Part shown: positions 1 to 64,000 of the stretch, one piece after another | How the letters are laid out: each line of letters opens with the position of its first letter | Numbering within the stretch: the stretch's first letter is position 1 | Translations under genes and position numbers: made by a program | Notes under the pieces: generated by a model | Database searches by the model: none | Seen by the model: only the letters and a program-made list of their open reading frames with translations | Told to the model about the DNA's origin: nothing | NCBI GenBank assembly: GCA_044892525.1 | Contig: CM097885.1 | Coordinates: 186,434,001-186,498,000, forward strand | DNA length: 64,000 bases | Direction: 5' to 3' | Source: Schmidtea polychroa | Lineage: Eukaryota

Positions 1-170
1 TGAGGTTCTGGTAAAAGTAGAATCAAGAACGAAAGATAAGGAAAGATACGAAGGGCCATACAGAAAAATGCAAGAAGATCCATGATCGGAGATATTTGCT
101 ACAAGACCAAAGTGGGAAAATGCTTCAAAGAAATGTTGAAAAGATGAAGAAATTTCTTAAAGAAGGGGGA
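1..170 (+). pseudogene. C-terminal tail of a degenerate Gypsy-type integrase followed by a polypurine tract; a 3' LTR probably starts at TG 171
   Basis: Translates across frameshifts as EVLVKVESRTKDKERYEGPY...QRNVEKMKKFLKEGG (GPY motif). It ends in the purine run aagaaggggga directly before tgtgagg. Confidence 0.55.
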
Positions 171-3100
171 TGTGAGGTGTTTTCAGGTGAGAGTTAAATA
201 TTTCAATGATTTATCAAAATAATTTTAAATTGTAAATAATTGACTATTAAAATAACTTTTAAATAATTTTTAAATTGTATTTTTTAAGTTGAAATTTTTG
301 AATTAAAAATTAAAATAGCTTTTTAAAAAAGAAGTTTTATTAGTGAAAAATTTTTAAATAAATATATTTTAAATATTGAAAATTTGATAAATGGTTTTGA
401 AAATATTTTATTCAATGCTGAAAATTTGTTTAAAATTATACAATATGTGATATAAAAAATTGTGATATAAAAAATTATGTCGTTAACTTTTGAAACGGAT
501 TTAAAAAATAATTTAGAAAATGTGTTAGCAGCTTCTAATATGATTGGTTCTTGATTTAATTTTGAAATTAAAGGTTTTCCGGTAACTTTGTTCATATATA
601 AAAAGCTTCAAATATTTATACTACTGTTTTAATAAAAAAAATTTTTTTACTATTGTCAATCGAAAATCAGGTCAGAAACTTCGATTGCTTCCTCTTTTGA
701 ATTTACTGTAAGTCGTTCGGACATGTTGAGGATCGCCGCCTTAAATGTAAGCTTATAAAAGTTATTGTCGTTGGCTCTATACTTAGAAAGATCAAATTTA
801 ATTAAAAATGAAAGAGAGAATAGCTCATCAATGCACCAAAACAAGAAAACTTAAGCCATTAAACGATATTTTATAAAATCTTAGACTACAGTAACATTGA
901 AATTGAAAGACTTTTATCCTATTCAGGGATACAAAGAAATTTTAACAATAAAAAGAAAAAAGATTTTTAACTGAAAATTTCCTTTCTTTACCAATCAACT
1001 TGAATACAAAAAATAAGTACTCAAACTCATTGGACAATCTTCATAGTATCTACCTCATATTGTATAATACATGCGTAGAAAGTTACATGAAAGAGTATAT
1101 ATCCGGGTGGTAATTCATCAGTCATAAACCATCTAAAACTTTACGGACCAAAACAAAGGAAAAAACTCTTGGTCAAAATTATAGCTAACGACAATGATTT
1201 TTTTAAAACTTAGATTTAAGATGAACATCACGCCCGAAGTTCCGACAGGAAATTCAAAAAAAAACGAAACAAATTAAATCTTTGCCTTGATATTCGATTT
1301 ACAATAGTGAAACAAAATGTTTTCATCGGAACAGCATAGTATAAAAATTTAAAACAGCCAAAAACTGGAGATTATTCATTAAATTTTTCATAGAGTTTTA
1401 TGAATTTTTTATGAGTTTGTGAAATCTTTAAAAATTGAAAATTTAATTTTTAAAGTTTTATTTGAGAATTCTGTTTTTTGAAATTTTATAAAATTATATA
1501 ATCTGTTATAAAATCTTAAATACTACAGGTAGAAATTTAAAAATATATTTTAAAAAATTTTAAGTTTTTTTATTTATGAACAAAATAATCAGTAAACTTT
1601 TAATTTAGAAATTAAATCAAAATCCAATCGAAAGACAGATAATTCAAATTATAAAGAACCAAATCTTAAAATTTTTATTCAAAATATTTTCTTTAGTAGG
1701 TTGAAGTGGATTATTACATAGTCGAAAATATTCATCATTCTTGTTCTGAATAAACTTGAAACTTCCAACAGAGGCTTATCATGTCTTTTACTAATTATGT
1801 CTGCACTTTAATACACTTGTATGAATTTAGAATATTTCTTATTACATTACATAACTACAACTCACTGAAAAATTATTAGTGTATTTTATTTTTGATAAAT
1901 AAATAAAATTAATATTTTGTTATAATTATTTGTTTAATTCAAAATTTTCAATTTTATTTCAAAAATTTTGAATAATTCTGCACTGATCAGACAATTTAAT
2001 TATATTTATAAAGTAAAATTATTAACTATATTATATTATTATAAAGAGAGTTTGAAGATTTTAAATCAGTAATATATCGATGTTTGTCTTCAAACTCTCT
2101 TTTTAATTCAATGGATAAAATAATTAGTGGTGAAATTGGAAGAAATAAAAGTTCTTATAAAATTATATTAGAATAATTTATTTACATATTAGATTATATA
2201 AAATAGAATTTATTTAAAATTATGTTTTATGTTTAATATTGCCGAAATACATGTTGGAAATGTTCAAAGATGTCAAACAAGAAAAAAAACGTTCCCTCTA
2301 ATGTGTGATGGTCTCGTCATAGAAAACCCAAAAGCTGAGTAGACAAAATCACCAAATGTGCAAGTGTAACCTCAATTTTGTGACGCGTTTATGGTTCTTG
2401 CTCAAAACATTTGGCATATCCATCTTTTAACACAAATATTTTGATATTTGCCATGATAGTTTTAAAATAGAATAGAATTTTCGTCTAAACTTTCAATCTA
2501 ACTGTTTCTTGCAACAACATTCTTTTCGTATGTTTCAAAAACAAACTTGATTGTCTTCTCTACTAGAGACAGTCCATCATCATGCGTTTGTCGTGTTCTA
2601 GTCTTTCACGACCTATATTTTCAAAACTTCATTACACGATCAAATTAAACTATACTGTTAACCCCATTCTCTTAACAAATGAAGTAAGAATCTGTTGCGT
2701 TGAGCTTTATCAAGTCGGTAATTATATTTATAGATTTTTAATCTGACTTCTTTCGTATTCTTTGCAGTGACAAACTCCCAACAATATATGATATTTAGTG
2801 ATATAAAATCTGACACAACAAACTCTCTAACTTAATTACAATGAAATATTCTTAACAAATTTTAGTAAAACTTGGCAATATACACCCTAAGGATAGAACC
2901 GCTAAGAAAGCCGATTCAAAATGTGATGGGAATGGTTATCTGTCAATCAAAATTTAATGTTGTAGATGTATTTGTTGCTATCTTATTATACGGCTCCCAT
3001 TTGATAAGTTCCTCGCAACGTGAGAAATAGGGAAATCGTTGGCCAAACTTATTTCGATGATTTCTTTCAAAATATTTTTTAACAGGATCATTCTGGAAAA

Positions 3101-6100
3101 CACTGGAAAAGCACTTTCTATTTAGTTTTACTCATTATTTATTTTTACTTTCAACTCCTTCAAAAATTCAAAAAGATTCAAAAAATTTTTGGGGAAGGAG
3201 GGGGGTCATAAATTTTGAGTTTCCATATTTGTGGGCTGTTATGAAAAGTTACTTATTTACATTTATCTGATTTCTTCTCCTTGAATTATTTTTGTTTTAC
3301 TGTTCTCATATGCAGAGATTTATTATTGACAGCAAATCAAAACCTTTTAATTTACGCATCATAAATTCCAAACCAAAAATACATTTCTCATTATCTTAAA
3401 CTCCCGAAACATTTAAATGACATTAAAATATATTTTTATATATTAAATTTTACATATATTACATGTAATAATCAGCGAATTTAACTTATATTTCTCAAAG
3501 TCTCTTAGAACTTCCTCAGTGTGACTTCACGTGGAAAGCGCAGGTGCTCATATAGCCATATTGAGCATGAGTAATGTCATAGGACTTATTTCAACTTGAA
3601 TGATCTGAAGCTTAACATTTATGAATAAAAAGTCGAACACAAATAATTACCATATATAGCAGATGTATTCGTACACAAGTAGCTGATCATTAATAATTAT
3701 TCCTTGATAATGATCCCATATAGCTTTGAATGGGGCTTCATGCGTACAATTTATTTCAAAATTATGTACCTTCAAAGTGTGTCCATAATTTAATAAGTAT
3801 CTTTCTATATTCTATGGAATTTTGTTGTCGTTTTCAATGACAAGGGTGTCGTTGTCTAAGTCAACGTAATCAAAGAATTCAGAATTTATCAAAACTTGTT
3901 AAGTTCAAGAACCAAAAGTCTTCGACTTCAAGCTTATCAAATGAAATTCCTTTAGAAGATGTTTTAGTAACATCTAACATGGCGAGAATATCTATGAAAT
4001 TTTTCATAAAGCCAAAATATTCTATTGGATAGACATAGAAAGAATTAAAAAAAAATTAATTTTATAAAAAATTAATTCTATTTTTTGTTAAATATTTTCT
4101 TAATTGAAGTTAATTGAGAACCATTTAGTCGTGACTGCAAAAAATGAACGTAAAATTCATGATTTGATTTCTGTCTGGAAATATTGTTTGTTGTTAAAAT
4201 TTTTTTTTAATAAAAGCAAAAAACTGATAAATGGAAAAATGAAAACATAGAAAATAATATAATTAATATTGACATGTAGTAATGGGAATGGTAAATACTA
4301 GGTAGGCCATCTGTTTGTTGATTCATTTGTTAGAAATTACAATTTCTGAATTTACATTAATTCATTAATTAATTTAATTTGATTTAAATCAAAATAGAAA
4401 ATAGCGTGGATTTCGTGATTATTGTACGGACTCGAGATAATTGTAAATTATACATTTAATCCTTTCATTTTACAAGTGGCTAAGAAGAAAAATTTTTGTT
4501 TTAAATATTTATTTATTAAATAATGTTTTTATACTGATTCCTTGGAATAGGATTACTCAAATTGATCCACAATAGGGATAAAAACGTTGTCGTTTTGACC
4601 CAGGGGCTCCGAGTTAGACGATCATTCTTCATGCTCTGGTTTAATAATAAAATTCTTCGTATCAGGTCAGTGGGTTAATTCAAACTTACAATTTGGCTTA
4701 TTGGTTTAATATTAGCCAGAAACTAAACATATTATAAATGTGACCAACCTAGGTTCAAATGACTTGAGTTTCAAGTTGAAACAGTCGACACCACTGACAG
4801 TACAATCGTCTGAAGACTGACAGCCTGTGAAAGTAATATTGTAATATGGGAAGTGTAAAGTAGGAATAAACAACTGTTATGTATTTATTAAAGTATTTGT
4901 TTCAGTTTGAGACCTACTAAAAATTAGGGAAGAAGTATGCAGTCTGTGAACATCGAATTAAAAATAATGTTTTGAGCGTGTGATATGTGAAGCATTATTG
5001 ATAAGAACTTTTAATCCTAAAATCAATGTGCAAAATGCAGTGAATACGTGTGTGTTGAATGTTTTTAATTAAGTTTTAATATGTTGATGTATATTGTTAG
5101 TTATGTTAAATAATTAAAAAAATAATAAAAATAAAATTTTTAAGAATTTTAAAAGTTTAAAATAATTGATTGTTGAAAATTATTTTTAAAAATAATTATT
5201 TAAAATTTAAAAATTTCATATATTTTATAATTTTTTTATAAATTATCAATTATGAATATGTCTTTAAATAAACTCATCTGATTAATATAGAGCCAATATA
5301 AATAGAGATATTAATACCAATGTTTTAGTTTTATATGTAATTCATATCAGAAATCTCGAATCTTTGTTTTAAAAATTATTTTTCGCGCGCAATTTAAAAA
5401 ATATTAACTATTTCTAATTAAATTTTCAAAACAATGAAATATTTATTAAAAGCTATTCGAAATATTTATACAATTCGTTAAGTAGAATGTTTTCTGTTTG
5501 TTTTCTTTTGTAAGTAATGCATTCTTGACATTGATATTGACAGCATGAATCTTTTAGTAATTGAGTTTGCTTTTCATATCCATACATCATAAATTCATGG
5601 GGAAAAATTATGCGCTCTATGTTGATCCCGGTTGCCTGAAATATTTTGATTGGTGCAATTTCCGGAGCATAATTTATAATTTGATTCTCAACAACTTTAT
5701 TAATTAGAATTTCTATTTGATAATCTAAACATAATTTTAAAAGTTTAAGAATAAAATATATCTATTTACCGATTTCCGAAAGTTGTGACATTGTAATAAA
5801 TGAAACAAATGTTAAAGTGTACAATATTTATAGTTTTAATGAACCAATCAAATCCTTAACATCCTTTATAATTTTGTTGACAATCCAATTATAATTTAGA
5901 GTTTTTAAACCAAGTACAACTATTTTTCCACTAGAAAATAGGTTTACACACAATGGGTTATAAGATATGAGACGCAAACCCGGGAATATTTCTGGTTCAT
6001 ATATGCATTTTGTTTTCTTTGAGTAATATTGCTAATTAATTAGTTGTTTGATATCAATAGTAATTGTACAAGATTGAAGATGAAAATCTTTTATATCATA

Positions 6101-7139
6101 ATGTATACTTTCAATAGGTTTTTTGTAACCCATTATTCAACATTTCCCAATCTTGAAAAATATAATTGTATAATTATTGGTTTTATCTATAATTTATTGA
6201 GGTTCACCATAAGGAAAATTCATATTTTGTATAACTTTTAACCCGACCACGGTAATTAATATTTACTAACATTATTAAAAATAATGGTTAATTCTAGGTA
6301 ATATATTGATTATATTATTTTAAATTTTAAATATTATTATGACAACCAAATTATTATATCATAACAACAAGATTTTTAAACAGAAACATTTATTTAATAA
6401 AAATAACACAAGATATTAACACACATAATTTCTTTACGATTTTCCACCTACAAACTTCCATATAGGTAATATTGCTGTACTTGGCGCTATTTTATAACCT
6501 TGAATGCCAAATTTTATAGACCATTTAACATTAGCTTTGATTCTTATTTCATGTCCAAATGAACATCCAAAATATATGAACTGGTCAGTGCAAGAAATTA
6601 CAAACATTTACACATGGATCAAAGAAAATGGTGACTAGAAATATATAAAAAAAATGAGAGTTACATATTTGGTTAAGAACTGTGTTTAAACGTTTCATTA
6701 TCTTTTTTGTCAATTTAATAAAAAATTATAAACTTTGTTAGTTAATTTAACTTGCACCAAAATCATATTTATTAGTTACATATTAATGATGGGGAACCTT
6801 TTCACCATAAAAGGCCAATTTAAATTTCTAAAATAGTAAGCATGCCGCATACATATAAGCTTATTCTTTTCCGTAAAATATATTACCAGCTTACTCTAGT
6901 ACTAGAACAAAATATAAAAATAATTTTTTTAAATTTTATTATAATTAACTTATTATTCAGTTAAAAAAACATGTATATTCCGCAATATAAAATAAAATTA
7001 TGATATAACCACTTTTAAAAAATGATATGATATTAAAATAAAATAAACTAAGACCAGTGCCTGTTTTTAATTGGAAAGTAATTGGATATTAGGTTCGAGC
7101 TTAGTAACACGTAATTTGAGTTGGTTTTCCAAAAAGACA

Positions 7140-8234
7140 TCAGTTAATTTGTGTTAGACATGAAAAAGTTGATTCGCAACAGTAAGTAGTTCCAAAGCAA
7201 GAAAGCAGTAGACGAGCTTGTTGACGTAAGCATGGGTATTCAGTTGCATTTTTCCATATTTCAATAGGATCTTTCTTTGCATCAAAAATTGATTTTATAA
7301 TATTATCTTCACATAACTCAAACAATTTCATCTGTAGTTCGCTAGGCGCCTTTGCGATATCAACTAGATGTAGTTCAGATGCTAATTTCATTGTGATACT
7401 ATGTTCTTCAAATTCAGAAAAACCGTTCAGTATATTCTTCAATTAATGAGTCTAAAACAGCAATATAATCTTGAAATGTTGCACTTCCAGATTTCTGCTC
7501 ATTTAATACTTTTGCTAATTGCGGAAAATGCTATTCAGAATTTTCCGATCGAGAGAAAATAGTTTTGAAAAATAATAACTTTTTTCGAACCATCGAACTT
7601 TGCAATGATACGGCAAATCTACACTGTACGTTTCATCATCGGACATAAGAAGGTTTCGAAATTGGCGATGTCGTGTTGCATTTTTTCTGATGAAATTGAC
7701 AATTACGATAATTTTTTCTAGAGTATTGCTTAAAGAAGTGGATTTAGCACAAAGATTGTGTTGGTGCAATATGCAATGAAATGAGATTAATGATTTTAAA
7801 TTTGCATTGTCCTTTGTTAATAATGAAACAAAACCTTCTCTTTTCTCTTTCATGGAGGTGCACCATCAGTGCGTACACTCACCAGATTATCAAGATTTAG
7901 TCCTGCTTCACGACATTTTTCTTTAAAATTATCATGGATATCAATTCCGCAAGTTCTTCCGGTAAGTTTGCCTAAAGCCAGTAGTTCAATATTCAATTAT
8001 GAAAATATTCAATTATTATTTTTGGAAGTGCAGATTTTCTGGTTGGACATATTTGTGGTCTTTGTGAGATAAATAATGCTGATTTGCATTGTATTTTTTT
8101 TAATGTTGTTAGTACAGAATTGCATAGTAAACAAAACATTTTATCTTTTATAGAAATAAGATAATATTGGATTTCCCATTCTTCATTAAAGGATCTGTTT
8201 TCCTCATTCAGTTTTTTTAAAGTTTTTTTGACAT
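7140..8234 (-). pseudogene. hAT transposase, fragmented (GTF2IRD2/EPM2AIP1-like)
   Basis: Minus-strand motifs: MSKK..LNEENRSFNEEWEIQYY..MFCLLCNSVLTTLKKYNANQHY (N-terminal zinc-finger region), DGAPSM, FHCILHQHNLC, LPYHCKVRW, LLSCFGTTYCCESTFS. Stops, frameshifts and internal deletions are present. Confidence 0.85.
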
Positions 8235-8270
8235 GGTTGATAACTTAAAATAAAAAGTGATATTTATACA

Positions 8271-8595
8271 AGTAGTGTCTAAAATAGGAATCCTAGGTCG
8301 CCCCACCCCAATATTCGCTCGTAAAAAAAACAAAACAAGTTTGTTTTTTTATCCTCGCTCACCCTTCGGGAGGGGATGGGGCGACCTAGGATTCCCATTT
8401 AGACACTACTACAAATCTATGTATATTAAAATAATAATAATTTAAATATACATGTATACAATGATTTAATAATTTTAAAATAAAAATAATTTATTTAAAT
8501 ACTCAAATTTTATTGGTAGCCAAGAATAATCAAGTTGTTATATATTATAGATGTAAGGATTTAATAATACAAGGATTTAATAGTTTTAATATACA
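8271..8595 (+). repeat. Polinton left TIR
   Basis: Reverse complement of 29515-29848, differing only by a few substitutions and indels. Confidence 0.9.
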
Positions 8596-8835
8596 TGTAT
8601 ACAATGATTTAATAATTTTAAAATAAAAATAATTTTAGTAATGTTGGGTACCCAAGAATAAAAAAATATATATTATACACATGCAATGATTTCAATTGGA
8701 AACAAGTTACCTCTTGAAAATTTCAATAATTATGGGAATTAGTAAATTTAATAATACTCAACAATGTAAAATATGAACTTGTCAAATTTTATATTATAAA
8801 AATAAACCACTAAAAAAAATTTCTAAAAATAAAAA

Positions 8836-11800
8836 ATGGCTACTTCAGAAAACTTCCATACCCAAGATTATTTTTGTGATTCATGTAATAGGAGTTTCAA
8901 ATCAAAAACAAGATTAATTTCACATAAAAAATCAAAAGATCATTTAAGGAAATCAAGTTTATTAGATGATAACAACTCTAAAATTTGTACCAAGTGTAAA
9001 GAAAGATATTTATTTTTAGGGTTTGATAAACATTTTAGAAATTGTATTGGAATAAAAAAAATAAGAGAATCATTTTCATGTCTCAAGTGTCATGAAGTCT
9101 TCAAAAGTAAATTTGAATTAAAGGAACACTCTAAAGAATGTGAAGATGAAGATGAAGATGAAGGTTGGGATGAATTTAATCATGCTGATGAATTTGGTAG
9201 TGAAGAAATTGGAGCATCCACAATTTATTTATATATTAAAATAAATCAACAAGAAATAAAAGAATCAATGGAAAATGCTATAAAAAAATTCAAAGGTACA
9301 AGGTTTAATATTATAAAATATAAAATAGGAATAAACGCAAAATATCGTCGACAAACTAATAAAACAAATCAAAATAACCCAAACTTTCTAAGATTTATGA
9401 TTCAAATTAATTATAAATATTTATATTAAATGAAAGGATTTATAAAAAACAATCAAAGAAATTATTCGAGCGTTGCAAGAATCCCAAGAACAATGTGAAC
9501 AGGAATTAGGAGAATCAAATTTAATTTCCCATTCTTTGAAAATATTAAAATAGATTATTGGAAAGGAAGACCCCCAGTTCCCAAATCATATATTCCAACA
9601 CCTTTTATTTCTAAACACATAATAAATGTTCAAAATAAAGATAATAAATTGTTCCTATGGGCAATACTATCAGCTTTACATCCTCAAGAACAACATTCTT
9701 ATCGAGTATCTAAATATCGACAATATGAACATGAAATTTTATTCTGGGATGGTTTTGAGCACCCAATGAAAATAGAACACATGCCAAAATTTGAAAGATT
9801 GAATCAACTTAGAATTAATATTTATGAATTAGATGGTAGCAAGGTTATACCAATTTATATTTTAGATCAAAATATGAATTCCTCAACTGTAACTTTTGAT
9901 ACAATAAGTTTATTAATATTAGAAAAGGTTTCAACTGATACAAATGATTTAGTTTCTCATTATGTTTGGATAAAATATTTTCAAAGTTTTATGAGATCTC
10001 GATCATCATCCTCTCATCGAGTACAAGGACACACTTGTGAAATATGTCTTTATTATTCAACTTCTGATGCTGTAAGAATAAAACATGATAGATTATGTAA
10101 AGATAATGAACCAGCATTAATTAAAATGCCAGAGAATCTTGAAATGAAATTTAAAAATTATTCAAATTTATTAGAATCTCTTGTTACAATTTATGGAGAT
10201 TTTGAAGCGATTAATAAACCACAAAATTTAGAACAAGAATATCTAAATGTCATAGAAAAAAATAAATTATTAGAATCGTGGTATGAATATGATTTGAATC
10301 AAGATTCTCAATCAAACCAAATAGAAAAAATGAAAAAGTTTCTCAAATTAAACAAGAAATTTTTTACAATAAAATTAACTGAACAACTTCCATCAGCATA
10401 TCATTTATTCATCAAAAGTAATTATACACAAAGAGAATCATATGAAATAGCATATCGAGGAACTTCTCCACAAGATACTCTAGATCATTTTGTTGCAAGT
10501 ATAAATTCCTTGGAATCATTCTTGTATAAAAAATTAAAAACTGATTTTGAAATGGATATTTCACCAGAAAAATTTACAGAATATGAAAATTCTACAATTT
10601 GTTGGATGTGTAAAGAAGAATTGAGAGGTTATGAAAATGTTAATAATCCAAAAGTTATAGATCATGATCATTTTAAAGAAATAAATAATTACCGATGGGC
10701 AGCTCATAATAATTGTAATTTAAGTTATAAAAAACTAAAATTTATACCAGTTACATTTCATAATCTGTTTGGATATGATATTTGTCTATTCATAAAATAT
10801 TTAGCAATTAATGCAAAAAACATTTTTAAAATTATTGGATTAACAAAAGAAAAATATAAATGTGTAGAATATGGATGTTTAAAATCCATAGATTCTCTAA
10901 ATTTCTTTACGGAGAGTTTAGACTCGATAGCAAAAACGATGAAAAGTGAAGATTTTTAATATACAATAGAGCATGTTTTGATAAAATATAATATTCCAAT
11001 TGAAGAATATAAAACATGTTTAGCAAAAAGAATATATCCATATGATTACATTGATTCATTCGATAGATATCAAGAAATAGAATTACCACCTCATGAAAAA
11101 TTTTATTCAGTATTAAGTAAATCAAATACATCAGATGAAGAAGATGCTCGAGCTAGAAAAATGTGGCAATTATTTAATTGTCAAACTATAGGAGAATATA
11201 CAAATGTGTATTTAAGTTTAGATGTTTATATTCTAGCTGATTGTTTTGAAAAGTTTGTAAAAACTTTTGCATTAAAAGCTTATAATTATATAACCCTACC
11301 ATCATTTTCTTGGGATATGTTATTATATAATATGATTTCTGAACCAGATAAAAGCATAGAATTATTATCAGATATCAACATGTTCAACATAATAAAAAAT
11401 AATATTCGAGGTGGAATTAGTTCTGGAATGGATGAAAGACGCATAACTGCACTCAATTATAAACATGTTTATAGAACTTTATTCAAAGATACAGATGAAC
11501 TACTTGTAGAAATAAAAACACAAGAAGAATATGAAATGGTAATTGAATGTATAAATAATCCATGTGAAATTTTATATATTGATGCAACTGCTTTATATTC
11601 AGGAATAATAACACAATAATTACCAATTTCTTCATTTGAATGGGTGGAAATACCTGAAAATGATCAAGCATTAAATAGATTAATAAACAAAATATTAAAT
11701 ACTCCCAAAGATTCAAATATTGGATATTTTCTAGAAGTTGATTTAAAATATCCAGATGCTATAAAATTCAAAACAAAACATTTCCCATTTGTTCCTGTAA

Positions 11801-11861
11801 AAAGAAAAATAGGAAAAGATGAATTATCCCCATGGCAACTTGAGAAAAATGAACATACTAG
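8836..11861 (+). pseudogene. Polinton protein-primed DNA polymerase B with N-terminal C2H2 zinc fingers and an endonuclease VII-like insert; truncated by the LTR insertion
   Basis: ORFs at 8836, 9649, 10978 and 11644 are all in one frame, broken by stops at 10957 and 11617 and by frameshifts near 9430-9540. Motifs: CDSC..H..H, SYIPTP..IINVQNKDNKLFLWAILSALHP, CWMC..IDHDH..YRWAAHNNCNL, DSLNF, IYPYDY, YLSLDVYILADCFE, IRGGIS, YIDATALYS, GYFLEVDLKYP. Confidence 0.9.
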
Positions 11862-12945
11862 TGTTAGGGATAGGCCTGGAGCCTTGTTGATAAAATAAAT
11901 AAAAATTACTAAAATTAGAAATAGTATAAATAAAAATTACTGAAAATAAAAGATAGGTTTAATTAATTACTATTAATAGAATTAAGTAGTATATAGTAAT
12001 ATTTGATATTACTGTTACTATATATAGTAATTATAAAATTGCTATTAATATAATAAATAATTAAAATATAATATAAATACGGGTTCAAAACGAAAACCAA
12101 GGGACGATAAAACATTGAGACACAATTTGGACGATAAATTAGAGAGAATAATTTGGAAAATTATTTAATTAAAGAAAACGTGATTAGAGAATCACTGTGT
12201 TATTTGTAATTGATTAAAGAATTTCAACGCTAGTCTAAATCAAAGAAAACGTGATTAAAGAATCACTGTGTTTATCAAAATTAAGTCAAGGAATTTGTCA
12301 ACAGTTCAAATTATATTTAAATATTTCATCGCACCAGACGACATTCCGATTCAAATTTCATATCGATTTCAAACTTGAAAAGTGACTATAAATTGACAAA
12401 CAGAATAAACAAGAGTCAGTAAGAAAATCTCTAGAGAAAAATTGGAACAGATTTGTGAACGAAAAACAGAAAAGGAGCCATTAATTTAGACAAGGTAAAA
12501 GGAGTTCATTATTTGTGTTGTGTAAGGATAAATTATTATCCTTGTGAAGTGAATTAATTAAGCGAACACAAAGCACCGATAGCGGCTTTCGTGTTACCTG
12601 GTAGCCCCAAAATCAGCCCTCTTTCTTTACCGTCATCTTTCCAATTTATTTAGCGATCGTTGTGCTACACAGGAGCCATCGATCTCTTGTAGGCTGTGGT
12701 AAACAGTAAGGATTAATAAATCCGTTTTCTTGTATTCTTTGCACATATATTATAAATTCCTGTTGTAAATTATTAAATATATTTTTGTAAGAAGAGAAAG
12801 AGTTTGTTTTTAATTCAGTGATTTAAACTTATACACGCAACCACATTAAATATAAAGTATTTATATTTATTTTTATATATTTAGTTATTCTATTTAACCT
12901 TTGGAGTCTTTAAGATCTGTAGTCCCCGTTTTTTCGATCTTAACA
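11862..12945 (+). repeat. 5' LTR (about 1084 bp)
   Basis: Starts TGTTA and ends TAACA, followed by ttt and the PBS. Its first 253 bp recur at 26070-26255 plus 27490-27556 with two mismatches. Confidence 0.85.
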
Positions 12946-12948
12946 TTT

Positions 12949-12966
12949 TGGTGAGCCCGACGTGAT
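12949..12966 (+). promoter_or_regulatory. Primer-binding site, tRNA-Trp type
   Basis: TGGTGAGCCCGACGTGAT matches 17/18 the complement (TGGTGACCCCGACGTGAT) of the 3' end of vertebrate tRNA-Trp(CCA) as I recall it. It lies 3 nt after the LTR end. Confidence 0.85.
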
Positions 12967-13084
12967 ACAATTTACGGGGGGAATAAGAATTTTATTTATA
13001 AAAGGCAAACATCTTTTTTGAATCATTGAGTTAAGAAATAGGAGAGTAATAAATTTTAGACCAGACAATAGAAATCAGCAAATA

Positions 13085-14150
13085 ATGGCAGAGATAAATA
13101 ATTTACAAAATTTAAACGAGAATAATTTACAAAATAATAATGTGCCAGTAGCTCAACCACCAGCGGTAGACTTTATGAGATACCCAACAATTCCGATTAA
13201 ACCATTTAGTGGAAACCCAGGGGAGTTTCCAGAATTTATGTCCGAATATTTTCAGTTAGCCAGAGCATTAGGATTCCCCGAACCGGTAATGATTTTGAGA
13301 TTACCTTTATAATTAAAAGGGATGGCGCGGGAAATATATAACGATGTTATAATAGCCAAGCATCCAGTTGAATGGAATTTTGCGATTAGTGTTACAAAAC
13401 AGAATATTACCGGGGGATGCAACTAGAGTGCTAAGACAACAGTTTTATAACAGGCAACCAAATTCGGGTGAGCATGTTGGGGAATTTTCATATCAAATAA
13501 TGATGTTGGCAGAGAGAGCCTTTGGCAATAGGGCAGCCTGGAATGATGCAACTAGAGCATTAGTGAAAGATCAGTTTTGGTCAGGGTTATCGTCAGCAAT
13601 GAGAAATGCACTCAGTTTACACATAGGAGATAATTTAGAGGAATTAACTCGCAAAGCGTGTTTAATTGAAAGTAGCATTGAAAAGTCAAATAATTTTGCA
13701 ATTAGTAGCAATAAGTCAGACATTGAGTGTTTTAATTGTCACAAAAAGGGACATATGTCAAAAGATTGTAAAAGTAGGAACAATTCTCCAGGGGATAAAT
13801 TATGTACCAAGTGTGGGAGAAATAATCATGTGGCATCAAACTGTAGAATTTCGGACCTAAATTGTGAGAAATGCAAGCGCAAGGGACATGTAGCGTCAGT
13901 TTGTAAAGTTAGTTTTGGGGGGAATAATTCGAATAATGATAGTAGAAATAGAAGCCCCGATAGGAATTTTCGTGGTAATAATAATAACAATAACTTTCAG
14001 AGTAGAAATAATAATTTTAATAATAATATAAAAAGGGATGAAGTAAATTCGGGGGGTAAAAATTAATGTCATAAGTGTGGAAAATTTGGTCATATTATGC
14101 GTTCATGTCCACAAAATCAGTTATCTAATAACAATGGTAGTGGCAACAAT
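13085..14150 (+). pseudogene. gag: gag (capsid-like region plus four CCHC zinc knuckles)
   Basis: PFSGNPGEFPEF, LPL*LKGMAREIY and QPNSGEHVGEF are capsid-like. Knuckles: CFNCHKKGHMSKDC, CTKCGRNNHVASNC, CEKCKRKGHVASVC, CHKCGKFGHIMRSC. There is one frameshift near 13370-13430 and stops at 13310 and 14064. Confidence 0.85.
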
Positions 14151-14936
14151 GGTAATAATCGATCAAAGCCGACAACGTTTGCAGTGAATTCAGATCACAA
14201 ATTAACGTATTTGCAGCAGCTTGAATTAGAAATTCAAGAAGAGAGAAACAGGTTAGCAAGGCTAACAACAAATGAAACTGATGGGTATGATGAAAATGAA
14301 GCTGTTTATATGACGTCAGCCAGAATAAGGCGAAATAAAAATAATTATGTAGAACTTGAAGTGTTGATGCTTCAAGAAAGTCCACAGGAGGACACAGAGG
14401 AAAAGACTATGGTCATAGAACCAGAGGTCTGTGAGGGTTTACAGGTTTCACCCAGGAAAAATCTAGTGGCTATGGCCATGGAGCCAGAAGCCAACAGAGA
14501 AATAGAAGGTTTACCTGTTTCACCAGTTAAAAATCGTAAGGCTATGGACATGGATCCAGTAGCTAATGTAATTGTTCCAACAGAAGTTTTGGAAAAAAGA
14601 TGGGCTTCGGTCACTGAGCCGGAAGTTCTTATAGCCACATCATCCATGCGAGGTGAGTGTGGTAGCGAACCAATAAAGGTTAGAGAAGCATCGAAAGAGT
14701 AAAGAAATCCCATCGATGACTGTAGAAAAATATTATTACGCAAGAGCGTATGGCAAAGAGAAATGAGACAGAAATTAGAAAATATTCGTTTAAACCCCGT
14801 TAATGAGAATGAGGTTGACAAAATAATGGATATCATATCAGAGTTAGACAGAAATGAGGAATATTATCCAGAATTGAGAGAAATTCTGAGAAATATTGGC
14901 CTAAATTGGAAACAAAGAGAGAATCTGGAGGATTCT

Positions 14937-15146
14937 AAAATTTTTGTATCTTTCCCAAAGGGTTGTTTTCGTAGATATACAATTAACCCAAGTGAAAAGG
15001 TAGAAGCATTGGCAAAGAGAGTTTCTGTGGTAAAACCTCAATTGAGATGCAAACTATATTTATTGGGAGAAAGATTATTAGAGGGAGAAACCCTGTTAGA
15101 TTGTGGTATACTACCAGGGAAACATATGGTTATAAAAGCAAGGTTT
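14937..15146 (+). pseudogene. Ubiquitin-like domain 1 within the Gag frame
   Basis: KIFVSFPKGCFRRYTINPSEKVEALAKRV...LYLLGERLLEGETLLDCGI aligns almost without gaps to ubiquitin [29 protein letters not shown]...LIFAGKQLEDGRTLSDYNI. Confidence 0.75.
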
Positions 15147-15467
15147 CACAAGGAAACTGTTACAGTAGTGGACTTGGATAATGTTCTTACAATAAGCGAG
15201 ATAGAAATTGATCAATTAAATCAAATATCAGCCGTACCACATAGATTGGGAATCGAGCTGATGAAAAACCAAAGAGATGGGGAAGCCATTAAGATGATAA
15301 TGGATTGAATACTGGAGTTGCGAATCCCAGTAGATACTCTTAGAGAGATAATGCCATTGGTGGTGCCTTTAGTAAAAGAGACATCACAATTTCAGACACA
15401 AGCAAAGATGCTGTTGATTAAAAATGGACATGCTATCAGACATTTGGAAGGTAGACAAGGTCTAGTG

Positions 15468-15674
15468 ATGTTAGATATCAGGATACCCAGGAGAGGACAC
15501 CTGATACAACAATTCTCATGTTACCATAGGGTAAAGAAACTGAGAAAAAGAATATCAGAAATAGTAAAAGAATCATTCCTAATAATGATACATGGTTGTC
15601 AGGTGGATGACGACGAATTCCTAGTAGATGTTGGATGTTTTCCCAATGAGGAAACAGTTGTATTAATATTACTG
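15468..15674 (+). pseudogene. Ubiquitin-like domain 2 (more divergent)
   Basis: MLDIRIPRRGHLIQQF..RVKKLRKRI..LIMIHGCQVDDDEFLVDVG..TVVLILL shows the beta-grasp pattern TV..LK..I / L...G..L.D...L.D.G. Confidence 0.5.
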
Positions 15675-16595
15675 GTAGAGTTTCCAGAGGATAAATGGGC
15701 AACCTTGAGATTGCCAGATAATGCTGAAATGGAGGATGAAACTGTACATCCCGAGCAAAAATAAGTAGATGGGGATATTCATCAAGAACCCGTAACTACA
15801 GTAGATTTAGATGAAGAGATAGATAAATATCTCAAGGAACTTGATAACACTGAAGACGAGTTGGTCGAACTATTTCCTACAGAGGAAGATAATGAAGTAC
15901 AATTAAATCGAGATGAAACAAACATCGGAGCTAGTACATCGCGACAAGTCGAGCCACCAAAAATAAGGGTGAGCCCGAAATTAGTCGAGAATAAAAAGAA
16001 AAAGGAGAGAAGGGGTAGACCGAGGAAAAGTCAAATGAACCCGCCTCCAAGAGAACTTCTAAAACCAGTTACAATAGAAAATGTAACAAAGTAGGCTCTA
16101 GCAGGGATAGCTAGCCAAATCGATAAAAGCGTTGAAGACGCTAGTGATAAAACAGAAACATGGAAAAGACTGAATCAAATCTTACGACTGATTAAGCCCG
16201 ATTGGCAAATCAAAAAAGATAAAAGTGTTAATGTTGACAAAATTGCAGAAAAAGTCAAGAAAGCTATGGAAAAGATTCCAGGAAGCACCACAGAACAGGA
16301 GATGTTCGAAGTAGCAGGACAATTCATAGATGAAGGCCTGACGAAAGGGAAAATGATAACGATTCTAGCCTTAATGTTTAAAAATGCATTGAGCATAACT
16401 AGAGATGATTCGTCGAAAATCCCAGCAGCCATAGATAGGCTGGCTGATATCATCGAAGTGAATTTCGGAACATGAATGACTGAGCACAAGTTTTGGGAAA
16501 AAAAAGAAACGAAAGGAAATTATGAATTGAATGAAGAGTTGTTGACAGAAAATAGTTCAAGTAGTCCACGGGGAACAGGTGGATTTACTAGTTGG

Positions 16596-18430
16596 ATGAT
16601 GATGTTGTTGGTAATGATGTGAGTATTGCGACAGACAAATTCCTTAACGGCATATGATTGTAGCGAACCAATACTATCGCGAATCTACTCATTAGTAGAC
16701 ACAGTGGAATGCAAGGAAGCATATCCAGATAAAGTTGCAAAAAGGGAAGACGTGGAATATCATGTTTATCAGCAAACAGAGTTTTACAGAACCAGAGTGA
16801 GGGAATGTCGAATCCAGAGAGCGACGTTTGAATATTACTGTGGATCGAATAGTTATTCAGCATTTTTAGGAGCTAAACTCATTCCCATACCATTAATCAT
16901 CCCACCAGAGGATTGTGTAAATGCTTTTCGGTCAAAAACAGTTAAAATAGATCATGAGGTAACAATTACCGCAGAAGAAGGGAAAAGGTTGGGTATAACT
17001 ATTACCCCGGGAGGACCGATAGCAGATAATGGATCTTGTCATGGTAGAAAGAAAGTAAGAGGTTCTAATGTAGTAAGTTATGTGGTAACAGTTGAGGATT
17101 ACACAGTAGAGCTGATCGAGTACGAAGGAACTTTCGAAGTATCCACGGGAAAAATGATGTCTCATCCAAAATGCAACGTGAAATATGGTTATTGTAAAAC
17201 CAGTTTGCAGTATTAACGTACCAATCAATGAGAGATTTTTGTGATTTAGGATACCTGAAAAAGGTAGTATTTTCAAGGTTAGATGGGAAAAGCTTTACGT
17301 CTCAAGATTCACAACAAAGTGGTTTGGCAGACAAGATAGCTCACAAAACGAAAAAGGAAGTGGGACCAGAGAAAAGCACAGCAGTAGTATTAGTCTCAAA
17401 GGATCCAACAGATGCGATTCGTTTAGTCAGAAAGAAACAGACAACAAAATGTGGCGTACCAATATTTGAAACCAACTACAAGGGAATATACTTAGCATAC
17501 AAATATGTTCCGGCAGCAGAATCATTACATCTATCAGATATTAAAGTAGCCAAGTATATCAATAATAAGATTGATTTCTTGTATCATGATCTGCAGAAAC
17601 AATTATTAGATGTGTATCAGGAAGTGATCCTGAACGACTGTCGTTTAAATCGGGAAATAATACGAAATAGATTAGCAATATCTATAGCTAATCCTGATTT
17701 AATAATGCCAATGTTGACAGAGGAAGGAACATTTGGTAGAATTTTGGGTGAAGCAATTTATAGCTATCAATGTAAAGCAATAGAGGTAGAAATCACCAAA
17801 TATGATCGATGTACATTGGAGCTACCTGTGAAATATAAAGGAAAATTGAGATTCCTGATGCCAGTATCACACCAGTTATTAAAGGAGGATACCTCACCAT
17901 TAACAGCAATTTGCAATCCAGCAATGTCACCATTATACAAAATCAACAATATTTGGATTTCGTTGCCAGACAGAAAGCCGCCTTCAAAACCAGTTGAAGT
18001 GCTTCAAGCGACAAAGTTAGAAACTAAAATGGAGTTTCAACCATTAAACGAGATGTCAAAAAGCGGAGTATATACTCCAGAAGATATTGAAGAAGCTCGG
18101 AGAGCAATTGTATTTCCCCAAATCAGAGATCGGGGAGTGACAGAGATAATAACAAGAATTTATCAATCATATGATGGAAAACCGGACTATAATTTATTAT
18201 TTGGACCAGAACATTACAAACAAGCTGCATCAAATGTAATACGGAAAATCTGGGGTAGATTTACAAGCTTTGGCATTTTTGTAGCAGGATGTTCAGGTAT
18301 ATATGCAATAGTGATGATATTGAAAATAATCATATCGCAATTGTTTTCCACCTATAGCATCTTCAAGATCCGGGGATGGTCTTGGAAGTTGCTACTAGGA
18401 ATGTGTCCAGTTTGTGCAGATTTTGCAGTA
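16596..18430 (+). pseudogene. Env-like glycoprotein of chuvirus G type
   Basis: Hydrophobic leader WMMMLLVMM*VL, then LTAYDC..YSLVDTVEC, C.I....YYCG, NKIDFLY, DCRLNRE, GEAIYSYQCKAIEV, RCTLELPVKYKG..FLMP, C.....PLY..NIW. C-terminal hydrophobic helices FGIFVAGCSGIYAIVMILKIII follow. There is a frameshift near 17220. Confidence 0.7.
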
Positions 18431-19019
18431 TTTCATCATCATAATAAAGAGATTAAGAGAATGAAGAGACAAACTATAAAGAAGCATGAGTTAATAATGT
18501 ATGAATCTAGTCATCGAGACGATGACAATTCTGACGAGGGAGGTAACCTAGAGGGCTATGAGACCTCAGACAACACCTCAATGAAGCCAGACAACAAAAA
18601 ACCGAAATTTCAAAATTTTGAAAATAGTACTTTACAACAGTACCCTGTTAAAGCAAAAAGGAGGAAACGGCAGGAGTGGCCTGTGAATTATTTGTCACCA
18701 TACGTGGGTAGAAAAAAGATAATACCAGAACGAGTCGAAGAGGAAATGCTAAAGAGGTTCGAGTTTAGAACAAATACAGATATACTACCATCTACCTCAT
18801 ACCCAACGTATAAAATGAAGTTCGAGACAATGCCACCCTTGGGTACATCAGTATTGGAGATGGTACCGAAATATCCATTAAGCACGTTGGAACGGCTAAA
18901 GGAAGAGTATAAAGATGAAATAAAATCAGAAAATGACAAAGATAGTAATGATCAACAAAAGTTCAGAGATAATATTAGAGGAATCTCAACAATATTAATG
19001 GTCAATATGGGTAAAAAGA

Positions 19020-19572
19020 CTCATAAACCTACGATTAAACTAAAAGTTAACAGGCATACGGTACATGCCATTATTGTTTCAGGATCAGATTTGACATTGA
19101 TCGAAGCAAATTTATTAAATGAAAAAGAATTACAACAATAGTGCCGACATTAACTGTGGCATCGGGAGCAAATGGACAACCTATCAATGTTATCGGAACA
19201 TTAGATTGTGAATTAAGGTTGTGTGATCAAAAATTCAGACACGATATCAAGGTCACTAGACAATGTATGGCAGAATGTATCGTGGGGATGGATATATTGA
19301 AAAAGCTAAAAGATATTGTATTCGATTGGGCAACAGGCGAATTAGTGAAAATGACGGGTAGAAAACGGAAAACCTACAGTGTGGATGTAGTGTTTTTGGA
19401 TAGAATGGTGACAATACCACCGAGGACCGAAACAGTTTGTTTTGTAGCAACACATCAAGAGGTGGAAGGAGATGTTATTTTCGAACCGAGTGAGCAGTTC
19501 GTAAATAGGTATAAAACACCTATGGTGCAAAACTTGGCAACAGTACGGGGAGGAAGAATCCCGATTAGATAA
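19020..19572 (+). pseudogene. Aspartic protease (active site mutated) and post-protease beta domain
   Basis: KPTIKLKVNRHTVHAIIVSGSDLTLI (D[S/T]G has become VSG), a frameshift at 19141, then GANGQPINVIG and CIVGMDIL. Confidence 0.8.
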
Positions 19573-19593
19573 ACAAATCTAGCGAGTAAATCA

Positions 19594-20988
19594 TTGAGAT
19601 TATACCCAGAGACTAGAGTGGGTAAAGTAATACAACTATCTAACATGCAGAAAGAGTCTGAATCGATATTATCAGTAGAAGAGGATGAACGAGATCCTGA
19701 TATCGAATATTACGACGCACCGAGCTGCGATAGTAAAGCCTTATCTAGAAAAGAGAATATCAGAGTTAATCAATTGTTACGGAAATATGACCAAGTTTTC
19801 GCAAAACACGAATATGACTTAGGGCAAGTTAATATTCTAGAGCATGAAATTAAACTAACAGAAAATAAACCGATAAAAATACGCCCATACAGAATACCTC
19901 AAAGTAAACAAGGGTCCGTAGATAAACAAATCAAATTAATGCAAAAATATAATATAATCAGACCCAGTAAATCTCCTTATTCCTCACCTTTGGTGGTTGT
20001 AGCTAAAAGAGACGGCTCAGTCAGATTATGCAATGACTATAGGAAATTAAATGAACAAACAGTTAGTGATAATCACCCGCTACCTTTGCTAGATTACATT
20101 TATGATAAAATGAAAAATTCAAAGTTGTTTACTGTGATGGATGCACAGAAAGGTTTTTATCAAATAAAGATGAGCGAAGACTCAATTCCTATGACAGGAA
20201 TTTCTACAAGTAGTGATCATTTTGAATACTTAGTAATGCCGTTTGGATTAAAAGGAGCCCCTCCAACTTTTCAGAGGGCAATGAATATCATGTTGATGGA
20301 TGCACATCACGCAATGGTATATATAGACGATATTATCATCTTCTCGGAAGATTTAGATAAGCATTTGGAACACCTTGAGGACATTTTCAAACGATTGATT
20401 ATGGCAAATCTGAAAGTAAAGCCAAGCAAATGTAAATGGGCAGAATCGGAAGTGATTTACGTGGGTCATGTAATATCACACGATTGCGTAAGACCAGATC
20501 CGGCTAACACGGATAAAGTAAAGAATTTCCCACAACCAGTGAATGTGAAACAAATCAAAGGATTTCTAGGGTTGACGGGATATTACCGGAAATTTATACG
20601 AAATTTTTCAGCAATTGCTTTTCCATTAACTACCTTAGAAAAGAAAGGTATAAAATTTTTATGGGAAGAAGATAAGCAACAGGCATTTGATAAGTTAAAG
20701 GATGCACTATGCAAACCACCAATTCTACGATTTCCAGACTTTAAAAGACAATTCATGGTGATGACCGATGCATGCACAAGAGGTATAGGTGCAGTTTTGG
20801 GACAGAAAGACGAAATTGGTGATGAGTACGCAGTAGCATATGCAAGTCTTGGATTGAAGCCACACGAGAAAAGTTATGCAGTAATAGAATTGGAAGCATT
20901 AGCGTTAGTGTTTGCAGTGGAAAAATTTAGTCATTACCTATGGGGCAGAAAGGTAATTTTCTATACGGATTATAGACCATTGCAATGA
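19594..20988 (+). pseudogene. pol: Reverse transcriptase and RNase H
   Basis: RPYRIP, SPYSSPLVVV, RLCNDYRKLN, MPFGLKGAPPTFQR, YIDD, FLGLTGYYRKFI, TDACTRGIGAVL, ELEALALV, YTDYRPL. The TGA at 20986 replaces the W of PLQW. Confidence 0.95.
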
Positions 20989-21033
20989 CTGTTAAAACAT
21001 AGAGACGAAGCATCAAAATTAGTAAGATGGGCA

Positions 21034-22359
21034 TTGAGATTACAGCCATATAATATCGAAATTGTATATCGTAAAGGTAAAGCTAATGGTAATGCAGACA
21101 CATTATCACGAATGGAACTAGAGCCCGAGTTAGAAGATATAAAAGAAGGAAGATTAGAAGGAACTATCTTCATGCTAACAAGAGAGGCTAACACTTTGAG
21201 CGATTTAGTAGAAGCACAGAAAAATGATGACGAAATCAATATGATCAGACAAGCTATAGAAGCAAAGGCCATACCAAATGAATTCCAGAAATATTGGGAG
21301 AAACATAAAGATAAATTCATATTGGAAGAAGGTCTAATCAAATACGTGGAATCAAGGGATAATGTAATATTAGTGCCAAAGAAATATAGAGAATCACTAT
21401 TATTACAATACCACGATGGAGCACTGGGAGGACATCTCTCAGCTAGACATACACTGTCAAGATTGAAAATGAAATACTTTTGGCCAGATATGAAAGATGA
21501 TGTTAAAAAGTGGTGTCAATCGTGTAAGATATGTATAACCAGAAGGAACACAGGCAGGAAACCACATGTTCCATTGAAACCAATGCCAGTACCGTCCTCG
21601 CCAATGGAGATGACTGCTATGGACGTACTAGAGCCGTTTAAAGAATCAAAGATGGGAAATAAATTTATCATTGTATTTTGCGACTATTTAACGAAGTGGC
21701 CCAAAGCATTCCCAATTCCGAATCATAAGGCAGACACAATTGCCAGAATCTTTGTAGAACAAATTGTATTTAGATATGGTGTTCCGACAAAATTGCTTAC
21801 CGACAGAGGAAAGGATTTCATGCGTAATTTGTTAAAAAGTATAAATGATTACTTTGGTATTTTAAAGTTAAATACCTCACCATACCACCCACAGACGGAT
21901 GGATTGGTAGAAAGGTTCAATGGAACCTTGGCAAACATGTTATCATCATACGTAAACTCAGGTCAGACGGACTGGGATGTACACATGCCATCTTGTTTGT
22001 TTGCGTATAGAAATGCTGTTCATTCAGTAACAGGAGAAACACCTTTCTATTTGATGTATTTAAGGCATAGCAAGATGCCAGTGGATCTTATATTTTATCC
22101 GAAAGCGTCACAGAATTGTGATGAGGGAAATTACTTATTCGAGATGAGAGAGAGAATGCAAGAAGCCTGGGAGAAAGCAGGTTTGAACATTCGTTATAAC
22201 CAAGAAACAATGAAGGAATATCATGATCGTAAAGCGAAGGACCATGGGTTTTTGGTAGGAGATTATGTCATGTTAGAGGGACATTACAACAAAAAAGGTT
22301 TATCTCCAAAATTAATGAGAAATTACAAAGGGCCGTATCAAATTTTGAAAGTCACATAA
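21034..22359 (+). pseudogene. pol: Integrase (HHCC, DDE, GPY motifs)
   Basis: HDGALGGH..CQSCKIC, AMDVLEP, LLTDRGKDF, PYHPQTDGLVERFNGTL, KGPYQI. In frame with RT upstream and with the 22372 ORF downstream. Confidence 0.95.
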
Positions 22360-22371
22360 ACCAATTTAGTC

Positions 22372-23499
22372 TTGCAGTTAGTGGCAAACAGAAAAGCAGA
22401 ACCGATAATGGTTCATGCAAACAGATGTAAAAAGATAGCCGCACCAGAAAAGGAGAAACCAAAATCCGATATTGATGAATTCGAAATAGACAAGAAATCG
22501 AAAAAGAAAACGTTAGAATCATATAAAAGTATCCTAAAGGGACAACCGGAACGATACCCTTTACGATCTCGGCAAATCCCAAAAACAGTTACATTTTTAG
22601 CAGTGATTAGTTGTGTTATGATGATTGGACAGGCATTCGAGGTATTCACACCTAAAGCCAGTCAACATCCAGATATCGAATATCAACGAACAGATGGAGC
22701 ATTCAGATTTCATTTAACGAATATGCAATGGCATAGATATGATCTATATTTGGTAGCTGCTGAAAGAGGGATATCATTTCACTTGAATACATGGGATCGA
22801 GTAAAAGTAATAGAGGGACTGATGCCGAATACAAGTTATCTATTAGAAATCAAGACATTCTTTGCAGACCCAAACGTTTTCGCAGACGGAGGAGATTGTG
22901 TAGATAAAGCATCATGGATTTTGAAGACTGAAAAATTTACCAAAAAAGTAGAGATTTCATATCTCGGGCAGATAGTAAGATTTACTCATCCACTGTGGAA
23001 CAGAAATGACACATCTTCCACTCACGATTGGAGGACGAATAATAAAATTGCGCTAATCGTCATATTAGAAAACGACCAGCGAGTCGAGAGATTAGTGCTC
23101 AACCATGCATATCTAAGTAGAAGATGGAAAATCAAACCAGATACCGTGACAAAGGCGAATATTTCGTATTTGGAATTTACGGAGAGAACCGGTTGGTATA
23201 CAATATATCAAGAAATAGTAAATCTAATACCTCCCACAAAGGGAGAACTAACTAGCAAAGAAGGAAAGGCTAGATTAGTGAGTATTCCTGGTTGTAAAGG
23301 AATAAATGCTTTGGATTGGTTTAGTATTAGAAAGGTAGCGAGTGTAAAACAGCCCCGCATAACTAAATTAATTAATAATTGTAGTTGTCAAAATACGTTA
23401 AAGGGGACAACGAGAGATAAAACGTCAACTTGGCTATTGTTAATTATGTTAGGGGGAGTAATTTGCATGATTTTAATTTTGATATTAACCACCCTATGA
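22372..23499 (+). pseudogene. Integrase tail followed by signal peptide, FN3-like ectodomain and C-terminal TM segment
   Basis: RYPLRS (a typical integrase tail) is followed by hydrophobic VTFLAVISCVMMIGQA, FN3-like IEGLMPNTSYLLEIKT and terminal TWLLLIMLGGVICMILILILTTL. Same frame as the integrase, separated by one TAA. Confidence 0.55.
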
Positions 23500-23762
23500 A
23501 TGTTTAGATTAAACATGCGGGATATTCGTTATTGGGAAAATATTTACGAAACCGAGGTATAGGGGGAAAGTCTCACCATATACTAGGAAGTGTAAATATA
23601 TATAGTTATTTATTTTATATGTTATTTATATTAGTATGTAGACTATTGTGGGCTCCAATGAGCATCTGTAAAATCAGACATCAGCGTATGTCGACTTTGG
23701 TTACCCTGCGAGGGTCTATCACGAAAGGGATAAAAGCTGTTAATTATTTTATTTTTAGAAAA

Positions 23763-24944
23763 ATGAATTATAACAGAGAACCAAAGCCACCAGTCAAAGC
23801 AAATCGACGACACCCATTGGCAACGTACAATTCCCAAACTCGAGTTGAAACTGAAGTGTATAGCACCTATAAAGAAGAGTATGTATATCGGTTCATCGGA
23901 ACCACGGTCGCAGCAAAAATGAATCACCTCACCTCAAACTATTGGTATTATCCCAGGAGAGTGGATATTCCAAACGATTTCAAATTCCCAGGAGGGCCTC
24001 GAAGACAAATGATGATAACGGTTATAAATAACCAAGGTAGATTAAAATTGGCGGAACTATGTAGGGAGTATGGTTCATGTCCGAAATTGGAAAACATTTG
24101 GATCCATGCGATCAATAGACCATTCACTGTGCTTATGGCGGGATTAGAGTTACCTGTTGAATTAGAAAAACAGTGTACTCTGGAGATATACCACGCTGAT
24201 GGACGAGAACGGAATATTATGATCCAGGCAGCGGCGGTGGACACCATAATCGCAGTAGAAATCTTGGATTTCAGGAAGCCATACTCTATAGTTAGCAAAA
24301 ACGAGCCAACTTGGATTTATAATGTAAATGAAGCTGATATACAGCAGTGTAAATCATTTGTGAGGAAGAAGTTAACCAAAGCCGAGGAGGACGAGGCTAC
24401 AATTTTCATATCGGTAGGTTTTGCCAAATCCCGAATCGAATTAAAGGAGACAATTATCCAAATCGCAATTATGGATATGAGAGGAAATAATTTATTGAGT
24501 GCGGTAGTGACCCCCAGAGACCCTGTAAAACACTACCAAACGCACCAATACAAGCTAAAGGAACCTGATATTAGAGGAAACCTCGACGAAGATGATTGTT
24601 ATCATCTGATAAGAAAGATCTGCGATAAGAAAATACTTGTAGGTATTTTGCTTAAAGATCTGATCTCGGTAGCCAATCTACCAGTGCAGCGAATATTGGG
24701 TGTTCGTGACCTTTCGGCAAAAAAACTATTGGAAACCAGAGGAGTCCCAAAGATTCATGGTCATTACAGATTGGGATTCCTGACAAAGACTTTCCTACGT
24801 ACGGTTCCCGGAGAGCCAAGGAATTTAGTGGTCACCAATGAGGCACTGGCGATACGTGCGGTTTATTTACATATCCGAAACGAATGGTTAGACCACGATA
24901 CCTCAGGAGGAATTCATTTCCGCAACTACAGCAGCGATAGTTGA
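23763..24944 (+). CDS. Accessory ORF with a C-terminal degenerate DEDDh (REX4/ISG20-like) exonuclease domain
   Basis: Intact frame; the likely ATG is 23763. The C-terminal part IQIAIMDMRGNNLLSAVVTPRDPVKHYQT, KILVG, RDLS, RLGFLTKTFL, NEALAIRAVY..EW follows the REX4/ISG20 pattern but lacks the catalytic acidic residues. Confidence 0.6.
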   Translation: MNYNREPKPPVKANRRHPLATYNSQTRVETEVYSTYKEEYVYRFIGTTVAAKMNHLTSNYWYYPRRVDIPNDFKFPGGPRRQMMITVINNQGRLKLAELCREYGSCPKLENIWIHAINRPFTVLMAGLELPVELEKQCTLEIYHADGRERNIMIQAAAVDTIIAVEILDFRKPYSIVSKNEPTWIYNVNEADIQQCKSFVRKKLTKAEEDEATIFISVGFAKSRIELKETIIQIAIMDMRGNNLLSAVVTPRDPVKHYQTHQYKLKEPDIRGNLDEDDCYHLIRKICDKKILVGILLKDLISVANLPVQRILGVRDLSAKKLLETRGVPKIHGHYRLGFLTKTFLRTVPGEPRNLVVTNEALAIRAVYLHIRNEWLDHDTSGGIHFRNYSSDS

Positions 24945-24951
24945 ACAGGAA

Positions 24952-25824
24952 ATGACACAGAAGAGGAGATTACCTGAGCAACCATCTACATCAGAGCAAC
25001 CCCAGCCCAAGAGGAAATCACCTGTGGATCTACCACCGCCTCCAGCTACATCTATTGGAGAAGATGAATATGAAACATGTGCTAGTGAAATGGAGACAGC
25101 AAAATCACCTAAACAATCATCGAGAGCTGCCTATCAGCCAAAGGATAAATCGGATAATGCGGTCAGGAAAGAAATTTCAGAAGGAGGCAAGGTGAAAAAG
25201 ATTTTAAAGAAAATGTTACCCATATAAAGAGACAAGTCGAAGCTAAAGTTGAAGAAAGTTGTTAAACCGTCGGAAGGAACGACAAAAGAGACACCCAGCA
25301 GTATGGAAGATAAGAAGAAACCTCAAAAGATATTCAGCGAACCAGACGATGACATTATGGAAGTTGCGTTTCAACCTTCGGTTAAGGAGATGCAGGAAGC
25401 AATAAAGGTTAAATCTGAACCTGTGGTAAAGCAGAAAATGTTGAAGATTGCCAAGGAGAATATCATCAAGAAACCAGTTTCGGTTGATGTGGACGGTTTC
25501 GAACCAATGTGGTACAAACGTCCGGATAGTAAATGGAAACCCAGAGCTAAGGAGTATGACTGCCAACCAGTCACGAGAATGGCAGTCAATAATAATCAAA
25601 AATATGATGTTTATGACGTAGACGGGATCCCTTACGTGGTGTCTACAGTCATATTAACGAGTGCTCTGGATGGTAAGCCTTTGGCAGTGAGCTTTGAGCC
25701 GGAAGTCTTGCAGAAGAGGAAAAAGAAGTTGCTGCAGCAGTACGTCGTTGCAAATAGCTACAGCACGAAGGAGTTGCACCTTTACAAAGTTCCAGACCCA
25801 GATCTCGATGATCTGGATATCTAA
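24952..25824 (+). pseudogene. Second accessory ORF (about 290 codons; basic, low-complexity N-terminus), unknown function
   Basis: ORFs 24952-25227 and 25249-25824 share a frame, separated by a single TAA. It lies just upstream of the PPT and 3' LTR. Confidence 0.55.
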
Positions 25825-26052
25825 TCCAAGAGCGTTGCCACCCAACATGTGTCGCCGAATTCAAAATGTGTATAAAATGACTTAACTATTATTTGATTTG
25901 TGCTATTCAGTGTTTTGACATTTATTATTTGTGATCTGAAACATTCATTTTATGTTTTGTCTTATTTGATTAATTTTTATGTTTTTATTGTAATGCTGTT
26001 TACCAAAAGCCTTTCTTTAGTCTTGTTTTTTCTTGTTTTCGAGACGAAAATC

Positions 26053-26069
26053 TTTTAGGGGGTAAGACT
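26053..26069 (+). promoter_or_regulatory. Polypurine tract
   Basis: ttttagggggtaagact lies immediately before the TG of the 3' LTR at 26070. Confidence 0.65.
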
Positions 26070-26255
26070 TGTTAGGGATAGGCCTGGAGCCTTGTTGATA
26101 AAATAAATAAAAATTACTAAAATTAGAAATAGTATAAATAAAAATTACTGAAAATAAAAGATAGGTTTAATTAATTACTATTAATAGAATTAAGTAGTAT
26201 ATAGTAATATTTGATATTACTGTTACTATATATATTAATTATAAAATTGCTATTA

Positions 26256-27487
26256 CAGGGTTATTCATTATTATAAATACTTTTATGCAAAATTATAAAT
26301 ACTTTTATTCATTATTATAAATACTTTTTGTTTGAACCGCATGTCGCGCAAAATTAGAAAACCATTGACTTTGGATGGGTATAATTTCATAATAAGGCTT
26401 TCCAATGATGTTTCAATGACACTGAAAAATATATCGGAAATTACAGGATATTCCATAACAACAATAAGAAGAGCTATTGATGATCATCGCCAACAACGAG
26501 TATTTGTTAGCTCGGGCACAAAATTAAGGAACAAAATTAAAGAAAGAAATGCGGTTTTTACTACAGAAGAGTTGGTGATTCATAATTTAGTTTCATGCAA
26601 TAATCTTTTGACGCAATCAGAAATTTCAGAATCAGTACAGATTAGTACAAATAAAAAATTGTCGCAGTCAACAGTCTGCAGGAAATTAAAAAAATGCAAT
26701 ATAACGAGAAAAAGAGTTTCTTTAATTCCTGAGGAAAGAAATAACCAGGATAAAATTGACGCACGATCGATTTATGCCTCTGAAATTTCTAGGTTTGAGC
26801 CTGAATCATTAATTTTCCTGGATGAAACAGGACAACACAACACGCACATACGGATATTCAATTAAAAACTCCCAGTGTTATACAAACGTTAGAGCGAATA
26901 AGGGAGTGAACAATAGTGTAATGTGTGCTATTTCTGTAAGAGGCCTTGTCGAGTACGAAATAATTACAGGGGCATATAATTCAATTAGGTTTATTGAATT
27001 TATTGAGACAAAATTGGTTCCTTACTTTGCTGCGCACTCAAATTCTATTTTGATCATGGATAATTGTCGTTTTCATCATTCGCGTGAGGTTGCAAATGTT
27101 TTTTCTCGCAATAACATATCTTATAAATTCTTACCTGCATATTCGCCGCAGCTTAATCCAATTGAAGAATTTTTTTCTATGTTAAAATCAAGATTTCATA
27201 GGGATAAAATTGATCAACCAACTTCTACCATCAGAGAAAGATTGGCCAGAATATTTTGGATGGACTTTTCCGAGCCCTGTAATGGATTTTATATAAACAT
27301 GCGACGTTGGATAGAAAAAGCCAGGGCCAGAGAACAGTTTTTATAAATGTTAATTAAATTTCAAGTTTCAAAAGTGCTTTTTTATTTTGAATAAAAGTAT
27401 TTATAATAATGAATAAAAGTATTTATAATTTTGCATAAAAGTATTTATAATTTTGCATAAAAGTATTTATAATAATGAATAACCCTG
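26256..27487 (+). mobile_element. Tc1/IS630-family DNA transposon
   Basis: TA duplication at 26254-26255 and 27488-27489; the empty site gctat-TA-atata is visible in the 5' LTR. TIRs start CAGGGTTATTCATT and end AATGAATAACCCTG. Confidence 0.95.
26332..27346 (+). pseudogene. DD34E transposase with one frameshift
   Basis: HTH region, FLDETG, IMDNCRFHHS and FLPAYSPQLNPIEEFFS, with 34 residues between D and E. Frameshift near 26830-26860. Confidence 0.9.
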
Positions 27488-27556
27488 TAATATAATAAAT
27501 AATTAAAATATAATATAAATACGGGTTCAAAACGAGAACCAAGGGACGATAAAACA

Positions 27557-28350
27557 ATCCAATTAAAATATATCTTGGTCGATATGCTAAATTTGCTACC
27601 TTTATAGAGTATGTTGAATCTTCTCTCATGTCAAATACACTACAGATTCTATTTAAATAATTTACATTTATGGACTTATTGGAATTTAATCTTTCCAAGA
27701 GTTTAATTTCAGCATGTGGATTTAATGTCCATTCGGGTATATGTAATTCAATTGTTGTTAATTATAATTTAGCTTTTGTATCTGCAGCTCCATAAAATAA
27801 TACTTTATCATCTATTACTCTATTACATAGTAATTCTATAAAAACATTATGAAGTACACGATTATAATTTTGAAGTAATCCAAATAAATTTTTCAATTCT
27901 AAATAACCTTCAAATTTTTTAGATTTATAAAGTTGAACTTGTTTATGATAACCATAATTTATATCTAAGCCATCTTTATCTAAATCACCTTTGTTAACAT
28001 CAGGGATCCAACCTGTTAATTCACCATATTTATTTTTGTAATCACAACCAGTCAAAACAAAATTTAACATTGTAGAATATACACCTACACTTGATATATT
28101 TTCAATTTCTCATGATCCTAATTTTAATCTCATGCTGTTAAATAAATTTTAAAAGAAATTATTTTCTAGGGTAATATTTTTGTTTGCTTCAATCTCTAAT
28201 TCAATTTTGTAATATAATTTTTGATGTTTGGAGAGATTGAAAAACTATATCACCTCCACGATTTAAATTTGAAATGGAACCAGAAGTTGGACAAATTTTA
28301 AGTACATCATTTTTCTTGATTTCATGAATAAACTGTTTATCATAATCAAG
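27557..28350 (-). pseudogene. Polinton major capsid protein remnant, cut at the LTR junction
   Basis: Minus-strand LNRGGDIVF, ITLENNFF, MRLKLGS*EIE, LKNLFGLLQNYNRVLHNVFIEL and AYRPRYILIG resemble Polinton/adintovirus double jelly-roll capsid motifs. Many stops and frameshifts. Confidence 0.7.
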
Positions 28351-28480
28351 ATTTAATTAATTTTTTTCTGAAATCTCGAGATTTATATTGTTCATTTTTA
28401 TAATAGAAATTTCAATTTTTATATTTATATATTTTTCAATTTTTATATTTTTCTTTTATCTTTAAAACTTGTTTACATAA

Positions 28481-28977
28481 ACACCCATGGGATCGATCCT
28501 ATAATGTGCACATTTATTTCGAAATGTTTCTCGGTAGTTTTCGGACCTCTTTCGGATTCGCTTTCGAATTCATTTGTACTTTCGATCAGCACGCTTTAAA
28601 CGCCGATGAAATCGTATTCAGGCGAGAAGCGAATAATAAATATTAAAAATAAAAATATTAAATAAATATTAAAAAAATATATAGTGTGGGTATCTTAGGA
28701 AATACATCTTGTATATTTGATTTTTTTATTAATTAATTAAATTTTAAATATAAATATGAATAAAAAATTATTGGAACGGAGTGTGGTTGGCGAACTGGGA
28801 ACTACCGCCACCAGTCTTTCGTACACCCATGGGATCGATCCTATAATGTGCACATTTATTTCGAAATGTTTCTCGGTAGTTTTCGGACCTCTTTCGGATT
28901 CGCTTTCGAATTCATTTGTACTTTCGATCAGCACGCTTTAAACACCGATGAAATCGTATTCAGGCGAGAAGCGAATA
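28481..28977. repeat. 155-bp direct repeat pair (28481-28635 and 28823-28977)
   Basis: acacccatgggatcgatcc...gagaagcgaata occurs twice with one mismatch. Confidence 0.9.
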
Positions 28978-29514
28978 GTAAGGCGTGCTGCTATTATTGA
29001 ATTGATTCTGATGTATGAGTCTGGTCAGCTTGTATATTGGAAGAGATTCGATAAACGAAAGAGGTCAAAAATGATAAATAAAAAAATGATCCGGATCAAA
29101 AAAACTGTTGAGAGGACAGTGGAAAAAAAACAAATACCACTGTCCTCTCAAAGCAGTTTTACTGTTTCATAAATTTCTTTTTATTCTTTAAATTACAAGA
29201 CTTCAAGATTACAAATAAAGAAAATAATTAATTATTAATTTCATTAATAAATATTTACACAATAACAACTTATTTTTTAGTATATATAGCAGAAATATTG
29301 TCAATACCAATGGGTTCAAAACGCATTTCGGTCACTTTTTTCAAATTTTTTAACGGTATATTGATCAGCATTCTCGATTTAGTACGTGTACAAATTTTTA
29401 AGGTAATTAGTCAACGACATCCCTTAGAAATTTTTATATTTTTCAATTTTTCTTTTATTGGTAAAACTTGTTTTACCAATAAAAGTTATATTTTTATATG
29501 TTAAAGTCTAGTAG

Positions 29515-29848
29515 TGTATATTAAAATTATTAAATCCTTGTATTATTAAATCCTTACATCTATAATATATAACAATTTGATTATTCTTGGCTACCAATAA
29601 AATTTGAGTACTCAACATTATTGAAATTATTTTTTTTTTAAAATTATTAAATCATTGTATACATGTATATTTAAATTATTATTATTTTAATATACATAGA
29701 TTTGTAGTAGTGTCTAAAATGGGAATCCTAGGTCGCCCCATCCCCTCCCGAAGGGTGAGCGAGGATAAAAAAAACAAACTTGTTTTGTTTTTTTTTACGA
29801 GCGAATCTTGGGGTGGGGCGACCTAGGATTCTCATTTTAGACACTACT
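29515..29848 (-). repeat. Polinton right TIR
   Basis: Ends ...tagacactact and is followed by the TATACA TSD. Inverted copy of 8271-8595. Confidence 0.9.
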
Positions 29849-32800
29849 TATACATATGTTGTTATTAAAAAGAATTATAATTAGATATAATTATCACAAA
29901 TCAATTACTTACTTGATGGTTAAATACACGGTAAATGCAAAATTTTAAACTATATAATAATAAATCCAACCGATTACAAAATCAAACTAAATCATTTGCA
30001 GTTGCTCAGCAACTGTGTTTTACCGCAAAACGAGGCCTACTGTGTTTATCCTATAGAAAAGTAACCGAAAAAATATTTGAAAAATATTATTAGTATTAAT
30101 TATTTTAAAAATTTTCAGAAAGAATTTCAATTGTAATTTGTAATTAAAATACAAACTATGTGAAAAGGCCGCAGGTTCCCCACACCTGTTCTAGAACATT
30201 CTAGTTGATTGGTAACAATAATTATTTAGATACGATAATTAGTTAATATTTCTCTATGAACAAAATCTATGAATAAAAATATTAATCTTAGTTATATAAA
30301 AAAATTCTAGAAGATTCTATTTGGTTGCTTAGCTAATTAATTAATGTTAATTGTTTTGTTCATAAATTCGAATTAATCAATACATTACTTTATCAAACAA
30401 GTAAGATTTTAATTTGCTGTTGTTGTTAAATATTTATTTTGTTTTCTTTTAGATAATTATCAAATAAAATAAATTATTCAAAGAAAAATGACAAATAATA
30501 TTCAAAAGGTTAAAGTAATTTAGAAAATAACATGCGATCCGGATGATGATGATTATTTTTATGATAAATGTTAGTATTTTTATATTTTTTTAATAAATTT
30601 TATAATAAATTTTAATTTTATAATTAGGGTGACCCAAAATTGGCATAAAAAAATAAAAAATGGAATTACATTTTTGACAAATTGGCATTTTATGGATAAT
30701 TTTAATTAAAGAGTTAAAAATTTATTACGGATAAAAATAAAAACTAATATTGTTAACCATAAAAATATGTCGGTTAAATTAAACTCAATATTTTCTTTAT
30801 CAATAAATAAAAATTTTTAATAATATGCATGAAAATTGAAAAAGTGCACCCAAATTTTTGTGAATTTGAGATTTTCTTCGTTTTAATTTTCTCCATTGGG
30901 TGTCTTTTCAAAAATATAATTAATATTATATTTAAACAAAATTTAAACATAAATCATGTTTTTTAAAAATTAAAAATGGCAAAAAATGTCATTTAGGTCG
31001 CCTTATTTATAATATTTAATTCAACTAAACAACATTAATATTTTAATTTATTTTTAATAAATTTTATAATTTTAATTTTTTTTCAAATAAATTTTATAAT
31101 ATTTAATTAAACAGCACAAGCTTTATGATTTCAAGTGCAATTCAAAAATAGTAGATTATTTTCAATCTTTTCGCTGTCATCAGTACTATGCAGGAGACGC
31201 AAAAAAATTCTTTTAGCACCAGGTAAGTATACAATATTGCAGATCTAGCTTTATTGCATACTTTCCATGGTACACTGGAAATCACATCACTTGCATAATA
31301 GCTTGGTCACAGATATCTATAGACTTGTAAACATATAGTATGAAAAATCATAATCACGTCTGCAGACTAAAAAATTAGTCAATACACAGAAACTGTTTAT
31401 AAATGCAACCGATTACCTTTAGCATTTTAAACTTATAATGTAATGGTATCAATTTTTTTTGTCGGATGTCTTACACTTGAATAAAATAAGCTGCACAAGG
31501 TTTGTGATTATAAACCTTTTTTCTCGTATATGGAACACAAAAAGGGAACCCGAATTATTTTAATAATATAAAATTAATTTAATAATTTATTTTAAGGTGT
31601 ACCCAAATTATTGTCAAAATACTATTCACACCAAAACTTGTCACAAAATTATGCAAAAATATTATGGTAAATCATATTATCAGCTAAATTACTTTTTATG
31701 TCCATATTGTGAAACTTTAAGTTCCGATCCTTACACGAACGACTACACTGAAACCATAAATGAAATAAACCTGACTTAAGTATCAGCAAAATTACATGAC
31801 CTCACAGGTGAATGGTATGCAAAAAAATGGTCCAAAATGACATGCCAAGGATATATATAAAAAATAATAGGAGCAAATAGACAATCAGTCCACTTAGTCG
31901 AATCGCACTCCCCATCAGACAGACAATACTTATTCATGATTAATGCAAGGAACAACGTGATAAGCCTCAAATATAGTGCCTATAGAATGAAAGAAAACAT
32001 GAGCACAATGACTAGACTATGTAACAAAGAATCAGAAAGACAGGTCCACATCTTCAATCACTGTACAAAAGCAGCAAATTCAAGAAGAAATAAACACAAC
32101 AATGTCACGGATAAGGTCAGCGAAAGCAAAAAGTAAAAGTTAACAGCCGATGTTGCCATAACTTTTATGTTAAAAAAACTTAAAAATGCTAACAACGTAA
32201 TAAGTCAAAAATTGCATTCAGCTCTCTTTCTTTGCATGCAAAAAAGGCGAACAGATATCAGTGGTGTACTTCAGCAGTTACACAATGGTAGAACAAATGT
32301 TTAGTCCAAATCCGAAATAAAGCTCGTAACAGTATCTTCCAATAAAATGTCGCAAAATAATAGTTGAGTTACTAGAAAGATTTGGTGCTACAAATCCAAC
32401 CACATCACAATAAAAGCTTATGAGTCTGAAGTTGAACCTTCTCTTTTAAATAACTCACCTCTCGAAATTATTTCAGATTCTTCTGAGTCTCCATCTGAAT
32501 CTCTTTCTTTTTCTCTTAAAGAACCTTTAAGTATTTCAGACGAGCTCAATAAAGCTATTAAAAAACCACATTTGCCGAGGATGCCAATTCGATGTGTGAT
32601 GCTGTCATCGAAAACTCAAAAATAAATGGTGTTTGTAATGTATTGTTATAATATACTTTTTTATTAGTTATTATGATTTGTAATGTATTGCTATTTTGGT
32701 TGTCGCGCGTATAGAGCTATAGAAAATTCGACAAATAAAAAAAAAGTCAATAAGAAGAATTAAAATTATCAAGGAACTAAACAAGACAAAATTGAAGTTA

Positions 32801-32854
32801 AATTCTAAAATTTGTATTCCAAATAAATATAAAGAAGAAAGATTGTTCTTAATA

Positions 32855-33051
32855 TCAGAGTGTTTCAAGACAAATCAGTACGAAGTTTGATTAATGAAGT
32901 TTATAATTCAGAGTGTTTTAAGATAAATCAGTACGAAGGTTGATTAACGAAGTTTATAATTCAGAGTGTTTTAAGATAAATCAGTACGAAGGTTGATTAA
33001 CGAAGTTTATAATTCAGAGTGATTCAAGACAAACCCATACGAAGGTTGATT
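32855..33051. repeat. 53-bp minisatellite, about 3.7 copies
   Basis: tcagagtg... units start at 32855, 32908, 32961 and 33014. Confidence 0.85.
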
Positions 33052-33360
33052 TCGAAGGATTTCGTCACACTAACATCAAAACCCTCACAAGACTTCCTAA
33101 TTTTATTAAATTCCCAACACAAAAATCCTTTCGAGAATTAAATAAAATAAACATTATCATAACATGGAAAAGAAAATTAAATAATAAAATACAATATATA
33201 TTATTATTATTAGTTTATTATTATTAGTATGTTATTATTAGTTATTATTATCTTTATTATTATTATGACATCATTATCGTAAAATGAAAAAATGAAATAA
33301 ATTAAGTACCAAATATTACTCTTATTATGTTGTCATCATGATAATTGTTAGTATCATTTG

Positions 33361-33361
<1 letters not shown>

Positions 33362-33427
<66 letters not shown>
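33362..33427. repeat. (TAT)n microsatellite
   Basis: Perfect TAT run. Confidence 0.95.
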
Positions 33428-33428
<1 letters not shown>

Positions 33429-33730
33429 TTCTTATTGCTGTACGACCAATTTCTGAGACTGAGGATTGGCTCTCTTGGACAGCCTCGACAAATTATTGCA
33501 CATCACGATTAGTAAGCAAAATGTAAATTAGTAATTATTGGAAAATTTTAATTAACAATTTTAATCGAGAACTAATTACATTAATACATTACGCAAGATT
33601 GTGGATAGATCTGTTACAAAATTATTAAATCTTATTATTATAAGAATTTGTCTTAAAATAATAACAAAAACCAATGGACTATAACCATAACCATAAAGGC
33701 CAAATTCGTTGCGATAAACAGAATTTATTA

Positions 33731-34969
33731 CAGGGTTATGCAAATCCTTATTTATACTAATCAATATACCTTTTTAATTAAAAGTTTTGAAAAAAATAAC
33801 AATAAGGGTCGCAAAGCAAGGACAACACTCAACAATGAACTTAGAGATCGTGTAATAAATTCTTCCAAAAAACCAAATTCTACTATTAAGGATCTTTCAG
33901 AAACCTTTCAACTGGATAGAAAGACAGTTAGAAAGATCCTAAGAGACGAAGAGAATAAAGTCGAGTTTGTACCGGGCGCTGAGAAGTGTAGGAAGACCTG
34001 TCGTCAAAGGTCACCGACTCTAAATCCAGAAGAGAAGGGAATACTCAACATTATAAGCTGCAACAACTCACTTATACAGGATGAGGTAAAAACCCTCTTG
34101 AGCAACGAATTCGGAATAAATACGACGCAATCAAAGGTTTCTAGAAAGTTGAAGAATCTTAAGCTAACCAGAAAAAGATTGACCCGTATTCCGATTGAGA
34201 GGAACACTGATAATCGCCTAGATGAGAGAGCAATATATGCATCTGAAATTTTAATGATAGGTGATGAAAACCTGGTATTTCTTGACGAAACGGGCTTCAA
34301 TCTGCACACAAGTAGGGCATACGGGTATTCTCCTATAAACACAAAAGCTTTTATCTAAGTTCCTGCTAACAGAAATGTGAATAGAAGTTCAATTTGTGTG
34401 ATTGGTATAAATGGTATAGTTGCCTATCAATATCGAACTGGTTCATATAACCAATTTCTATTTATCGAGTTTATATGTGAACATCTAATTCCCTACTTTC
34501 GACAAAACCCAGGCAAATTTCTGGTAATGGACAATGCAAAGTCTCATTCAAGAGATGTCCAGATTTTATGGTCCGAAAATCGAATTCCCGTTAAATTTCT
34601 AATATCTTACTCACCAGAGCTCAACCCAACTGAAGAGTTTTTTTCGATGTTAAAATCACGATATCATGGATTGAAAGCTGCCAACGCAAACATAAGGATA
34701 GAAGATGCTTTAGATGAGTTACTGGGAACTGATATATCTTATGGAGTAGAATATCGTGGTTTTTACTCTAATATGAGGGTATGGGTTGAAAAGGCAAGAC
34801 GAAGGGACCAATTTATATAATAAATGATCCTTTGAAATATATTTATGACGTTTTTAATTTTTTATCTCTCAACCCTCATATTTATATATTTTTATTAAAT
34901 GGGCATATAGATTTGCATAAATGGGGATATAGATTTGTATAAATGAGTATATAGATTTGCATAACCCTG
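33731..34969 (+). mobile_element. Second Tc1/IS630-family transposon
   Basis: TA flanks at 33729-33730 and 34970-34971. TIRs are CAGGGTTATGCAAATC and GATTTGCATAACCCTG. Confidence 0.9.
33738..34820 (+). pseudogene. Tc1-like transposase with one in-frame stop
   Basis: FLDETGFNLHTSRAYGYS, VMDNAKSH and YSPELNPTEEFFSMLK. ORFs 33738 and 34377 share a frame, with TAA at 34356. Confidence 0.9.
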
Positions 34970-35109
34970 TAAATATTTAATGAGAAATTAATAATCACAA
35001 TTCCTAACAATTCGGAAATATTTGAATTAATAAAAAAATAAAATAAATCTTTTCGAAATAATAATAAATCAAGGCAGTGAGATCATTAGAAGGGAATCTC
35101 AATGAAAGA

Positions 35110-35702
35110 TGAATAATATACAGTAGATAGTAATGTGTACTCCAGATCCTTTAAGAATCCTCGACTCGCACAAACATTTTTTGGACGAATTGCGGGTACT
35201 TTTTTTTATACTCCTTAAAAAAATTTTCAATTTGTTTTTAATCGGTGATTACGTAAAATTCAAAATTTGTCTTAATCATTGATTACATACTACTTTAAAT
35301 TTTGTTTTAGTAGGTGACAACGTATTATTTTAAATTTTGTTTAAAATGATGATTGTGTAATCAATTTTAAATTTTTATAAGAACTTTTGATACCTATATT
35401 ACCATGTATTCACAAGTTGGGAGAACATGTATAAAACATATAGAAATTAATATACGTGATGATAGCGGAAACTTAATCCGATTTGCAAGCAATTCAAACT
35501 TTACATTTTAGAAAACAAGATGTCTAATCCCGATATAGTTTCTTTTTATGCCAATAGTCAGATTGGTGGTGAATTACTTTATTTTGTTGGTAAACAATAC
35601 AGTTCTAGATGGTTAAAAACTGTTGGTCGGTTCGCTCTTCCTATTCTTAAACGTATAGGAAATTTGGGTATGAAAACTGAAAAAAGATGTAATAATAAAT
35701 AA
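35110..35702 (+). pseudogene. Fragment of a second Polinton (end of a minor-capsid-like gene plus a small core-protein-like ORF)
   Basis: IKHIEINIRDDSGNLIRF followed by MSNPDIVSFYANSQIGGELLYFVGKQYSSRWLKTVGRFALPILKRIG; both resemble Polinton/adintovirus structural genes. Confidence 0.5.
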
Positions 35703-36939
35703 TGCAAAAATATTACCATCTTTAATTTCCAATTCTATATCTGAATTCAGAGGCATTAACAGATGTAATTTCTTCATTACAAAATGTAATGGAATCAAAT
35801 TAAGCATCAGAATCTCAAGAGTATGAAACTTAGTCTAATCGAATAAAAATCAAAGGTATATAAACATGGAACTATTTTCAAAAAATGATTTGTGGAAAAA
35901 CTGAATAATTTATTTTTGATCGACCGACCCTCAGGCGGCAGTAGAATATACGACATTAAGACGTATTCCTATTGTTGGGCTGAAAGCTGGAATAATTAAA
36001 ATTTGAGTAAAAATAAAATCTTAGTAAATTAAAAGGAACCTGTATAAAAGGGTATTGAGGTAATCAACCAAGTGCAAGAAAAAAATCAAGAAATAAGAGA
36101 AAATAATAAGAAAATAAGATTGAAGTAAGAACCACGAAAATAAAATAAATAATATACAGATTAAAAGTAGGCAGAACTATTTAACAATAATCCACAAATC
36201 AAGACAAAATAATTAGGAAAAATAAAATAAAATTCAAAAAAGAGTAAAATAGCACTAAGGAAATAAATTATATGCAGAAAAAGATTATAAATTAAAACAA
36301 AGAAAGATTAAATTAAAAATTACAAACAAAACTACTATCAGAACCTAGCAAAAATAGGAAAAAAATAAAAATTAAATTACTTAATAAATTAATAAAAGAA
36401 ATAAATAATTAACGTAGAAAAACGGTTAAAAACATAAAAACAGGAGGAAAACACCACTTTACACGCTAACTAGGTCCTGATTGGACAAAAATTACTATAT
36501 AAGAATAACACTTGGTTGATTCCCTCAATCTACCACAATTCGATACAGGTAAAATTCGAGACCAGCTCAACAACACTCATTGAATTAACGACTATTCGAT
36601 ACTACAAAGCTTATTTAGGACTTATTCAGAGAAAAGACAATGTAAATTTTTAATTTTTATATTTTAGTAAAAATGTTTTGTATACGTCATATAGTAAAAA
36701 TAAATAAAATTATCAAGTATAAAATCCTGTTTTTTTCTTCACGTTAATGAATGTTTTTATGAATTACTGCATATGAATGACGCTTTAGTGATGGTATGCA
36801 GAAGATCTCCTCCCAAGAACAGAAGAATGATGAAATGTGAAATATCCAAATCATGGGAAAATGTGACCACATCCAGCATCAGAATGAGTCTGAGAGCGAT
36901 TGATGAGATAACGAGCATCATAGTATAATGCCCGAATGC

Positions 36940-37330
36940 GTTCCATAGGAAGGTGATGAAAAGAATATGAACACAGGAATGTTGGAATTGCGAATTTTAT
37001 TTTCATTATTTCGATATACATTTTATCTATAAGTATGGTTGACCTGTTCGTGTGGTTCGGTTGGGAATAGTTGACACTTGTGTCAGTTGTTTCCAGTTGA
37101 TTCGCATGGATGGCGAGGCCCGGCCAACGACTCTCTTTAAAGCTTTTCTCGTATGAATTTCGACACGGAGGATTTAATTCCAATGTTTATAAGCAGCTCT
37201 ATTTCTCGGTAGTGATGGACCTCGAATAAGTCATGTAAGATGGTTTTGTGGACGCTTATTTCATCAGTGACATGATCACTACATCTATTTCTCCAACGAC
37301 ATGATTTCCACATTAAATCTGAATTTTCCG
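36940..37330 (-). pseudogene. Possible non-LTR (CR1/L2-type) APE endonuclease relic
   Basis: QPNHTNRSTILIDKMY resembles PTR.T..S.TLID.I, FHHLPM resembles SDHLP, and a broken GDFN-like motif lies near 37310. Confidence 0.35.
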
Positions 37331-39380
37331 AATTGCTGACTCCATTGAATTCGTGTAACTCTTACATGAAAGTAAAACTTCAAAATTACGAATAATAACG
37401 CATTTGCACATTACAAGCACGATCAAGTTTTATTGTAAGAAATTTCCCAGTAAACGATTAGGATTCACAGATACACAAACCCATTGATTCAGAAAATAAA
37501 TTGATAATGATAGAACATCCGGTCGACGACGATCACGATCGTGAAGTCTTAATATTTACCTTACAAAACATTCTACCAGCGTATAAGATAAACATCCTCC
37601 AATAAGCATTCATCATCTAATTCATCTAGTCGGAATTGCGAACGAGAATAACCGAACGAATATTAAATAAACATTGACAGTCAGACCCTGACTCCAACAA
37701 TTTCACAAAATCCAGAATTCAAGTAAACTAACTTAATATGTTTATCAATCACCGAAACAATGTCAATAAATCTGTAAACTAACATAGCGTCAATTAGATT
37801 TCCAAATTAATAAGTCAGTTGACAAGGTTAATTAGAATATAATGTACGAGGAATTTATAACTTCTTGAATAATTATTTAATTTAAAATCAGATCCCCTCC
37901 CTGGTATTTTAACGTAGGTTGTTTTTCTATTTTTATCGCATTCATAAAAATGATTTAAGTCAATTAAAGGGAATAAATGCAGAGTAGATTTACTAGATAT
38001 CTTGTGACAGACCGTCTTACATAACTGGGTCGATAACACCACTCATTTTCTTTTCATACTTATATATAAATATTTTTCCAGTATGTCGGAACCAAATCTG
38101 CCACCAAGCGGCCCGAGATCCTGTTTCACATGTGTCGACAAAAATGCAAATATACAAAGCTACAAGAATATATCGGGGCTCTCAAGAAGCGTATCGATAC
38201 GCTGAAATCGATGTGGTTCTCCCCGCCACATGAAAGAATCTACGATGAAGATTTTGAGATTAGAACATTGTAGGGACAGTCGGCTGGAAGAGAGTAGATG
38301 TCAGAGATTCACTATTAAGGCCCAGTCTGAGGCCCTACATAAAGTTTATACCGAAGCTTAACTAAAAAATCCAGTTAGGGAATATCCGGTCGTGGACATA
38401 GTTAACGTGTACACCTATACACCATCGAATGGATGAGCTGGCGACGGAGTCCTCTTCTAACTGTCAAAGTCAAGGTGCAGGTCTACCTCCAATTGTCAGC
38501 CCTGTCTTGACCGGCGTACCCCGCGCCAAGGAAACATCCGAGCCTAAAGAGTCGGCTGCCACCAATCCAAATATTCTTCCGGAAACCTTAAAATCGGCAA
38601 ATTCTCGGAAAAGGAAGCGCCCTACCCGAGCAGAACGCACAAAAAAACGTAGAGAAGAGGTGGCAACTCTCGAGGCCACTTTACTTTCGGTACAAACTGC
38701 AAAGATACTTTCATCCGACGAAGGCCCGAACGAACCAGTCACCACTGCGGCCTATCGCATAATTCCACCATCTCAAACCGAGCTCAAATCGACCGTCTTT
38801 GGCAGGTTGACATCGACGCAATGATTGCTGGGGGAGATATGATGTATGAGCTGATTTTCATGTAGGAAGCACGCCTCAAGCTCTCGCTACATCAACTCAT
38901 ATGAACTACTTCTGATTGTGAATAATGTAAATTTAATGATTATCTCTGTCGAATTACTTGTATTTTCTAATGAGTCGAATAATAAATATTTCGTGAATAG
39001 TGGCTGTTTGTCAATTCATCTGGCAAGGTCTGATATTGAGAGATGTTTTCTAATAGAATTTAAACCGGTCATTGAATGTCGATTCTTATCACTGTCCCCT
39101 CGGACCAGGAGCAGGTTCATGGTAAATTAAGATGTAAGTCTTTCTATTGGCATTCGAGAATCCGTACTGCGAATGTTACGAATAGTAGTCCTAACGCAGG
39201 GGCTCATCTGTTCGTAAGTTACGACCCATGTGCGCAGCACCAACATGACTTATCATCATGGGCACACATGTGGGAGACCACTGCTAAGTCGTGATGGATA
39301 TTTGAGGAAGACTCGTCCTAGGAGTATTATACTTCCCCATCCTATCCAACACTATTTAATTCAAAAAAGTTATTAAAACT

Positions 39381-39540
39381 TTCTCCTTTAGCACCAATAA
39401 TGGCTTCAATTTTTTCTACAAGCTTAGAAAAGAAAATTGCATTTTTCCAATTTATGAAATCCCCCGTTTATAAACAGAACGTGGATGATATTTTTCTTAT
39501 ATTTGAAAATCAAAGGCATGTTGAGCAATTTTCTCTCCAA
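39381..39540 (+). pseudogene. Penelope-like reverse transcriptase relic
   Basis: SPLAPIMASIF..LEKKI..PVYKQNVDDIFLIF matches the Penelope-type pattern GSPLSP..A.IF..LE..RYVDD. Confidence 0.55.
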
Positions 39541-40734
39541 ATTTTTTGCCGCGCAATTATCATATTAAAGACGCCAGGGAAATTGTCAATGTAAATTTAA
39601 TCACCACCAGCGGGAAACCGAAGGATGTGAGCCCGTCAGATACAAGGGGGGGGGGCTATATCGATAACGTAATAATGACCGATTATGTAATACACACTGT
39701 CGCTAACTGTCCAATCGCGTGGCTATTACCCTAACCCACATGGTGACCTTTACGTAATACACGCATGGTTACTATCTGACCAGTCACGCGGTCATTACAT
39801 CATACACACATTGTCACGAACTTACCACTCGCGTGCCAATTACGTCATATACAAACCTGTTCCTAACTGACCACTTATTGATGACTCAATACCATGGTAA
39901 CTGTGTCGTCATACTTACTGGTCGCTGGTTGCTAACACACACATCTAGTCCAGTACTATTCATACAACAACAACACACACACACATCGACTACTCTATAT
40001 AAGAATCCAGTACTACTCTATGTGAACATCCAGTACTATTCATACAACACACATCGACTACTAGTCTATGTGAGGATCCAGTACTATTCATACAACAACA
40101 ACACACACACACACATCTAGGACACTGGTGATCTATATAAGAATCCAGTACTATTGACTACTCTATGTGAACATCCAGTATTATTCATACAACCGAGTAC
40201 GACCAATGCTAAAATACGACCACTACCACGATCACGATCATGACCACAACCACAACTACGACAGCGACAGCTACTACTACTACTACTACTACTACTATTA
40301 GTTTCTATGTATTATAAATGGATCATTTTCCTTGTTTTATACATTTCATAATGTTTGCATACCTTATATTAAAAATGGTCAATAGATGAAATTTTTCTAT
40401 TGTTATTTAAATGGTACAACACGAAATAATTAATGAAATCACAAAGTATAATAAAATAAATCCCCAAATGGTCTGAAAATTAATATCAATTATTATTTAA
40501 TGATTGTTTACTGCATTTTATGCCAGTAAGTGAGAAAATACTATGAACCTTTAAGTAAAATAATTAACCAATTTTTATGAAAATTTCAATTTATAGCAAA
40601 TAAAGCATGCTGATTCGATCTATATTAAAAATAACATGTAAAAATTAATTTTTGAAAAAAGTCACCCATACTTGGAATTGAACCTCATACCTAACTTCAA
40701 AACCAAAAACCAAAAAGTAAATTCCCACTCAGCC

Positions 40735-40890
40735 NNNNNNNNNNNNNNNNNNNNNNNNNNNNNNNNNNNNNNNNNNNNNNNNNNNNNNNNNNNNNNNNNN
40801 NNNNNNNNNNNNNNNNNNNNNNNNNNNNNNNNNNNNNNNNNNNNNNNNNNNNNNNNNNNNNNNNNNNNNNNNNNNNNNNNNNNNNNNNNT
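40735..40890. other. Assembly gap (156 N)
   Basis: Run of N. Confidence 1.
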
Positions 40891-41387
40891 TGAATTAAAG
40901 TAAATTAAGGGCTAAATTTTTAAAATTAACCTATCAATAGTCTAAAATTTTAAATAAGTAAATTAAAGTAATAATTTTTAATCTATTATCAAAAAGTTTG
41001 AATGATAGTCAGCTTTTGAGAAGACAAATTTAAATGGAAATTTTTATGAAATAATTTTCCAAGTCAAAATACAAATTTATATTAAATTAATTTCAAAGAC
41101 AGATTTCAATTAACCACTACTAATAAAAATAATAGTAAATAAGGGTTATATTTTGTAAATAAGTAAATGAAAAGGGTAAATTTTAAAACTAACTAATAAA
41201 TTTTGAAAGAGAATGAGAATTGAGAGTAATAATTAAATTCAAGTAAATTATGGGCATAAATTTTTAATTAAAGTAATAATTTTTAATCTATTATAGAAAA
41301 AGTTTGAATGATAGTCAGGTTTTGAGAAATGAAAATTTTAATGAAATAATTTTTAAAGATAATTTAGATGCAAATTATACAAATAAA

Positions 41388-41465
<78 letters not shown>
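41388..41465. repeat. (AAT)n microsatellite
   Basis: Perfect AAT run. Confidence 0.95.
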
Positions 41466-41466
<1 letters not shown>

Positions 41467-44172
41467 TATTAATAAAAATAATAATAATATTTTATATTGC
41501 TAAGCATTAATAATGTAATTATATTTGAATATTTTTTATTCACGTATAACAATTAATTAAAACAAATATAAATAATATTATTAGATTAAATTAATTAAAA
41601 TGGAATCGAGAAATGATGCAGTATATCAAATTATTGATCCAAGGGCTGTGGGAAAACATTATTTGTTTGTAAATCATTACAATCAAATATGTTTAAGTCA
41701 AAATTTAAAAGGTCAACCAAATACTTACAACCAAATACTAACAAATAATTACTAATAACTAGACAGCAACAATTTATTTTCATCAACCAGTAACTTAGGA
41801 ACAAGTATTTACAACAAAATATCATTTACCATCAACTAGGTACTTACAACTAGAATATTAACAAAATATTCTTTTAATTACAATCAGTAGAAAACTTTTT
41901 CTCAGTAAAATGTCTAAATTTAACAAAAATGATGATTTGCGTCAAATATGAATGAGAATAATTGTCAACTCAAGTCGTTAAAAACATCACATGGAATTGA
42001 ATATAATTTAAATATTTTAAAATGACAACGAAACACTATAAAGTTCTATTTTTTTCCCCCGCAAAACATTCTTCTAATTGATTACTGCTGACTTATTATT
42101 ACAAAGTAAAAATTGCATGCTTATTCAATAAATAGTTTTTGTTAATTCGATTTATTATATATAGTCTGAGTTTATCCGACAGGTTGTTTTGACCCCCTGT
42201 GGGTATTGATCGTAAGTGTATTGGTCGTAAGGGTATTGCTAACACTCAACCCCCACCTACCCATTAACTAGATACTAAGTACCAACAACCAGATACCTAC
42301 AACTAGATACCAAATACTTACAACCGACAACAACCAGGTACTAAGCATTATCAACCTACAACTATATAACAACAATCAGTAAACAACACTGTACCAACTA
42401 CCAAATACAAGATACCAACAACATAGTATCATCAACCAGTAAAAACAATCAAGTACTAACAAATAGATCTTTAAAAGAAAATCCTCTTCACTTGCAATAT
42501 CGGTCGCACTCAACCCCCAACCTACTCATTAATTAGCTACCATGTACTAACCACTAGGTTTCAAACAACAAAATACTAAACACTTACAACTGACTACCAT
42601 GTACTAACAACTACCATCAAAACCTATCGAGAAATTAACAAATATCAACCTACAACTATATAACAACAATCAGTTAACAACACAAGCAACCAACTAGATA
42701 CCAAGTACTTACAATCAACTAACCACACACTTATTCAGTTTTCAATGTTGCCGCTATATGTAATTTTAAACAACTGCTCACGACAATCTACAAAAGACTG
42801 ACTGCCTGCTGCCATTATCTTTTCATCGCGTTTTAAATGAAAGTTGAACACACATGGCTACGTGTCAGGTTGCCAAATTGTCACCATGGCAGGAAGCAGT
42901 ACATCATTAAACTAGAGAGGTATCTTAATTGCTTGCTAGCATCGAGTCAAGGTCGGTCCATCCACTGAAGCCCTGCTTGTCTTCCTCTATATTATCATGG
43001 AATGTTTCTGTTTAATGTAATTCTAATAACATATATTATAAATTATATGTCTTTGTAGGAGGGTTTTATATGCATATATATCAATGAATGTTTTATCATG
43101 GAACTGATACAATGCCTGCTTGTCTTGAAGACTGGAATGCCTCTGATGCTCAGATGTTGTCATCTCATAGATATCATGAAGCTCATTCCCACGTCTCTTT
43201 CACATCCTGTAGAGTTTGATTAATGTTTTTTCAGCTGATTAATGTATTCTAAATTCAAGATGTAATAACTCAATGTCAACAACATTTCTGCAGGGAACGG
43301 GTTTGATCAGCCTCCAGTATAGGTATGTGGAGGCTGATAACAATCGGATATTCAGCTTCTGTCTGAAGAAGCTGAGAAATCCTCAAATATATGTGGCAAT
43401 TCTAATTTTGAACGACGTGGATTTGTGGATTTGTGTTGTGTTTCTCAGAGGAGCTACATTACAACAATTGAAGTGGTCCAGTTTGCCAGAGAAAAGATAA
43501 ACATATTGAAATCGCAATATTAGGGATGCTAAAAGAAAAAGTAAAAAAATATTTTCGCGAGTGTGTGTTATGTTCTTTTGCTTCTGGCACCAATTGTTAT
43601 GTGACTTTTAATATATCATGTTAATGTATATATGATGTTAAATATTGTTGTATTATAGAAAAGCTTGTAGATCCTAGCAGTCTCCTTTAAAACTTGTGTC
43701 GGGACTGCTGAGGTTTTTGTGTGTGGTTTAAAAATAATATACAACAACCATAATATTACAAAATTAAAAAACAACAAACAATAATAATGATAAAATCTTT
43801 ATTATAGCAAATGTTTGTGTTTCCTGGGTTTCTGAGATTCATTGTAGATCATTCATTGTAGTATAAGGATCCAATTACATGAGTTAACACCAACGAAATC
43901 ACAGGTTTTTGGTCTGCTTCAAAAAGAAAATTTAAAACTATGAATGGTAACCACGTAAGTAAATTGCAGAGTTACATAGATAGATATCTTTTGAGAAAGA
44001 GTTTTATGGGGAACTTGGTGGTTTTTGGAATTTGATTAGGTTGCTTGCAATAAATTGATTTTACTTTTATTTTGTGTTATTTTTTAATTTTCTTTTTTTT
44101 CAAAATCTTATTAAAAAATAACTAAATTAAAATAATTTAACTTATAGCCATTGATTTTCATTTGCTTTTTAA

Positions 44173-44930
44173 CCCTTTTAGTGTGTTCCCCGACTATACT
44201 TGTCAACAGTACTGCAAGTCTCCTACACAGCGTGAACCCAGACTAGATTCGACCAAAGCAAAAAATACATTGAATATATAGTATATTGTTATTGATTGTT
44301 ATATATTGAAATATTTATTAAAAATGACATCAAGAAAATGCGGATTATCTGCACAACAAATACATTATTTCTTAGATGAGACTGACATTTTTTTATTGAC
44401 AGTGATGAAGATGCCAGTAGTGACAGTAGTAGCGGCGTGGATAGTGATGACATGGTGGTGGTAGTAATGAAACGCTTTATTATGTAAGTGACGACGATTT
44501 GATATGGTCTCTTACAGCGTGCGCGTCTGACTTTCACTGGAGCTCCTGGGTTAAAAAATGTCGTCGCTGATAAAGATGATCCATTGCAATATTTTGAACT
44601 TTTATTTACTCATGACATGATTGATAGCATTGTCACAGAAACCAACAGACGAGGATTACAACTGAGCTCTCAAACAAATCTAAAAACCCGGTCTAGGATG
44701 CGTCAATGGAGAGAAGTCGATGACGCTGAAATCCGTGTTTTCATAGTTATTTGGTTATACCAAGGAATAGAGCAGAAACCGGAAAATTAAATGTTCAGTA
44801 CTACAAAGCCATTGCTGGAAACACCATACACACGGAAAATAATGTCCGAGCTGCGATTCGACTTGATACTCAAATGTTTACATATTGTTGACAATTACAC
44901 TCTTGTTAGATCTGATTCACCAGCTGAGAA
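44173..44930 (+). mobile_element. piggyBac 5' fragment (left end plus transposase N-terminus)
   Basis: TTAA-CCCTTTT end at 44169-44179, then FTGAPG, PLQYFELLF..IVTETN, WREVDDAEIRVF..QGI..P, TP..RKIMS..RF..ILKCLH..DN. Confidence 0.75.
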
Positions 44931-46504
44931 TTAGAATCCAAAATAGAATCCAGAAATAGAATCCAAAGTGTGTTAAAATATTCAACAGTGGTAAAGTAGA
45001 TATGCTCGGTATAAAAACATTGCCTTATGATTTATTTTTTTAAAAAATTATTAAAGATATTAAATCAGTAATTGATGACATGGAATTTTTCCTAAATTAA
45101 GTTACAATATGAATACATCATCCATGCATGGATCCAATTGGTTGATGGTGTATATCTTATGGTATATCATTTATTTAGTAATAGTTGAAAATGTCAAATT
45201 TTTTTTCAAATGGTATATTTTGATTATTGTTTTTTAAATTAATAATTTTTTTATTGGATTCTTATTCGAAAAATGGGTGAACTTTATACGAATATTTTCA
45301 AGGATTTATTCTATTGGGCATCAGAGATTATTCCATTAAGGACATGGATGTCAACCGGCATAGATTTAAATTTTATCTTGTTTGATCACTTGATAACGTT
45401 AGACGGAGATCTTGATACTGTTGACAACAGTAACAAGCCACCAGTAGGCTCATACAAATGCGAGGGGTGCGTTTTGATAGACAGAAGAACTCCAAAATAT
45501 GGCTATTACGAAAAGAGTTGAGAAAAGCTCACTTTTCATCAATTGTGGATAAATAATAAATGTTTAGTTCATGTAATGTCTTGTTTTTTAATGTAAATTA
45601 TTGTATGTAAATATTTTTTATTTGTTAGTGTTACTTGTGATAGTACACTATTTTACTTGTGATATCATAATTTATTATACGTGTTAATTCAATAATTATA
45701 GTTGAAATATATTAAACAACTAATTTGCAATACATCTGCAAACCATGTATGACTCACGTACAAAGGTCACACAAAACAGGTCATTGATTCACACACGCAT
45801 GTTGTTTGCATTAATTTGATTAGTTATATACAAGTTTAAATAAGAGATGAAATGACATGATAGTTATTAATTTTTAAAATGCAATGCAAAAAGTTTTTGG
45901 GGATAAATCATTTTCTAATTTATTGAAAGAAACAAGTTCAATTATGAAAATAACTAAGACGAAACCGGTTCAAATCAAGAAAGATCTGAAACCAGTAAAA
46001 ATGTATCATAAATTTTGTGTGATATTTGAAAGGATATGATTGTTGTAACTATGTCGTGTGTGAAGAATTGTAGAACCCAACAGAGTCACATTCAAAAATT
46101 GTTTTGGAAAAGTTGGTAGTAAGGAAATCTCACTACTGATAAATGAAAGAGGAATAATCTACCAGTAAATCAAATGGATTGGTCAAACTAAAAAAACTTC
46201 GGCAATTTATAATCTCATTAAATGGAAAATAAATAGGGAATTCTTTAAGGGATTAGAACTTTACCCAGAAATGTGAAATTAATTAAAATACCCCAGAATT
46301 GAGATTACAATAAAAATAATTTTTATTTTAAATAAAATTATTAAAATTTTTTTAAAGTATTAGATTCTGTATCCCGTACAGCATTAAAATTCGGAACACG
46401 GATGGGTTTGTGTTTCTATAATAAACTTGATGAAAAAATAAAATAAAACAAGGAACCAATTTTAAAAAAATTGGAATTCGAGGACGAATTCTAATTATAC
46501 ATTA

Positions 46505-46680
46505 CCTAGAATGGAGAAAAACGATGAAGCTGAAGATGTAAAAGAATGAAGATTGGAGAGAACTGTTTTCACTTTGACACGAGAAATCAATCGAGTTGCG
46601 AATTTAATGGAAGGACAGAAATCTGACGAGGAAGTTTATGCAATCAGACAAGCATTAGAAGCAAAATATATCCCAACCGG
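46505..46680 (+). pseudogene. Fragment of a sister Gypsy family (RNase H-integrase linker)
   Basis: RMEKNDEAEDVKE*RLERTVFTLTREINRVANLMEGQKSDEEVYAIRQALEAKYIP aligns with RMELEPELEDIKEGRLEGTIFMLTREANTLSDLVEAQKNDDEINMIRQAIEAKAIP from about 21110-21275. Confidence 0.75.
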
Positions 46681-48189
46681 GATTGTTCATTTGTGAATTA
46701 ATAAAACACGATTTGGATTCAGAGTGAAAATTTAAATTTACAAATATAGCCCAAAATATTTAATTACACCTAAACGTCAGAAAGTTTATCTTTTGGAGTC
46801 AGATAAAACCTATTTTTAGAATCTAAATCAAGCCCACTAGATCGATTCTAACACATTCATTAAAATAATAAATCTGGGAGCCCTTAGAATCCACACGGGT
46901 ATGTCATTAATAGGGTTAAGTGATATAAACCATTGAGCATCAGAGTAAAATCATGGGCAATACAAATTTTATTTGATACATCAAATCGAAATCAGGGGCA
47001 AATCAGGAACATTGTACATGCAAACTCAGCGCCTAAGTTGAATTGCCGAAAGGCCCAGAGTCAATGCATAGACATGAGAAACCTACAACTCCAGCAAATG
47101 TCTTGACGAGGATAAAAGTGAGTACAGCTCAACAACCATGCGATGAAAGCACTCCAAAAGTCGGCTCTATTTGATATAGCCTCAAGTGGAGTGACTTCCC
47201 CGACGACAGTCCAACCACCGAAAAAAAATAAAATATTAACGTCACGAAAGTTGACTGAGAAATTCATGGAATATTAATAAATTACCTGGATTCATCGTCT
47301 TTCTCTACCTCAATGTCATAATCCTGTTGTGTTAAAACAGACCCACTAACATACCGATTCCTTCCCGGCGAATGACCAATTAGTCAACCCACGAGAGCTA
47401 AGAAAAATTCCAATAACTTCAATTCACGACATACAGAACATATACAGACGAACGACGGGAAGAGTGTGCATTACACATAAACTCTAATTTAAAAGTAAAC
47501 ACTAGGAGGGAAATAGTCAATTCAATAATCAATCAATTCAAATAACAATTATCTTACATGCCGAATTAAAGAAGCACATCGAATCAAAAACCGGAAACCT
47601 CGAGCCGGGAATAAAACAAGTGCATTATAATTCAACTTTGCTTTTATATCAAATCCTATGATACCGAAATTCTTTCAAACTCTCTATTGTCGCTGTGTGA
47701 AAGTTGTTGACGAAGTGTTTAATGGTGTTATTGTCCAAAGTTGGGAGATGATTTCTGTTATAATAGCCGGTGCAGAATCATTAGTCGGAGTCAACATTTC
47801 TCGTGTCGTAAAAATGTGAAAACCAATTGTTTCGCAGTGGATAGTAGATTTTTTAAAAAACCACATCCCGTTCTCAAAATTAGTCTGTCACTTGAAAGTT
47901 CACCTTGCAGTGAACTTCAGTTGTGTGGTACGACTCGCTTGTATTCCGAGGAATTTTCAACTATTATTATTTCGATTTAATATGTATTCTAGTATTCCCC
48001 ATCGGAGCCAATGAGTAGCTAATTTAGTCGAATGTATAGAGCGGAGATATTGCGACTCTGCGTTGAAAAAATATTTGTGAACGTGATCTGTGGAATGTAC
48101 ATTTCAGCTTCTACTGTCGGCCGGGTTCATTCAAATGGTGTTCGTTTTCCGAGATAGTGAGTTACATCCTTTATCGCCCGTAATACAGG

Positions 48190-49522
48190 TTTCACTTTTG
48201 ATTTAGAAAATGATCATGATGTACTGCCGTACTTTAGACTATTTATTAATGATGAATTGTTGGATTTGTTGTCTGTGGAAATAAATAAATATGAATAATA
48301 ACCAACAACCGCATCTCGTCAATGAAAATCAGTTCAAGAAATGAAATAATGATATATTTGACAATAAACATAATCCAGGGTATTCTCAAACTACCAGAGA
48401 AGAAAATGTTTTCCATGGCCTGCCAAATTGGTTTGTCGCTGATGGATATGTTATTAGATAAAGAGAATTATCTAACTACTGACAATTTTAACATGTCATC
48501 AGAACTCTCAGACAACTTGATTTGACATCATACAGACTCCATGGTACACTTAAGTTAAACCAAAAAGGCTTACCCCAAAATTAAAACCAAAATATTGAAG
48601 AGAGAAATATCAGCTTTTCAAAAAAAAATTATGGTTATGAAGTGGAAGGATAAAAGATGTATGCTTATTATCAACCATTCAACACCGAAACTATCACCAC
48701 GCATAAAAAAGATAAAAAGATAAACGCATAAATGGGGGGAGGGAACGAAATATTCAAGCCAAAGCGAGATGTTGAATATAACAATGGGGGGGGGGGGGGG
48801 AAATAGATCGTCTAGACTCTAGACCAACATATACAAGACAATGGAATAACACTTAAGACAATAAGAAGAATTAGAAAAAATATTTTTCCACTTTTTGAAT
48901 GTAGCACTATAGAATTATTTTGTGCTCTAAAAGAAAAGAAGGGAAACGACAAATATACAGTATCGGTAAACACTCCAAGAAGCTTATAAAGAATTACCAC
49001 TCCGATCAAAATTTAAAAAAAAACAAGGTCGGCCACAAAGAGCCTGGATCACTGATACTAACGGAAAGCCAGGTGTGCTTGAAATTTATTTAGTGCACAT
49101 ACAAAGGGAGAAATTGATTTTGCTAGCTGCACTAATCGAGATAATTTAATTTGATTTCCAAGAAAATTTGATTTTTCTCGAACTAAATTTTGGTAATTTA
49201 ATTTTATATATTTTCTTTGAAATTAAGTTTAATCGGAAAATTACTTATTATTTTTTTGGGAACTTCAGAGAACTTTGGTGCAAAGGGGAAATTACATTCC
49301 CAGAAGAGTAGTAATTTAATTTGTTATTTATTCTGTCTTGTAGAACCCCAACAATTTTTTATGTATTTCTTTTATTAATTAACACTCACTAGGCGCTATA
49401 ATATCAACTTTCAGTCCCATTTTGAGCCCGAAATGGATTTTATGAATATTATAAATTCAGTAAATAAATTCATTCATTAAAAAAATATAGTTTTTTCATT
49501 TTTCCATTTGTTAATGAAGGGG
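48190..49522 (+). mobile_element. Degenerate piggyBac element (transposase pieces plus right end)
   Basis: YFRLFINDELL, LLDKENYLTTDNF, MKWKDKR..LLST, FKPK..VEYN..MGG..D..DQ. The terminus ...gaagggg is followed by TTAA at 49523-49526. Confidence 0.7.
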
Positions 49523-50198
49523 TTAAAAGTGTTACCTTAAAAACTAAAAAATAACGTAATTGAATTATATACTTTGCATTTTTGGAATAAAATTTATGAA
49601 TACATTTGTTGGGCTAAACTTCGAGAGTGTCGAAAATCGGGCTAAGAACGAATAAATAGGATAAAACAAATTTTCAATAAAATCACGAGAAATATAAAAA
49701 TAACTAAAGCAGATAACAATAAAAGAAATAAGAATATAAAAGAAATAAAAATAACTAATAAAACAATAGAATGCATGAGGCGAAATAAGGTGAAATTACC
49801 CAACACACATGGTAGGAAAAGGAAAAAACATAAAATAACAAAAAACGTAAGAAATAAACGAGAAATTTAAGAAAATAAAATAGAAATCCTCAAATAAATG
49901 TATAGGCGAATTAAAACAAAAATTGTATTACGATAAAATGACAATAAACGCGCAGGAAAAACGGGAGGAAAATAATAAAAAAAAAGAAGGAGATAAAAAC
50001 CTTGAAAAGAGAAATAAGACACTTGACAGACAAGGTCCAGGAGAAAGATAGACAACTAGAAATGTTGCCGGAACTCCGACATAGAGTCATTAAAGCGGAG
50101 TCTAAATTAATGCGAATCCGGGAGAAAAACCCTAAAAAGAAACGACAAAATTAAAACCGACAAAAAGCGATGTATATAAATGTGTATAAAATTACTAA

Positions 50199-50873
50199 AT
50201 GTATATCAGTAGTATGAAAAACAAACCGATCATAATAATTCTGATGATGGCAATAATCCTTGATCTGACAAGGCGACAACCCGTAAAGCCCGAAATTGAA
50301 CATATTCGAGACAGCAGAAAATCCCACCAAAAGACCGAACCAACAGCCAAATCATGCATCTATCCAAGTATCATAAAAACCCGTCTTACCGACAATATTC
50401 GAGCCACCCGAACGTACGTCAACAATATCAGATTAATGTGTAATAACCACCCCATGTGCAAAATCATTGATAAAAGAATCCTGGACCAAATTCACCAACT
50501 CGATCAGCTAGAACAACAGGTCCAACATCAAGAAATACAAAACCCAGTCGAACCAGTAGAAATCGCCAAAGAAATAAATGACCACCATGAACTCCTCTAC
50601 GTGGTAATCGTCGAAACCACCGTAATCATGGTAATCATCCTCCTAAAAATCCATAATATCTACCAAGTTTGGAAGAAAAGTCACCCCGTACCGGAAAGAT
50701 CGTCTCGAAGATCCCAAGAAGCTAATATGGCTGACGTAATCCAAGAAAATCTCCGACAACGAACCTCCATCGCAGAAACAGTCAGACCGTCCACAAGTCG
50801 CCGAATATACTACAACATCGAAACCCAACAACCAAATCACCCATCATCAACGGCAACTGAACAACAAACATAA
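50199..50873 (+). CDS. Array ORF, full-length 224 aa putative type I membrane protein (unit 1)
   Basis: Hydrophobic N-terminus (PIIIILMMAIIL), Q/E-rich helical ectodomain, TM LLYVVIVETTVIMVIILL and an S/T/R-rich tail. TATA-like tatataaa lies just upstream. Expression is unproven. Confidence 0.5.
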   Translation: MYISSMKNKPIIIILMMAIILDLTRRQPVKPEIEHIRDSRKSHQKTEPTAKSCIYPSIIKTRLTDNIRATRTYVNNIRLMCNNHPMCKIIDKRILDQIHQLDQLEQQVQHQEIQNPVEPVEIAKEINDHHELLYVVIVETTVIMVIILLKIHNIYQVWKKSHPVPERSSRRSQEANMADVIQENLRQRTSIAETVRPSTSRRIYYNIETQQPNHPSSTATEQQT

Positions 50874-51724
50874 CATTTCGAACTATAACTATTGACAAAA
50901 TTTTCACTGTTTTATTATCTTCTGATGAAACCGGTCACCTTAAGTGGCCACTGCTTGCTTATATTTGTCATTTTCTCTGTTTAATTAAAGTATTTTTTTG
51001 TTGTTAATTTGATTTTATGTTTGTGTAGATTTTGATTGAGAAATTATGGGTTATACCGAAAGAAGGTATGATTCAAATGTATGATATTATGTGAATTGCG
51101 GGACGCAATTTTAACGGGCCCCGGAGTGATTTGTTGGGCTAAACTTCGAGAGTGTCGAAAATCGGGCTAAGAACGAATAAATAGGATAAAAAAAATTTTC
51201 AATAAAATCACGAGAAATATAAAAATAACTAAAGCAGATAACAATAAAAGAAATAAGAATATAAAAGAAATAAAAATAACTAATAAAACAATAGAATGCA
51301 TAAGGCGAAATAAGGTGAAATTACCCAACACACATGGTAGGAAAAGGAAAAAACATAAAATAACAAAAAACGTAAGAAATAAACGAGAAATTTAAGAAAA
51401 TAAAATAGAAATCCTCAAATAAATGTATAGGCGAATTAAAACAAAAATTGTATTACGATAAAATGACAATAAACGCGCAGGAAAAACGGGAGGAAAATAA
51501 TAAAAAAAAAAGAAGGAGATAAAAACCTTGAAAAGAGAAATAAGACACTTGACAGACAAGGTCCAGGAGAAAGATAGACAACTAGAAATGTTGCCGGAAC
51601 TCCGACATAGAGTCATTAAAGCGGAGTCTAAATTAATGCGAATCCGGGAGAAAAACCCTAAAAAGAAACGACAAAATTAAAACCGACAAAAAGCGATGTA
51701 TATAAATGTGTATAAAATTACTAA

Positions 51725-52399
51725 ATGTATATCAGTAGTATGAAAAACAAACCGATCATAATAATTCTGATGATGGCAATAATCCTTGATCTGACAAGGC
51801 GACAACCCGTAAAGCCCGAAATTGAACATATTCGAGACAGCAGAAAATCCCACCAAAAGACCGAACCAACAGCCAAATCATGCATCTATCCAAGTATCAT
51901 AAAAACCCGTCTTACCGACAATATTCGAGCCACCCGAACGTACGTCAACAATATCAGATTAATGTGTAATAACCACCCCATGTGCAAAATCATTGATAAA
52001 AGAATCCTGGACCAAATTCACCAACTCGATCAGCTAGAACAACAGGTCCAACATCAAGAAATACAAAACCCAGTCGAACCAGTAGAAATCGCCAAAGAAA
52101 TAAATGACCACCATGAACTCCTCTACGTGGTAATCGTCGAAACCACCGTAATCATGGTAATCATCCTCCTAAAAATCCATAATATCTACCAAGTTTGGAA
52201 GAAAAGTCACCCCGTACCGGAAAGATCGTCTCGAAGATCCCAAGAAGCTAATATGGCTGACGTAATCCAAGAAAATCTCCGACAACGAACCTCCATCGCA
52301 GAAACAGTCAGACCGTCCACAAGTCGCCGAATATACTACAACATCGAAACCCAACAACCAAATCACCCATCATCAACGGCAACTGAACAACAAACATAA
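51725..52399 (+). CDS. Array ORF, full length (unit 2, allele A)
   Basis: Identical 224 aa protein; CAA at 52241. Confidence 0.5.
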   Translation: MYISSMKNKPIIIILMMAIILDLTRRQPVKPEIEHIRDSRKSHQKTEPTAKSCIYPSIIKTRLTDNIRATRTYVNNIRLMCNNHPMCKIIDKRILDQIHQLDQLEQQVQHQEIQNPVEPVEIAKEINDHHELLYVVIVETTVIMVIILLKIHNIYQVWKKSHPVPERSSRRSQEANMADVIQENLRQRTSIAETVRPSTSRRIYYNIETQQPNHPSSTATEQQT

Positions 52400-53248
52400 C
52401 ATTTCGAACTATAACTATTGACAAAATTTTCACTGTTTTATTATCTTCTGATGAAACCGGTCACCTTAAGTGGCCACTGCTTGCTTATATTTGTCATTTT
52501 CTCTGTTTAATTAAAGTATTTTTTGTTGTTAATTTGATTTTATGTTTGTGTAGATTTTGATTGAGAAATTATGGGTTATACCGAAAGAAGGTATGATCCA
52601 AATGTATGATATTATGTGAATTGCGGGACGCAATTTTAACGGGCCCCGGAGTGATTTGTTGGGCTAAACTTCGAGAGTGTCGAAAATCGGGCTAAGAACG
52701 AATAAATAGGATAAAACAAATTTTCAATAAAATCACGAGAAATATAAAAATAACTAAAGCAGATAACAATAAAAGAAATAAGAATATAAAAGAAATAAAA
52801 ATAACTAATAAAACAATAGAATGCATAAGGCGAAATAAGGTGAAATTACCCAACACACATGGTAGGAAAAGGAAAAAACATAAAATAACAAAAAACGTAA
52901 GAAATAAACGAGAAATTTAAGAAAATAAAATAGAAATCCTCAAATAAATGTATAGGCGAATTAAAACAAAAATTGTATTACGATAAAATGACAATAAACG
53001 CGCAGGAAAAACGGGAGGAAAATAATAAAAAAAAAGAAGGAGATAAAAACCTTGAAAAGAGAATTAAGACACTTGACAGACAAGGTCCAGGAGAAAGATA
53101 GACAACTAGAAATGTTGCCGGAACTCCGACATAGAGTCATTAAAGCGGAGTCTAAATTAATGCGAATCCGGGAGAAAAACCCTAAAAAGAAACGACAAAA
53201 TTAAAACCGACAAAAAGCGATGTATATAAATGTGTATAAAATTACTAA

Positions 53249-53767
53249 ATGTATATCAGTAGTATGAAAAACAAACCGATCATAATAATTCTGATGATGG
53301 CAATAATCCTTGATCTGACAAGGCGACAACCCGTAAAGCCCGAAATTGAACATATTCGAGACAGCAGAAAATCCCACCAAAAGACCGAACCAACAGCCAA
53401 ATCATGCATCTATCCAAGTATCATAAAAACCCGTCTTACCGACAATATTCGAGCCACCCGAACGTACGTCAACAATATCAGATTAATGTGTAATAACCAC
53501 CCCATGTGCAAAATCATTGATAAAAGAATCCTGGACCAAATTCACCAACTCGATCAGCTAGAACAACAGGTCCAACATCAAGAAATACAAAACCCAGTCG
53601 AACCAGTAGAAATCGCCAAAGAAATAAATGACCACCATGAACTCCTCTACGTGGTAATCGTCGAAACCACCGTAATCATGGTAATCATCCTCCTAAAAAT
53701 CCATAATATCTACCAAGTTTGGAAGAAAAGTCACCCCGTACCGGAAAGATCGTCTCGAAGATCCTAA
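53249..53767 (+). CDS. Array ORF, tail-truncated 172 aa (unit 3, allele B)
   Basis: CAA>TAA at 53765. Confidence 0.45.
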   Translation: MYISSMKNKPIIIILMMAIILDLTRRQPVKPEIEHIRDSRKSHQKTEPTAKSCIYPSIIKTRLTDNIRATRTYVNNIRLMCNNHPMCKIIDKRILDQIHQLDQLEQQVQHQEIQNPVEPVEIAKEINDHHELLYVVIVETTVIMVIILLKIHNIYQVWKKSHPVPERSSRRS

Positions 53768-54772
53768 GAAGCTAATATGGCTGACGTAATCCAAGAAAAT
53801 CTCCGACAACGAACCTCCATCGCAGAAACAGTCAGACCGTCCACAAGTCGCCGAATATACTACAACATCGAAACCCAACAACCAAATCACCCATCATCAA
53901 CGGCAACTGAACAACAAACATAACATTTCGAACTATAACTATTGACAAAATTTTCACTGTTTTATTATCTTCTGATGAAACCGGTCACCTTAAGTGGCCA
54001 CTGCTTGCTTATATTTGTCATTTTCTCTGTTTAATTAAAGTATTTTTTGTTGTTAATTTGATTTTATGTTTGTGTAGATTTTGATTGAGAAATTATAGGT
54101 TATACCGAAAGAAGGTATGATCCAAATGTATGATATTATGTGAATTGCGGGACGCAATTTTAACGGGCCCCGGAGTGATTTGTTGGGCTAAACTTCGAGA
54201 GTGTCGAAAATCGGGCTAAGAACGAATAAATAGGATAAAACAAATTTTCAATAAAATCACGAGAAATATAAAAATAACTAAAGCAGATAACAATAAAAGA
54301 AATAAGAATATAAAAGAAATAAAAATAACTAATAAAACAATAGAATGCATAAGGCGAAATAAGGTGAAATTACCCAACACACATGGTAGGAAAAGGAAAA
54401 AACATAAAATAACAAAAAACGTAAGAAATAAACGAGAAATTTAAGAAAATAAAATAGAAATCCTCAAATAAATGTATAGGCGAATTAAAACAAAAATTGT
54501 ATTACGATAAAATGACAATAAACGCGCAGGAAAAACGGGAGGAAAATAATAAAAAAAAAGAAGGAGATAAAAACCTTGAAAAGAGAAATAAGACACTTGA
54601 CAGACAAGGTCCAGGAGAAAGATAGACAACTAGAAATGTTGCCGGAACTCCGACATAGAGTCATTAAAGCGGAGTCTAAATTAATGCGAATCCGGGAGAA
54701 AAACCCTAAAAAGAAACGACAAAATTAAAACCGACAAAAAGCGATGTATATAAATGTGTATAAAATTACTAA

Positions 54773-55447
54773 ATGTATATCAGTAGTATGAAAAACAAAC
54801 CGATCATAATAATTCTGATGATGGCAATAATCCTTGATCTGACAAGGCGACAACCCGTAAAGCCCGAAATTGAACATATTCGAGACAGCAGAAAATCCCA
54901 CCAAAAGACCGAACCAACAGCCAAATCATGCATCTATCCAAGTATCATAAAAACCCGTCTTACCGACAATATTCGAGCCACCCGAACGTACGTCAACAAT
55001 ATCAGATTAATGTGTAATAACCACCCCATGTGCAAAATCATTGATAAAAGAATCCTGGACCAAATTCACCAACTCGATCAGCTAGAACAACAGGTCCAAC
55101 ATCAAGAAATACAAAACCCAGTCGAACCAGTAGAAATCGCCAAAGAAATAAATGACCACCATGAACTCCTCTACGTGGTAATCGTCGAAACCACCGTAAT
55201 CATGGTAATCATCCTCCTAAAAATCCATAATATCTACCAAGTTTGGAAGAAAAGTCACCCCGTACCGGAAAGATCGTCTCGAAGATCCCAAGAAGCTAAT
55301 ATGGCTGACGTAATCCAAGAAAATCTCCGACAACGAACCTCCATCGCAGAAACAGTCAGACCGTCCACAAGTCGCCGAATATACTACAACATCGAAACCC
55401 AACAACCAAATCACCCATCATCAACGGCAACTGAACAACAAACATAA
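54773..55447 (+). CDS. Array ORF, full length (unit 4, allele A)
   Basis: Identical 224 aa protein. Confidence 0.5.
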   Translation: MYISSMKNKPIIIILMMAIILDLTRRQPVKPEIEHIRDSRKSHQKTEPTAKSCIYPSIIKTRLTDNIRATRTYVNNIRLMCNNHPMCKIIDKRILDQIHQLDQLEQQVQHQEIQNPVEPVEIAKEINDHHELLYVVIVETTVIMVIILLKIHNIYQVWKKSHPVPERSSRRSQEANMADVIQENLRQRTSIAETVRPSTSRRIYYNIETQQPNHPSSTATEQQT

Positions 55448-56296
55448 CATTTCGAACTATAACTATTGACAAAATTTTCACTGTTTTATTATCTTCTGAT
55501 GAAACCGGTCACCTTAAGTGGCCACTGCTTGCTTATATTTGTCATTTTCTCTGTTTAATTAAAGTATTTTTTGTTGTTAATTTGATTTTATGTTTGTGTA
55601 GATTTTGATTGAGAAATTATGGGTTATACCGAAAGAAGGTATGATCCAAATGTATGATATTATGTGAATTGCGGGACGCAATTTTAACGGGCCCCGGAGT
55701 GATTTGTTGGGCTAAACTTCGAGAGTGTCGAAAATCGGGCTAAGAACGAATAAATAGGATAAAACAAATTTTCAATAAAATCACGAGAAATATAAAAATA
55801 ACTAAAGCAGATAACAATAAAAGAAATAAGAATATAAAAGAAATAAAAATAACTAATAAAACAATAGAATGCATAAGGCGAAATAAGGTGAAATTACCCA
55901 ACACACATGGTAGGAAAAGGAAAAAACATAAAATAACAAAAAACGTAAGAAATAAACGAGAAATTTAAGAAAATAAAATAGAAATCCTCAAATAAATGTA
56001 TAGGCGAATTAAAACAAAAATTGTATTACGATAAAATGACAATAAACGCGCAGGAAAAACGGGAGGAAAATAATAAAAAAAAAGAAGGAGATAAAAACCT
56101 TGAAAAGAGAATTAAGACACTTGACAGACAAGGTCCAGGAGAAAGATAGACAACTAGAAATGTTGCCGGAACTCCGACATAGAGTCATTAAAGCGGAGTC
56201 TAAATTAATGCGAATCCGGGAGAAAAACCCTAAAAAGAAACGACAAAATTAAAACCGACAAAAAGCGATGTATATAAATGTGTATAAAATTACTAA

Positions 56297-56815
56297 ATGT
56301 ATATCAGTAGTATGAAAAACAAACCGATCATAATAATTCTGATGATGGCAATAATCCTTGATCTGACAAGGCGACAACCCGTAAAGCCCGAAATTGAACA
56401 TATTCGAGACAGCAGAAAATCCCACCAAAAGACCGAACCAACAGCCAAATCATGCATCTATCCAAGTATCATAAAAACCCGTCTTACCGACAATATTCGA
56501 GCCACCCGAACGTACGTCAACAATATCAGATTAATGTGTAATAACCACCCCATGTGCAAAATCATTGATAAAAGAATCCTGGACCAAATTCACCAACTCG
56601 ATCAGCTAGAACAACAGGTCCAACATCAAGAAATACAAAACCCAGTCGAACCAGTAGAAATCGCCAAAGAAATAAATGACCACCATGAACTCCTCTACGT
56701 GGTAATCGTCGAAACCACCGTAATCATGGTAATCATCCTCCTAAAAATCCATAATATCTACCAAGTTTGGAAGAAAAGTCACCCCGTACCGGAAAGATCG
56801 TCTCGAAGATCCTAA
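56297..56815 (+). CDS. Array ORF, truncated (unit 5, allele B)
   Basis: Same TAA as unit 3. Confidence 0.45.
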   Translation: MYISSMKNKPIIIILMMAIILDLTRRQPVKPEIEHIRDSRKSHQKTEPTAKSCIYPSIIKTRLTDNIRATRTYVNNIRLMCNNHPMCKIIDKRILDQIHQLDQLEQQVQHQEIQNPVEPVEIAKEINDHHELLYVVIVETTVIMVIILLKIHNIYQVWKKSHPVPERSSRRS

Positions 56816-57820
56816 GAAGCTAATATGGCTGACGTAATCCAAGAAAATCTCCGACAACGAACCTCCATCGCAGAAACAGTCAGACCGTCCACAAGTCGCC
56901 GAATATACTACAACATCGAAACCCAACAACCAAATCACCCATCATCAACGGCAACTGAACAACAAACATAACATTTCGAACTATAACTATTGACAAAATT
57001 TTCACTGTTTTATTATCTTCTGATGAAACCGGTCACCTTAAGTGGCCACTGCTTGCTTATATTTGTCATTTTCTCTGTTTAATTAAAGTATTTTTTGTTG
57101 TTAATTTGATTTTATGTTTGTGTAGATTTTGATTGAGAAATTATAGGTTATACCGAAAGAAGGTATGATCCAAATGTATGATATTATGTGAATTGCGGGA
57201 CGCAATTTTAACGGGCCCCGGAGTGATTTGTTGGGCTAAACTTCGAGAGTGTCGAAAATCGGGCTAAGAACGAATAAATAGGATAAAACAAATTTTCAAT
57301 AAAATCACGAGAAATATAAAAATAACTAAAGCAGATAACAATAAAAGAAATAAGAATATAAAAGAAATAAAAATAACTAATAAAACAATAGAATGCATAA
57401 GGCGAAATAAGGTGAAATTACCCAACACACATGGTAGGAAAAGGAAAAAACATAAAATAACAAAAAACGTAAGAAATAAACGAGAAATTTAAGAAAATAA
57501 AATAGAAATCCTCAAATAAATGTATAGGCGAATTAAAACAAAAATTGTATTACGATAAAATGACAATAAACGCGCAGGAAAAACGGGAGGAAAATAATAA
57601 AAAAAAAGAAGGAGATAAAAACCTTGAAAAGAGAAATAAGACACTTGACAGACAAGGTCCAGGAGAAAGATAGACAACTAGAAATGTTGCCGGAACTCCG
57701 ACATAGAGTCATTAAAGCGGAGTCTAAATTAATGCGAATCCGGGAGAAAAACCCTAAAAAGAAACGACAAAATTAAAACCGACAAAAAGCGATGTATATA
57801 AATGTGTATAAAATTACTAA

Positions 57821-58495
57821 ATGTATATCAGTAGTATGAAAAACAAACCGATCATAATAATTCTGATGATGGCAATAATCCTTGATCTGACAAGGCGACA
57901 ACCCGTAAAGCCCGAAATTGAACATATTCGAGACAGCAGAAAATCCCACCAAAAGACCGAACCAACAGCCAAATCATGCATCTATCCAAGTATCATAAAA
58001 ACCCGTCTTACCGACAATATTCGAGCCACCCGAACGTACGTCAACAATATCAGATTAATGTGTAATAACCACCCCATGTGCAAAATCATTGATAAAAGAA
58101 TCCTGGACCAAATTCACCAACTCGATCAGCTAGAACAACAGGTCCAACATCAAGAAATACAAAACCCAGTCGAACCAGTAGAAATCGCCAAAGAAATAAA
58201 TGACCACCATGAACTCCTCTACGTGGTAATCGTCGAAACCACCGTAATCATGGTAATCATCCTCCTAAAAATCCATAATATCTACCAAGTTTGGAAGAAA
58301 AGTCACCCCGTACCGGAAAGATCGTCTCGAAGATCCCAAGAAGCTAATATGGCTGACGTAATCCAAGAAAATCTCCGACAACGAACCTCCATCGCAGAAA
58401 CAGTCAGACCGTCCACAAGTCGCCGAATATACTACAACATCGAAACCCAACAACCAAATCACCCATCATCAACGGCAACTGAACAACAAACATAA
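57821..58495 (+). CDS. Array ORF, full length (unit 6, allele A)
   Basis: Identical 224 aa protein. Confidence 0.5.
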   Translation: MYISSMKNKPIIIILMMAIILDLTRRQPVKPEIEHIRDSRKSHQKTEPTAKSCIYPSIIKTRLTDNIRATRTYVNNIRLMCNNHPMCKIIDKRILDQIHQLDQLEQQVQHQEIQNPVEPVEIAKEINDHHELLYVVIVETTVIMVIILLKIHNIYQVWKKSHPVPERSSRRSQEANMADVIQENLRQRTSIAETVRPSTSRRIYYNIETQQPNHPSSTATEQQT

Positions 58496-59344
58496 CATTT
58501 CGAACTATAACTATTGACAAAATTTTCACTGTTTTATTATCTTCTGATGAAACCGGTCACCTTAAGTGGCCACTGCTTGCTTATATTTGTCATTTTCTCT
58601 GTTTAATTAAAGTATTTTTTGTTGTTAATTTGATTTTATGTTTGTGTAGATTTTGATTGAGAAATTATGGGTTATACCGAAAGAAGGTATGATCCAAATG
58701 TATGATATTATGTGAATTGCGGGACGCAATTTTAACGGGCCCCGGAGTGATTTGTTGGGCTAAACTTCGAGAGTGTCGAAAATCGGGCTAAGAACGAATA
58801 AATAGGATAAAACAAATTTTCAATAAAATCACGAGAAATATAAAAATAACTAAAGCAGATAACAATAAAAGAAATAAGAATATAAAAGAAATAAAAATAA
58901 CTAATAAAACAATAGAATGCATAAGGCGAAATAAGGTGAAATTACCCAACACACATGGTAGGAAAAGGAAAAAACATAAAATAACAAAAAACGTAAGAAA
59001 TAAACGAGAAATTTAAGAAAATAAAATAGAAATCCTCAAATAAATGTATAGGCGAATTAAAACAAAAATTGTATTACGATAAAATGACAATAAACGCGCA
59101 GGAAAAACGGGAGGAAAATAATAAAAAAAAAGAAGGAGATAAAAACCTTGAAAAGAGAATTAAGACACTTGACAGACAAGGTCCAGGAGAAAGATAGACA
59201 ACTAGAAATGTTGCCGGAACTCCGACATAGAGTCATTAAAGCGGAGTCTAAATTAATGCGAATCCGGGAGAAAAACCCTAAAAAGAAACGACAAAATTAA
59301 AACCGACAAAAAGCGATGTATATAAATGTGTATAAAATTACTAA

Positions 59345-59863
59345 ATGTATATCAGTAGTATGAAAAACAAACCGATCATAATAATTCTGATGATGGCAAT
59401 AATCCTTGATCTGACAAGGCGACAACCCGTAAAGCCCGAAATTGAACATATTCGAGACAGCAGAAAATCCCACCAAAAGACCGAACCAACAGCCAAATCA
59501 TGCATCTATCCAAGTATCATAAAAACCCGTCTTACCGACAATATTCGAGCCACCCGAACGTACGTCAACAATATCAGATTAATGTGTAATAACCACCCCA
59601 TGTGCAAAATCATTGATAAAAGAATCCTGGACCAAATTCACCAACTCGATCAGCTAGAACAACAGGTCCAACATCAAGAAATACAAAACCCAGTCGAACC
59701 AGTAGAAATCGCCAAAGAAATAAATGACCACCATGAACTCCTCTACGTGGTAATCGTCGAAACCACCGTAATCATGGTAATCATCCTCCTAAAAATCCAT
59801 AATATCTACCAAGTTTGGAAGAAAAGTCACCCCGTACCGGAAAGATCGTCTCGAAGATCCTAA
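59345..59863 (+). CDS. Array ORF, truncated (unit 7, allele B)
   Basis: Same TAA as unit 3. Confidence 0.45.
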   Translation: MYISSMKNKPIIIILMMAIILDLTRRQPVKPEIEHIRDSRKSHQKTEPTAKSCIYPSIIKTRLTDNIRATRTYVNNIRLMCNNHPMCKIIDKRILDQIHQLDQLEQQVQHQEIQNPVEPVEIAKEINDHHELLYVVIVETTVIMVIILLKIHNIYQVWKKSHPVPERSSRRS

Positions 59864-60868
59864 GAAGCTAATATGGCTGACGTAATCCAAGAAAATCTCC
59901 GACAACGAACCTCCATCGCAGAAACAGTCAGACCGTCCACAAGTCGCCGAATATACTACAACATCGAAACCCAACAACCAAATCACCCATCATCAACGGC
60001 AACTGAACAACAAACATAACATTTCGAACTATAACTATTGACAAAATTTTCACTGTTTTATTATCTTCTGATGAAACCGGTCACCTTAAGTGGCCACTGC
60101 TTGCTTATATTTGTCATTTTCTCTGTTTAATTAAAGTATTTTTTGTTGTTAATTTGATTTTATGTTTGTGTAGATTTTGATTGAGAAATTATAGGTTATA
60201 CCGAAAGAAGGTATGATCCAAATGTATGATATTATGTGAATTGCGGGACGCAATTTTAACGGGCCCCGGAGTGATTTGTTGGGCTAAACTTCGAGAGTGT
60301 CGAAAATCGGGCTAAGAACGAATAAATAGGATAAAACAAATTTTCAATAAAATCACGAGAAATATAAAAATAACTAAAGCAGATAACAATAAAAGAAATA
60401 AGAATATAAAAGAAATAAAAATAACTAATAAAACAATAGAATGCATAAGGCGAAATAAGGTGAAATTACCCAACACACATGGTAGGAAAAGGAAAAAACA
60501 TAAAATAACAAAAAACGTAAGAAATAAACGAGAAATTTAAGAAAATAAAATAGAAATCCTCAAATAAATGTATAGGCGAATTAAAACAAAAATTGTATTA
60601 CGATAAAATGACAATAAACGCGCAGGAAAAACGGGAGGAAAATAATAAAAAAAAAGAAGGAGATAAAAACCTTGAAAAGAGAAATAAGACACTTGACAGA
60701 CAAGGTCCAGGAGAAAGATAGACAACTAGAAATGTTGCCGGAACTCCGACATAGAGTCATTAAAGCGGAGTCTAAATTAATGCGAATCCGGGAGAAAAAC
60801 CCTAAAAAGAAACGACAAAATTAAAACCGACAAAAAGCGATGTATATAAATGTGTATAAAATTACTAA

Positions 60869-61543
60869 ATGTATATCAGTAGTATGAAAAACAAACCGAT
60901 CATAATAATTCTGATGATGGCAATAATCCTTGATCTGACAAGGCGACAACCCGTAAAGCCCGAAATTGAACATATTCGAGACAGCAGAAAATCCCACCAA
61001 AAGACCGAACCAACAGCCAAATCATGCATCTATCCAAGTATCATAAAAACCCGTCTTACCGACAATATTCGAGCCACCCGAACGTACGTCAACAATATCA
61101 GATTAATGTGTAATAACCACCCCATGTGCAAAATCATTGATAAAAGAATCCTGGACCAAATTCACCAACTCGATCAGCTAGAACAACAGGTCCAACATCA
61201 AGAAATACAAAACCCAGTCGAACCAGTAGAAATCGCCAAAGAAATAAATGACCACCATGAACTCCTCTACGTGGTAATCGTCGAAACCACCGTAATCATG
61301 GTAATCATCCTCCTAAAAATCCATAATATCTACCAAGTTTGGAAGAAAAGTCACCCCGTACCGGAAAGATCGTCTCGAAGATCCCAAGAAGCTAATATGG
61401 CTGACGTAATCCAAGAAAATCTCCGACAACGAACCTCCATCGCAGAAACAGTCAGACCGTCCACAAGTCGCCGAATATACTACAACATCGAAACCCAACA
61501 ACCAAATCACCCATCATCAACGGCAACTGAACAACAAACATAA
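60869..61543 (+). CDS. Array ORF, full length (unit 8, allele A)
   Basis: Identical 224 aa protein. Confidence 0.5.
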   Translation: MYISSMKNKPIIIILMMAIILDLTRRQPVKPEIEHIRDSRKSHQKTEPTAKSCIYPSIIKTRLTDNIRATRTYVNNIRLMCNNHPMCKIIDKRILDQIHQLDQLEQQVQHQEIQNPVEPVEIAKEINDHHELLYVVIVETTVIMVIILLKIHNIYQVWKKSHPVPERSSRRSQEANMADVIQENLRQRTSIAETVRPSTSRRIYYNIETQQPNHPSSTATEQQT

Positions 61544-62392
61544 CATTTCGAACTATAACTATTGACAAAATTTTCACTGTTTTATTATCTTCTGATGAAA
61601 CCGGTCACCTTAAGTGGCCACTGCTTGCTTATATTTGTCATTTTCTCTGTTTAATTAAAGTATTTTTTGTTGTTAATTTGATTTTATGTTTGTGTAGATT
61701 TTGATTGAGAAATTATGGGTTATACCGAAAGAAGGTATGATCCAAATGTATGATATTATGTGAATTGCGGGACGCAATTTTAACGGGCCCCGGAGTGATT
61801 TGTTGGGCTAAACTTCGAGAGTGTCGAAAATCGGGCTAAGAACGAATAAATAGGATAAAACAAATTTTCAATAAAATCACGAGAAATATAAAAATAACTA
61901 AAGCAGATAACAATAAAAGAAATAAGAATATAAAAGAAATAAAAATAACTAATAAAACAATAGAATGCATAAGGCGAAATAAGGTGAAATTACCCAACAC
62001 ACATGGTAGGAAAAGGAAAAAACATAAAATAACAAAAAACGTAAGAAATAAACGAGAAATTTAAGAAAATAAAATAGAAATCCTCAAATAAATGTATAGG
62101 CGAATTAAAACAAAAATTGTATTACGATAAAATGACAATAAACGCGCAGGAAAAACGGGAGGAAAATAATAAAAAAAAAGAAGGAGATAAAAACCTTGAA
62201 AAGAGAATTAAGACACTTGACAGACAAGGTCCAGGAGAAAGATAGACAACTAGAAATGTTGCCGGAACTCCGACATAGAGTCATTAAAGCGGAGTCTAAA
62301 TTAATGCGAATCCGGGAGAAAAACCCTAAAAAGAAACGACAAAATTAAAACCGACAAAAAGCGATGTATATAAATGTGTATAAAATTACTAA

Positions 62393-62911
62393 ATGTATAT
62401 CAGTAGTATGAAAAACAAACCGATCATAATAATTCTGATGATGGCAATAATCCTTGATCTGACAAGGCGACAACCCGTAAAGCCCGAAATTGAACATATT
62501 CGAGACAGCAGAAAATCCCACCAAAAGACCGAACCAACAGCCAAATCATGCATCTATCCAAGTATCATAAAAACCCGTCTTACCGACAATATTCGAGCCA
62601 CCCGAACGTACGTCAACAATATCAGATTAATGTGTAATAACCACCCCATGTGCAAAATCATTGATAAAAGAATCCTGGACCAAATTCACCAACTCGATCA
62701 GCTAGAACAACAGGTCCAACATCAAGAAATACAAAACCCAGTCGAACCAGTAGAAATCGCCAAAGAAATAAATGACCACCATGAACTCCTCTACGTGGTA
62801 ATCGTCGAAACCACCGTAATCATGGTAATCATCCTCCTAAAAATCCATAATATCTACCAAGTTTGGAAGAAAAGTCACCCCGTACCGGAAAGATCGTCTC
62901 GAAGATCCTAA
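62393..62911 (+). CDS. Array ORF, truncated (unit 9, allele B)
   Basis: Same TAA as unit 3. Confidence 0.45.
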   Translation: MYISSMKNKPIIIILMMAIILDLTRRQPVKPEIEHIRDSRKSHQKTEPTAKSCIYPSIIKTRLTDNIRATRTYVNNIRLMCNNHPMCKIIDKRILDQIHQLDQLEQQVQHQEIQNPVEPVEIAKEINDHHELLYVVIVETTVIMVIILLKIHNIYQVWKKSHPVPERSSRRS

Positions 62912-64000
62912 GAAGCTAATATGGCTGACGTAATCCAAGAAAATCTCCGACAACGAACCTCCATCGCAGAAACAGTCAGACCGTCCACAAGTCGCCGAAT
63001 ATACTACAACATCGAAACCCAACAACCAAATCACCCATCATCAACGGCAACTGAACAACAAACATAACATTTCGAACTATAACTATTGACAAAATTTTCA
63101 CTGTTTTATTATCTTCTGATGAAACCGGTCACCTTAAGTGGCCACTGCTTGCTTATATTTGTCATTTTCTCTGTTTAATTAAAGTATTTTTTGTTGTTAA
63201 TTTGATTTTATGTTTGTGTAGATTTTGATTGAGAAATTATAGGTTATACCGAAAGAAGGTATGATCCAAATGTATGATATTATGTGAATTGCGGGACGCA
63301 ATTTTAACGGGCCCCGGAGTGATTTGTTGGGCTAAACTTCGAGAGTGTCGAAAATCGGGCTAAGAACGAATAAATAGGATAAAACAAATTTTCAATAAAA
63401 TCACGAGAAATATAAAAATAACTAAAGCAGATAACAATAAAAGAAATAAGAATATAAAAGAAATAAAAATAACTAATAAAACAATAGAATGCATAAGGCG
63501 AAATAAGGTGAAATTACCCAACACACATGGTAGGAAAAGGAAAAAACATAAAATAACAAAAAACGTAAGAAATAAACGAGAAATTTAAGAAAATAAAATA
63601 GAAATCCTCAAATAAATGTATAGGCGAATTAAAACAAAAATTGTATTACGATAAAATGACAATAAACGCGCAGGAAAAACGGGAGGAAAATAATAAAAAA
63701 AAAGAAGGAGATAAAAACCTTGAAAAGAGAAATAAGACACTTGACAGACAAGGTCCAGGAGAAAGATAGACAACTAGAAATGTTGCCGGAACTCCGACAT
63801 AGAGTCATTAAAGCGGAGTCTAAATTAATGCGAATCCGGGAGAAAAACCCTAAAAAGAAACGACAAAATTAAAACCGACAAAAAGCGATGTATATAAATG
63901 TGTATAAAATTACTAAATGTATATCAGTAGTATGAAAAACAAACCGATCATAATAATTCTGATGATGGCAATAATCCTTGATCTGACAAGGCGACAACCC

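What the first reader, a model, noticed from the sequence alone, without database searches (positions are those of the whole stretch)
13085..23499. Gypsy polyprotein with a chuvirus-type envelope gene between gag and protease
Seen: from 13368 to 17216 every ORF is in one frame, separated by single stops. ORF 17228-19141 joins the glycoprotein C-terminal half, its TM helices and the protease N-terminus in one uninterrupted frame. Pol then continues in one frame to 23499. Repaired, this is roughly 3450 codons: Gag-Ubl-Ubl-G-PR-RT-RH-IN-FN3/TM. Known: env-bearing LTR elements (errantiviruses, chuvirus-G-bearing BEL/Pao elements) normally place env after pol, and giant single-ORF Gypsy elements with accessory domains have been described in planarians. 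Inference: an env fused upstream of PR implies a polyprotein that threads the ER membrane and is cut by signal peptidase and PR, a virus-like strategy I do not know from retroelements. An alternative split is a real stop-start at TGA-ATG 16473-16478, giving ORF1 (Gag-Ubl) and ORF2 (G-Pol).
Basis: partly seen in the sequence, partly recalled or inferred. Interest (0 to 1): 0.88.

Follow-up and report, generated by a model that had tools for sequence, protein, structure and literature searches.

The report
Broken copy of Burro-like enveloped retrotransposon
This is a mutated copy of a likely recently mobile retrotransposon family, likely from a planarian flatworm, whose one giant reading frame holds a virus-type membrane-fusion gene between its capsid and enzyme genes; that layout is already published, and only a predicted second surface protein at the end of the frame may be undescribed.

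Summary
Window 11862-27556 is a Ty3/Gypsy element with LTRs and a tRNA-Trp primer site. All 12 stops tested and three frameshifts in its long frame are private to this copy. A 775-codon ORF2 holds a degenerate ISG20-like exonuclease. The TGA-ATG split is refuted. G is under strong purifying selection (dN/dS 0.03-0.05). Two further families in the genome show the same single-frame order.

The layout is not new. Arkhipova and Yushenova 2019 describe planarian Burro elements with Gag-Ubl-BCL2-Env-PR-RT-RH-IN in one frame, and Chary and Hayashi list six GAG-ENV-POL elements in Schmidtea mediterranea, one about 69% identical to this G over 153 residues (hand count). Processing by signal peptidase plus the element's protease is inferred, not shown. 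I did not find the post-integrase FN3 membrane protein in the texts I could search. Verdict: new member of a known kind; modest interest.

The parts
11862..12945 (+). 5' LTR (TG...CA, about 1.08 kb)
   Evidence: LTR pairs of 25 of 30 other copies are 99.1-100% identical
12949..12966 (+). Primer-binding site complementary to the 3' end of host tRNA-Trp
   Evidence: the pattern built from it hits genes that ARAGORN calls tRNA-Trp(CCA); the same site, in one copy slightly changed, in all 10 copies of related families
13085..14123 (+). Gag: capsid-like region (by position) and four CCHC zinc knuckles; broken here by stops at 13310 and 14064 and a frameshift near 13380
   Evidence: Pfam zf-CCHC, 4 stretches, E 5e-14 in a natural copy; breaks
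14931..15683 (+). Two ubiquitin-like domains (14931-15149, 15459-15683) around a helical spacer
   Evidence: PF00240 E 0.006-0.008, below cut-off, first domain only, in this family; E 6e-6, above cut-off, two stretches, in the aligned region of family C
16086..16508 (+). Bcl-2-like domain (BH1/BH2-like motifs); holds the private stop at 16473
   Evidence: profile of six family members: 59 of 60 listed PDB hits are Bcl-2 family, best BOK E 4e-4; Pfam Bcl-2 E 2e-5 to 0.01, all below cut-off; fold search inconclusive
16584..16643 (+). Internal signal sequence for G (predicted); holds the private stop at 16620
   Evidence: hydrophobic segment at this place in all families and in 12 public long homologues; sits where stand-alone G proteins have their N-terminal signal
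16644..18442 (+). Chuvirus/Monjiviricetes-type class III fusion glycoprotein: ectodomain 16644-18247, membrane region 18248-18442; frameshift near 17210
   Evidence: PF24664 E 2e-81; AlphaFold model of a natural copy, pLDDT 82.8; best viral match Tacheng tick virus 4 G, E 4e-36; best PDB matches herpes gB, E 2e-13
19022..19326 (+). Aspartic protease; frameshift near 19140
   Evidence: RVP E 9e-9 and gag-asp_proteas E 6e-8 in a natural copy
19369..19656 (+). Conserved domain between protease and RT, at the place of the dUTPase-like domain reported for Burro; identity not shown here
   Evidence: 30-93% identity across families; no dUTPase hit in PDB or Pfam
19819..22431 (+). RT, RNase H, integrase (Gypsy order)
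   Evidence: best PDB hits E 8e-80 (4ol8) and 4e-79 (7q5b, Ty3-G Gag-Pol) against 1e-27 or weaker for retroviral RTs
22582..23562 (+). Predicted second type I membrane protein: signal 22582-22638, two FN3-like domains 22639-23241, TM 23422-23505, short tail
   Evidence: hydropathy; AlphaFold model of low confidence, pLDDT 52.9, matches FN3 pairs (Foldseek E 4e-8; Z 8.8, rmsd 2.9 over 82 residues for one domain); Atlas lead fn3 0.92 for family C
23508..25824 (+). ORF2 (775 codons in natural copies, broken here) with an ISG20/REX4-like DEDDh exonuclease domain at about 24393-24898 that lacks the motif I acidic residues
   Evidence: profile hit ISG20L2 E 8e-8; alignment; Atlas lead 0.86
26057..26067 (+). 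Polypurine tract
   Evidence: sequence
26070..27556 (+). Truncated 3' LTR (26070-26255 and 27488-27556), split by a Tc1/IS630-like transposon at 26256-27487 with a TA duplication
   Evidence: 186 nt at 99.5% and 69 nt at 98.6% to the 5' LTR; DDE_3 E 1e-25; ends

Best explanation
This is a dead copy of a Ty3/Gypsy family whose unbroken members encode Gag, two ubiquitin-like domains, a Bcl-2-like domain, a class III fusion glycoprotein, Pol and a predicted FN3 membrane protein in one frame, likely made as one membrane-threaded polyprotein that would be cut by host signal peptidase and the element's own protease. Shown: the single frame, the domain order, the G fold, purifying selection on G, near-identical LTR pairs. 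Inferred: Gag, the Ubl domains and the Bcl-2-like domain stay in the cytosol; the segment before G opens translocation into the ER, is cut by signal peptidase and would remain as the tail anchor of the Bcl-2-like domain; G crosses back by one net TM pass, so Pol is cytosolic and tethered to G's tail until the protease frees it; the segment after integrase opens a second translocation and yields a separate FN3 surface protein. The likely purpose is enveloped particles that move the element between cells of the host, with the Bcl-2-like domain keeping the producing cell alive. It is a compact relative of the planarian Burro elements.
For: 9 of 30 copies hold an unbroken 3516-codon frame; 10 of 142 rows agree. 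G membrane motif and protease motif share a stop-free frame in 21 of 30 copies, BH2-like motif and G start in 22 of 30. Family B (3368-3369 codons, 3 of 3 fetched) and family C (3334-3361 codons, 4 of 4 fetched; copies chosen for their long frames) keep both signals and both TM regions at 37-54% identity. G ectodomain dN/dS 0.03-0.05 at dS 0.6-1.1, like protease (0.04) (one pair of natural copies). Small residues at -1 and -3 of the predicted cut in all families and in most of 75 of 87 shorter homologues that had the motif. Four public chains hold G, PR, RT, RH and IN together. The same order is published for Burro.
Against: No protein, RNA or particle data. The G ectodomain of the annotated copy has no N-glycosylation sequon and no R-x-K/R-R site. 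The G membrane region has two or three adjacent hydrophobic segments, so one net pass is assumed because Pol must be cytosolic. The first signal is only moderately hydrophobic in this family (1.97 against 2.3-2.8 in families B-D). The Bcl-2-like domain is below Pfam's cut-off in every family and no Bcl-2 chain was among the 50 fold matches listed. The FN3 model is of low confidence.
Confidence: 0.75

Rival explanations
1. Same genome layout, but most G is made from a spliced or internally initiated RNA that starts at a Met in or before the first signal, giving G-Pol apart from Gag.
For: Several Met codons lie in the signal in all families. From general knowledge, retroviral and insect errantivirus env is made from spliced RNA, and 1:1 Gag:Pol is unusual.
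Against: No stop or frame change between Gag and G in any unbroken copy of three families; the linker and signal are conserved in frame (dN/dS 0.01). G would still be fused to Pol.
Confidence: 0.15
2. The polyprotein is processed as described, but G no longer drives entry of free particles; it serves in direct cell-to-cell passage or in anchoring assembly to a membrane.
For: No infectivity data exist in the papers read; Chary and Hayashi treat copy number as evidence of expansion only. No sequons in the G ectodomain.
Against: The whole class III ectodomain with its conserved cysteines is kept under strong purifying selection, more than an anchor would need.
Confidence: 0.2
3. Two ORFs, Gag-Ubl and G-Pol, split by a real stop-start at 16473-16478.
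For: The TGA-ATG is in the window.
Against: Sense codon in 26 of 26 covering copies; it falls inside the BH2-like motif; a second private stop at 16620 would end that ORF2 after 48 codons.
Confidence: 0.01
4. G is a one-off viral insertion into an ordinary Gypsy copy, or an assembly chimera.
For: None found.
Against: 39 other places match the G-protease junction at 91-97%; 2165 and 2580 first-look candidates for G in the genome; the junction region is covered in independent runs.
Confidence: 0.01

Closest known systems
Burro / GYPSM1 giant Gypsy elements of planarians (Arkhipova and Yushenova 2019, PMC6431247, section 7 read whole; Grohme 2018 and Jurka 2007 only as cited there)
   Same: One ORF with Gag, CCHC knuckles, Ubi2/SUMO-like, BCL2-like, env related to mononegaviral fusion proteins between BCL2 and PR, then PR-RT-RH-IN. 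[quoted passage not shown]
   Different: About 15.3 kb and 3516 codons against more than 30 kb and 4873-5140 aa. No MATH, BIR, ankyrin or midasin hit here. The review's text names no FN3 membrane protein after integrase and no exonuclease ORF for Burro; its figure was not visible.
GAG-ENV-POL errantiviruses with HSV/gB-type ENV, Smed_errantivirus_1-6 (Chary and Hayashi, eLife RP108449, PMC13524379)
   Same: Gene order, gB-type ENV, Ty3/Gypsy POL, similar span. Smed_errantivirus_4 matches window 16738 onward at 105 of 153 residues by hand count, so it is likely this family's counterpart or a sister family.
   Different: The paper speaks of three ORFs; 'polyprotein', 'fused', 'Bcl', 'ubiquitin', 'fibronectin' and 'exonuclease' do not occur in its main text. 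It lists no tRNA primer for the Smed elements; here it is tRNA-Trp.
Nematode endogenous retroviruses (Sacco et al. 2022, J Gen Virol; not held)
   Same: ENV before POL, as Chary and Hayashi describe it. That the frame is a continuous gag-env-pro-pol is my recall only.
   Different: Different host phylum; Chary and Hayashi find the GAG-ENV-POL elements not monophyletic. Not compared by sequence here.
Chuvirus / Monjiviricetes G and BEL/Pao elements that carry it
   Same: Same glycoprotein family and fold.
   Different: Only 16-20% identity to the top viral G models. Polyprotein-embedded G rows form their own branch apart from 25 stand-alone G rows (quick tree, SH-aLRT 99, rows chosen by similarity). 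The Pol here is Gypsy, not BEL/Pao.

Membership tests
Ty3/Gypsy (Metaviridae) | Pol order PR-RT-RH-IN | tested here: met
Ty3/Gypsy (Metaviridae) | RT closest to Ty3-type RT | tested here: met
   Ty3-G Gag-Pol E 4e-79 against 2.5e-48 for the next entry and 1e-27 or weaker for retroviral RTs; nearest-hit test, no RT tree built
Ty3/Gypsy (Metaviridae) | TG...CA LTRs, tRNA primer site, PPT, short target duplication | tested here: met
   4-bp duplications readable in several copies such as c04, c08, c14, c27; this window's 3' LTR is truncated
GAG-ENV-POL gB-type errantivirus (Chary and Hayashi) | ENV between GAG and POL | tested here: met
GAG-ENV-POL gB-type errantivirus (Chary and Hayashi) | ENV of class III, gB-like fold, flanked by a signal and a TM | tested here: met
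GAG-ENV-POL gB-type errantivirus (Chary and Hayashi) | POL falls in their Platyhelminthes clade | not testable with these tools
   their POL sequences are not held as loci or proteins; only the ENV was compared, by hand
Burro | Env in frame between gag and pol in one ORF | tested here: met
Burro | Ubl and BCL2-like domains before Env | tested here: met
   weak scores, consistent across families; fold test inconclusive
Burro | dUTPase-like domain between PR and RT | tested here: inconclusive
   a conserved domain is there but gave no dUTPase hit
Burro | Giant size (over 30 kb, ORF near 4900-5100 aa) | tested here: not met
   LTR spacing 14208 nt, 3516 codons; so Burro-like, not Burro itself
Infectious endogenous virus | Enveloped particles that enter new cells | not testable with these tools
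   needs bench work

The most novel reading that the evidence does not exclude
These elements are enveloped agents with a two-protein entry machine cut from one polyprotein: the class III fusogen before Pol and a fast-evolving FN3 attachment or decoy protein after integrase, with Pol tethered between two membrane anchors and the fusogen's signal doubling as the anchor of an anti-apoptotic Bcl-2-like protein. This would be a flavivirus-style expression plan with a separate receptor-binding protein in a retroelement that spreads among planarian cells. The post-integrase signal-ectodomain-TM unit is kept in three families here and in two public polyproteins, and I did not find it in the texts searched.
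Probability: 0.25. Interest if true: 0.65.

Novelty: new member of a known kind. Interest (0 to 1): 0.33.

Why it matters
The headline feature is published, so it is no surprise to a specialist. What this adds is a compact, likely recently mobile family with many natural unbroken frames, which shows the single-frame layout without any reconstruction and shows that the fusogen is under strong purifying selection. It also points to a second predicted surface protein and a tRNA-Trp primer. That makes an open question from the Burro literature easier to test by observation in the animal: whether these elements make enveloped particles and how their polyprotein is cut.

Tried and rejected
Expression: no RNA holder listed; the four runs laid were contigs with RNA status guessed or unknown, and no listed joint showed GT..AG ends, with 15 joints not shown; this says nothing either way. 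Binding of the G ectodomain to the FN3 pair: no answer, score 0.00, alignments not used. dUTPase for the PR-RT spacer: no hit. Bcl-2 fold: not among the 50 matches listed for the 724-residue model, whose Bcl-2 part rested on few rows. A profile of the FN3 region found nothing significant in the public long proteins (best E 0.16); their likeness rests on hydropathy and an FN3-type motif seen by eye. Positive selection on the FN3 region: considered because it is the least conserved folded part (61% between subfamilies), rejected since dN/dS is 0.14-0.20. Weak hits dismissed: TcdA_TcdB E 0.022 and spike heptad designs. Two word-based protein searches returned one hit each. Earlier-finding look-ups by words and by sequence were blank. 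The careful G tree did not finish; only the quick tree is cited. Sacco 2022 and Grohme 2018 were not held.
Full report
1. Observation. Pfam finds zinc knuckles, a weak ubiquitin hit, PF24664 Monjiviricetes_fusion in both G pieces (E 4e-19, 3e-62), then RT, RNase H and integrase. The element is larger than the finding: a 5' LTR at 11862-12945, a primer site at 12949 that matches host tRNA-Trp genes, a polypurine tract, and a 3' LTR from 26070 that is split by a Tc1/IS630-like transposon and cut short at 27556.

2. Is the single frame real? A DNA search across the G-protease junction scored 40 of 212 candidates; the 39 besides the window match at 91-97%. I fetched 30 of these 39 as they lie. Nine of 30 carry one unbroken 3516-codon frame followed by a 775-codon ORF2; two of the nine belong to one tandem array. 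They differ by 5-118 bases over 10551. None of the 12 window stops tested is a stop in any covering copy (25-30 of 30 cover each), and the three frameshifts near 13380, 17210 and 19140 separate the window from 24-30 of 30 copies. The TGA-ATG at 16473-16478 is therefore decay, not a gene boundary. LTR pairs are 99.1-100% identical in the 25 of 30 copies with a long self-match, five of them 100%, which suggests recent movement.

3. Other families. Protein and profile searches gave 2165 and 2580 first-look candidates, of which 142 and 68 were scored. I fetched ten copies chosen mainly for long open frames: a subfamily (3513 codons), family B (3368-3369), family C (3334-3361) and two broken family D copies. 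A, B and C keep the same order with a hydrophobic segment before G, a membrane region after it, and a second signal and TM after integrase. Family C has no long ORF2. In public data 1143 proteins match the G ectodomain; of the 11 top hits scanned (ten over 1100 aa), four hold G, PR, RT, RH and IN in one chain, and two of those show a post-integrase signal, ectodomain and TM.

4. Domains. G: an AlphaFold model of the Bcl-2-to-G region of a natural copy (101 rows, pLDDT 82.8) matches chuvirus-type G best among viral models (E 4e-36) and herpes gB among solved structures (E 2e-13; Z 9.6, rmsd 9.4 over 428 residues). Between subfamilies A and A2 the ectodomain has dN/dS 0.03-0.05 at dS 0.6-1.1. 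Pfam scores are below cut-off (E 2e-5 to 0.01, none in family B), but a six-row profile returns Bcl-2 family chains in 59 of 60 listed PDB hits; the fold search did not list one. Ubl: weak in A, above cut-off with two stretches in C. Post-integrase unit: a low-confidence model (pLDDT 52.9) gives two beta-sandwiches that match FN3 domains in two searches, and the Atlas gives the same lead for family C. ORF2: profile hit to ISG20L2 (E 8e-8); motif I acidic residues are present in family D and absent in A, A2 and B, so it is likely a catalytically dead RNA-binding fold here. DEDD-type extra ORFs are known in rotifer LTR elements (PMC5408684, passages).

5. Mechanism. Shown: one frame, domain order, G fold, selection, recent copies. 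Inferred: a cytosolic Gag-Ubl-Ubl-Bcl-2 part; an internal signal at the place where stand-alone G proteins carry theirs (motif within the first 50 residues in 75 of 87 shorter homologues, mostly small residues at -1 and -3); one net TM pass that returns Pol to the cytosol; a second signal that exports the FN3 pair. Signal peptidase would make the two luminal N-termini and the element's protease would free the cytosolic parts. Against: no expression or protein data, no sequon or furin-type site in the G ectodomain of the annotated copy, and an ambiguous number of TM segments after G.

6. What is known. [quoted passage not shown] Chary and Hayashi (PMC13524379; abstract, first parts of sections 5 and 6, sections 14 and 22, passages, rows of two supplements) report GAG-ENV-POL elements with gB-type ENV in Nematoda, Bryozoa and Platyhelminthes and list six from Schmidtea mediterranea. 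Their Smed_errantivirus_4 ENV matches the window's G at 105 of 153 residues by hand count, which is also my main ground for calling the host a likely planarian. Sacco 2022 was seen only as a reference and as described by Chary and Hayashi. PMC11410931 was seen in passages and mentions Burro once.

7. What may be new. The FN3 membrane protein after integrase was not found by word searches inside three papers or by two library searches; Burro-directed searches gave nothing further. Figures, Repbase entries, Grohme 2018 with its supplements and Sacco 2022 could not be seen and may show it. The reading that G's signal doubles as the Bcl-2 tail anchor is my inference.

8. Verdict. Real, well supported as to anatomy, and a new member of a known kind: a compact Burro-like GAG-ENV-POL Gypsy element. 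It fails the size criterion for Burro itself. Interest 0.33; the two-protein entry reading has probability about 0.25 and would deserve about 0.65.

Noticed in passing
window 26256-27487 and about 33657-34972: Two related, broken Tc1/IS630-like transposons (DDE_3 E 1e-25 and 4e-11); the first sits in the 3' LTR with a TA duplication.
   Followed up: partly
window 8833-11861 and 27762-28109: The element is inserted in decayed ORFs that look by eye like Polinton/Maverick DNA polymerase B and capsid remains (recalled motifs); Pfam gave no such hit.
   Followed up: partly
window 49604-64000: Tandem array of a 1524-bp unit, near-identical copies, each with a 224-codon ORF that starts with a hydrophobic segment and has no Pfam hit.
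   Followed up: no
G000:C4 from 55022433 (L082): Large tandem array of tRNA-Trp genes with a 284-bp period; the pattern had 890 matches genome-wide. This is the primer tRNA of all the families seen.
   Followed up: partly
L027-L028 against L061-L062: Subfamilies A and A2 are mosaic: dS 0.1-0.18 in Gag, Ubl and RT but 0.4-1.3 elsewhere, which points to recombination between subfamilies.
   Followed up: partly
P0001, P0005, P0006, P0014: Public relatives carry two or more aspartic protease-like domains after G; P0005 has a further one after integrase.
   Followed up: no
P0007: A G-PR-RT-RH-IN polyprotein that its source labels as from a Flavobacteriaceae MAG, likely animal DNA in that bin.
   Followed up: no
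copies c13, c15, c26, c28 (L025-L056): Several copies are inserted in (AAT)n runs, a possible target preference, not tested against background.
   Followed up: no
L063-L068 (family B): In family B, ORF2 follows the ORF1 stop in the same frame, while in family A it overlaps in another frame and family C lacks it; how ORF2 is expressed is unexplained.
   Followed up: no

What the first reader, a model, noticed from the sequence alone, without database searches (positions are those of the whole stretch)
14937..15674. Tandem ubiquitin-like domains inside a retroelement Gag frame
Seen: segment 14937-15146 aligns nearly without gaps to ubiquitin (IFV...G, PS[ED].[VI]E, L...G..L..G.TL.D..I). A second, weaker beta-grasp pattern lies at 15468-15674. 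Neither ends in di-Gly. Known: ubiquitin on Gag promotes ESCRT-dependent budding in retroviruses, and tandem Ubl proteins such as ISG15 act in antiviral defence. Inference: captured Ubl domains may act as built-in budding signals or decoys, which would fit an enveloped element.
Basis: partly seen in the sequence, partly recalled or inferred. Interest (0 to 1): 0.75.

Follow-up and report, generated by a model that had tools for sequence, protein, structure and literature searches.

The report
Duplicated adaptor unit in Burro-like retroelement
Both segments are predicted to fold like ubiquitin, but each is half of a duplicated "helix bundle plus ubiquitin-like" unit in a retrovirus-like element of a kind already known from planarians, where it likely works as a docking adaptor for host proteins rather than as a budding signal.

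Summary
Both segments model as beta-grasp folds, lack di-Gly and are under purifying selection in sister copies. They are not an ISG15-like di-Ubl. About 105 residues separate them, and each follows a helical bundle; the two units are one old duplication. The bundle's best whole-domain matches are TFIIS-N (TND) domains, including PNUTS and the LEDGF integrase-binding domain, but HEAT repeats tie with them. Downstream lie an AT-hook, a Bcl-2-like domain, a signal peptide, in-frame Env and Pol. This is a compact (15 kb) relative of planarian Burro elements, for which a Ubl before Bcl-2 and in-frame env were published in 2019 (PMC6431247). The window copy is decayed, with a stop between the two Ubls. 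A budding role is poorly supported: the L8/I44 patch is not kept and no late motif is conserved. Best guess: a captured adaptor for host transcription or chromatin proteins (about 0.4). The scan had a note on the giant Burro of this genome, but none on this unit.

The parts
11862..12945 (+). 5' LTR (TG...CA), 27% GC
   Evidence: Direct repeat with 26070-26255; aligns to the LTR region of a sister copy whose two LTRs are 1078 bp; GC
12949..12966 (+). Primer binding site; the match to the tRNA-Trp 3' end is recalled, not tested
   Evidence: Sequence directly after the LTR
13085..14114 (+). Gag capsid and four CCHC zinc knuckles, broken by a stop, a frameshift and a second stop
   Evidence: Pfam zf-CCHC E 9e-11; translation
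14712..14912 (+). Helical bundle of unit 1 (TND-like by homology to unit 2)
   Evidence: Helices in the model; hhalign to the unit-2 bundle, probability 94.1, score 39.6 against at most 12.5 in 30 shuffles
14937..15146 (+). Ubiquitin-like domain 1, no di-Gly
   Evidence: Pfam ubiquitin E 0.002; Z 10.1 to Hub1
15180..15200 (+). Candidate site for the element's own protease between units 1 and 2 (families A and B only); inferred
   Evidence: Same motif class as at the CA/NC, PR, RT and RH/IN borders, at the same place in A and B; pattern written after seeing the sites
15204..15440 (+). Helical bundle of unit 2, TFIIS-N (TND)-like fold; in-frame stop at 15306-15308 in this copy
   Evidence: Model pLDDT 86.5; Foldseek PNUTS TND TM 0.74, probability 0.89, E 1.6; VIA Elongin A TND Z 8.8, tied with HEAT repeats
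15465..15680 (+). Ubiquitin-like domain 2, no di-Gly
   Evidence: Z 12.1, rmsd 1.5 A to SUMO1; profile hit to ISG15
16008..16028 (+). AT-hook-type motif RRGRPRK at the end of an acidic linker
   Evidence: Found in families A and B, P0010, P0011 and P0014; KGRPKK in the giant element; absent in families C-F, which keep a basic cluster there
16098..16502 (+). Bcl-2-like domain, with an in-frame stop in this copy
   Evidence: Profile against the PDB: Bcl-2-related A1/Bfl-1 E 2.9e-4; Pfam Bcl-2 E 0.0045 in a sister copy
16584..18450 (+). Signal-peptide-like stretch and in-frame Env (Monjiviricetes-type fusion glycoprotein) with its transmembrane helix; broken here
   Evidence: Pfam PF24664 E 3e-62 and 4e-19; hydropathy
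19140..23496 (+). Protease, RT, RNase H, integrase, then a second hydrophobic segment, an unidentified domain and a C-terminal transmembrane helix
   Evidence: Pfam RVT_1, RT_RNaseH, rve, Integrase_H2C2; protease placed by its motif in the translation; hydropathy; no PDB hit for the tail domain
23508..25821 (+). ORF2, broken here; includes a weak ISG20L2-like exonuclease match
   Evidence: E 0.49 over about 147 profile positions; a lead only
26070..27556 (+). 3' LTR, truncated and interrupted by a DDE_3 (Tc1-like) DNA transposon at 26251-27492

Best explanation
The two predicted ubiquitin-like folds are the second halves of an anciently duplicated accessory unit (helical bundle plus Ubl) in a compact Burro-type gypsy element, and the unit likely works as an adaptor that docks on host transcription or chromatin proteins through its predicted TND-like bundle. 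Shown: the element's anatomy; the duplication; retention in six families of this genome and in the giant Burro-type element; purifying selection; no di-Gly. Predicted: both beta-grasp folds and the TND/HEAT-like bundle. Inferred: the polyprotein is cut by the element's protease after the nucleocapsid and, in families A and B, between the units, and by signal peptidase before Env. This would free unit 1 as a soluble protein and leave unit 2 joined to the AT-hook, the Bcl-2-like domain and a membrane anchor. The bundle would bind acidic helical motifs (TIMs) of host elongation or chromatin factors, the Ubl would be a second, non-conjugated docking surface, and the AT-hook or basic patch would give DNA binding or nuclear entry. 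The purpose would be to favour the element's transcription or integration.
For: Duplication: unit 1 against unit 2, hhalign probability 99.1, score 111.6 against at most 15.1 in 30 shuffles. First and second units sort apart on a tree, 2 label changes against a shuffled mean of 6.4, with weak deep support. Retention: families A, B, C, D, F and pol-less E keep both units at 19-63% identity between families, while integrase is 72-88% identical. The giant element has one clear unit (E 7e-12; probability 96.7). Selection: distinct-variant dN/dS for bundle 1, Ubl1, bundle 2, Ubl2 is 0.17, 0.24, 0.16, 0.30 in family A (13 copies) and 0.28, 0.21, 0.08, 0.14 in family B (15 copies), all p<0.01; the preceding linker is 0.86 in A. 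Between A and B, bundle 2 (54%) is better kept than either Ubl (30%, 46%). Fold of the bundle: the Foldseek rows with probability 0.7 or more are all TNDs (PNUTS 0.90 and 0.89, LEDGF IBD 0.77 and 0.72). VIA lists Elongin A, MED26, LEDGF, PNUTS, IWS1, HRP2 and LW domains at Z 7.4-8.8. A three-sequence profile of the host's own TNDs scores above all shuffles, weakly (16.7, 14.5 and 15.4 against maxima of 12.8, 13.1 and 12.1). TNDs are binding platforms for acidic helical motifs, found in transcription regulators (PMC9987994, first sixth of the text). LEDGF combines AT-hooks with such a domain (10.1101/2024.06.29.601340, passages).
Against: No binding partner was shown. The TND call is not significant by E-value (Foldseek E 1.2-1.7, hhalign probability 2-4), six HEAT-type or other helical repeats rank above the first TND in VIA (Z 9.0-9.9), and Pfam Med26 is hit by 0 of 15 members. 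The TxIG and C-terminal Trp signature seen in the host TNDs is missing. The AT-hook is absent in 4 of 6 families. No candidate protease site was found between Ubl2 and the Env signal peptide, so unit 2 may stay membrane-bound. The protease motif was written after seeing the sites, so its excess over shuffles (7 against a mean of 1) is inflated, and it finds none of the expected borders in families C-F. Purifying selection shows only that the domains are needed, not what for; the counts use open-frame copies only and do not correct for transition bias.
Confidence: 0.4

Rival explanations
1. Degradation or sequestration adaptor: the bundle captures a host restriction or death factor, and the Ubl hands it to the proteasome or to a ubiquitin/SUMO enzyme, in the manner of Rad23, midnolin or Rad60 (roles recalled).
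For: Integral Ubls of these proteins are among the tied structural matches. The neighbour is Bcl-2-like, and Burro1 is reported to carry a RING-BIR anti-apoptotic region (PMC13465017, passages; primary paper not held). Ubl2 keeps an acidic DDDE[YF]L loop and a basic helix in most families.
Against: The I44-type surface that many proteasome receptors read (recalled) is polar in Ubl2 of families C-E and in most first units. A shared fold shows no function.
Confidence: 0.22
2. Built-in budding signal: the Ubls recruit ESCRT to Gag before the protease cuts them off.
For: The element has Env, no conserved late motif that could do the job instead, and the units lie in the Gag-containing polyprotein. 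Fused ubiquitin can replace late domains (PMC2958808, passages).
Against: That effect needs L8 and I44, which are not kept. It does not explain why the helical bundle is duplicated with the Ubl and is as constrained. Family E has lost env and pol yet keeps both units in an open frame, though it could be complemented in trans.
Confidence: 0.1
3. Structural or folding role only: the units are spacers or solubility domains, or build part of the particle between the capsid and the membrane anchor.
For: Unit number varies (one in P0010 and P0011, two in A-F, one clear and two weak in the giant element). Sequence divergence between families is high.
Against: Surface motifs of Ubl2 are conserved across distant families, and bundle 2 is about as constrained as the capsid in family B (0.08 against 0.14).
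Confidence: 0.13
4. Apoptosis module: the bundle is a death-fold (CARD or death domain) mimic that works with the Bcl-2-like domain.
For: It lies next to a Bcl-2-like domain, and Burro elements collect apoptosis domains.
Against: The model has four or five helices in a HEAT/TND arrangement; death folds have six (recalled).
Confidence: 0.08
5. Cleavage signal for host deubiquitinases, as with ubiquitin insertions in pestivirus polyproteins (recalled), or a conjugatable ISG15-like decoy.
For: Ubls inside a polyprotein; ISG15 is the best sequence-profile hit.
Against: No LRGG or other di-Gly end in any of the 12 sequences scanned.
Confidence: 0.03

Closest known systems
Burro / GYPSM1 giant gypsy-like LTR elements of planarians (PMC6431247, section 7 read whole; Jurka 2007 and Grohme 2018 only as cited there)
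   Same: One polyprotein with Gag and CCHC knuckles, a Ubi2/SUMO-like domain before a BCL-2-like domain, env in frame between BCL-2 and protease with hits to mononegavirus fusion proteins, then PR-RT-RH-IN. A giant element of this genome carries the same bundle-Ubl unit.
   Different: About 15.3 kb with a 3516-aa frame, against more than 30 kb and 4873-5140 aa. No MATH, BIR, ankyrin or dUTPase Pfam hit. Two full units. The helical TND-like partner, the duplication and the AT-hook are not mentioned in that section. RT is only 43.5% identical to the giant element.
TFIIS N-terminal domain (TND) proteins: PNUTS/PPP1R10, Elongin A, MED26, IWS1, LEDGF/p75 IBD
   Same: Predicted fold of the bundle (TM 0.6-0.74, rmsd 2.3-2.5 A); an AT-hook in the same chain, as in LEDGF.
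   Different: 13-19% identity, no Pfam Med26 hit, signature residues missing, fused to a Ubl, no PWWP domain, binding unknown.
ISG15, FAT10 and OASL tandem ubiquitin-like domains
   Same: Two beta-grasp domains in one chain; weak profile match to the ISG15 C-terminal domain.
   Different: Domains separated by a folded bundle; no di-Gly; they arose by duplication inside the element.
Gag-ubiquitin fusions that drive ESCRT budding (PMC2958808, passages)
   Same: A Ubl in the same chain as Gag in an env-bearing element.
   Different: L8 and I44 are not kept; the Ubls lie hundreds of residues after the nucleocapsid, behind candidate cleavage sites.

Membership tests
Ty3/gypsy LTR retrotransposon (Metaviridae-like) | LTRs, PBS, gag, and the order PR-RT-RH-IN | tested here: met
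Burro-type planarian elements | env in frame between a BCL-2-like domain and the protease in one polyprotein | tested here: met
   Sister copies with one open frame of 3516 aa
Burro-type planarian elements | Ubl/SUMO-like domain upstream of BCL-2 | tested here: met
   homologous unit in the giant element
Burro (strict: giant, over 30 kb, with MATH/BIR/ankyrin cargo) | Giant size and extra cargo domains | tested here: not met
   A sister copy spans about 15.3 kb; no such Pfam hits. So it is Burro-like, not Burro1-4.
Burro-type planarian elements | RT clade shared with the published Burro1-4 | not tested
   No reference Burro sequence was available; only 43.5% RT identity to a giant element of this genome
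Ubiquitin-like (beta-grasp) domain | Beta-grasp fold | tested here: met
   Predicted model; Z 12.1 and 10.1, rmsd 1.5 and 1.8 A; Foldseek E down to 4e-9 for the two-domain model
Conjugatable ubiquitin-like modifier (ubiquitin, ISG15, SUMO) | C-terminal di-Gly | tested here: not met
Ubiquitin as ESCRT signal | L8/I44 hydrophobic patch | tested here: not met
   against the requirement in PMC2958808; the I44 column is well aligned, L8 loosely
TND (TFIIS-N / LW domain) | Right-handed five-helix bundle like a pair of HEAT repeats | tested here: inconclusive
   Four or five helices; TNDs are the best Foldseek matches by probability but tie with HEAT repeats in VIA
TND (TFIIS-N / LW domain) | Sequence profile (Pfam Med26 PF08711) at cut-off | tested here: not met
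   0 of 15 members; none of the 26 genome matches to PF08711 coincides with an element copy listed here
TND (TFIIS-N / LW domain) | Binds TND-interacting motifs | not tested
   No test against a host motif was run
Bcl-2 family | BH1/BH2-region homology | tested here: met
   E 2.9e-4 to A1/Bfl-1, with many Bcl-2 and Bcl-xL chains at E about 0.01; divergent, below the Pfam cut-off
Death-fold domains | Six-helix death fold | tested here: inconclusive
   The model shows four or five helices

The most novel reading that the evidence does not exclude
These retroelements captured a host transcription-elongation docking domain (TND) and encode their own LEDGF-like tether or Tat-like activator. A TND-Ubl protein, released from the polyprotein and aided by an AT-hook, engages host elongation or chromatin factors, and possibly the element's integrase, to steer integration or drive transcription from its AT-rich LTR.
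Probability: 0.2. Interest if true: 0.8.

Novelty: new variant of a known kind. Interest (0 to 1): 0.48.

Why it matters
A Ubl in Burro elements has been in print since 2019 without a function. This work shows that it is half of a two-domain unit that was duplicated and kept across distant families, which gives a defined fragment to test. If the helical half is a working TND, a retroelement would carry the same kind of docking domain that lentiviruses borrow from the host (LEDGF). That would bear on integration targeting and on how these elements persist in, and perhaps benefit, planarian stem cells. The compact families with long open frames are easier to study than the 30 kb elements. If the bundle is only a generic HEAT-like spacer, the finding is a modest annotation update.

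Tried and rejected
Word-indexed protein searches with alignments A1 and A2 found nothing; weak evidence, since the full HMMER search found 14 relatives (12 element-like, 2 polyubiquitin-like). ESM Atlas gave only sub-0.9 leads to ubiquitin, Rad60-SLD and CLU_N clusters. The bundle profile found no TND by sequence in the PDB, and the viral structure library gave no match at E 0.001 or better. No death-fold domain was listed among the shown rows; this is not an exclusion. A predicted complex of bundle 2 with the element's integrase was not folded: no verdict. I looked for a host gene with bundle plus Ubl as donor: the ten host TND loci examined have no convincing match to the unit profiles, and a search with P0014 returned only element-like places; introns could hide a donor. 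My early guesses that the bundles were CARD or death domains, and that the tail after integrase was fibronectin type III (no PDB hit), were dropped. The RT identities to the giant element (18-27%) look mis-anchored and were set aside for the BLAST value. SIM-like motifs were seen in only some families and are not used. No Rfam or tRNA hit in the window. Grohme 2018 and Lee 2026 are not held.

Full report
What the element is. The finding lies inside an LTR element at about 11862-27556. It has a 5' LTR (11862-12945), a primer site, and a 3' LTR that is truncated and split by a DDE_3 DNA transposon. The coding order is Gag with four CCHC knuckles, an accessory block, a signal-peptide-like stretch, a Monjiviricetes-type fusion glycoprotein (E 3e-62), then protease, RT, RNase H and integrase, a membrane-bounded tail, and a second ORF. 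The window copy is decayed: seven in-frame stops between 14064 and 16622, one of them between the two Ubls, and frameshifts. A search of the own genome with 136 residues around Ubl1 scored 150 of 305 candidates. Of these, 76 are near-full matches at 75-100% identity (family A, the window included), 22 are partial, and 52 match at 34-37% (family B). Eleven family A places lie in open frames of 3513-3516 aa. One copy has identical 1078-bp LTRs and spans about 15.3 kb, so the family moved recently. The host is probably a planarian; this is inferred from the element type and from earlier scan notes.

Check of the observation. Ubl1 hits Pfam ubiquitin at E 0.002, below the cut-off; Ubl2 alone hits no ubiquitin family. 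I folded the region from an open-frame sister copy that is 96-97% identical in DNA, with a 16-row alignment. Mean pLDDT was 87.9. Ubl2 superposes on SUMO1 at Z 12.1 and rmsd 1.5 A, tied with many other Ubls, and Ubl1 on Hub1 at Z 10.1 and rmsd 1.8 A. No di-Gly end was found in 12 sequences scanned. Both domains are therefore real at the level of a confident model.

The unit is larger than the Ubl. Each Ubl follows a helical bundle of 70-85 residues. Unit 1 aligns to unit 2 over 142 columns at probability 99.1 (score 111.6, at most 15.1 in 30 column shuffles). The bundles alone align at 94.1 and the Ubls at 98.6; cross-pairs score at chance. On a tree of 20 units (4 rows left out as near-copies or fragments), first and second units need 2 label changes against a shuffled mean of 6.4, which fits one old duplication, but the deep branches are weak. 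Families C, D, E and F of this genome keep both units, at 19-25% identity to A for C-E. Library proteins P0003 and P0014 have two units; P0010 and P0011 have one.

Identity of the bundle. Folded alone (pLDDT 86.5), the bundle has no Foldseek match at E 0.001. Its high-probability rows are all TFIIS N-terminal domains: PNUTS (TM 0.74, rmsd 2.3 A, probability 0.89) and the LEDGF integrase-binding domain (TM 0.60-0.65). VIA places Elongin A (Z 8.8), MED26 (8.5), LEDGF (8.5), a yeast LW domain (8.0), PNUTS, IWS1 and HRP2 among helical repeats that score up to 9.9; for helical bundles such Z values may mean only a common arrangement. A profile of three host TNDs scores above every shuffle but at probability 2-4, and Pfam Med26 is hit by 0 of 15 members. 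I call it TND-like, probable but unproven.

Selection. I kept 13 of 17 family A loci and 15 of 21 family B loci, those with an open frame of 1100 aa or more. Counting each distinct codon variant once, dN/dS for bundle 1, Ubl1, bundle 2 and Ubl2 is 0.17, 0.24, 0.16, 0.30 in A and 0.28, 0.21, 0.08, 0.14 in B, all p<0.01. The linker before the units is 0.86 in A and 0.23 in B, and the capsid 0.05 and 0.14. These are simple counts without correction for transition bias. Family E (L048, L049, L050, L059) has a frame of 1323-1333 aa that runs from Gag through both units and Bcl-2 into the tail that follows integrase in family C. In the fetched stretches (9 kb for L048 and L049, 5 kb for L050 and L059) tblastn found no env, RT or integrase; the fifth locus tested, L060, has env and groups with family D. 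Changes within E are too few to date the constraint to after the loss.

Neighbours and processing. An AT-hook-type RGRP motif follows the acidic linker in A, B, P0010, P0011 and P0014, but not in C-F, which keep a basic cluster there. The next domain matches Bcl-2-related A1 at E 2.9e-4. A short motif recurs at domain borders in A and B, including after the nucleocapsid and between Ubl1 and bundle 2. It occurs 7 times in each against a shuffled mean of 1, but I wrote the pattern after seeing the sites, took the idea from note e1-7879936, and it does not find the borders in C-F. No site was found between Ubl2 and the Env signal peptide, so unit 2 may stay joined to the Bcl-2-like domain and a membrane anchor.

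Budding hypothesis. Budding driven by fused ubiquitin depends on L8 and I44 (PMC2958808, passages). Aligned to a ubiquitin-like repeat of P0007, the I44 column is never Ile in 20 units from other copies or in the window's two, and is polar or charged in 6 of 8 first units and in Ubl2 of families C-E. No PTAP or PPxY motif, and only isolated YPxL matches in A and B at different places, lie upstream of env. Budding is not excluded, but it explains neither the bundle nor the lost patch.

How it likely works. Shown: anatomy, duplication, retention, constraint, no di-Gly. Predicted: the folds. Inferred: proteolytic release, and an adaptor role in which the bundle binds acidic helical motifs of host elongation or chromatin factors, as TNDs do (PMC9987994, part 1 of 6 read), with the Ubl as a second docking surface. 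I give this 0.4, a degradation or sequestration adaptor 0.22, a structural role 0.13, budding 0.1, a death-fold mimic 0.08, and host-DUB cleavage 0.03. Whether the bundle binds the element's integrase is open.

What is known. Arkhipova and Yushenova 2019 (PMC6431247, section 7 read whole) already report a Ubi2/SUMO-like domain between MATH and BCL-2, and env in frame between BCL-2 and protease, in planarian Burro elements. Burro1 is reported to protect stem cells through a RING-BIR region (PMC13465017, passages; primary paper not held). In the listings of searches, I saw no paper that describes the helical partner, the duplication or a TND in a retroelement; I read only the papers named here. 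Grohme 2018 with its supplements, Lee 2026 and Repbase were not available and may contain such notes. The scan's own index had no look-alike of this stretch; its notes on ubiquitin spacers concern BEL/Pao elements and were not checked.

Verdict. The Ubl is a known feature of a known kind of element, and the budding reading is unlikely. The new part is the duplicated TND-like plus Ubl unit in compact, recently mobile families. New variant of a known kind; interest 0.48.

Noticed in passing
window 23508-25821; L002:1594-3918; L004:1586-3868: ORF2 of about 770 aa is kept in families A and B (40% identical in its core). Its second half weakly matches the ISG20L2 exonuclease (E 0.49) and seems to lack the acidic catalytic motif.
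   Followed up: partly
window 22550-23496; L002:640-1645; L073:2950-4029: After integrase come a second hydrophobic segment, an unidentified domain and a C-terminal transmembrane helix. Pol is thus flanked by membrane segments, and the tail may be a second surface protein. No Pfam or PDB hit.
   Followed up: partly
L048:276-4244, L049, L050, L059: A non-autonomous family with env and pol deleted in frame keeps Gag, both units, Bcl-2 and the membrane tail in an open frame of 1323-1333 aa. Its capsid is 95% identical to family C while its units are about 60% identical, which suggests recombination.
   Followed up: partly
L009, L010, L013 against L001: Mosaic divergence in family A: dS is 0.06-0.19 up to Ubl2 but 0.6-1.8 over the linker, Bcl-2 and Env, which points to a swap just after Ubl2.
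   Followed up: no
G000:C2 about 164-172.5 Mb (L062, L063, L065-L070): An expanded cluster of long-exon IWS1-like TND genes (about 15 matches; the name IWS1 is recalled from the sequence).
   Followed up: no
window 8833-11859, inverted repeats 8262-8655 and 29515-29857: The LTR element sits in AT-rich ORFs (C2H2 zinc fingers, then a stretch that recalls a Polinton-type DNA polymerase, not confirmed) inside a pair of inverted repeats.
   Followed up: partly
window 26251-27492 and about 33657-34994: Two related DDE_3 (Tc1-like) DNA transposons with similar terminal repeats; one is inserted in the 3' LTR.
   Followed up: no
window 49604-64000: A tandem array of at least ten nearly identical 1524-bp units with minus-strand open frames of 224 and 172 aa; no Rfam or tRNA hit.
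   Followed up: no
window 15804-15833 and like places in P0010, P0014, L085: An acidic amphipathic helix (DLDEEIDKYL type) in the linker after Ubl2 resembles a TND-interacting motif or an activation helix; it could bind the bundle within the same chain.
   Followed up: no

What the first reader, a model, noticed from the sequence alone, without database searches (positions are those of the whole stretch)
49607..64000. Homogeneous tandem array of an uncharacterised type I membrane protein gene
Seen: at least nine complete 1524-bp units. Each has an A-rich upstream block, a TATA-like box, a 675-bp intronless ORF (signal-like N-terminus, three-Cys helical ectodomain, TM, tail with RIYYNI) and a T-rich downstream block. 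The ORF sequence is identical among units apart from one stop allele. The two edge units carry private variants. Inference: a very recent gene amplification, an element-borne surface protein, or an integrated concatemer. I do not recognise the protein family.
Basis: partly seen in the sequence, partly recalled or inferred. Interest (0 to 1): 0.75.

Follow-up and report, generated by a model that had tools for sequence, protein, structure and literature searches.

The report
Tandem array of orphan membrane-protein units
A 1.5-kb DNA unit carrying a small membrane-protein gene with no known relatives is repeated head to tail at least nine and a half times in a transposon-rich region, and the unit's ends suggest a small retrovirus-like element multiplied on the spot, which is a known route to satellite DNA.

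Summary
The array is in the sequence as described. It runs from 49607 off the window end, with nine full units (two of 1525 bp, seven of 1524 bp) and a 676-bp partial unit. They differ at three sites and are otherwise identical, so they form a 3048-bp higher-order repeat. One variant carries a premature stop, so four of the nine ORFs are broken.

The 224-aa ORF is longer than any open frame in 2000 shuffles. Its signal-plus-anchor layout did not occur in 20000 shuffles, so it is or recently was coding. It has no relative in Pfam, PDB, a word search of 5.8 billion proteins, or an exhaustive search of 1.84 billion representatives.

The array starts exactly at TGTTGGG, and the reverse complement closes a 199-nt segment that is followed by TGG. 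I therefore read each unit as a long terminal repeat (LTR) plus an internal region of a small non-autonomous retroelement, multiplied by unequal exchange (confidence 0.45). There is no polypurine tract (PPT), no dispersed copy in the window, and the right edge is unseen. The main rival is an amplified host orphan gene (0.3).

True copy number cannot be checked here. This is a new member of a known kind, of moderate interest.

The parts
49607..64000 (+). Whole tandem array: 9 complete units plus a 676-bp partial unit. It continues beyond the window.
49607..52656 (+). Edge units 1 and 2 (1525 bp each). Both are the intact-ORF variant. Unit 1 has three private non-coding changes and unit 2 has two.
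52657..64000 (+). Higher-order repeat: two variants in strict alternation (3048-bp dimer, about 3.7 copies). They differ at three sites and nowhere else.
54181..54379 (+). LTR-like segment of unit 4 (199 nt, TGTTGGG...CCCAACA), holding TATAAA and AATAAA motifs. The same segment opens every unit, at 49607, 51132, 52657, 55705, 57229, 58753, 60277, 61801 and 63325 (each start +198).
54384..54772 (+). Primer-binding-site-like TGG start followed by an A-rich leader. No family match in any frame.
54749..54784 (+). Candidate core promoter of unit 4: TATAAA, and 31 nt downstream the only TCAGT of the unit. A start there would skip the first ATG and use the sixth codon (Met).
   Evidence: start site inferred
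50199..50873 (+). ORF, unit 1, intact (224 aa)
51725..52399 (+). ORF, unit 2, intact
53249..53923 (+). ORF, unit 3, broken by one premature stop
54773..55447 (+). ORF, unit 4, intact. This copy was used for all protein searches.
56297..56971 (+). ORF, unit 5, broken by one premature stop
57821..58495 (+). ORF, unit 6, intact
59345..60019 (+). ORF, unit 7, broken by one premature stop
60869..61543 (+). ORF, unit 8, intact
62393..63067 (+). ORF, unit 9, broken by one premature stop
55448..55704 (+). T-rich 3' block of unit 4, with ATTAAA 111 nt after the stop and a 7-bp-stem hairpin 21 nt before the unit end. There is no purine tract at the junction.

Best explanation
Each unit is one long terminal repeat (199 nt) plus the 1325-nt internal region of a small, non-autonomous LTR retroelement. 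The element has no gag or pol. Its only gene sits where an envelope gene would sit, as the last ORF before the next LTR.

Proposed history:
- Ectopic recombination between the two LTRs of one insertion produced a tandem with shared LTRs.
- Unequal exchange then expanded the tandem. The monomers came first; units 1 and 2 and the ancestor of the second variant collected a few changes.
- A dimer of two variants was then copied at least 3.5 times, so recently that no further change has occurred.
- One variant had already acquired a premature stop, so the stop was carried along into every second unit.

The gene encodes a 224-aa (or 219-aa) single-pass type I membrane protein. Its order is signal-like N-terminus, a largely helical ectodomain with a Cys-x5-Cys turn between two helices, a membrane anchor, and a basic cytoplasmic tail of about 70 aa with a Tyr-x-x-Ile motif.

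Shown: the array, the higher-order repeat, the non-random ORF and membrane architecture, the absence of relatives, and the TG...CA termini.
Inferred: the LTR nature of the 199-nt segment, the route of amplification, expression from the internal TATA/TCAGT pair, and the protein's topology.
For: - The array's left edge falls exactly on TGTTGGG. Only 4% of the unit's phases start with TG and 0.5% with TGTT.
- The exact reverse complement CCCAACA closes a 199-nt segment, and TGG follows 4 nt later in all ten copies. The inverted 7-mer followed by TGG arose in 0.4% of Markov resamples.
- The 199-nt segment holds TATAAA and AATAAA motifs and is about the size of the neighbouring retroelement's 253-nt LTR, which starts TGTTAGGG and ends in CA.
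- The unit's plus strand is A-rich like the neighbouring retroelement. The ORF lies on that strand and is the last feature before the next LTR-like segment.
- The surroundings are transposons: a Ty3/gypsy-type element with a viral fusion glycoprotein, two Tc1/mariner copies and a piggyBac-like fragment.
- The unit's CpG observed/expected ratio is 1.28, against 0.78-0.88 in the flanks.
- Edge units are diverged and the interior is a perfect higher-order repeat. Unequal exchange is expected to produce this, and shared-LTR tandems are a documented origin of arrays (PMC5932611, Fig. 1A and text).
- The ORF is real by statistics.
Against: - There is no purine tract just before the LTR-like segment.
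- The TGG is followed by A-rich sequence that is unlikely to pair far into a tRNA, so the primer-binding site rests on a short motif.
- The same 7-mer also occurs at unit position 1218, and an inverted 7-mer alone turns up in 8% of resamples.
- The LTR features were looked for after the fact.
- There is no dispersed copy or solo LTR in the other 49.6 kb of the window, and no sequence similarity to the neighbouring LTR.
- The right edge and any target-site duplication are outside the window.
- The protein matches no envelope family.
- A TATA box and TCAGT at promoter spacing just before the ORF fit an ordinary compact gene equally well.
Confidence: 0.45

Rival explanations
1. A lineage-specific host gene with no transposon origin. 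It is compact and intronless, with its own TATA/initiator promoter and polyadenylation signal. Tandem duplication between short matching sequences amplified it, and unequal crossing-over then expanded it, as in ampliconic or macrosatellite gene arrays.
For: - TATAAA and the unit's only TCAGT sit 31 nt apart just before the ORF, and ATTAAA lies 111 nt after the stop.
- The last 3 nt of the unit (ATT) also precede the array, consistent with a microhomology junction.
- The unit has no gag, pol or purine tract.
- There are no other copies in the window.
- The ORF and membrane architecture are non-random.
Against: - The array phase starts on TGTT, with an inverted 7-mer and TGG at LTR-like distance.
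- The base composition is strongly strand-asymmetric and retroelement-like.
- The gene has no homologue at all among 1.84 billion representative proteins.
- Four of nine copies carry a stop.
- A 3-nt match has a 1 in 64 chance of occurring.
Confidence: 0.3
2. The copy number and the perfect alternation are partly an assembly product. A short real array, or two alleles of one, was unrolled or polished into identical copies.
For: - There is no difference over 11.3 kb apart from the alternating three sites.
- The scaffold has a gap at 40735-40889, so it is not a finished assembly.
- Nothing in the window can measure read depth.
Against: - The two left-edge units carry their own substitutions and 1-nt insertions. 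A simple unrolling of one or two collapsed copies would not give this, whereas real arrays evolving by unequal exchange are expected to.
- Polishing tends to erase variants, not to set them in strict alternation.
Confidence: 0.1
3. A non-coding satellite whose open frame is fortuitous or long dead.
For: - No relatives anywhere.
- Odd amino-acid composition, with no Gly or Phe.
- A low-confidence structure model, mean pLDDT 60.
- The stop allele is tolerated in four units.
- Only 1 of 8 variable sites falls in the ORF, which is not significant (my binomial estimate is about 0.07).
Against: - The open frame is longer than in all 2000 shuffles of the unit. None of 20000 shuffles of the ORF stayed open.
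- None of 20000 shuffles matched both hydrophobic segments.
- G is enriched at first codon positions.
- The other two plus-strand frames over the same stretch hold 13 and 18 stops.
Confidence: 0.1
4. An integrated head-to-tail concatemer of a small circular replicon or virus genome made by rolling-circle copying.
For: The units are head to tail, about 1.5 kb, with one ORF, an A-rich block and a small hairpin near the junction.
Against: - There is no replication-initiator gene or any other recognisable gene in any frame.
- The hairpin is no better than chance (my estimate is about 0.5 expected per unit), and the region's fold has a z-score of -0.6.
- The repeat is organised as dimers of two variants plus diverged edge monomers.
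- No relative was found among proteins of public viral and metagenome data.
Confidence: 0.05

Closest known systems
Shared-LTR tandem arrays of LTR retrotransposons, and satellites derived from them (route described in PMC5932611; plant examples in PMC7004042)
   Same: Units are head to tail, each one LTR plus one internal region. The array starts on an LTR start. It was expanded by unequal exchange into a higher-order repeat with less homogenised edges, in a transposon-rich setting.
   Different: The LTR status rests on termini and a TGG only. There is no purine tract, no autonomous partner was identified, no dispersed copies were seen, and the internal region holds only an orphan membrane-protein ORF.
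Macrosatellite or ampliconic gene arrays with one ORF per unit (named from my own knowledge: D4Z4/DUX4 in humans, Stellate in Drosophila)
   Same: The unit is kilobase-sized, every unit has an ORF, identity is near-perfect, and intact and broken copies are mixed.
   Different: Those ORFs belong to known protein families (homeobox, CK2-beta-like). This one has no relatives and encodes a membrane protein. Expression and copy-number variation are unknown here.
Envelope genes of retrovirus-like Ty3/gypsy elements of invertebrates (PMC13524379)
   Same: The ORF is the last one before the 3' LTR. It has a signal-like N-terminus, a C-terminal membrane anchor and a cytoplasmic tail. An envelope-bearing Ty3/gypsy element lies 22 kb upstream in the same window.
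   Different: At 224 aa it is a third to half the size of such envelopes. It has no N-glycosylation sequon and no sequence or fold match to any envelope family. The order of hydrophobic N-terminus, helix, Cys turn, helix and anchor recalls a class I fusion subunit, but only from memory.
Non-autonomous LTR elements (LARD or TRIM type; named from my own knowledge)
   Same: Short LTRs flank an internal region without gag or pol. Such elements tend to occur as tandems with shared LTRs.
   Different: Those elements normally carry no ORF, or only gag. They show a clear primer-binding site and purine tract, and they occur as many dispersed copies.

Membership tests
LTR retroelement (non-autonomous), shared-LTR tandem | Direct repeats with TG...CA termini and short inverted ends | tested here: met
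   A 199-nt segment, TGTTGGG...CCCAACA, opens all ten units. An inverted 7-mer alone arises in 8% of resamples.
LTR retroelement (non-autonomous), shared-LTR tandem | Primer-binding site complementary to a tRNA 3' end, just after the 5' LTR | tested here: inconclusive
   TGG lies 4 nt after the segment. The window has no tRNA gene, and no tool here supplies host tRNA sequence, so complementarity could not be tested.
LTR retroelement (non-autonomous), shared-LTR tandem | Polypurine tract just before the 3' LTR | tested here: not met
   The 30 nt before each unit start are mixed and G+C-rich, not a purine run.
LTR retroelement (non-autonomous), shared-LTR tandem | Target-site duplication flanking the insertion, and the array ending in an LTR | not testable with these tools
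   The right edge is beyond 64000.
LTR retroelement (non-autonomous), shared-LTR tandem | Dispersed or solo copies elsewhere | tested here: inconclusive
   None in window 1-49603. The rest of the genome is not available. The ORF's product is not on record in the contig index.
LTR retroelement (autonomous) | gag and pol genes | tested here: not met
   No family match in the ORF or in the other open frames of the unit.
Retroviral or errantiviral envelope protein | Sequence or fold match to a known envelope or fusion family | tested here: not met
   No envelope family in Pfam even at E up to 10. PDB sequence search empty. Fold searches have no match at E <= 0.001, and the model is of low confidence.
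Macrosatellite / ampliconic gene array | Head-to-tail units over 1 kb, each with an ORF, at very high identity | tested here: met
Macrosatellite / ampliconic gene array | Expression of the ORF, and copy-number variation between individuals | not testable with these tools
   No reads or transcript data.
Rolling-circle replicon concatemer | Replication-initiator gene | tested here: not met
Rolling-circle replicon concatemer | Origin stem-loop with a conserved loop motif | not tested
The local hairpins found are no better than chance.
Helitron tandem | Characteristic 5' and 3' termini with a subterminal hairpin, and insertion between A and T | tested here: not met
   By inspection, the unit starts TG and ends ATT. 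The hairpin is 21 nt from the end without the expected terminal motif (termini as I know them for the family).

The most novel reading that the evidence does not exclude
The ORF is a miniature envelope-derived or envelope-mimicking membrane protein, carried by an 'envelope-only' LTR element. The array was amplified because extra copies pay off. One example would be blocking entry or assembly of envelope-bearing retroelements such as the one 22 kb upstream, by analogy with envelope-derived restriction genes known in vertebrates. Another would be a selfish, dosage-dependent factor. Either way it would be a new protein family with a function tied to the conflict between retroelements and their host.
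Probability: 0.07. Interest if true: 0.75.

Novelty: new member of a known kind. Interest (0 to 1): 0.35.

Why it matters
If the reading holds, this locus catches a retroelement-to-satellite transition at a very early stage. The LTR ends, an intact gene and a two-variant higher-order repeat are all still legible, and the premature stop can be placed before the last round of amplification. It also adds a protein-coding orphan, a small type I membrane protein, to the cargo such arrays can carry, in an animal lineage that seems poorly sampled. The closest transposase relative found is only 61% identical, in an acanthocephalan. If instead it is a host gene, it is a young amplified orphan of the kind that marks sex-linked or conflict-driven loci. 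Neither outcome overturns current understanding.

Tried and rejected
**Protein identity.** All of the following were empty:
- Pfam at E <= 0.01 and at E <= 10.
- The word search of 5.8 billion proteins.
- The exhaustive phmmer search of 1.84 billion representatives, which has no length limit and so also covers longer or shorter kin.
- PDB sequences.
- Foldseek against PDB and BFVD with a low-confidence model.

**Other copies.**
- Exact-product look-ups from both candidate start codons found nothing.
- A 23-nt pattern from the ORF found nothing in the metagenome contigs.
- blastn and tblastx of the unit against the rest of the window gave only low-complexity matches.

**Alternative genetic code.** Rejected. 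In-frame stops in the neighbouring retroelement are of mixed types, and the ORF does not call for another code.

**Homology between the LTR-like segment and the neighbouring LTR.** Rejected.

**Minus-strand orientation of the putative element.** Rejected by inspection. It would have neither a TGG after the LTR nor a purine tract before it.

**Structured RNA or DNA at the junction.** Rejected. The z-score is -0.6 and there are no Rfam or tRNA hits.

**Host identification.** It failed beyond 'AT-rich invertebrate-like eukaryote'.

- I fetched no relatives of the retrovirus-like neighbour.
- I made no scans of the viral contig collection with the array's sequence.
- I made no read-through of the stop-allele copies.
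- I made no use of the N run at 40735-40889.
- I did not test primer-binding-site or tRNA pairing, or a rolling-circle origin motif, because the comparison letters would have come from memory.


Full report
**1. The observation**

The array is real in the sequence as given. It starts at 49607 and runs off the window at 64000. It holds nine complete units and a 676-bp partial tenth.
- Units 1 and 2 are 1525 bp, each with one private 1-nt insertion. Units 3 to 9 are 1524 bp.
- Each unit has a 592-nt block that is 53% A, a 675-bp ORF, and a 257-nt block that is 41% T.

- Units 3 to 10 are two variants in strict alternation. They differ at three sites and at nothing else over 11.3 kb, which makes a 3048-bp higher-order repeat.
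- One variant carries a single premature stop in the ORF. Four of the nine complete ORFs (units 3, 5, 7, 9) are therefore broken once each, and five are intact and identical.
- Units 1 and 2, both at the left edge, are of the intact variant. They carry three and two private non-coding changes respectively.
- Because the edge units share all three states of the intact variant, I infer that the variant with the stop is the derived one and arose before the dimer was copied.

**2. Is the ORF a gene?**

The statistics say it is, or recently was.
- No open frame in 2000 shuffles of the unit reached 224 codons (maximum 210). None of 20000 shuffles of the ORF's own letters stayed open.
- The other two plus-strand frames over the same stretch hold 13 and 18 stops.
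- G is enriched at first codon positions.
- In 20000 shuffles that kept the composition of each codon position, none reached both the N-terminal hydrophobic score and the anchor score.

The protein runs in this order:
- a hydrophobic N-terminus (residues 10-22);
- a polar stretch;
- two predicted helices (54-81 and 87-110) joined at a Cys-x5-Cys turn, with a third Cys at 53;
- an anchor around 133-151;
- a basic tail with Tyr-x-x-Ile.

It has no N-glycosylation sequon, no Gly and no Phe. The single-sequence AlphaFold model is weak (mean pLDDT 60), so the helices are only indicative.

Variation among units cannot test constraint. One of eight variable sites lies in the ORF, and that one is the stop.

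**3. Relatives**

None were found.
- Pfam and the word search of 5.8 billion proteins found nothing.
- The exhaustive search of 1.84 billion representatives has no length window and returned nothing at E <= 0.001.
- PDB sequences and two fold searches returned nothing usable.
- The exact product is not on record on any indexed contig. A 23-nt pattern from the ORF is absent from the metagenome contigs.

**4. Surroundings**

The window is AT-rich (24-31% G+C outside elements) and full of mobile elements.
- A Ty3/gypsy-type retrovirus-like element spans 11862-27556. It has 253-nt LTRs that are about 99% identical, a gag with zinc knuckles, a Monjiviricetes-type fusion glycoprotein, and protease-like, reverse transcriptase, RNase H and integrase domains.
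- A Tc1/mariner copy with 78-nt inverted ends (26256-27487) splits that element's 3' LTR.
- A second Tc1-like copy lies at 33657-34817.
- A piggyBac-like fragment lies at 44503-44787.

The unit has no similarity to any of these. The standard genetic code applies. The best relative of the Tc1 open frame is 61% identical, in the acanthocephalan Pomphorhynchus laevis. This is a weak pointer to an invertebrate host and no more than that.

**5. What the unit looks like**

- The left edge of the array falls exactly on TGTTGGG. Its exact reverse complement closes a 199-nt segment, and TGG follows 4 nt later, in all ten copies.
- That segment holds TATAAA and AATAAA motifs. It is close in size to the neighbour's LTR, which begins TGTTAGGG and ends in CA.
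- By resampling, the inverted 7-mer followed by TGG arises in 0.4% of trials, and 4% of unit phases start with TG.
- The ORF lies on the A-rich strand and is the last feature before the next such segment, which is where envelope genes sit.
- The unit's CpG content (observed/expected 1.28) differs from its flanks (0.78-0.88).

Points against the LTR reading:
- There is no purine tract before the segment.
- The sequence after TGG is A-rich and unlikely to pair far with a tRNA.
- The inverted 7-mer also occurs at unit position 1218, and alone it arises in 8% of trials.
- No other copy is in the window.
- I looked for these features after the fact.

A TATAAA and the unit's only TCAGT lie 31 nt apart just before the ORF. 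A start there would skip the first ATG and use the Met at codon 6, which gives a more ordinary signal-like N-terminus. Several upstream ATGs in the leader (by eye) also argue for an internal promoter or for splicing.

**6. Mechanism**

My preferred reading (confidence 0.45) is an insertion of a small non-autonomous LTR element carrying one membrane-protein gene. I propose this sequence of events:
- Ectopic exchange between the element's LTRs turned the insertion into a shared-LTR tandem.
- Unequal exchange then expanded the tandem.
- The last expansion copied a two-variant dimer.

This route is documented for LTR elements, and unequal exchange is expected to build higher-order repeats (PMC5932611). 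Edge units that escape homogenisation fit it.

The rivals are:
- an amplified host orphan gene with its own promoter (0.3);
- an assembly that inflates or regularises the copy number (0.1, and compatible with either origin);
- a dead or fortuitous ORF in a satellite (0.1);
- an integrated rolling-circle concatemer (0.05), disfavoured by the lack of any replication gene and by the dimer organisation.

What the protein does is not shown. I infer a cell-surface or endomembrane single-pass protein with a coiled ectodomain and a sorting motif in its tail. The copies with the stop would give a shortened product.

**7. Comparison and novelty**

The array works like known transposon-derived tandem arrays and like macrosatellites with one ORF per unit. 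It is not a demonstrated member of any envelope family. As an LTR element it meets the terminal-repeat test, fails the purine-tract test, and cannot be tested for target-site duplication. I rate it a new member of a known kind, with interest 0.35.

**8. Rules and slips**

- I recorded the place and the codon change of the array's stop allele before I saw that the array might be a virus-like element. My scripts printed them, and my notebook entry holds them. I have deleted nothing and do not repeat them here.
- I built no consensus and no repaired or read-through sequence.
- I fetched no animal-virus relatives.
- I left the N run at 40735-40889 alone.
- No contig that I take for human was met.

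Noticed in passing
window 11862-27556: A retrovirus-like Ty3/gypsy element with 253-nt LTRs about 99% identical (TG...CA). It has a gag with zinc knuckles, a Monjiviricetes-type (rhabdovirus/chuvirus-like) fusion glycoprotein placed between gag and pol, then protease-like, RT, RNase H and integrase domains, and about 3 kb of further open frames with no family match. It is decayed. The gag-region frame has about 3 in-frame stops. The glycoprotein is in two pieces in different frames, so it has at least one frameshift. The pol frame has about 3 in-frame stops. No target-site duplication was seen. Envelope-before-pol arrangements and chuvirus-like glycoproteins next to gypsy pol are reported in PMC13524379.
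   Followed up: partly
window 26256-27487: A Tc1/mariner copy (DDE_3 domain, 78-nt inverted ends at 96% complementarity) is inserted in the 3' LTR of the retrovirus-like element. Its transposase is in two overlapping frames.
   Followed up: partly
window 33657-34817: A second Tc1-like copy (helix-turn-helix plus DDE_3). The best protein relative is 61% identical, in the acanthocephalan Pomphorhynchus laevis. Further hits are in Hydra and in microsporidia of amphipods. This is the only pointer to the host.
   Followed up: partly
window 44503-44787: A piggyBac-type transposase fragment (PF13843, E = 1e-8), about 5 kb upstream of the array.
   Followed up: no
window 8262-8655 and 29515-29857: Inverted repeats of about 400 nt (84-99% complementary) lie 21 kb apart and bracket the retrovirus-like element and the ORFs at 8836-11619. 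They are either two copies of one repeat in opposite orientation or the ends of a large composite element.
   Followed up: no
window 8836-11619: Three consecutive plus-strand ORFs: a 197-aa ORF with C2H2 zinc fingers, a 436-aa ORF whose only database relative (30% identity) carries Endonuclease_7 and zinc-finger domains, and a 213-aa ORF with no match. This may be an undescribed mobile-element gene set.
   Followed up: partly
window 1-49603: All recognisable transposon genes (retroelement, both Tc1 copies, piggyBac fragment), and the array's ORFs further on, lie on the plus strand. The sample is small, but a one-strand arrangement is what unistrand small-RNA source loci look like.
   Followed up: no
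window 54181-55704 against flanks: CpG observed/expected is 1.28 in the unit (1.72 in its A-rich block), against 0.78-0.88 in the flanks and the retroelement. GpC is depleted in the ORF (0.57).
   Followed up: no
window 41382-41489, 33362-33433, 32855-33051, 40735-40889: An (AAT)36 microsatellite with a complementary (ATT) run 8 kb away, a 53-nt tandem repeat of about 3.7 copies, and a 155-nt run of N that was left untouched.
   Followed up: no

What the first reader, a model, noticed from the sequence alone, without database searches (positions are those of the whole stretch)
51132..64000. Strict A/B alternation: full-length and tail-less alleles in a 3048-bp higher-order repeat
Seen: three linked variants alternate perfectly from unit 2 onward. 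These are gagaaata/gagaatta upstream of the ORF, CAA/TAA at codon 173, and attatggg/attatagg downstream. B units stop about 20 residues after the TM helix and lose the 52-aa tail that includes the YY motif. Inference: amplification acted on a dimer (rolling circle or unequal crossover). If both are expressed, the array gives a fixed 1:1 ratio of signalling-competent and decoy forms. Neutral hitch-hiking of a nonsense allele is the simpler explanation.
Basis: partly seen in the sequence, partly recalled or inferred. Interest (0 to 1): 0.7.

Follow-up and report, generated by a model that had tools for sequence, protein, structure and literature searches.

The report
Two-unit repeat array carrying orphan ORF
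A 1.5-kb DNA unit carrying an orphan open reading frame is repeated head-to-tail at least 9.4 times, and its inner copies were amplified two at a time, so an intact copy and a copy with a stop codon alternate; this is the ordinary signature of a higher-order tandem repeat, not evidence of a designed 1:1 protein pair.

Summary
It has 10 units (the last is cut) of 1524-1526 bp. Only eight columns vary. Five are private to the two edge units. The other three (A/T, C/T = CAA/TAA at codon 173, G/A) are perfectly linked and alternate A A B A B A B A B A. From 52654 to 64000 the sequence has an exact 3048-bp period with no mismatch.

Amplification or homogenisation therefore acted on an A+B dimer, well after A and B had diverged. 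The edge units carry the A states, so the stop codon is the derived state.

The 224-codon ORF is longer than chance and has the layout of a single-pass membrane protein. It has no relative in 1.84 billion representative proteins, no Pfam family, no fold match and no other copy in the window.

Nothing supports a signalling/decoy system. The tail has one YxxI match and no ITAM or ITIM. One nonsense change among three substitutions is expected by chance about 6% of the time.

The best reading is a young ORF-bearing macrosatellite in a transposon-rich region of an invertebrate genome, with a hitch-hiking nonsense allele. An assembly artefact cannot be excluded without reads.

The parts
49604..64000 (+). 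Whole tandem array within the window: 10 units (last one cut by the window end). The right end was not seen.
   Evidence: The left flank has no similarity to the unit.
49604..51128 (+). Edge unit u1 (1525 bp), A-type, with 3 private variants: G at 49777, an extra T at 50993 and T at 51073.
51129..52653 (+). Edge unit u2 (1525 bp), A-type, with 2 private variants: A at 51192 and an extra A at 51502.
52654..55701 (+). Higher-order repeat copy 1 (3048 bp): B unit 52654-54177 plus A unit 54178-55701.
55702..58749 (+). Higher-order repeat copy 2, identical to copy 1.
   Evidence: 0 mismatches
58750..61797 (+). Higher-order repeat copy 3, identical to copy 1.
   Evidence: 0 mismatches
61798..64000 (+). 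Higher-order repeat copy 4, cut by the window end. It is identical to copy 1 over its 2203 bp.
54773..55447 (+). A-type ORF of 224 aa, ending in its own TAA. It has a hydrophobic N-terminus (about residues 9-25), an ectodomain-like part with C-x5-C, a hydrophobic helix at about 131-151, and a 73-aa tail. Identical ORFs lie at 50199-50873, 51725-52399, 57821-58495 and 60869-61543.
53249..53767 (+). B-type ORF of 172 aa, ended by TAA in place of CAA at codon 173. Identical ORFs lie at 56297-56815, 59345-59863 and 62393-62911.
53064..53064 (+). Alternating site 1, 185 bp upstream of the ATG. It is T in B units (53064, 56112, 59160, 62208) and A in A units (50014, 51540, 54588, 57636, 60684, 63732).
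53765..53765 (+). Alternating site 2, the first base of codon 173. It is T (TAA) in B units (53765, 56813, 59861, 62909) and C (CAA) in A units (50715, 52241, 55289, 58337, 61385).
54097..54097 (+). Alternating site 3, 175 bp downstream of the A-type stop. It is A in B units (54097, 57145, 60193, 63241) and G in A units (51048, 52573, 55621, 58669, 61717).

Best explanation
This is a genuine, very young macrosatellite-type tandem array in a transposon-rich region of an invertebrate animal genome. Each 1524-bp unit carries one intronless orphan ORF for a small, predicted single-pass membrane protein.

Proposed history:
1. A 1.5-kb unit was duplicated in tandem.
2. One copy picked up three substitutions. 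One of them turned Gln-173 (CAA) into a stop (TAA).
3. That copy and its intact neighbour were then amplified or homogenised together, in two-unit register. Unequal sister-chromatid exchange or replication slippage could do this. Rolling-circle copying of an excised dimer is possible but indistinguishable here.
4. The result is a 3048-bp higher-order repeat whose copies are still identical. The two units at the left edge escaped homogenisation and kept private variants.

The nonsense allele is a passenger of this process, not a selected 'decoy'.

Shown: the anatomy, the phase, the identity of the dimers, the derived state of the stop, and the orphan status of the ORF. Inferred: the mechanism of amplification, neutrality, and that the ORF is or recently was coding.
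For: - Spacing and unit alignment show 8 variable columns. Three are perfectly linked and alternate; five are private to u1 or u2.
- Three full dimers and one partial dimer have 0 mismatches over 11,347 bp. A and B differ by 3/1524, so A/B divergence clearly predates the dimer amplification.
- Diverged edge units next to a homogeneous interior, and HOR copies more alike than their monomers, are the textbook pattern of concerted evolution of satellites (PMC8122249, read).
- Both edge units carry the A states, so the TAA is derived.
- Chance easily allows one nonsense change. 4.4% of single-base changes in the ORF are nonsense, and P(at least 1 of 3 substitutions in the unit) = 0.058.
- The ORF is not random. 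Its 224 codons exceed all 2000 shuffles of the unit (maximum 219, mean 91). Base composition differs by codon position (chi-square 38.4, 6 df) while the flanks give 8.6 and 3.0. The ORF has a hydrophobic N-terminus plus one strong helix.
- Context is repeat-rich: a Ty3/gypsy-type LTR element, Tc1/mariner pieces and a piggyBac fragment. The nearest named reverse-transcriptase relatives come from spiders, insects and a rotifer.
Against: - No reads were available, so the copy number, and strictly speaking the alternation itself, rest on the assembly.
- No relative of the ORF exists in any collection searched. Purifying selection could therefore not be tested, and the ORF could be a relic.
- Part of the codon-position signal is forced by the mere absence of stops.
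- Only 1 of 8 variants falls in the ORF, which is 44% of the unit (P = 0.068). This hints weakly at constraint and would fit a functional gene, and so it also weakly fits the rival in which the truncation matters.
- The right end of the array lies outside the window.
Confidence: 0.7

Rival explanations
1. The alternation is an assembly artefact. The A and B copies are two haplotypes, or non-alternating copies of a collapsed repeat, that the assembler threaded alternately through a cycle in its graph. The true array is then all-A on one haplotype, or irregular.
For: Interior units are otherwise 100% identical. That is the situation in which assemblers cannot place copies and may choose arbitrary paths or copy numbers. 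The window holds one N run (40735-40889), so the assembly is not gap-free.
Against: The three sites lie 701 and 333 bp apart and stay in perfect phase in every unit. A 14-kb perfect 1.5-kb array can only be laid out from long reads, which would read the phase directly (inference). Polishing or collapse should give one consensus base in every unit, not alternation (inference). Edge units with private variants and 1525/1526-bp lengths look biological.
Confidence: 0.12
2. The dimer is a selected unit. Both ORFs are expressed, so the array delivers the full-length membrane protein and a tail-less form at a fixed 1:1 gene dosage. The tail-less form would act as a dominant-negative or decoy partner, or as a form that lacks a sorting signal.
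For: The B form keeps the signal-like N-terminus, ectodomain and membrane helix, and loses only the tail with a YxxPhi-like YYNI. The gene is intronless, so a premature stop need not trigger nonsense-mediated decay (inference from general knowledge). Only 1 of 8 variants lies in the ORF (P = 0.068).
Against: There is no evidence of expression. No homologue, family or fold gives the tail a function. The tail has no ITAM (two YxxL/I motifs) and no ITIM ([SIVL]xYxx[IVL]), as read. The stop travels with two linked non-coding changes, as expected for a random haplotype. The chance probability of such a stop is about 0.06. Dimeric higher-order repeats arise without selection in non-coding satellites (PMC8122249).
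Confidence: 0.05
3. The ORF is not a gene at all. The array is a non-coding satellite, possibly the relic of an unrecognisable mobile element, and the 224-codon frame is a leftover or an accident, which would make the CAA/TAA difference meaningless.
For: There were zero relatives at E <= 0.001 among 1.84 billion representatives. No gene with this exact product is on record. The structure model is of low confidence (pLDDT 59.9). The strand is strongly A-rich and the neighbourhood is full of transposons.
Against: The ORF is longer than all 2000 shuffles. The codon-position heterogeneity is absent from the flanks. The membrane-protein layout is orderly. The array structure and the hitch-hiking verdict hold whichever way this goes.
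Confidence: 0.35
4. TAA is read as glutamine in this organism (a variant genetic code), so the A and B ORFs would encode the same protein.
For: CAA and TAA are both Gln in ciliate-type codes. The DNA is AT-rich. An in-frame TAA also interrupts the pol region of the neighbouring element, at 22357-22359.
Against: Re-scanning with reduced stop sets gives no coherent longer genes. The neighbouring element is also broken by a frameshift and an in-frame TGA, so it is decayed rather than recoded. Its relatives are metazoan Ty3/gypsy elements, and no nuclear TAA reassignment is known in animals (own knowledge). The A-type ORF itself ends in TAA.
Confidence: 0.02

Closest known systems
Dimeric higher-order repeats of satellite DNA (for example alpha-satellite dimers in which one of the two monomers carries the CENP-B box; dimeric and trimeric HORs of beetle satellites)
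   Same: Two monomer types alternate strictly because a block of two was amplified and homogenised together. HOR copies are more alike than the monomers inside them. Array edges are less homogenised (PMC8122249).
   Different: The unit here is 1.5 kb and carries an ORF. The monomers differ by only 0.2%, against about 30% in alpha satellite. No centromere role is indicated. Only about 9.4 units are seen.
ORF-bearing macrosatellites and tandem gene arrays (D4Z4 with DUX4, CT47 arrays and other gene-containing large tandem repeats)
   Same: A kilobase-sized unit, each with a complete intronless ORF, repeated head-to-tail with near-identity (PMC2588610; PMC8122249).
   Different: There is no sequence relationship to any of them. 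The ORF is an orphan. The dimeric intact/stop organisation is specific to this array. It lies in an invertebrate rather than a mammalian genome.
Xenopus oocyte-type 5S DNA, whose amplified repeat holds a gene plus a pseudogene (own knowledge, not checked here)
   Same: An intact copy and a defective copy alternate along a tandem array because the amplified block contains both. The defective copy is carried along passively.
   Different: That is an RNA gene with a truncated duplicate inside one unit. Here two full-length units differ by a single nonsense change and two linked non-coding changes.

Membership tests
Higher-order-repeat tandem array (satellite/macrosatellite) | Head-to-tail copies of one unit with constant spacing | tested here: met
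   Spacing is 1525, 1525/1526, then 1524 x7. Self-similarity at lag 1524 runs from 51488 to the window end.
Higher-order-repeat tandem array (satellite/macrosatellite) | Blocks of n monomers are more alike than adjacent monomers | tested here: met
   The 3048-bp blocks have 0 mismatches, while adjacent monomers differ at 3 sites.
Higher-order-repeat tandem array (satellite/macrosatellite) | Edge units less homogenised than interior units | tested here: met
   u1 has 3 private variants and u2 has 2. u3 to u10 have none. Only the left edge is visible.
Protein-coding gene family in tandem | ORF longer than composition allows, with a coding-like signature | tested here: met
   The 224 codons exceed all 2000 shuffles. 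Codon-position chi-square is 38.4, against 8.6 and 3.0 in the flanks. This is partly inflated by the absence of stops.
Protein-coding gene family in tandem | Homologues elsewhere, or evidence of purifying selection | tested here: not met
   No hit in Pfam, the word search, PDB sequences, the exhaustive HMMER search, viral or metagenome loci, or elsewhere in the window. The variant distribution is inconclusive (P = 0.068).
Protein-coding gene family in tandem | Transcription and translation | not testable with these tools
   No expression data are available. TATA-like strings at 50173-50180 and 50185-50191 and a TCAGT at 50206-50210 were seen by eye, but their spacing is ambiguous.
Immune-type signalling receptor with tyrosine motifs (ITAM/ITIM) | ITAM: two YxxL/I motifs 6-12 residues apart. 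ITIM: [SIVL]xYxx[IVL]. | tested here: not met
   The tail sequence has only RRIYYNI. That is one YxxI, with R at position -2, and there is no second YxxL/I. It fits only the loose YxxPhi sorting pattern, which is common by chance.
Class I viral/retroviral fusion subunit (helix, Cys loop, helix, membrane anchor) | Sequence or fold similarity to known TM subunits | tested here: not met
   The model is all-helical, with a C-x5-C between H54-81 and H87-110. No Foldseek hit at E <= 0.001 in PDB or BFVD. No sequence hit. No similarity to the glycoprotein of the neighbouring element.
Helitron-derived (rolling-circle) tandem array | Unit bounded by 5'-TC and 3'-CTRR, with a hairpin just before the 3' end | tested here: not met
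   The phase set by the left boundary starts ATTTGTTGGG and ends CCGGAGTG. A short palindrome (TTGCG-GGA-CGCAA) lies about 30 bp before the junction, but there is no TC or CTRR terminus. The right end is not in the window.
Tandem LTR array | Unit with TG...CA termini, and similarity to the LTRs of an element | tested here: not met
   The unit has no CA end. It has no similarity to the rest of the window, including the LTRs at 11862-12047 and 26070-26255.

The most novel reading that the evidence does not exclude
The array hard-wires stoichiometry. Selection keeps the two-unit block because the cell needs the full-length membrane protein and its tail-less partner in equal gene dosage. This would be a genomic substitute for alternative splicing in an intronless, lineage-restricted gene family.
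Probability: 0.04. Interest if true: 0.65.

Novelty: new member of a known kind. Interest (0 to 1): 0.22.

Why it matters
The value is mostly a clean worked example. The array shows a two-step history, with monomers diverging first and a dimer then sweeping the array. It also shows how a nonsense allele can reach 50% of the copies of a tandem gene family without any selection. For annotation, half the copies of this orphan ORF should be flagged as truncated. The array should also be treated as a copy-number-uncertain region. If the ORF proves to be expressed, it would be a lineage-restricted membrane protein amplified very recently, which could be worth a look in the source species. Nothing here makes an open question newly testable.

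Tried and rejected
- **Variant genetic code (TAA = Gln).** Reduced stop sets give no coherent longer genes, the neighbouring element is frameshifted as well, and the relatives are metazoan. Rejected.
- **Homology of the ORF.** Nothing in Pfam at E up to 10 came near the cut-offs. The word search, PDB sequences, the exhaustive search of 1.84 billion representatives, exact-product look-ups for both forms, viral and metagenome loci and an exact DNA pattern across the C/T site in metagenomes all came back empty.
- **Structure route.** The single-sequence AlphaFold model is weak (pLDDT 59.9), and Foldseek against PDB and BFVD gave nothing at E <= 0.001.
- **Origin from the neighbouring LTR element or other window sequence.** blastn and tblastx of the dimer against 1-49593 found nothing. 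Smith-Waterman of the left flank against the unit scored no better than shuffles.
- **Helitron or LTR termini at the unit boundary.** Absent.
- **RNA genes.** No Rfam family and no tRNA in the window.
- **Second gene in the A-rich half of the unit.** Only short Lys/Asn-rich frames were found.
- **Species identification.** This failed. The best reverse-transcriptase relatives are only 44-52% identical, and the glycoprotein has a single partial relative.
Full report
**1. What is in the sequence**

The repeat finder reports ten in-register copies between 49604 and 64000. Their start-to-start spacing is 1525, 1525 (1526 in another register), then 1524 seven times. Self-comparison at lag 1524 is above 90% from 51488 to the window end, and at lag 3048 likewise. 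TRF did not report the array only because its longest period is 500.

The array therefore begins one unit earlier than the finding's start (51132), and it runs off the window, so its right end and true size are unknown. The left boundary is abrupt. The flank ends ...TTATGAATAC and the unit phase starts ATTTGTTGGGC. The 2 kb to the left has no more similarity to the unit than shuffled sequence does. Nothing else in the window resembles the unit at DNA or translated level.

**2. The variants**

A MAFFT alignment of the ten units (1526 columns) has eight variable columns.
- Three are private to unit 1: G at 49777, an extra T at 50993 and T at 51073.
- Two are private to unit 2: A at 51192 and an extra A at 51502.
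  - A/T, 185 bp upstream of the ATG (GAGAAATA/GAGAATTA).
  - C/T at the first base of codon 173 (CAA/TAA).
  - G/A, 175 bp downstream of the stop (ATTATGGG/ATTATAGG).

All three are perfectly linked. The order for u1 to u10 is A A B A B A B A B A.

The dimers 52654-55701, 55702-58749 and 58750-61797 and the partial 61798-64000 are identical base for base. The B form stops 21 residues after the hydrophobic helix at about 131-151 and loses 52 residues.

**3. History that the anatomy implies**

A and B differ at 3 of 1524 positions. Four successive dimers show no difference over 11.3 kb. If the dimers were as old as the A/B split, about 0.2% divergence would be expected among them, and none is seen. 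So the A/B divergence came first and the spread of the dimer came later and recently.

The two edge units carry the A state at all three sites, so the B states, including the stop, are derived. A homogeneous interior, less homogenised edge units, and higher-order blocks more alike than their monomers are the standard marks of concerted evolution of tandem repeats. The usual causes are unequal exchange, slippage, conversion or rolling-circle copying (PMC8122249, read). Which of these acted cannot be told from one array. No Helitron-like or LTR-like termini mark the unit.

**4. Is the stop codon special?**

Of the 2016 possible single-base changes in the ORF, 89 (4.4%) are nonsense. The chance that at least one of three random substitutions in the unit is a nonsense change in the ORF is 0.058. 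That is unremarkable. The stop also travels with two non-coding changes, as any random haplotype would.

Only one of the eight variants lies in the ORF, which makes up 44% of the unit (P = 0.068; 0.17 if the two homopolymer indels are left out). This is a weak and inconclusive hint of constraint.

**5. What the ORF is**

It is the only sizeable frame in the unit. Several features suggest it is or was coding.
- It is longer than the longest frame in any of 2000 shuffles of the unit (224 codons against a maximum of 219 and a mean of 91).
- Its base composition differs by codon position (chi-square 38.4, 6 df), while the A-rich upstream part (8.6) and the T-rich downstream part (3.0) do not. Part of this signal is forced by the lack of stops.
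- It has a hydrophobic N-terminus, a roughly 105-residue middle part with a C-x5-C and a Gln/Glu-rich helix, one strong hydrophobic helix, and a 73-residue polar tail. The AlphaFold single-sequence model is all-helical but weak (pLDDT 59.9).

It has no relatives anywhere I could look.
- No Pfam family, even at E up to 10, with all hits far below their cut-offs.
- No word-search hit and no PDB sequence hit.
- No hit at E <= 0.001 among 1.84 billion representative proteins read exhaustively.
- No gene on record with either exact product.
- No locus in viral or metagenome contigs.
- No fold match.

It is an orphan. I put the chance that it is an expressed gene at roughly 0.4 to 0.6.

The 'signalling' label has no support. 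The tail has RRIYYNI, which is one YxxI. It has neither the paired motifs of an ITAM nor the [SIVL]xYxx[IVL] of an ITIM. At most it fits the loose YxxPhi sorting pattern.

**6. Genetic-code check**

CAA and TAA are synonymous in ciliate-type codes, so I tested for a variant code. Reduced stop sets do not produce coherent longer genes. The neighbouring retroelement is broken by a frameshift and by in-frame TGA and TAA codons, which means decay rather than recoding. Its reverse transcriptase is nearest to Ty3/gypsy elements of spiders, insects and a rotifer (44-52% identity). The A-type ORF itself ends in TAA. I reject the variant code.

**7. Context**

The window is AT-rich (21-42% G+C) and dominated by mobile elements.
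- A 14.4-kb LTR element at 11862-26255.
- Two Tc1/mariner-type pieces.
- A piggyBac-type fragment.

The window has no Rfam family and no tRNA. The source is an invertebrate animal that I could not name. It is not human.

**8. Artefact question**

By inference, a perfect 1.5-kb array of 14 kb can only be laid out from long reads, and those would carry the phase of sites 333-701 bp apart directly. Collapse or polishing errors would make units uniform, not alternating. The edge units look biological. I leave 0.12 for an artefact of order, and more than that for an error in copy number.

**9. Comparison and verdict**

The array works like a dimeric higher-order repeat and meets the three defining features I could test. 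It resembles ORF-bearing macrosatellites such as D4Z4 and other gene-containing large tandem repeats (PMC2588610; PMC8122249), without any sequence relationship to them. The alternation of an intact and a defective copy recalls the gene-plus-pseudogene repeat of Xenopus oocyte 5S DNA (own knowledge).

It is a new member of a known kind. The 1:1 signalling/decoy idea is not excluded but has nothing in its favour (about 0.04-0.05).

Noticed in passing
window 11862-26255: A 14.4-kb LTR element with 186-nt LTRs that are 99% alike. Its gag has zinc knuckles (13368-14063). Its pol has RT/RNase H (19594-20985) and integrase (21034-22356). It carries a Monjiviricetes-type (negative-strand RNA virus) fusion glycoprotein lying upstream of pol instead of downstream. 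That glycoprotein is split over two frames (16626-17213 and 17228-19138). In-frame stops sit at 20986-20988 and 22357-22359. The glycoprotein had only one partial relative in the word search.
   Followed up: partly
window 22372-24941 and 25249-25821: Three long ORFs (375, 470 and 191 aa) lie inside the LTR element, downstream of the integrase. None has a Pfam family, and what they are remains open.
   Followed up: no
window 26332-27343 and 33657-34817: Two Tc1/mariner-type transposase remnants (DDE_3, with an HTH part that weakly hits Arg_repressor). They are about 7 kb apart on the same strand.
   Followed up: partly
window 44503-44787: A short piggyBac-type transposase fragment (DDE_Tnp_1_7, E = 1e-8).
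   Followed up: no
window 32850-33051: A 53-bp tandem repeat of 3.8 copies with 92% matches, lying just upstream of the second Tc1/mariner piece.
   Followed up: no
window 28481-28639 and 28823-28981: A 159-nt direct repeat, 99% identical, with its copies 342 bp apart.
   Followed up: no
window 8836-11616: Three consecutive plus-strand ORFs lie just before the 5' LTR. One has C2H2 zinc fingers (8836-9426). A 436-aa ORF has only a weak Erv1/Alr hit. A 213-aa ORF has no family. This could be a host gene or another element.
   Followed up: no
window 40735-40889: A run of 155 N (assembly gap or masked). It was left as it is. The 38-40 kb stretch before it is the most G+C-rich part of the window (42%).
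   Followed up: no
window 50173-50216 (and the same place in every unit): TATA-like strings (50173-50180 and 50185-50191) and an arthropod-initiator-like TCAGT (50206-50210) straddle the first ATG (50199). If that initiator is used, translation would have to start at Met-6 (50214), with a very short leader. This was seen by eye only.
   Followed up: no
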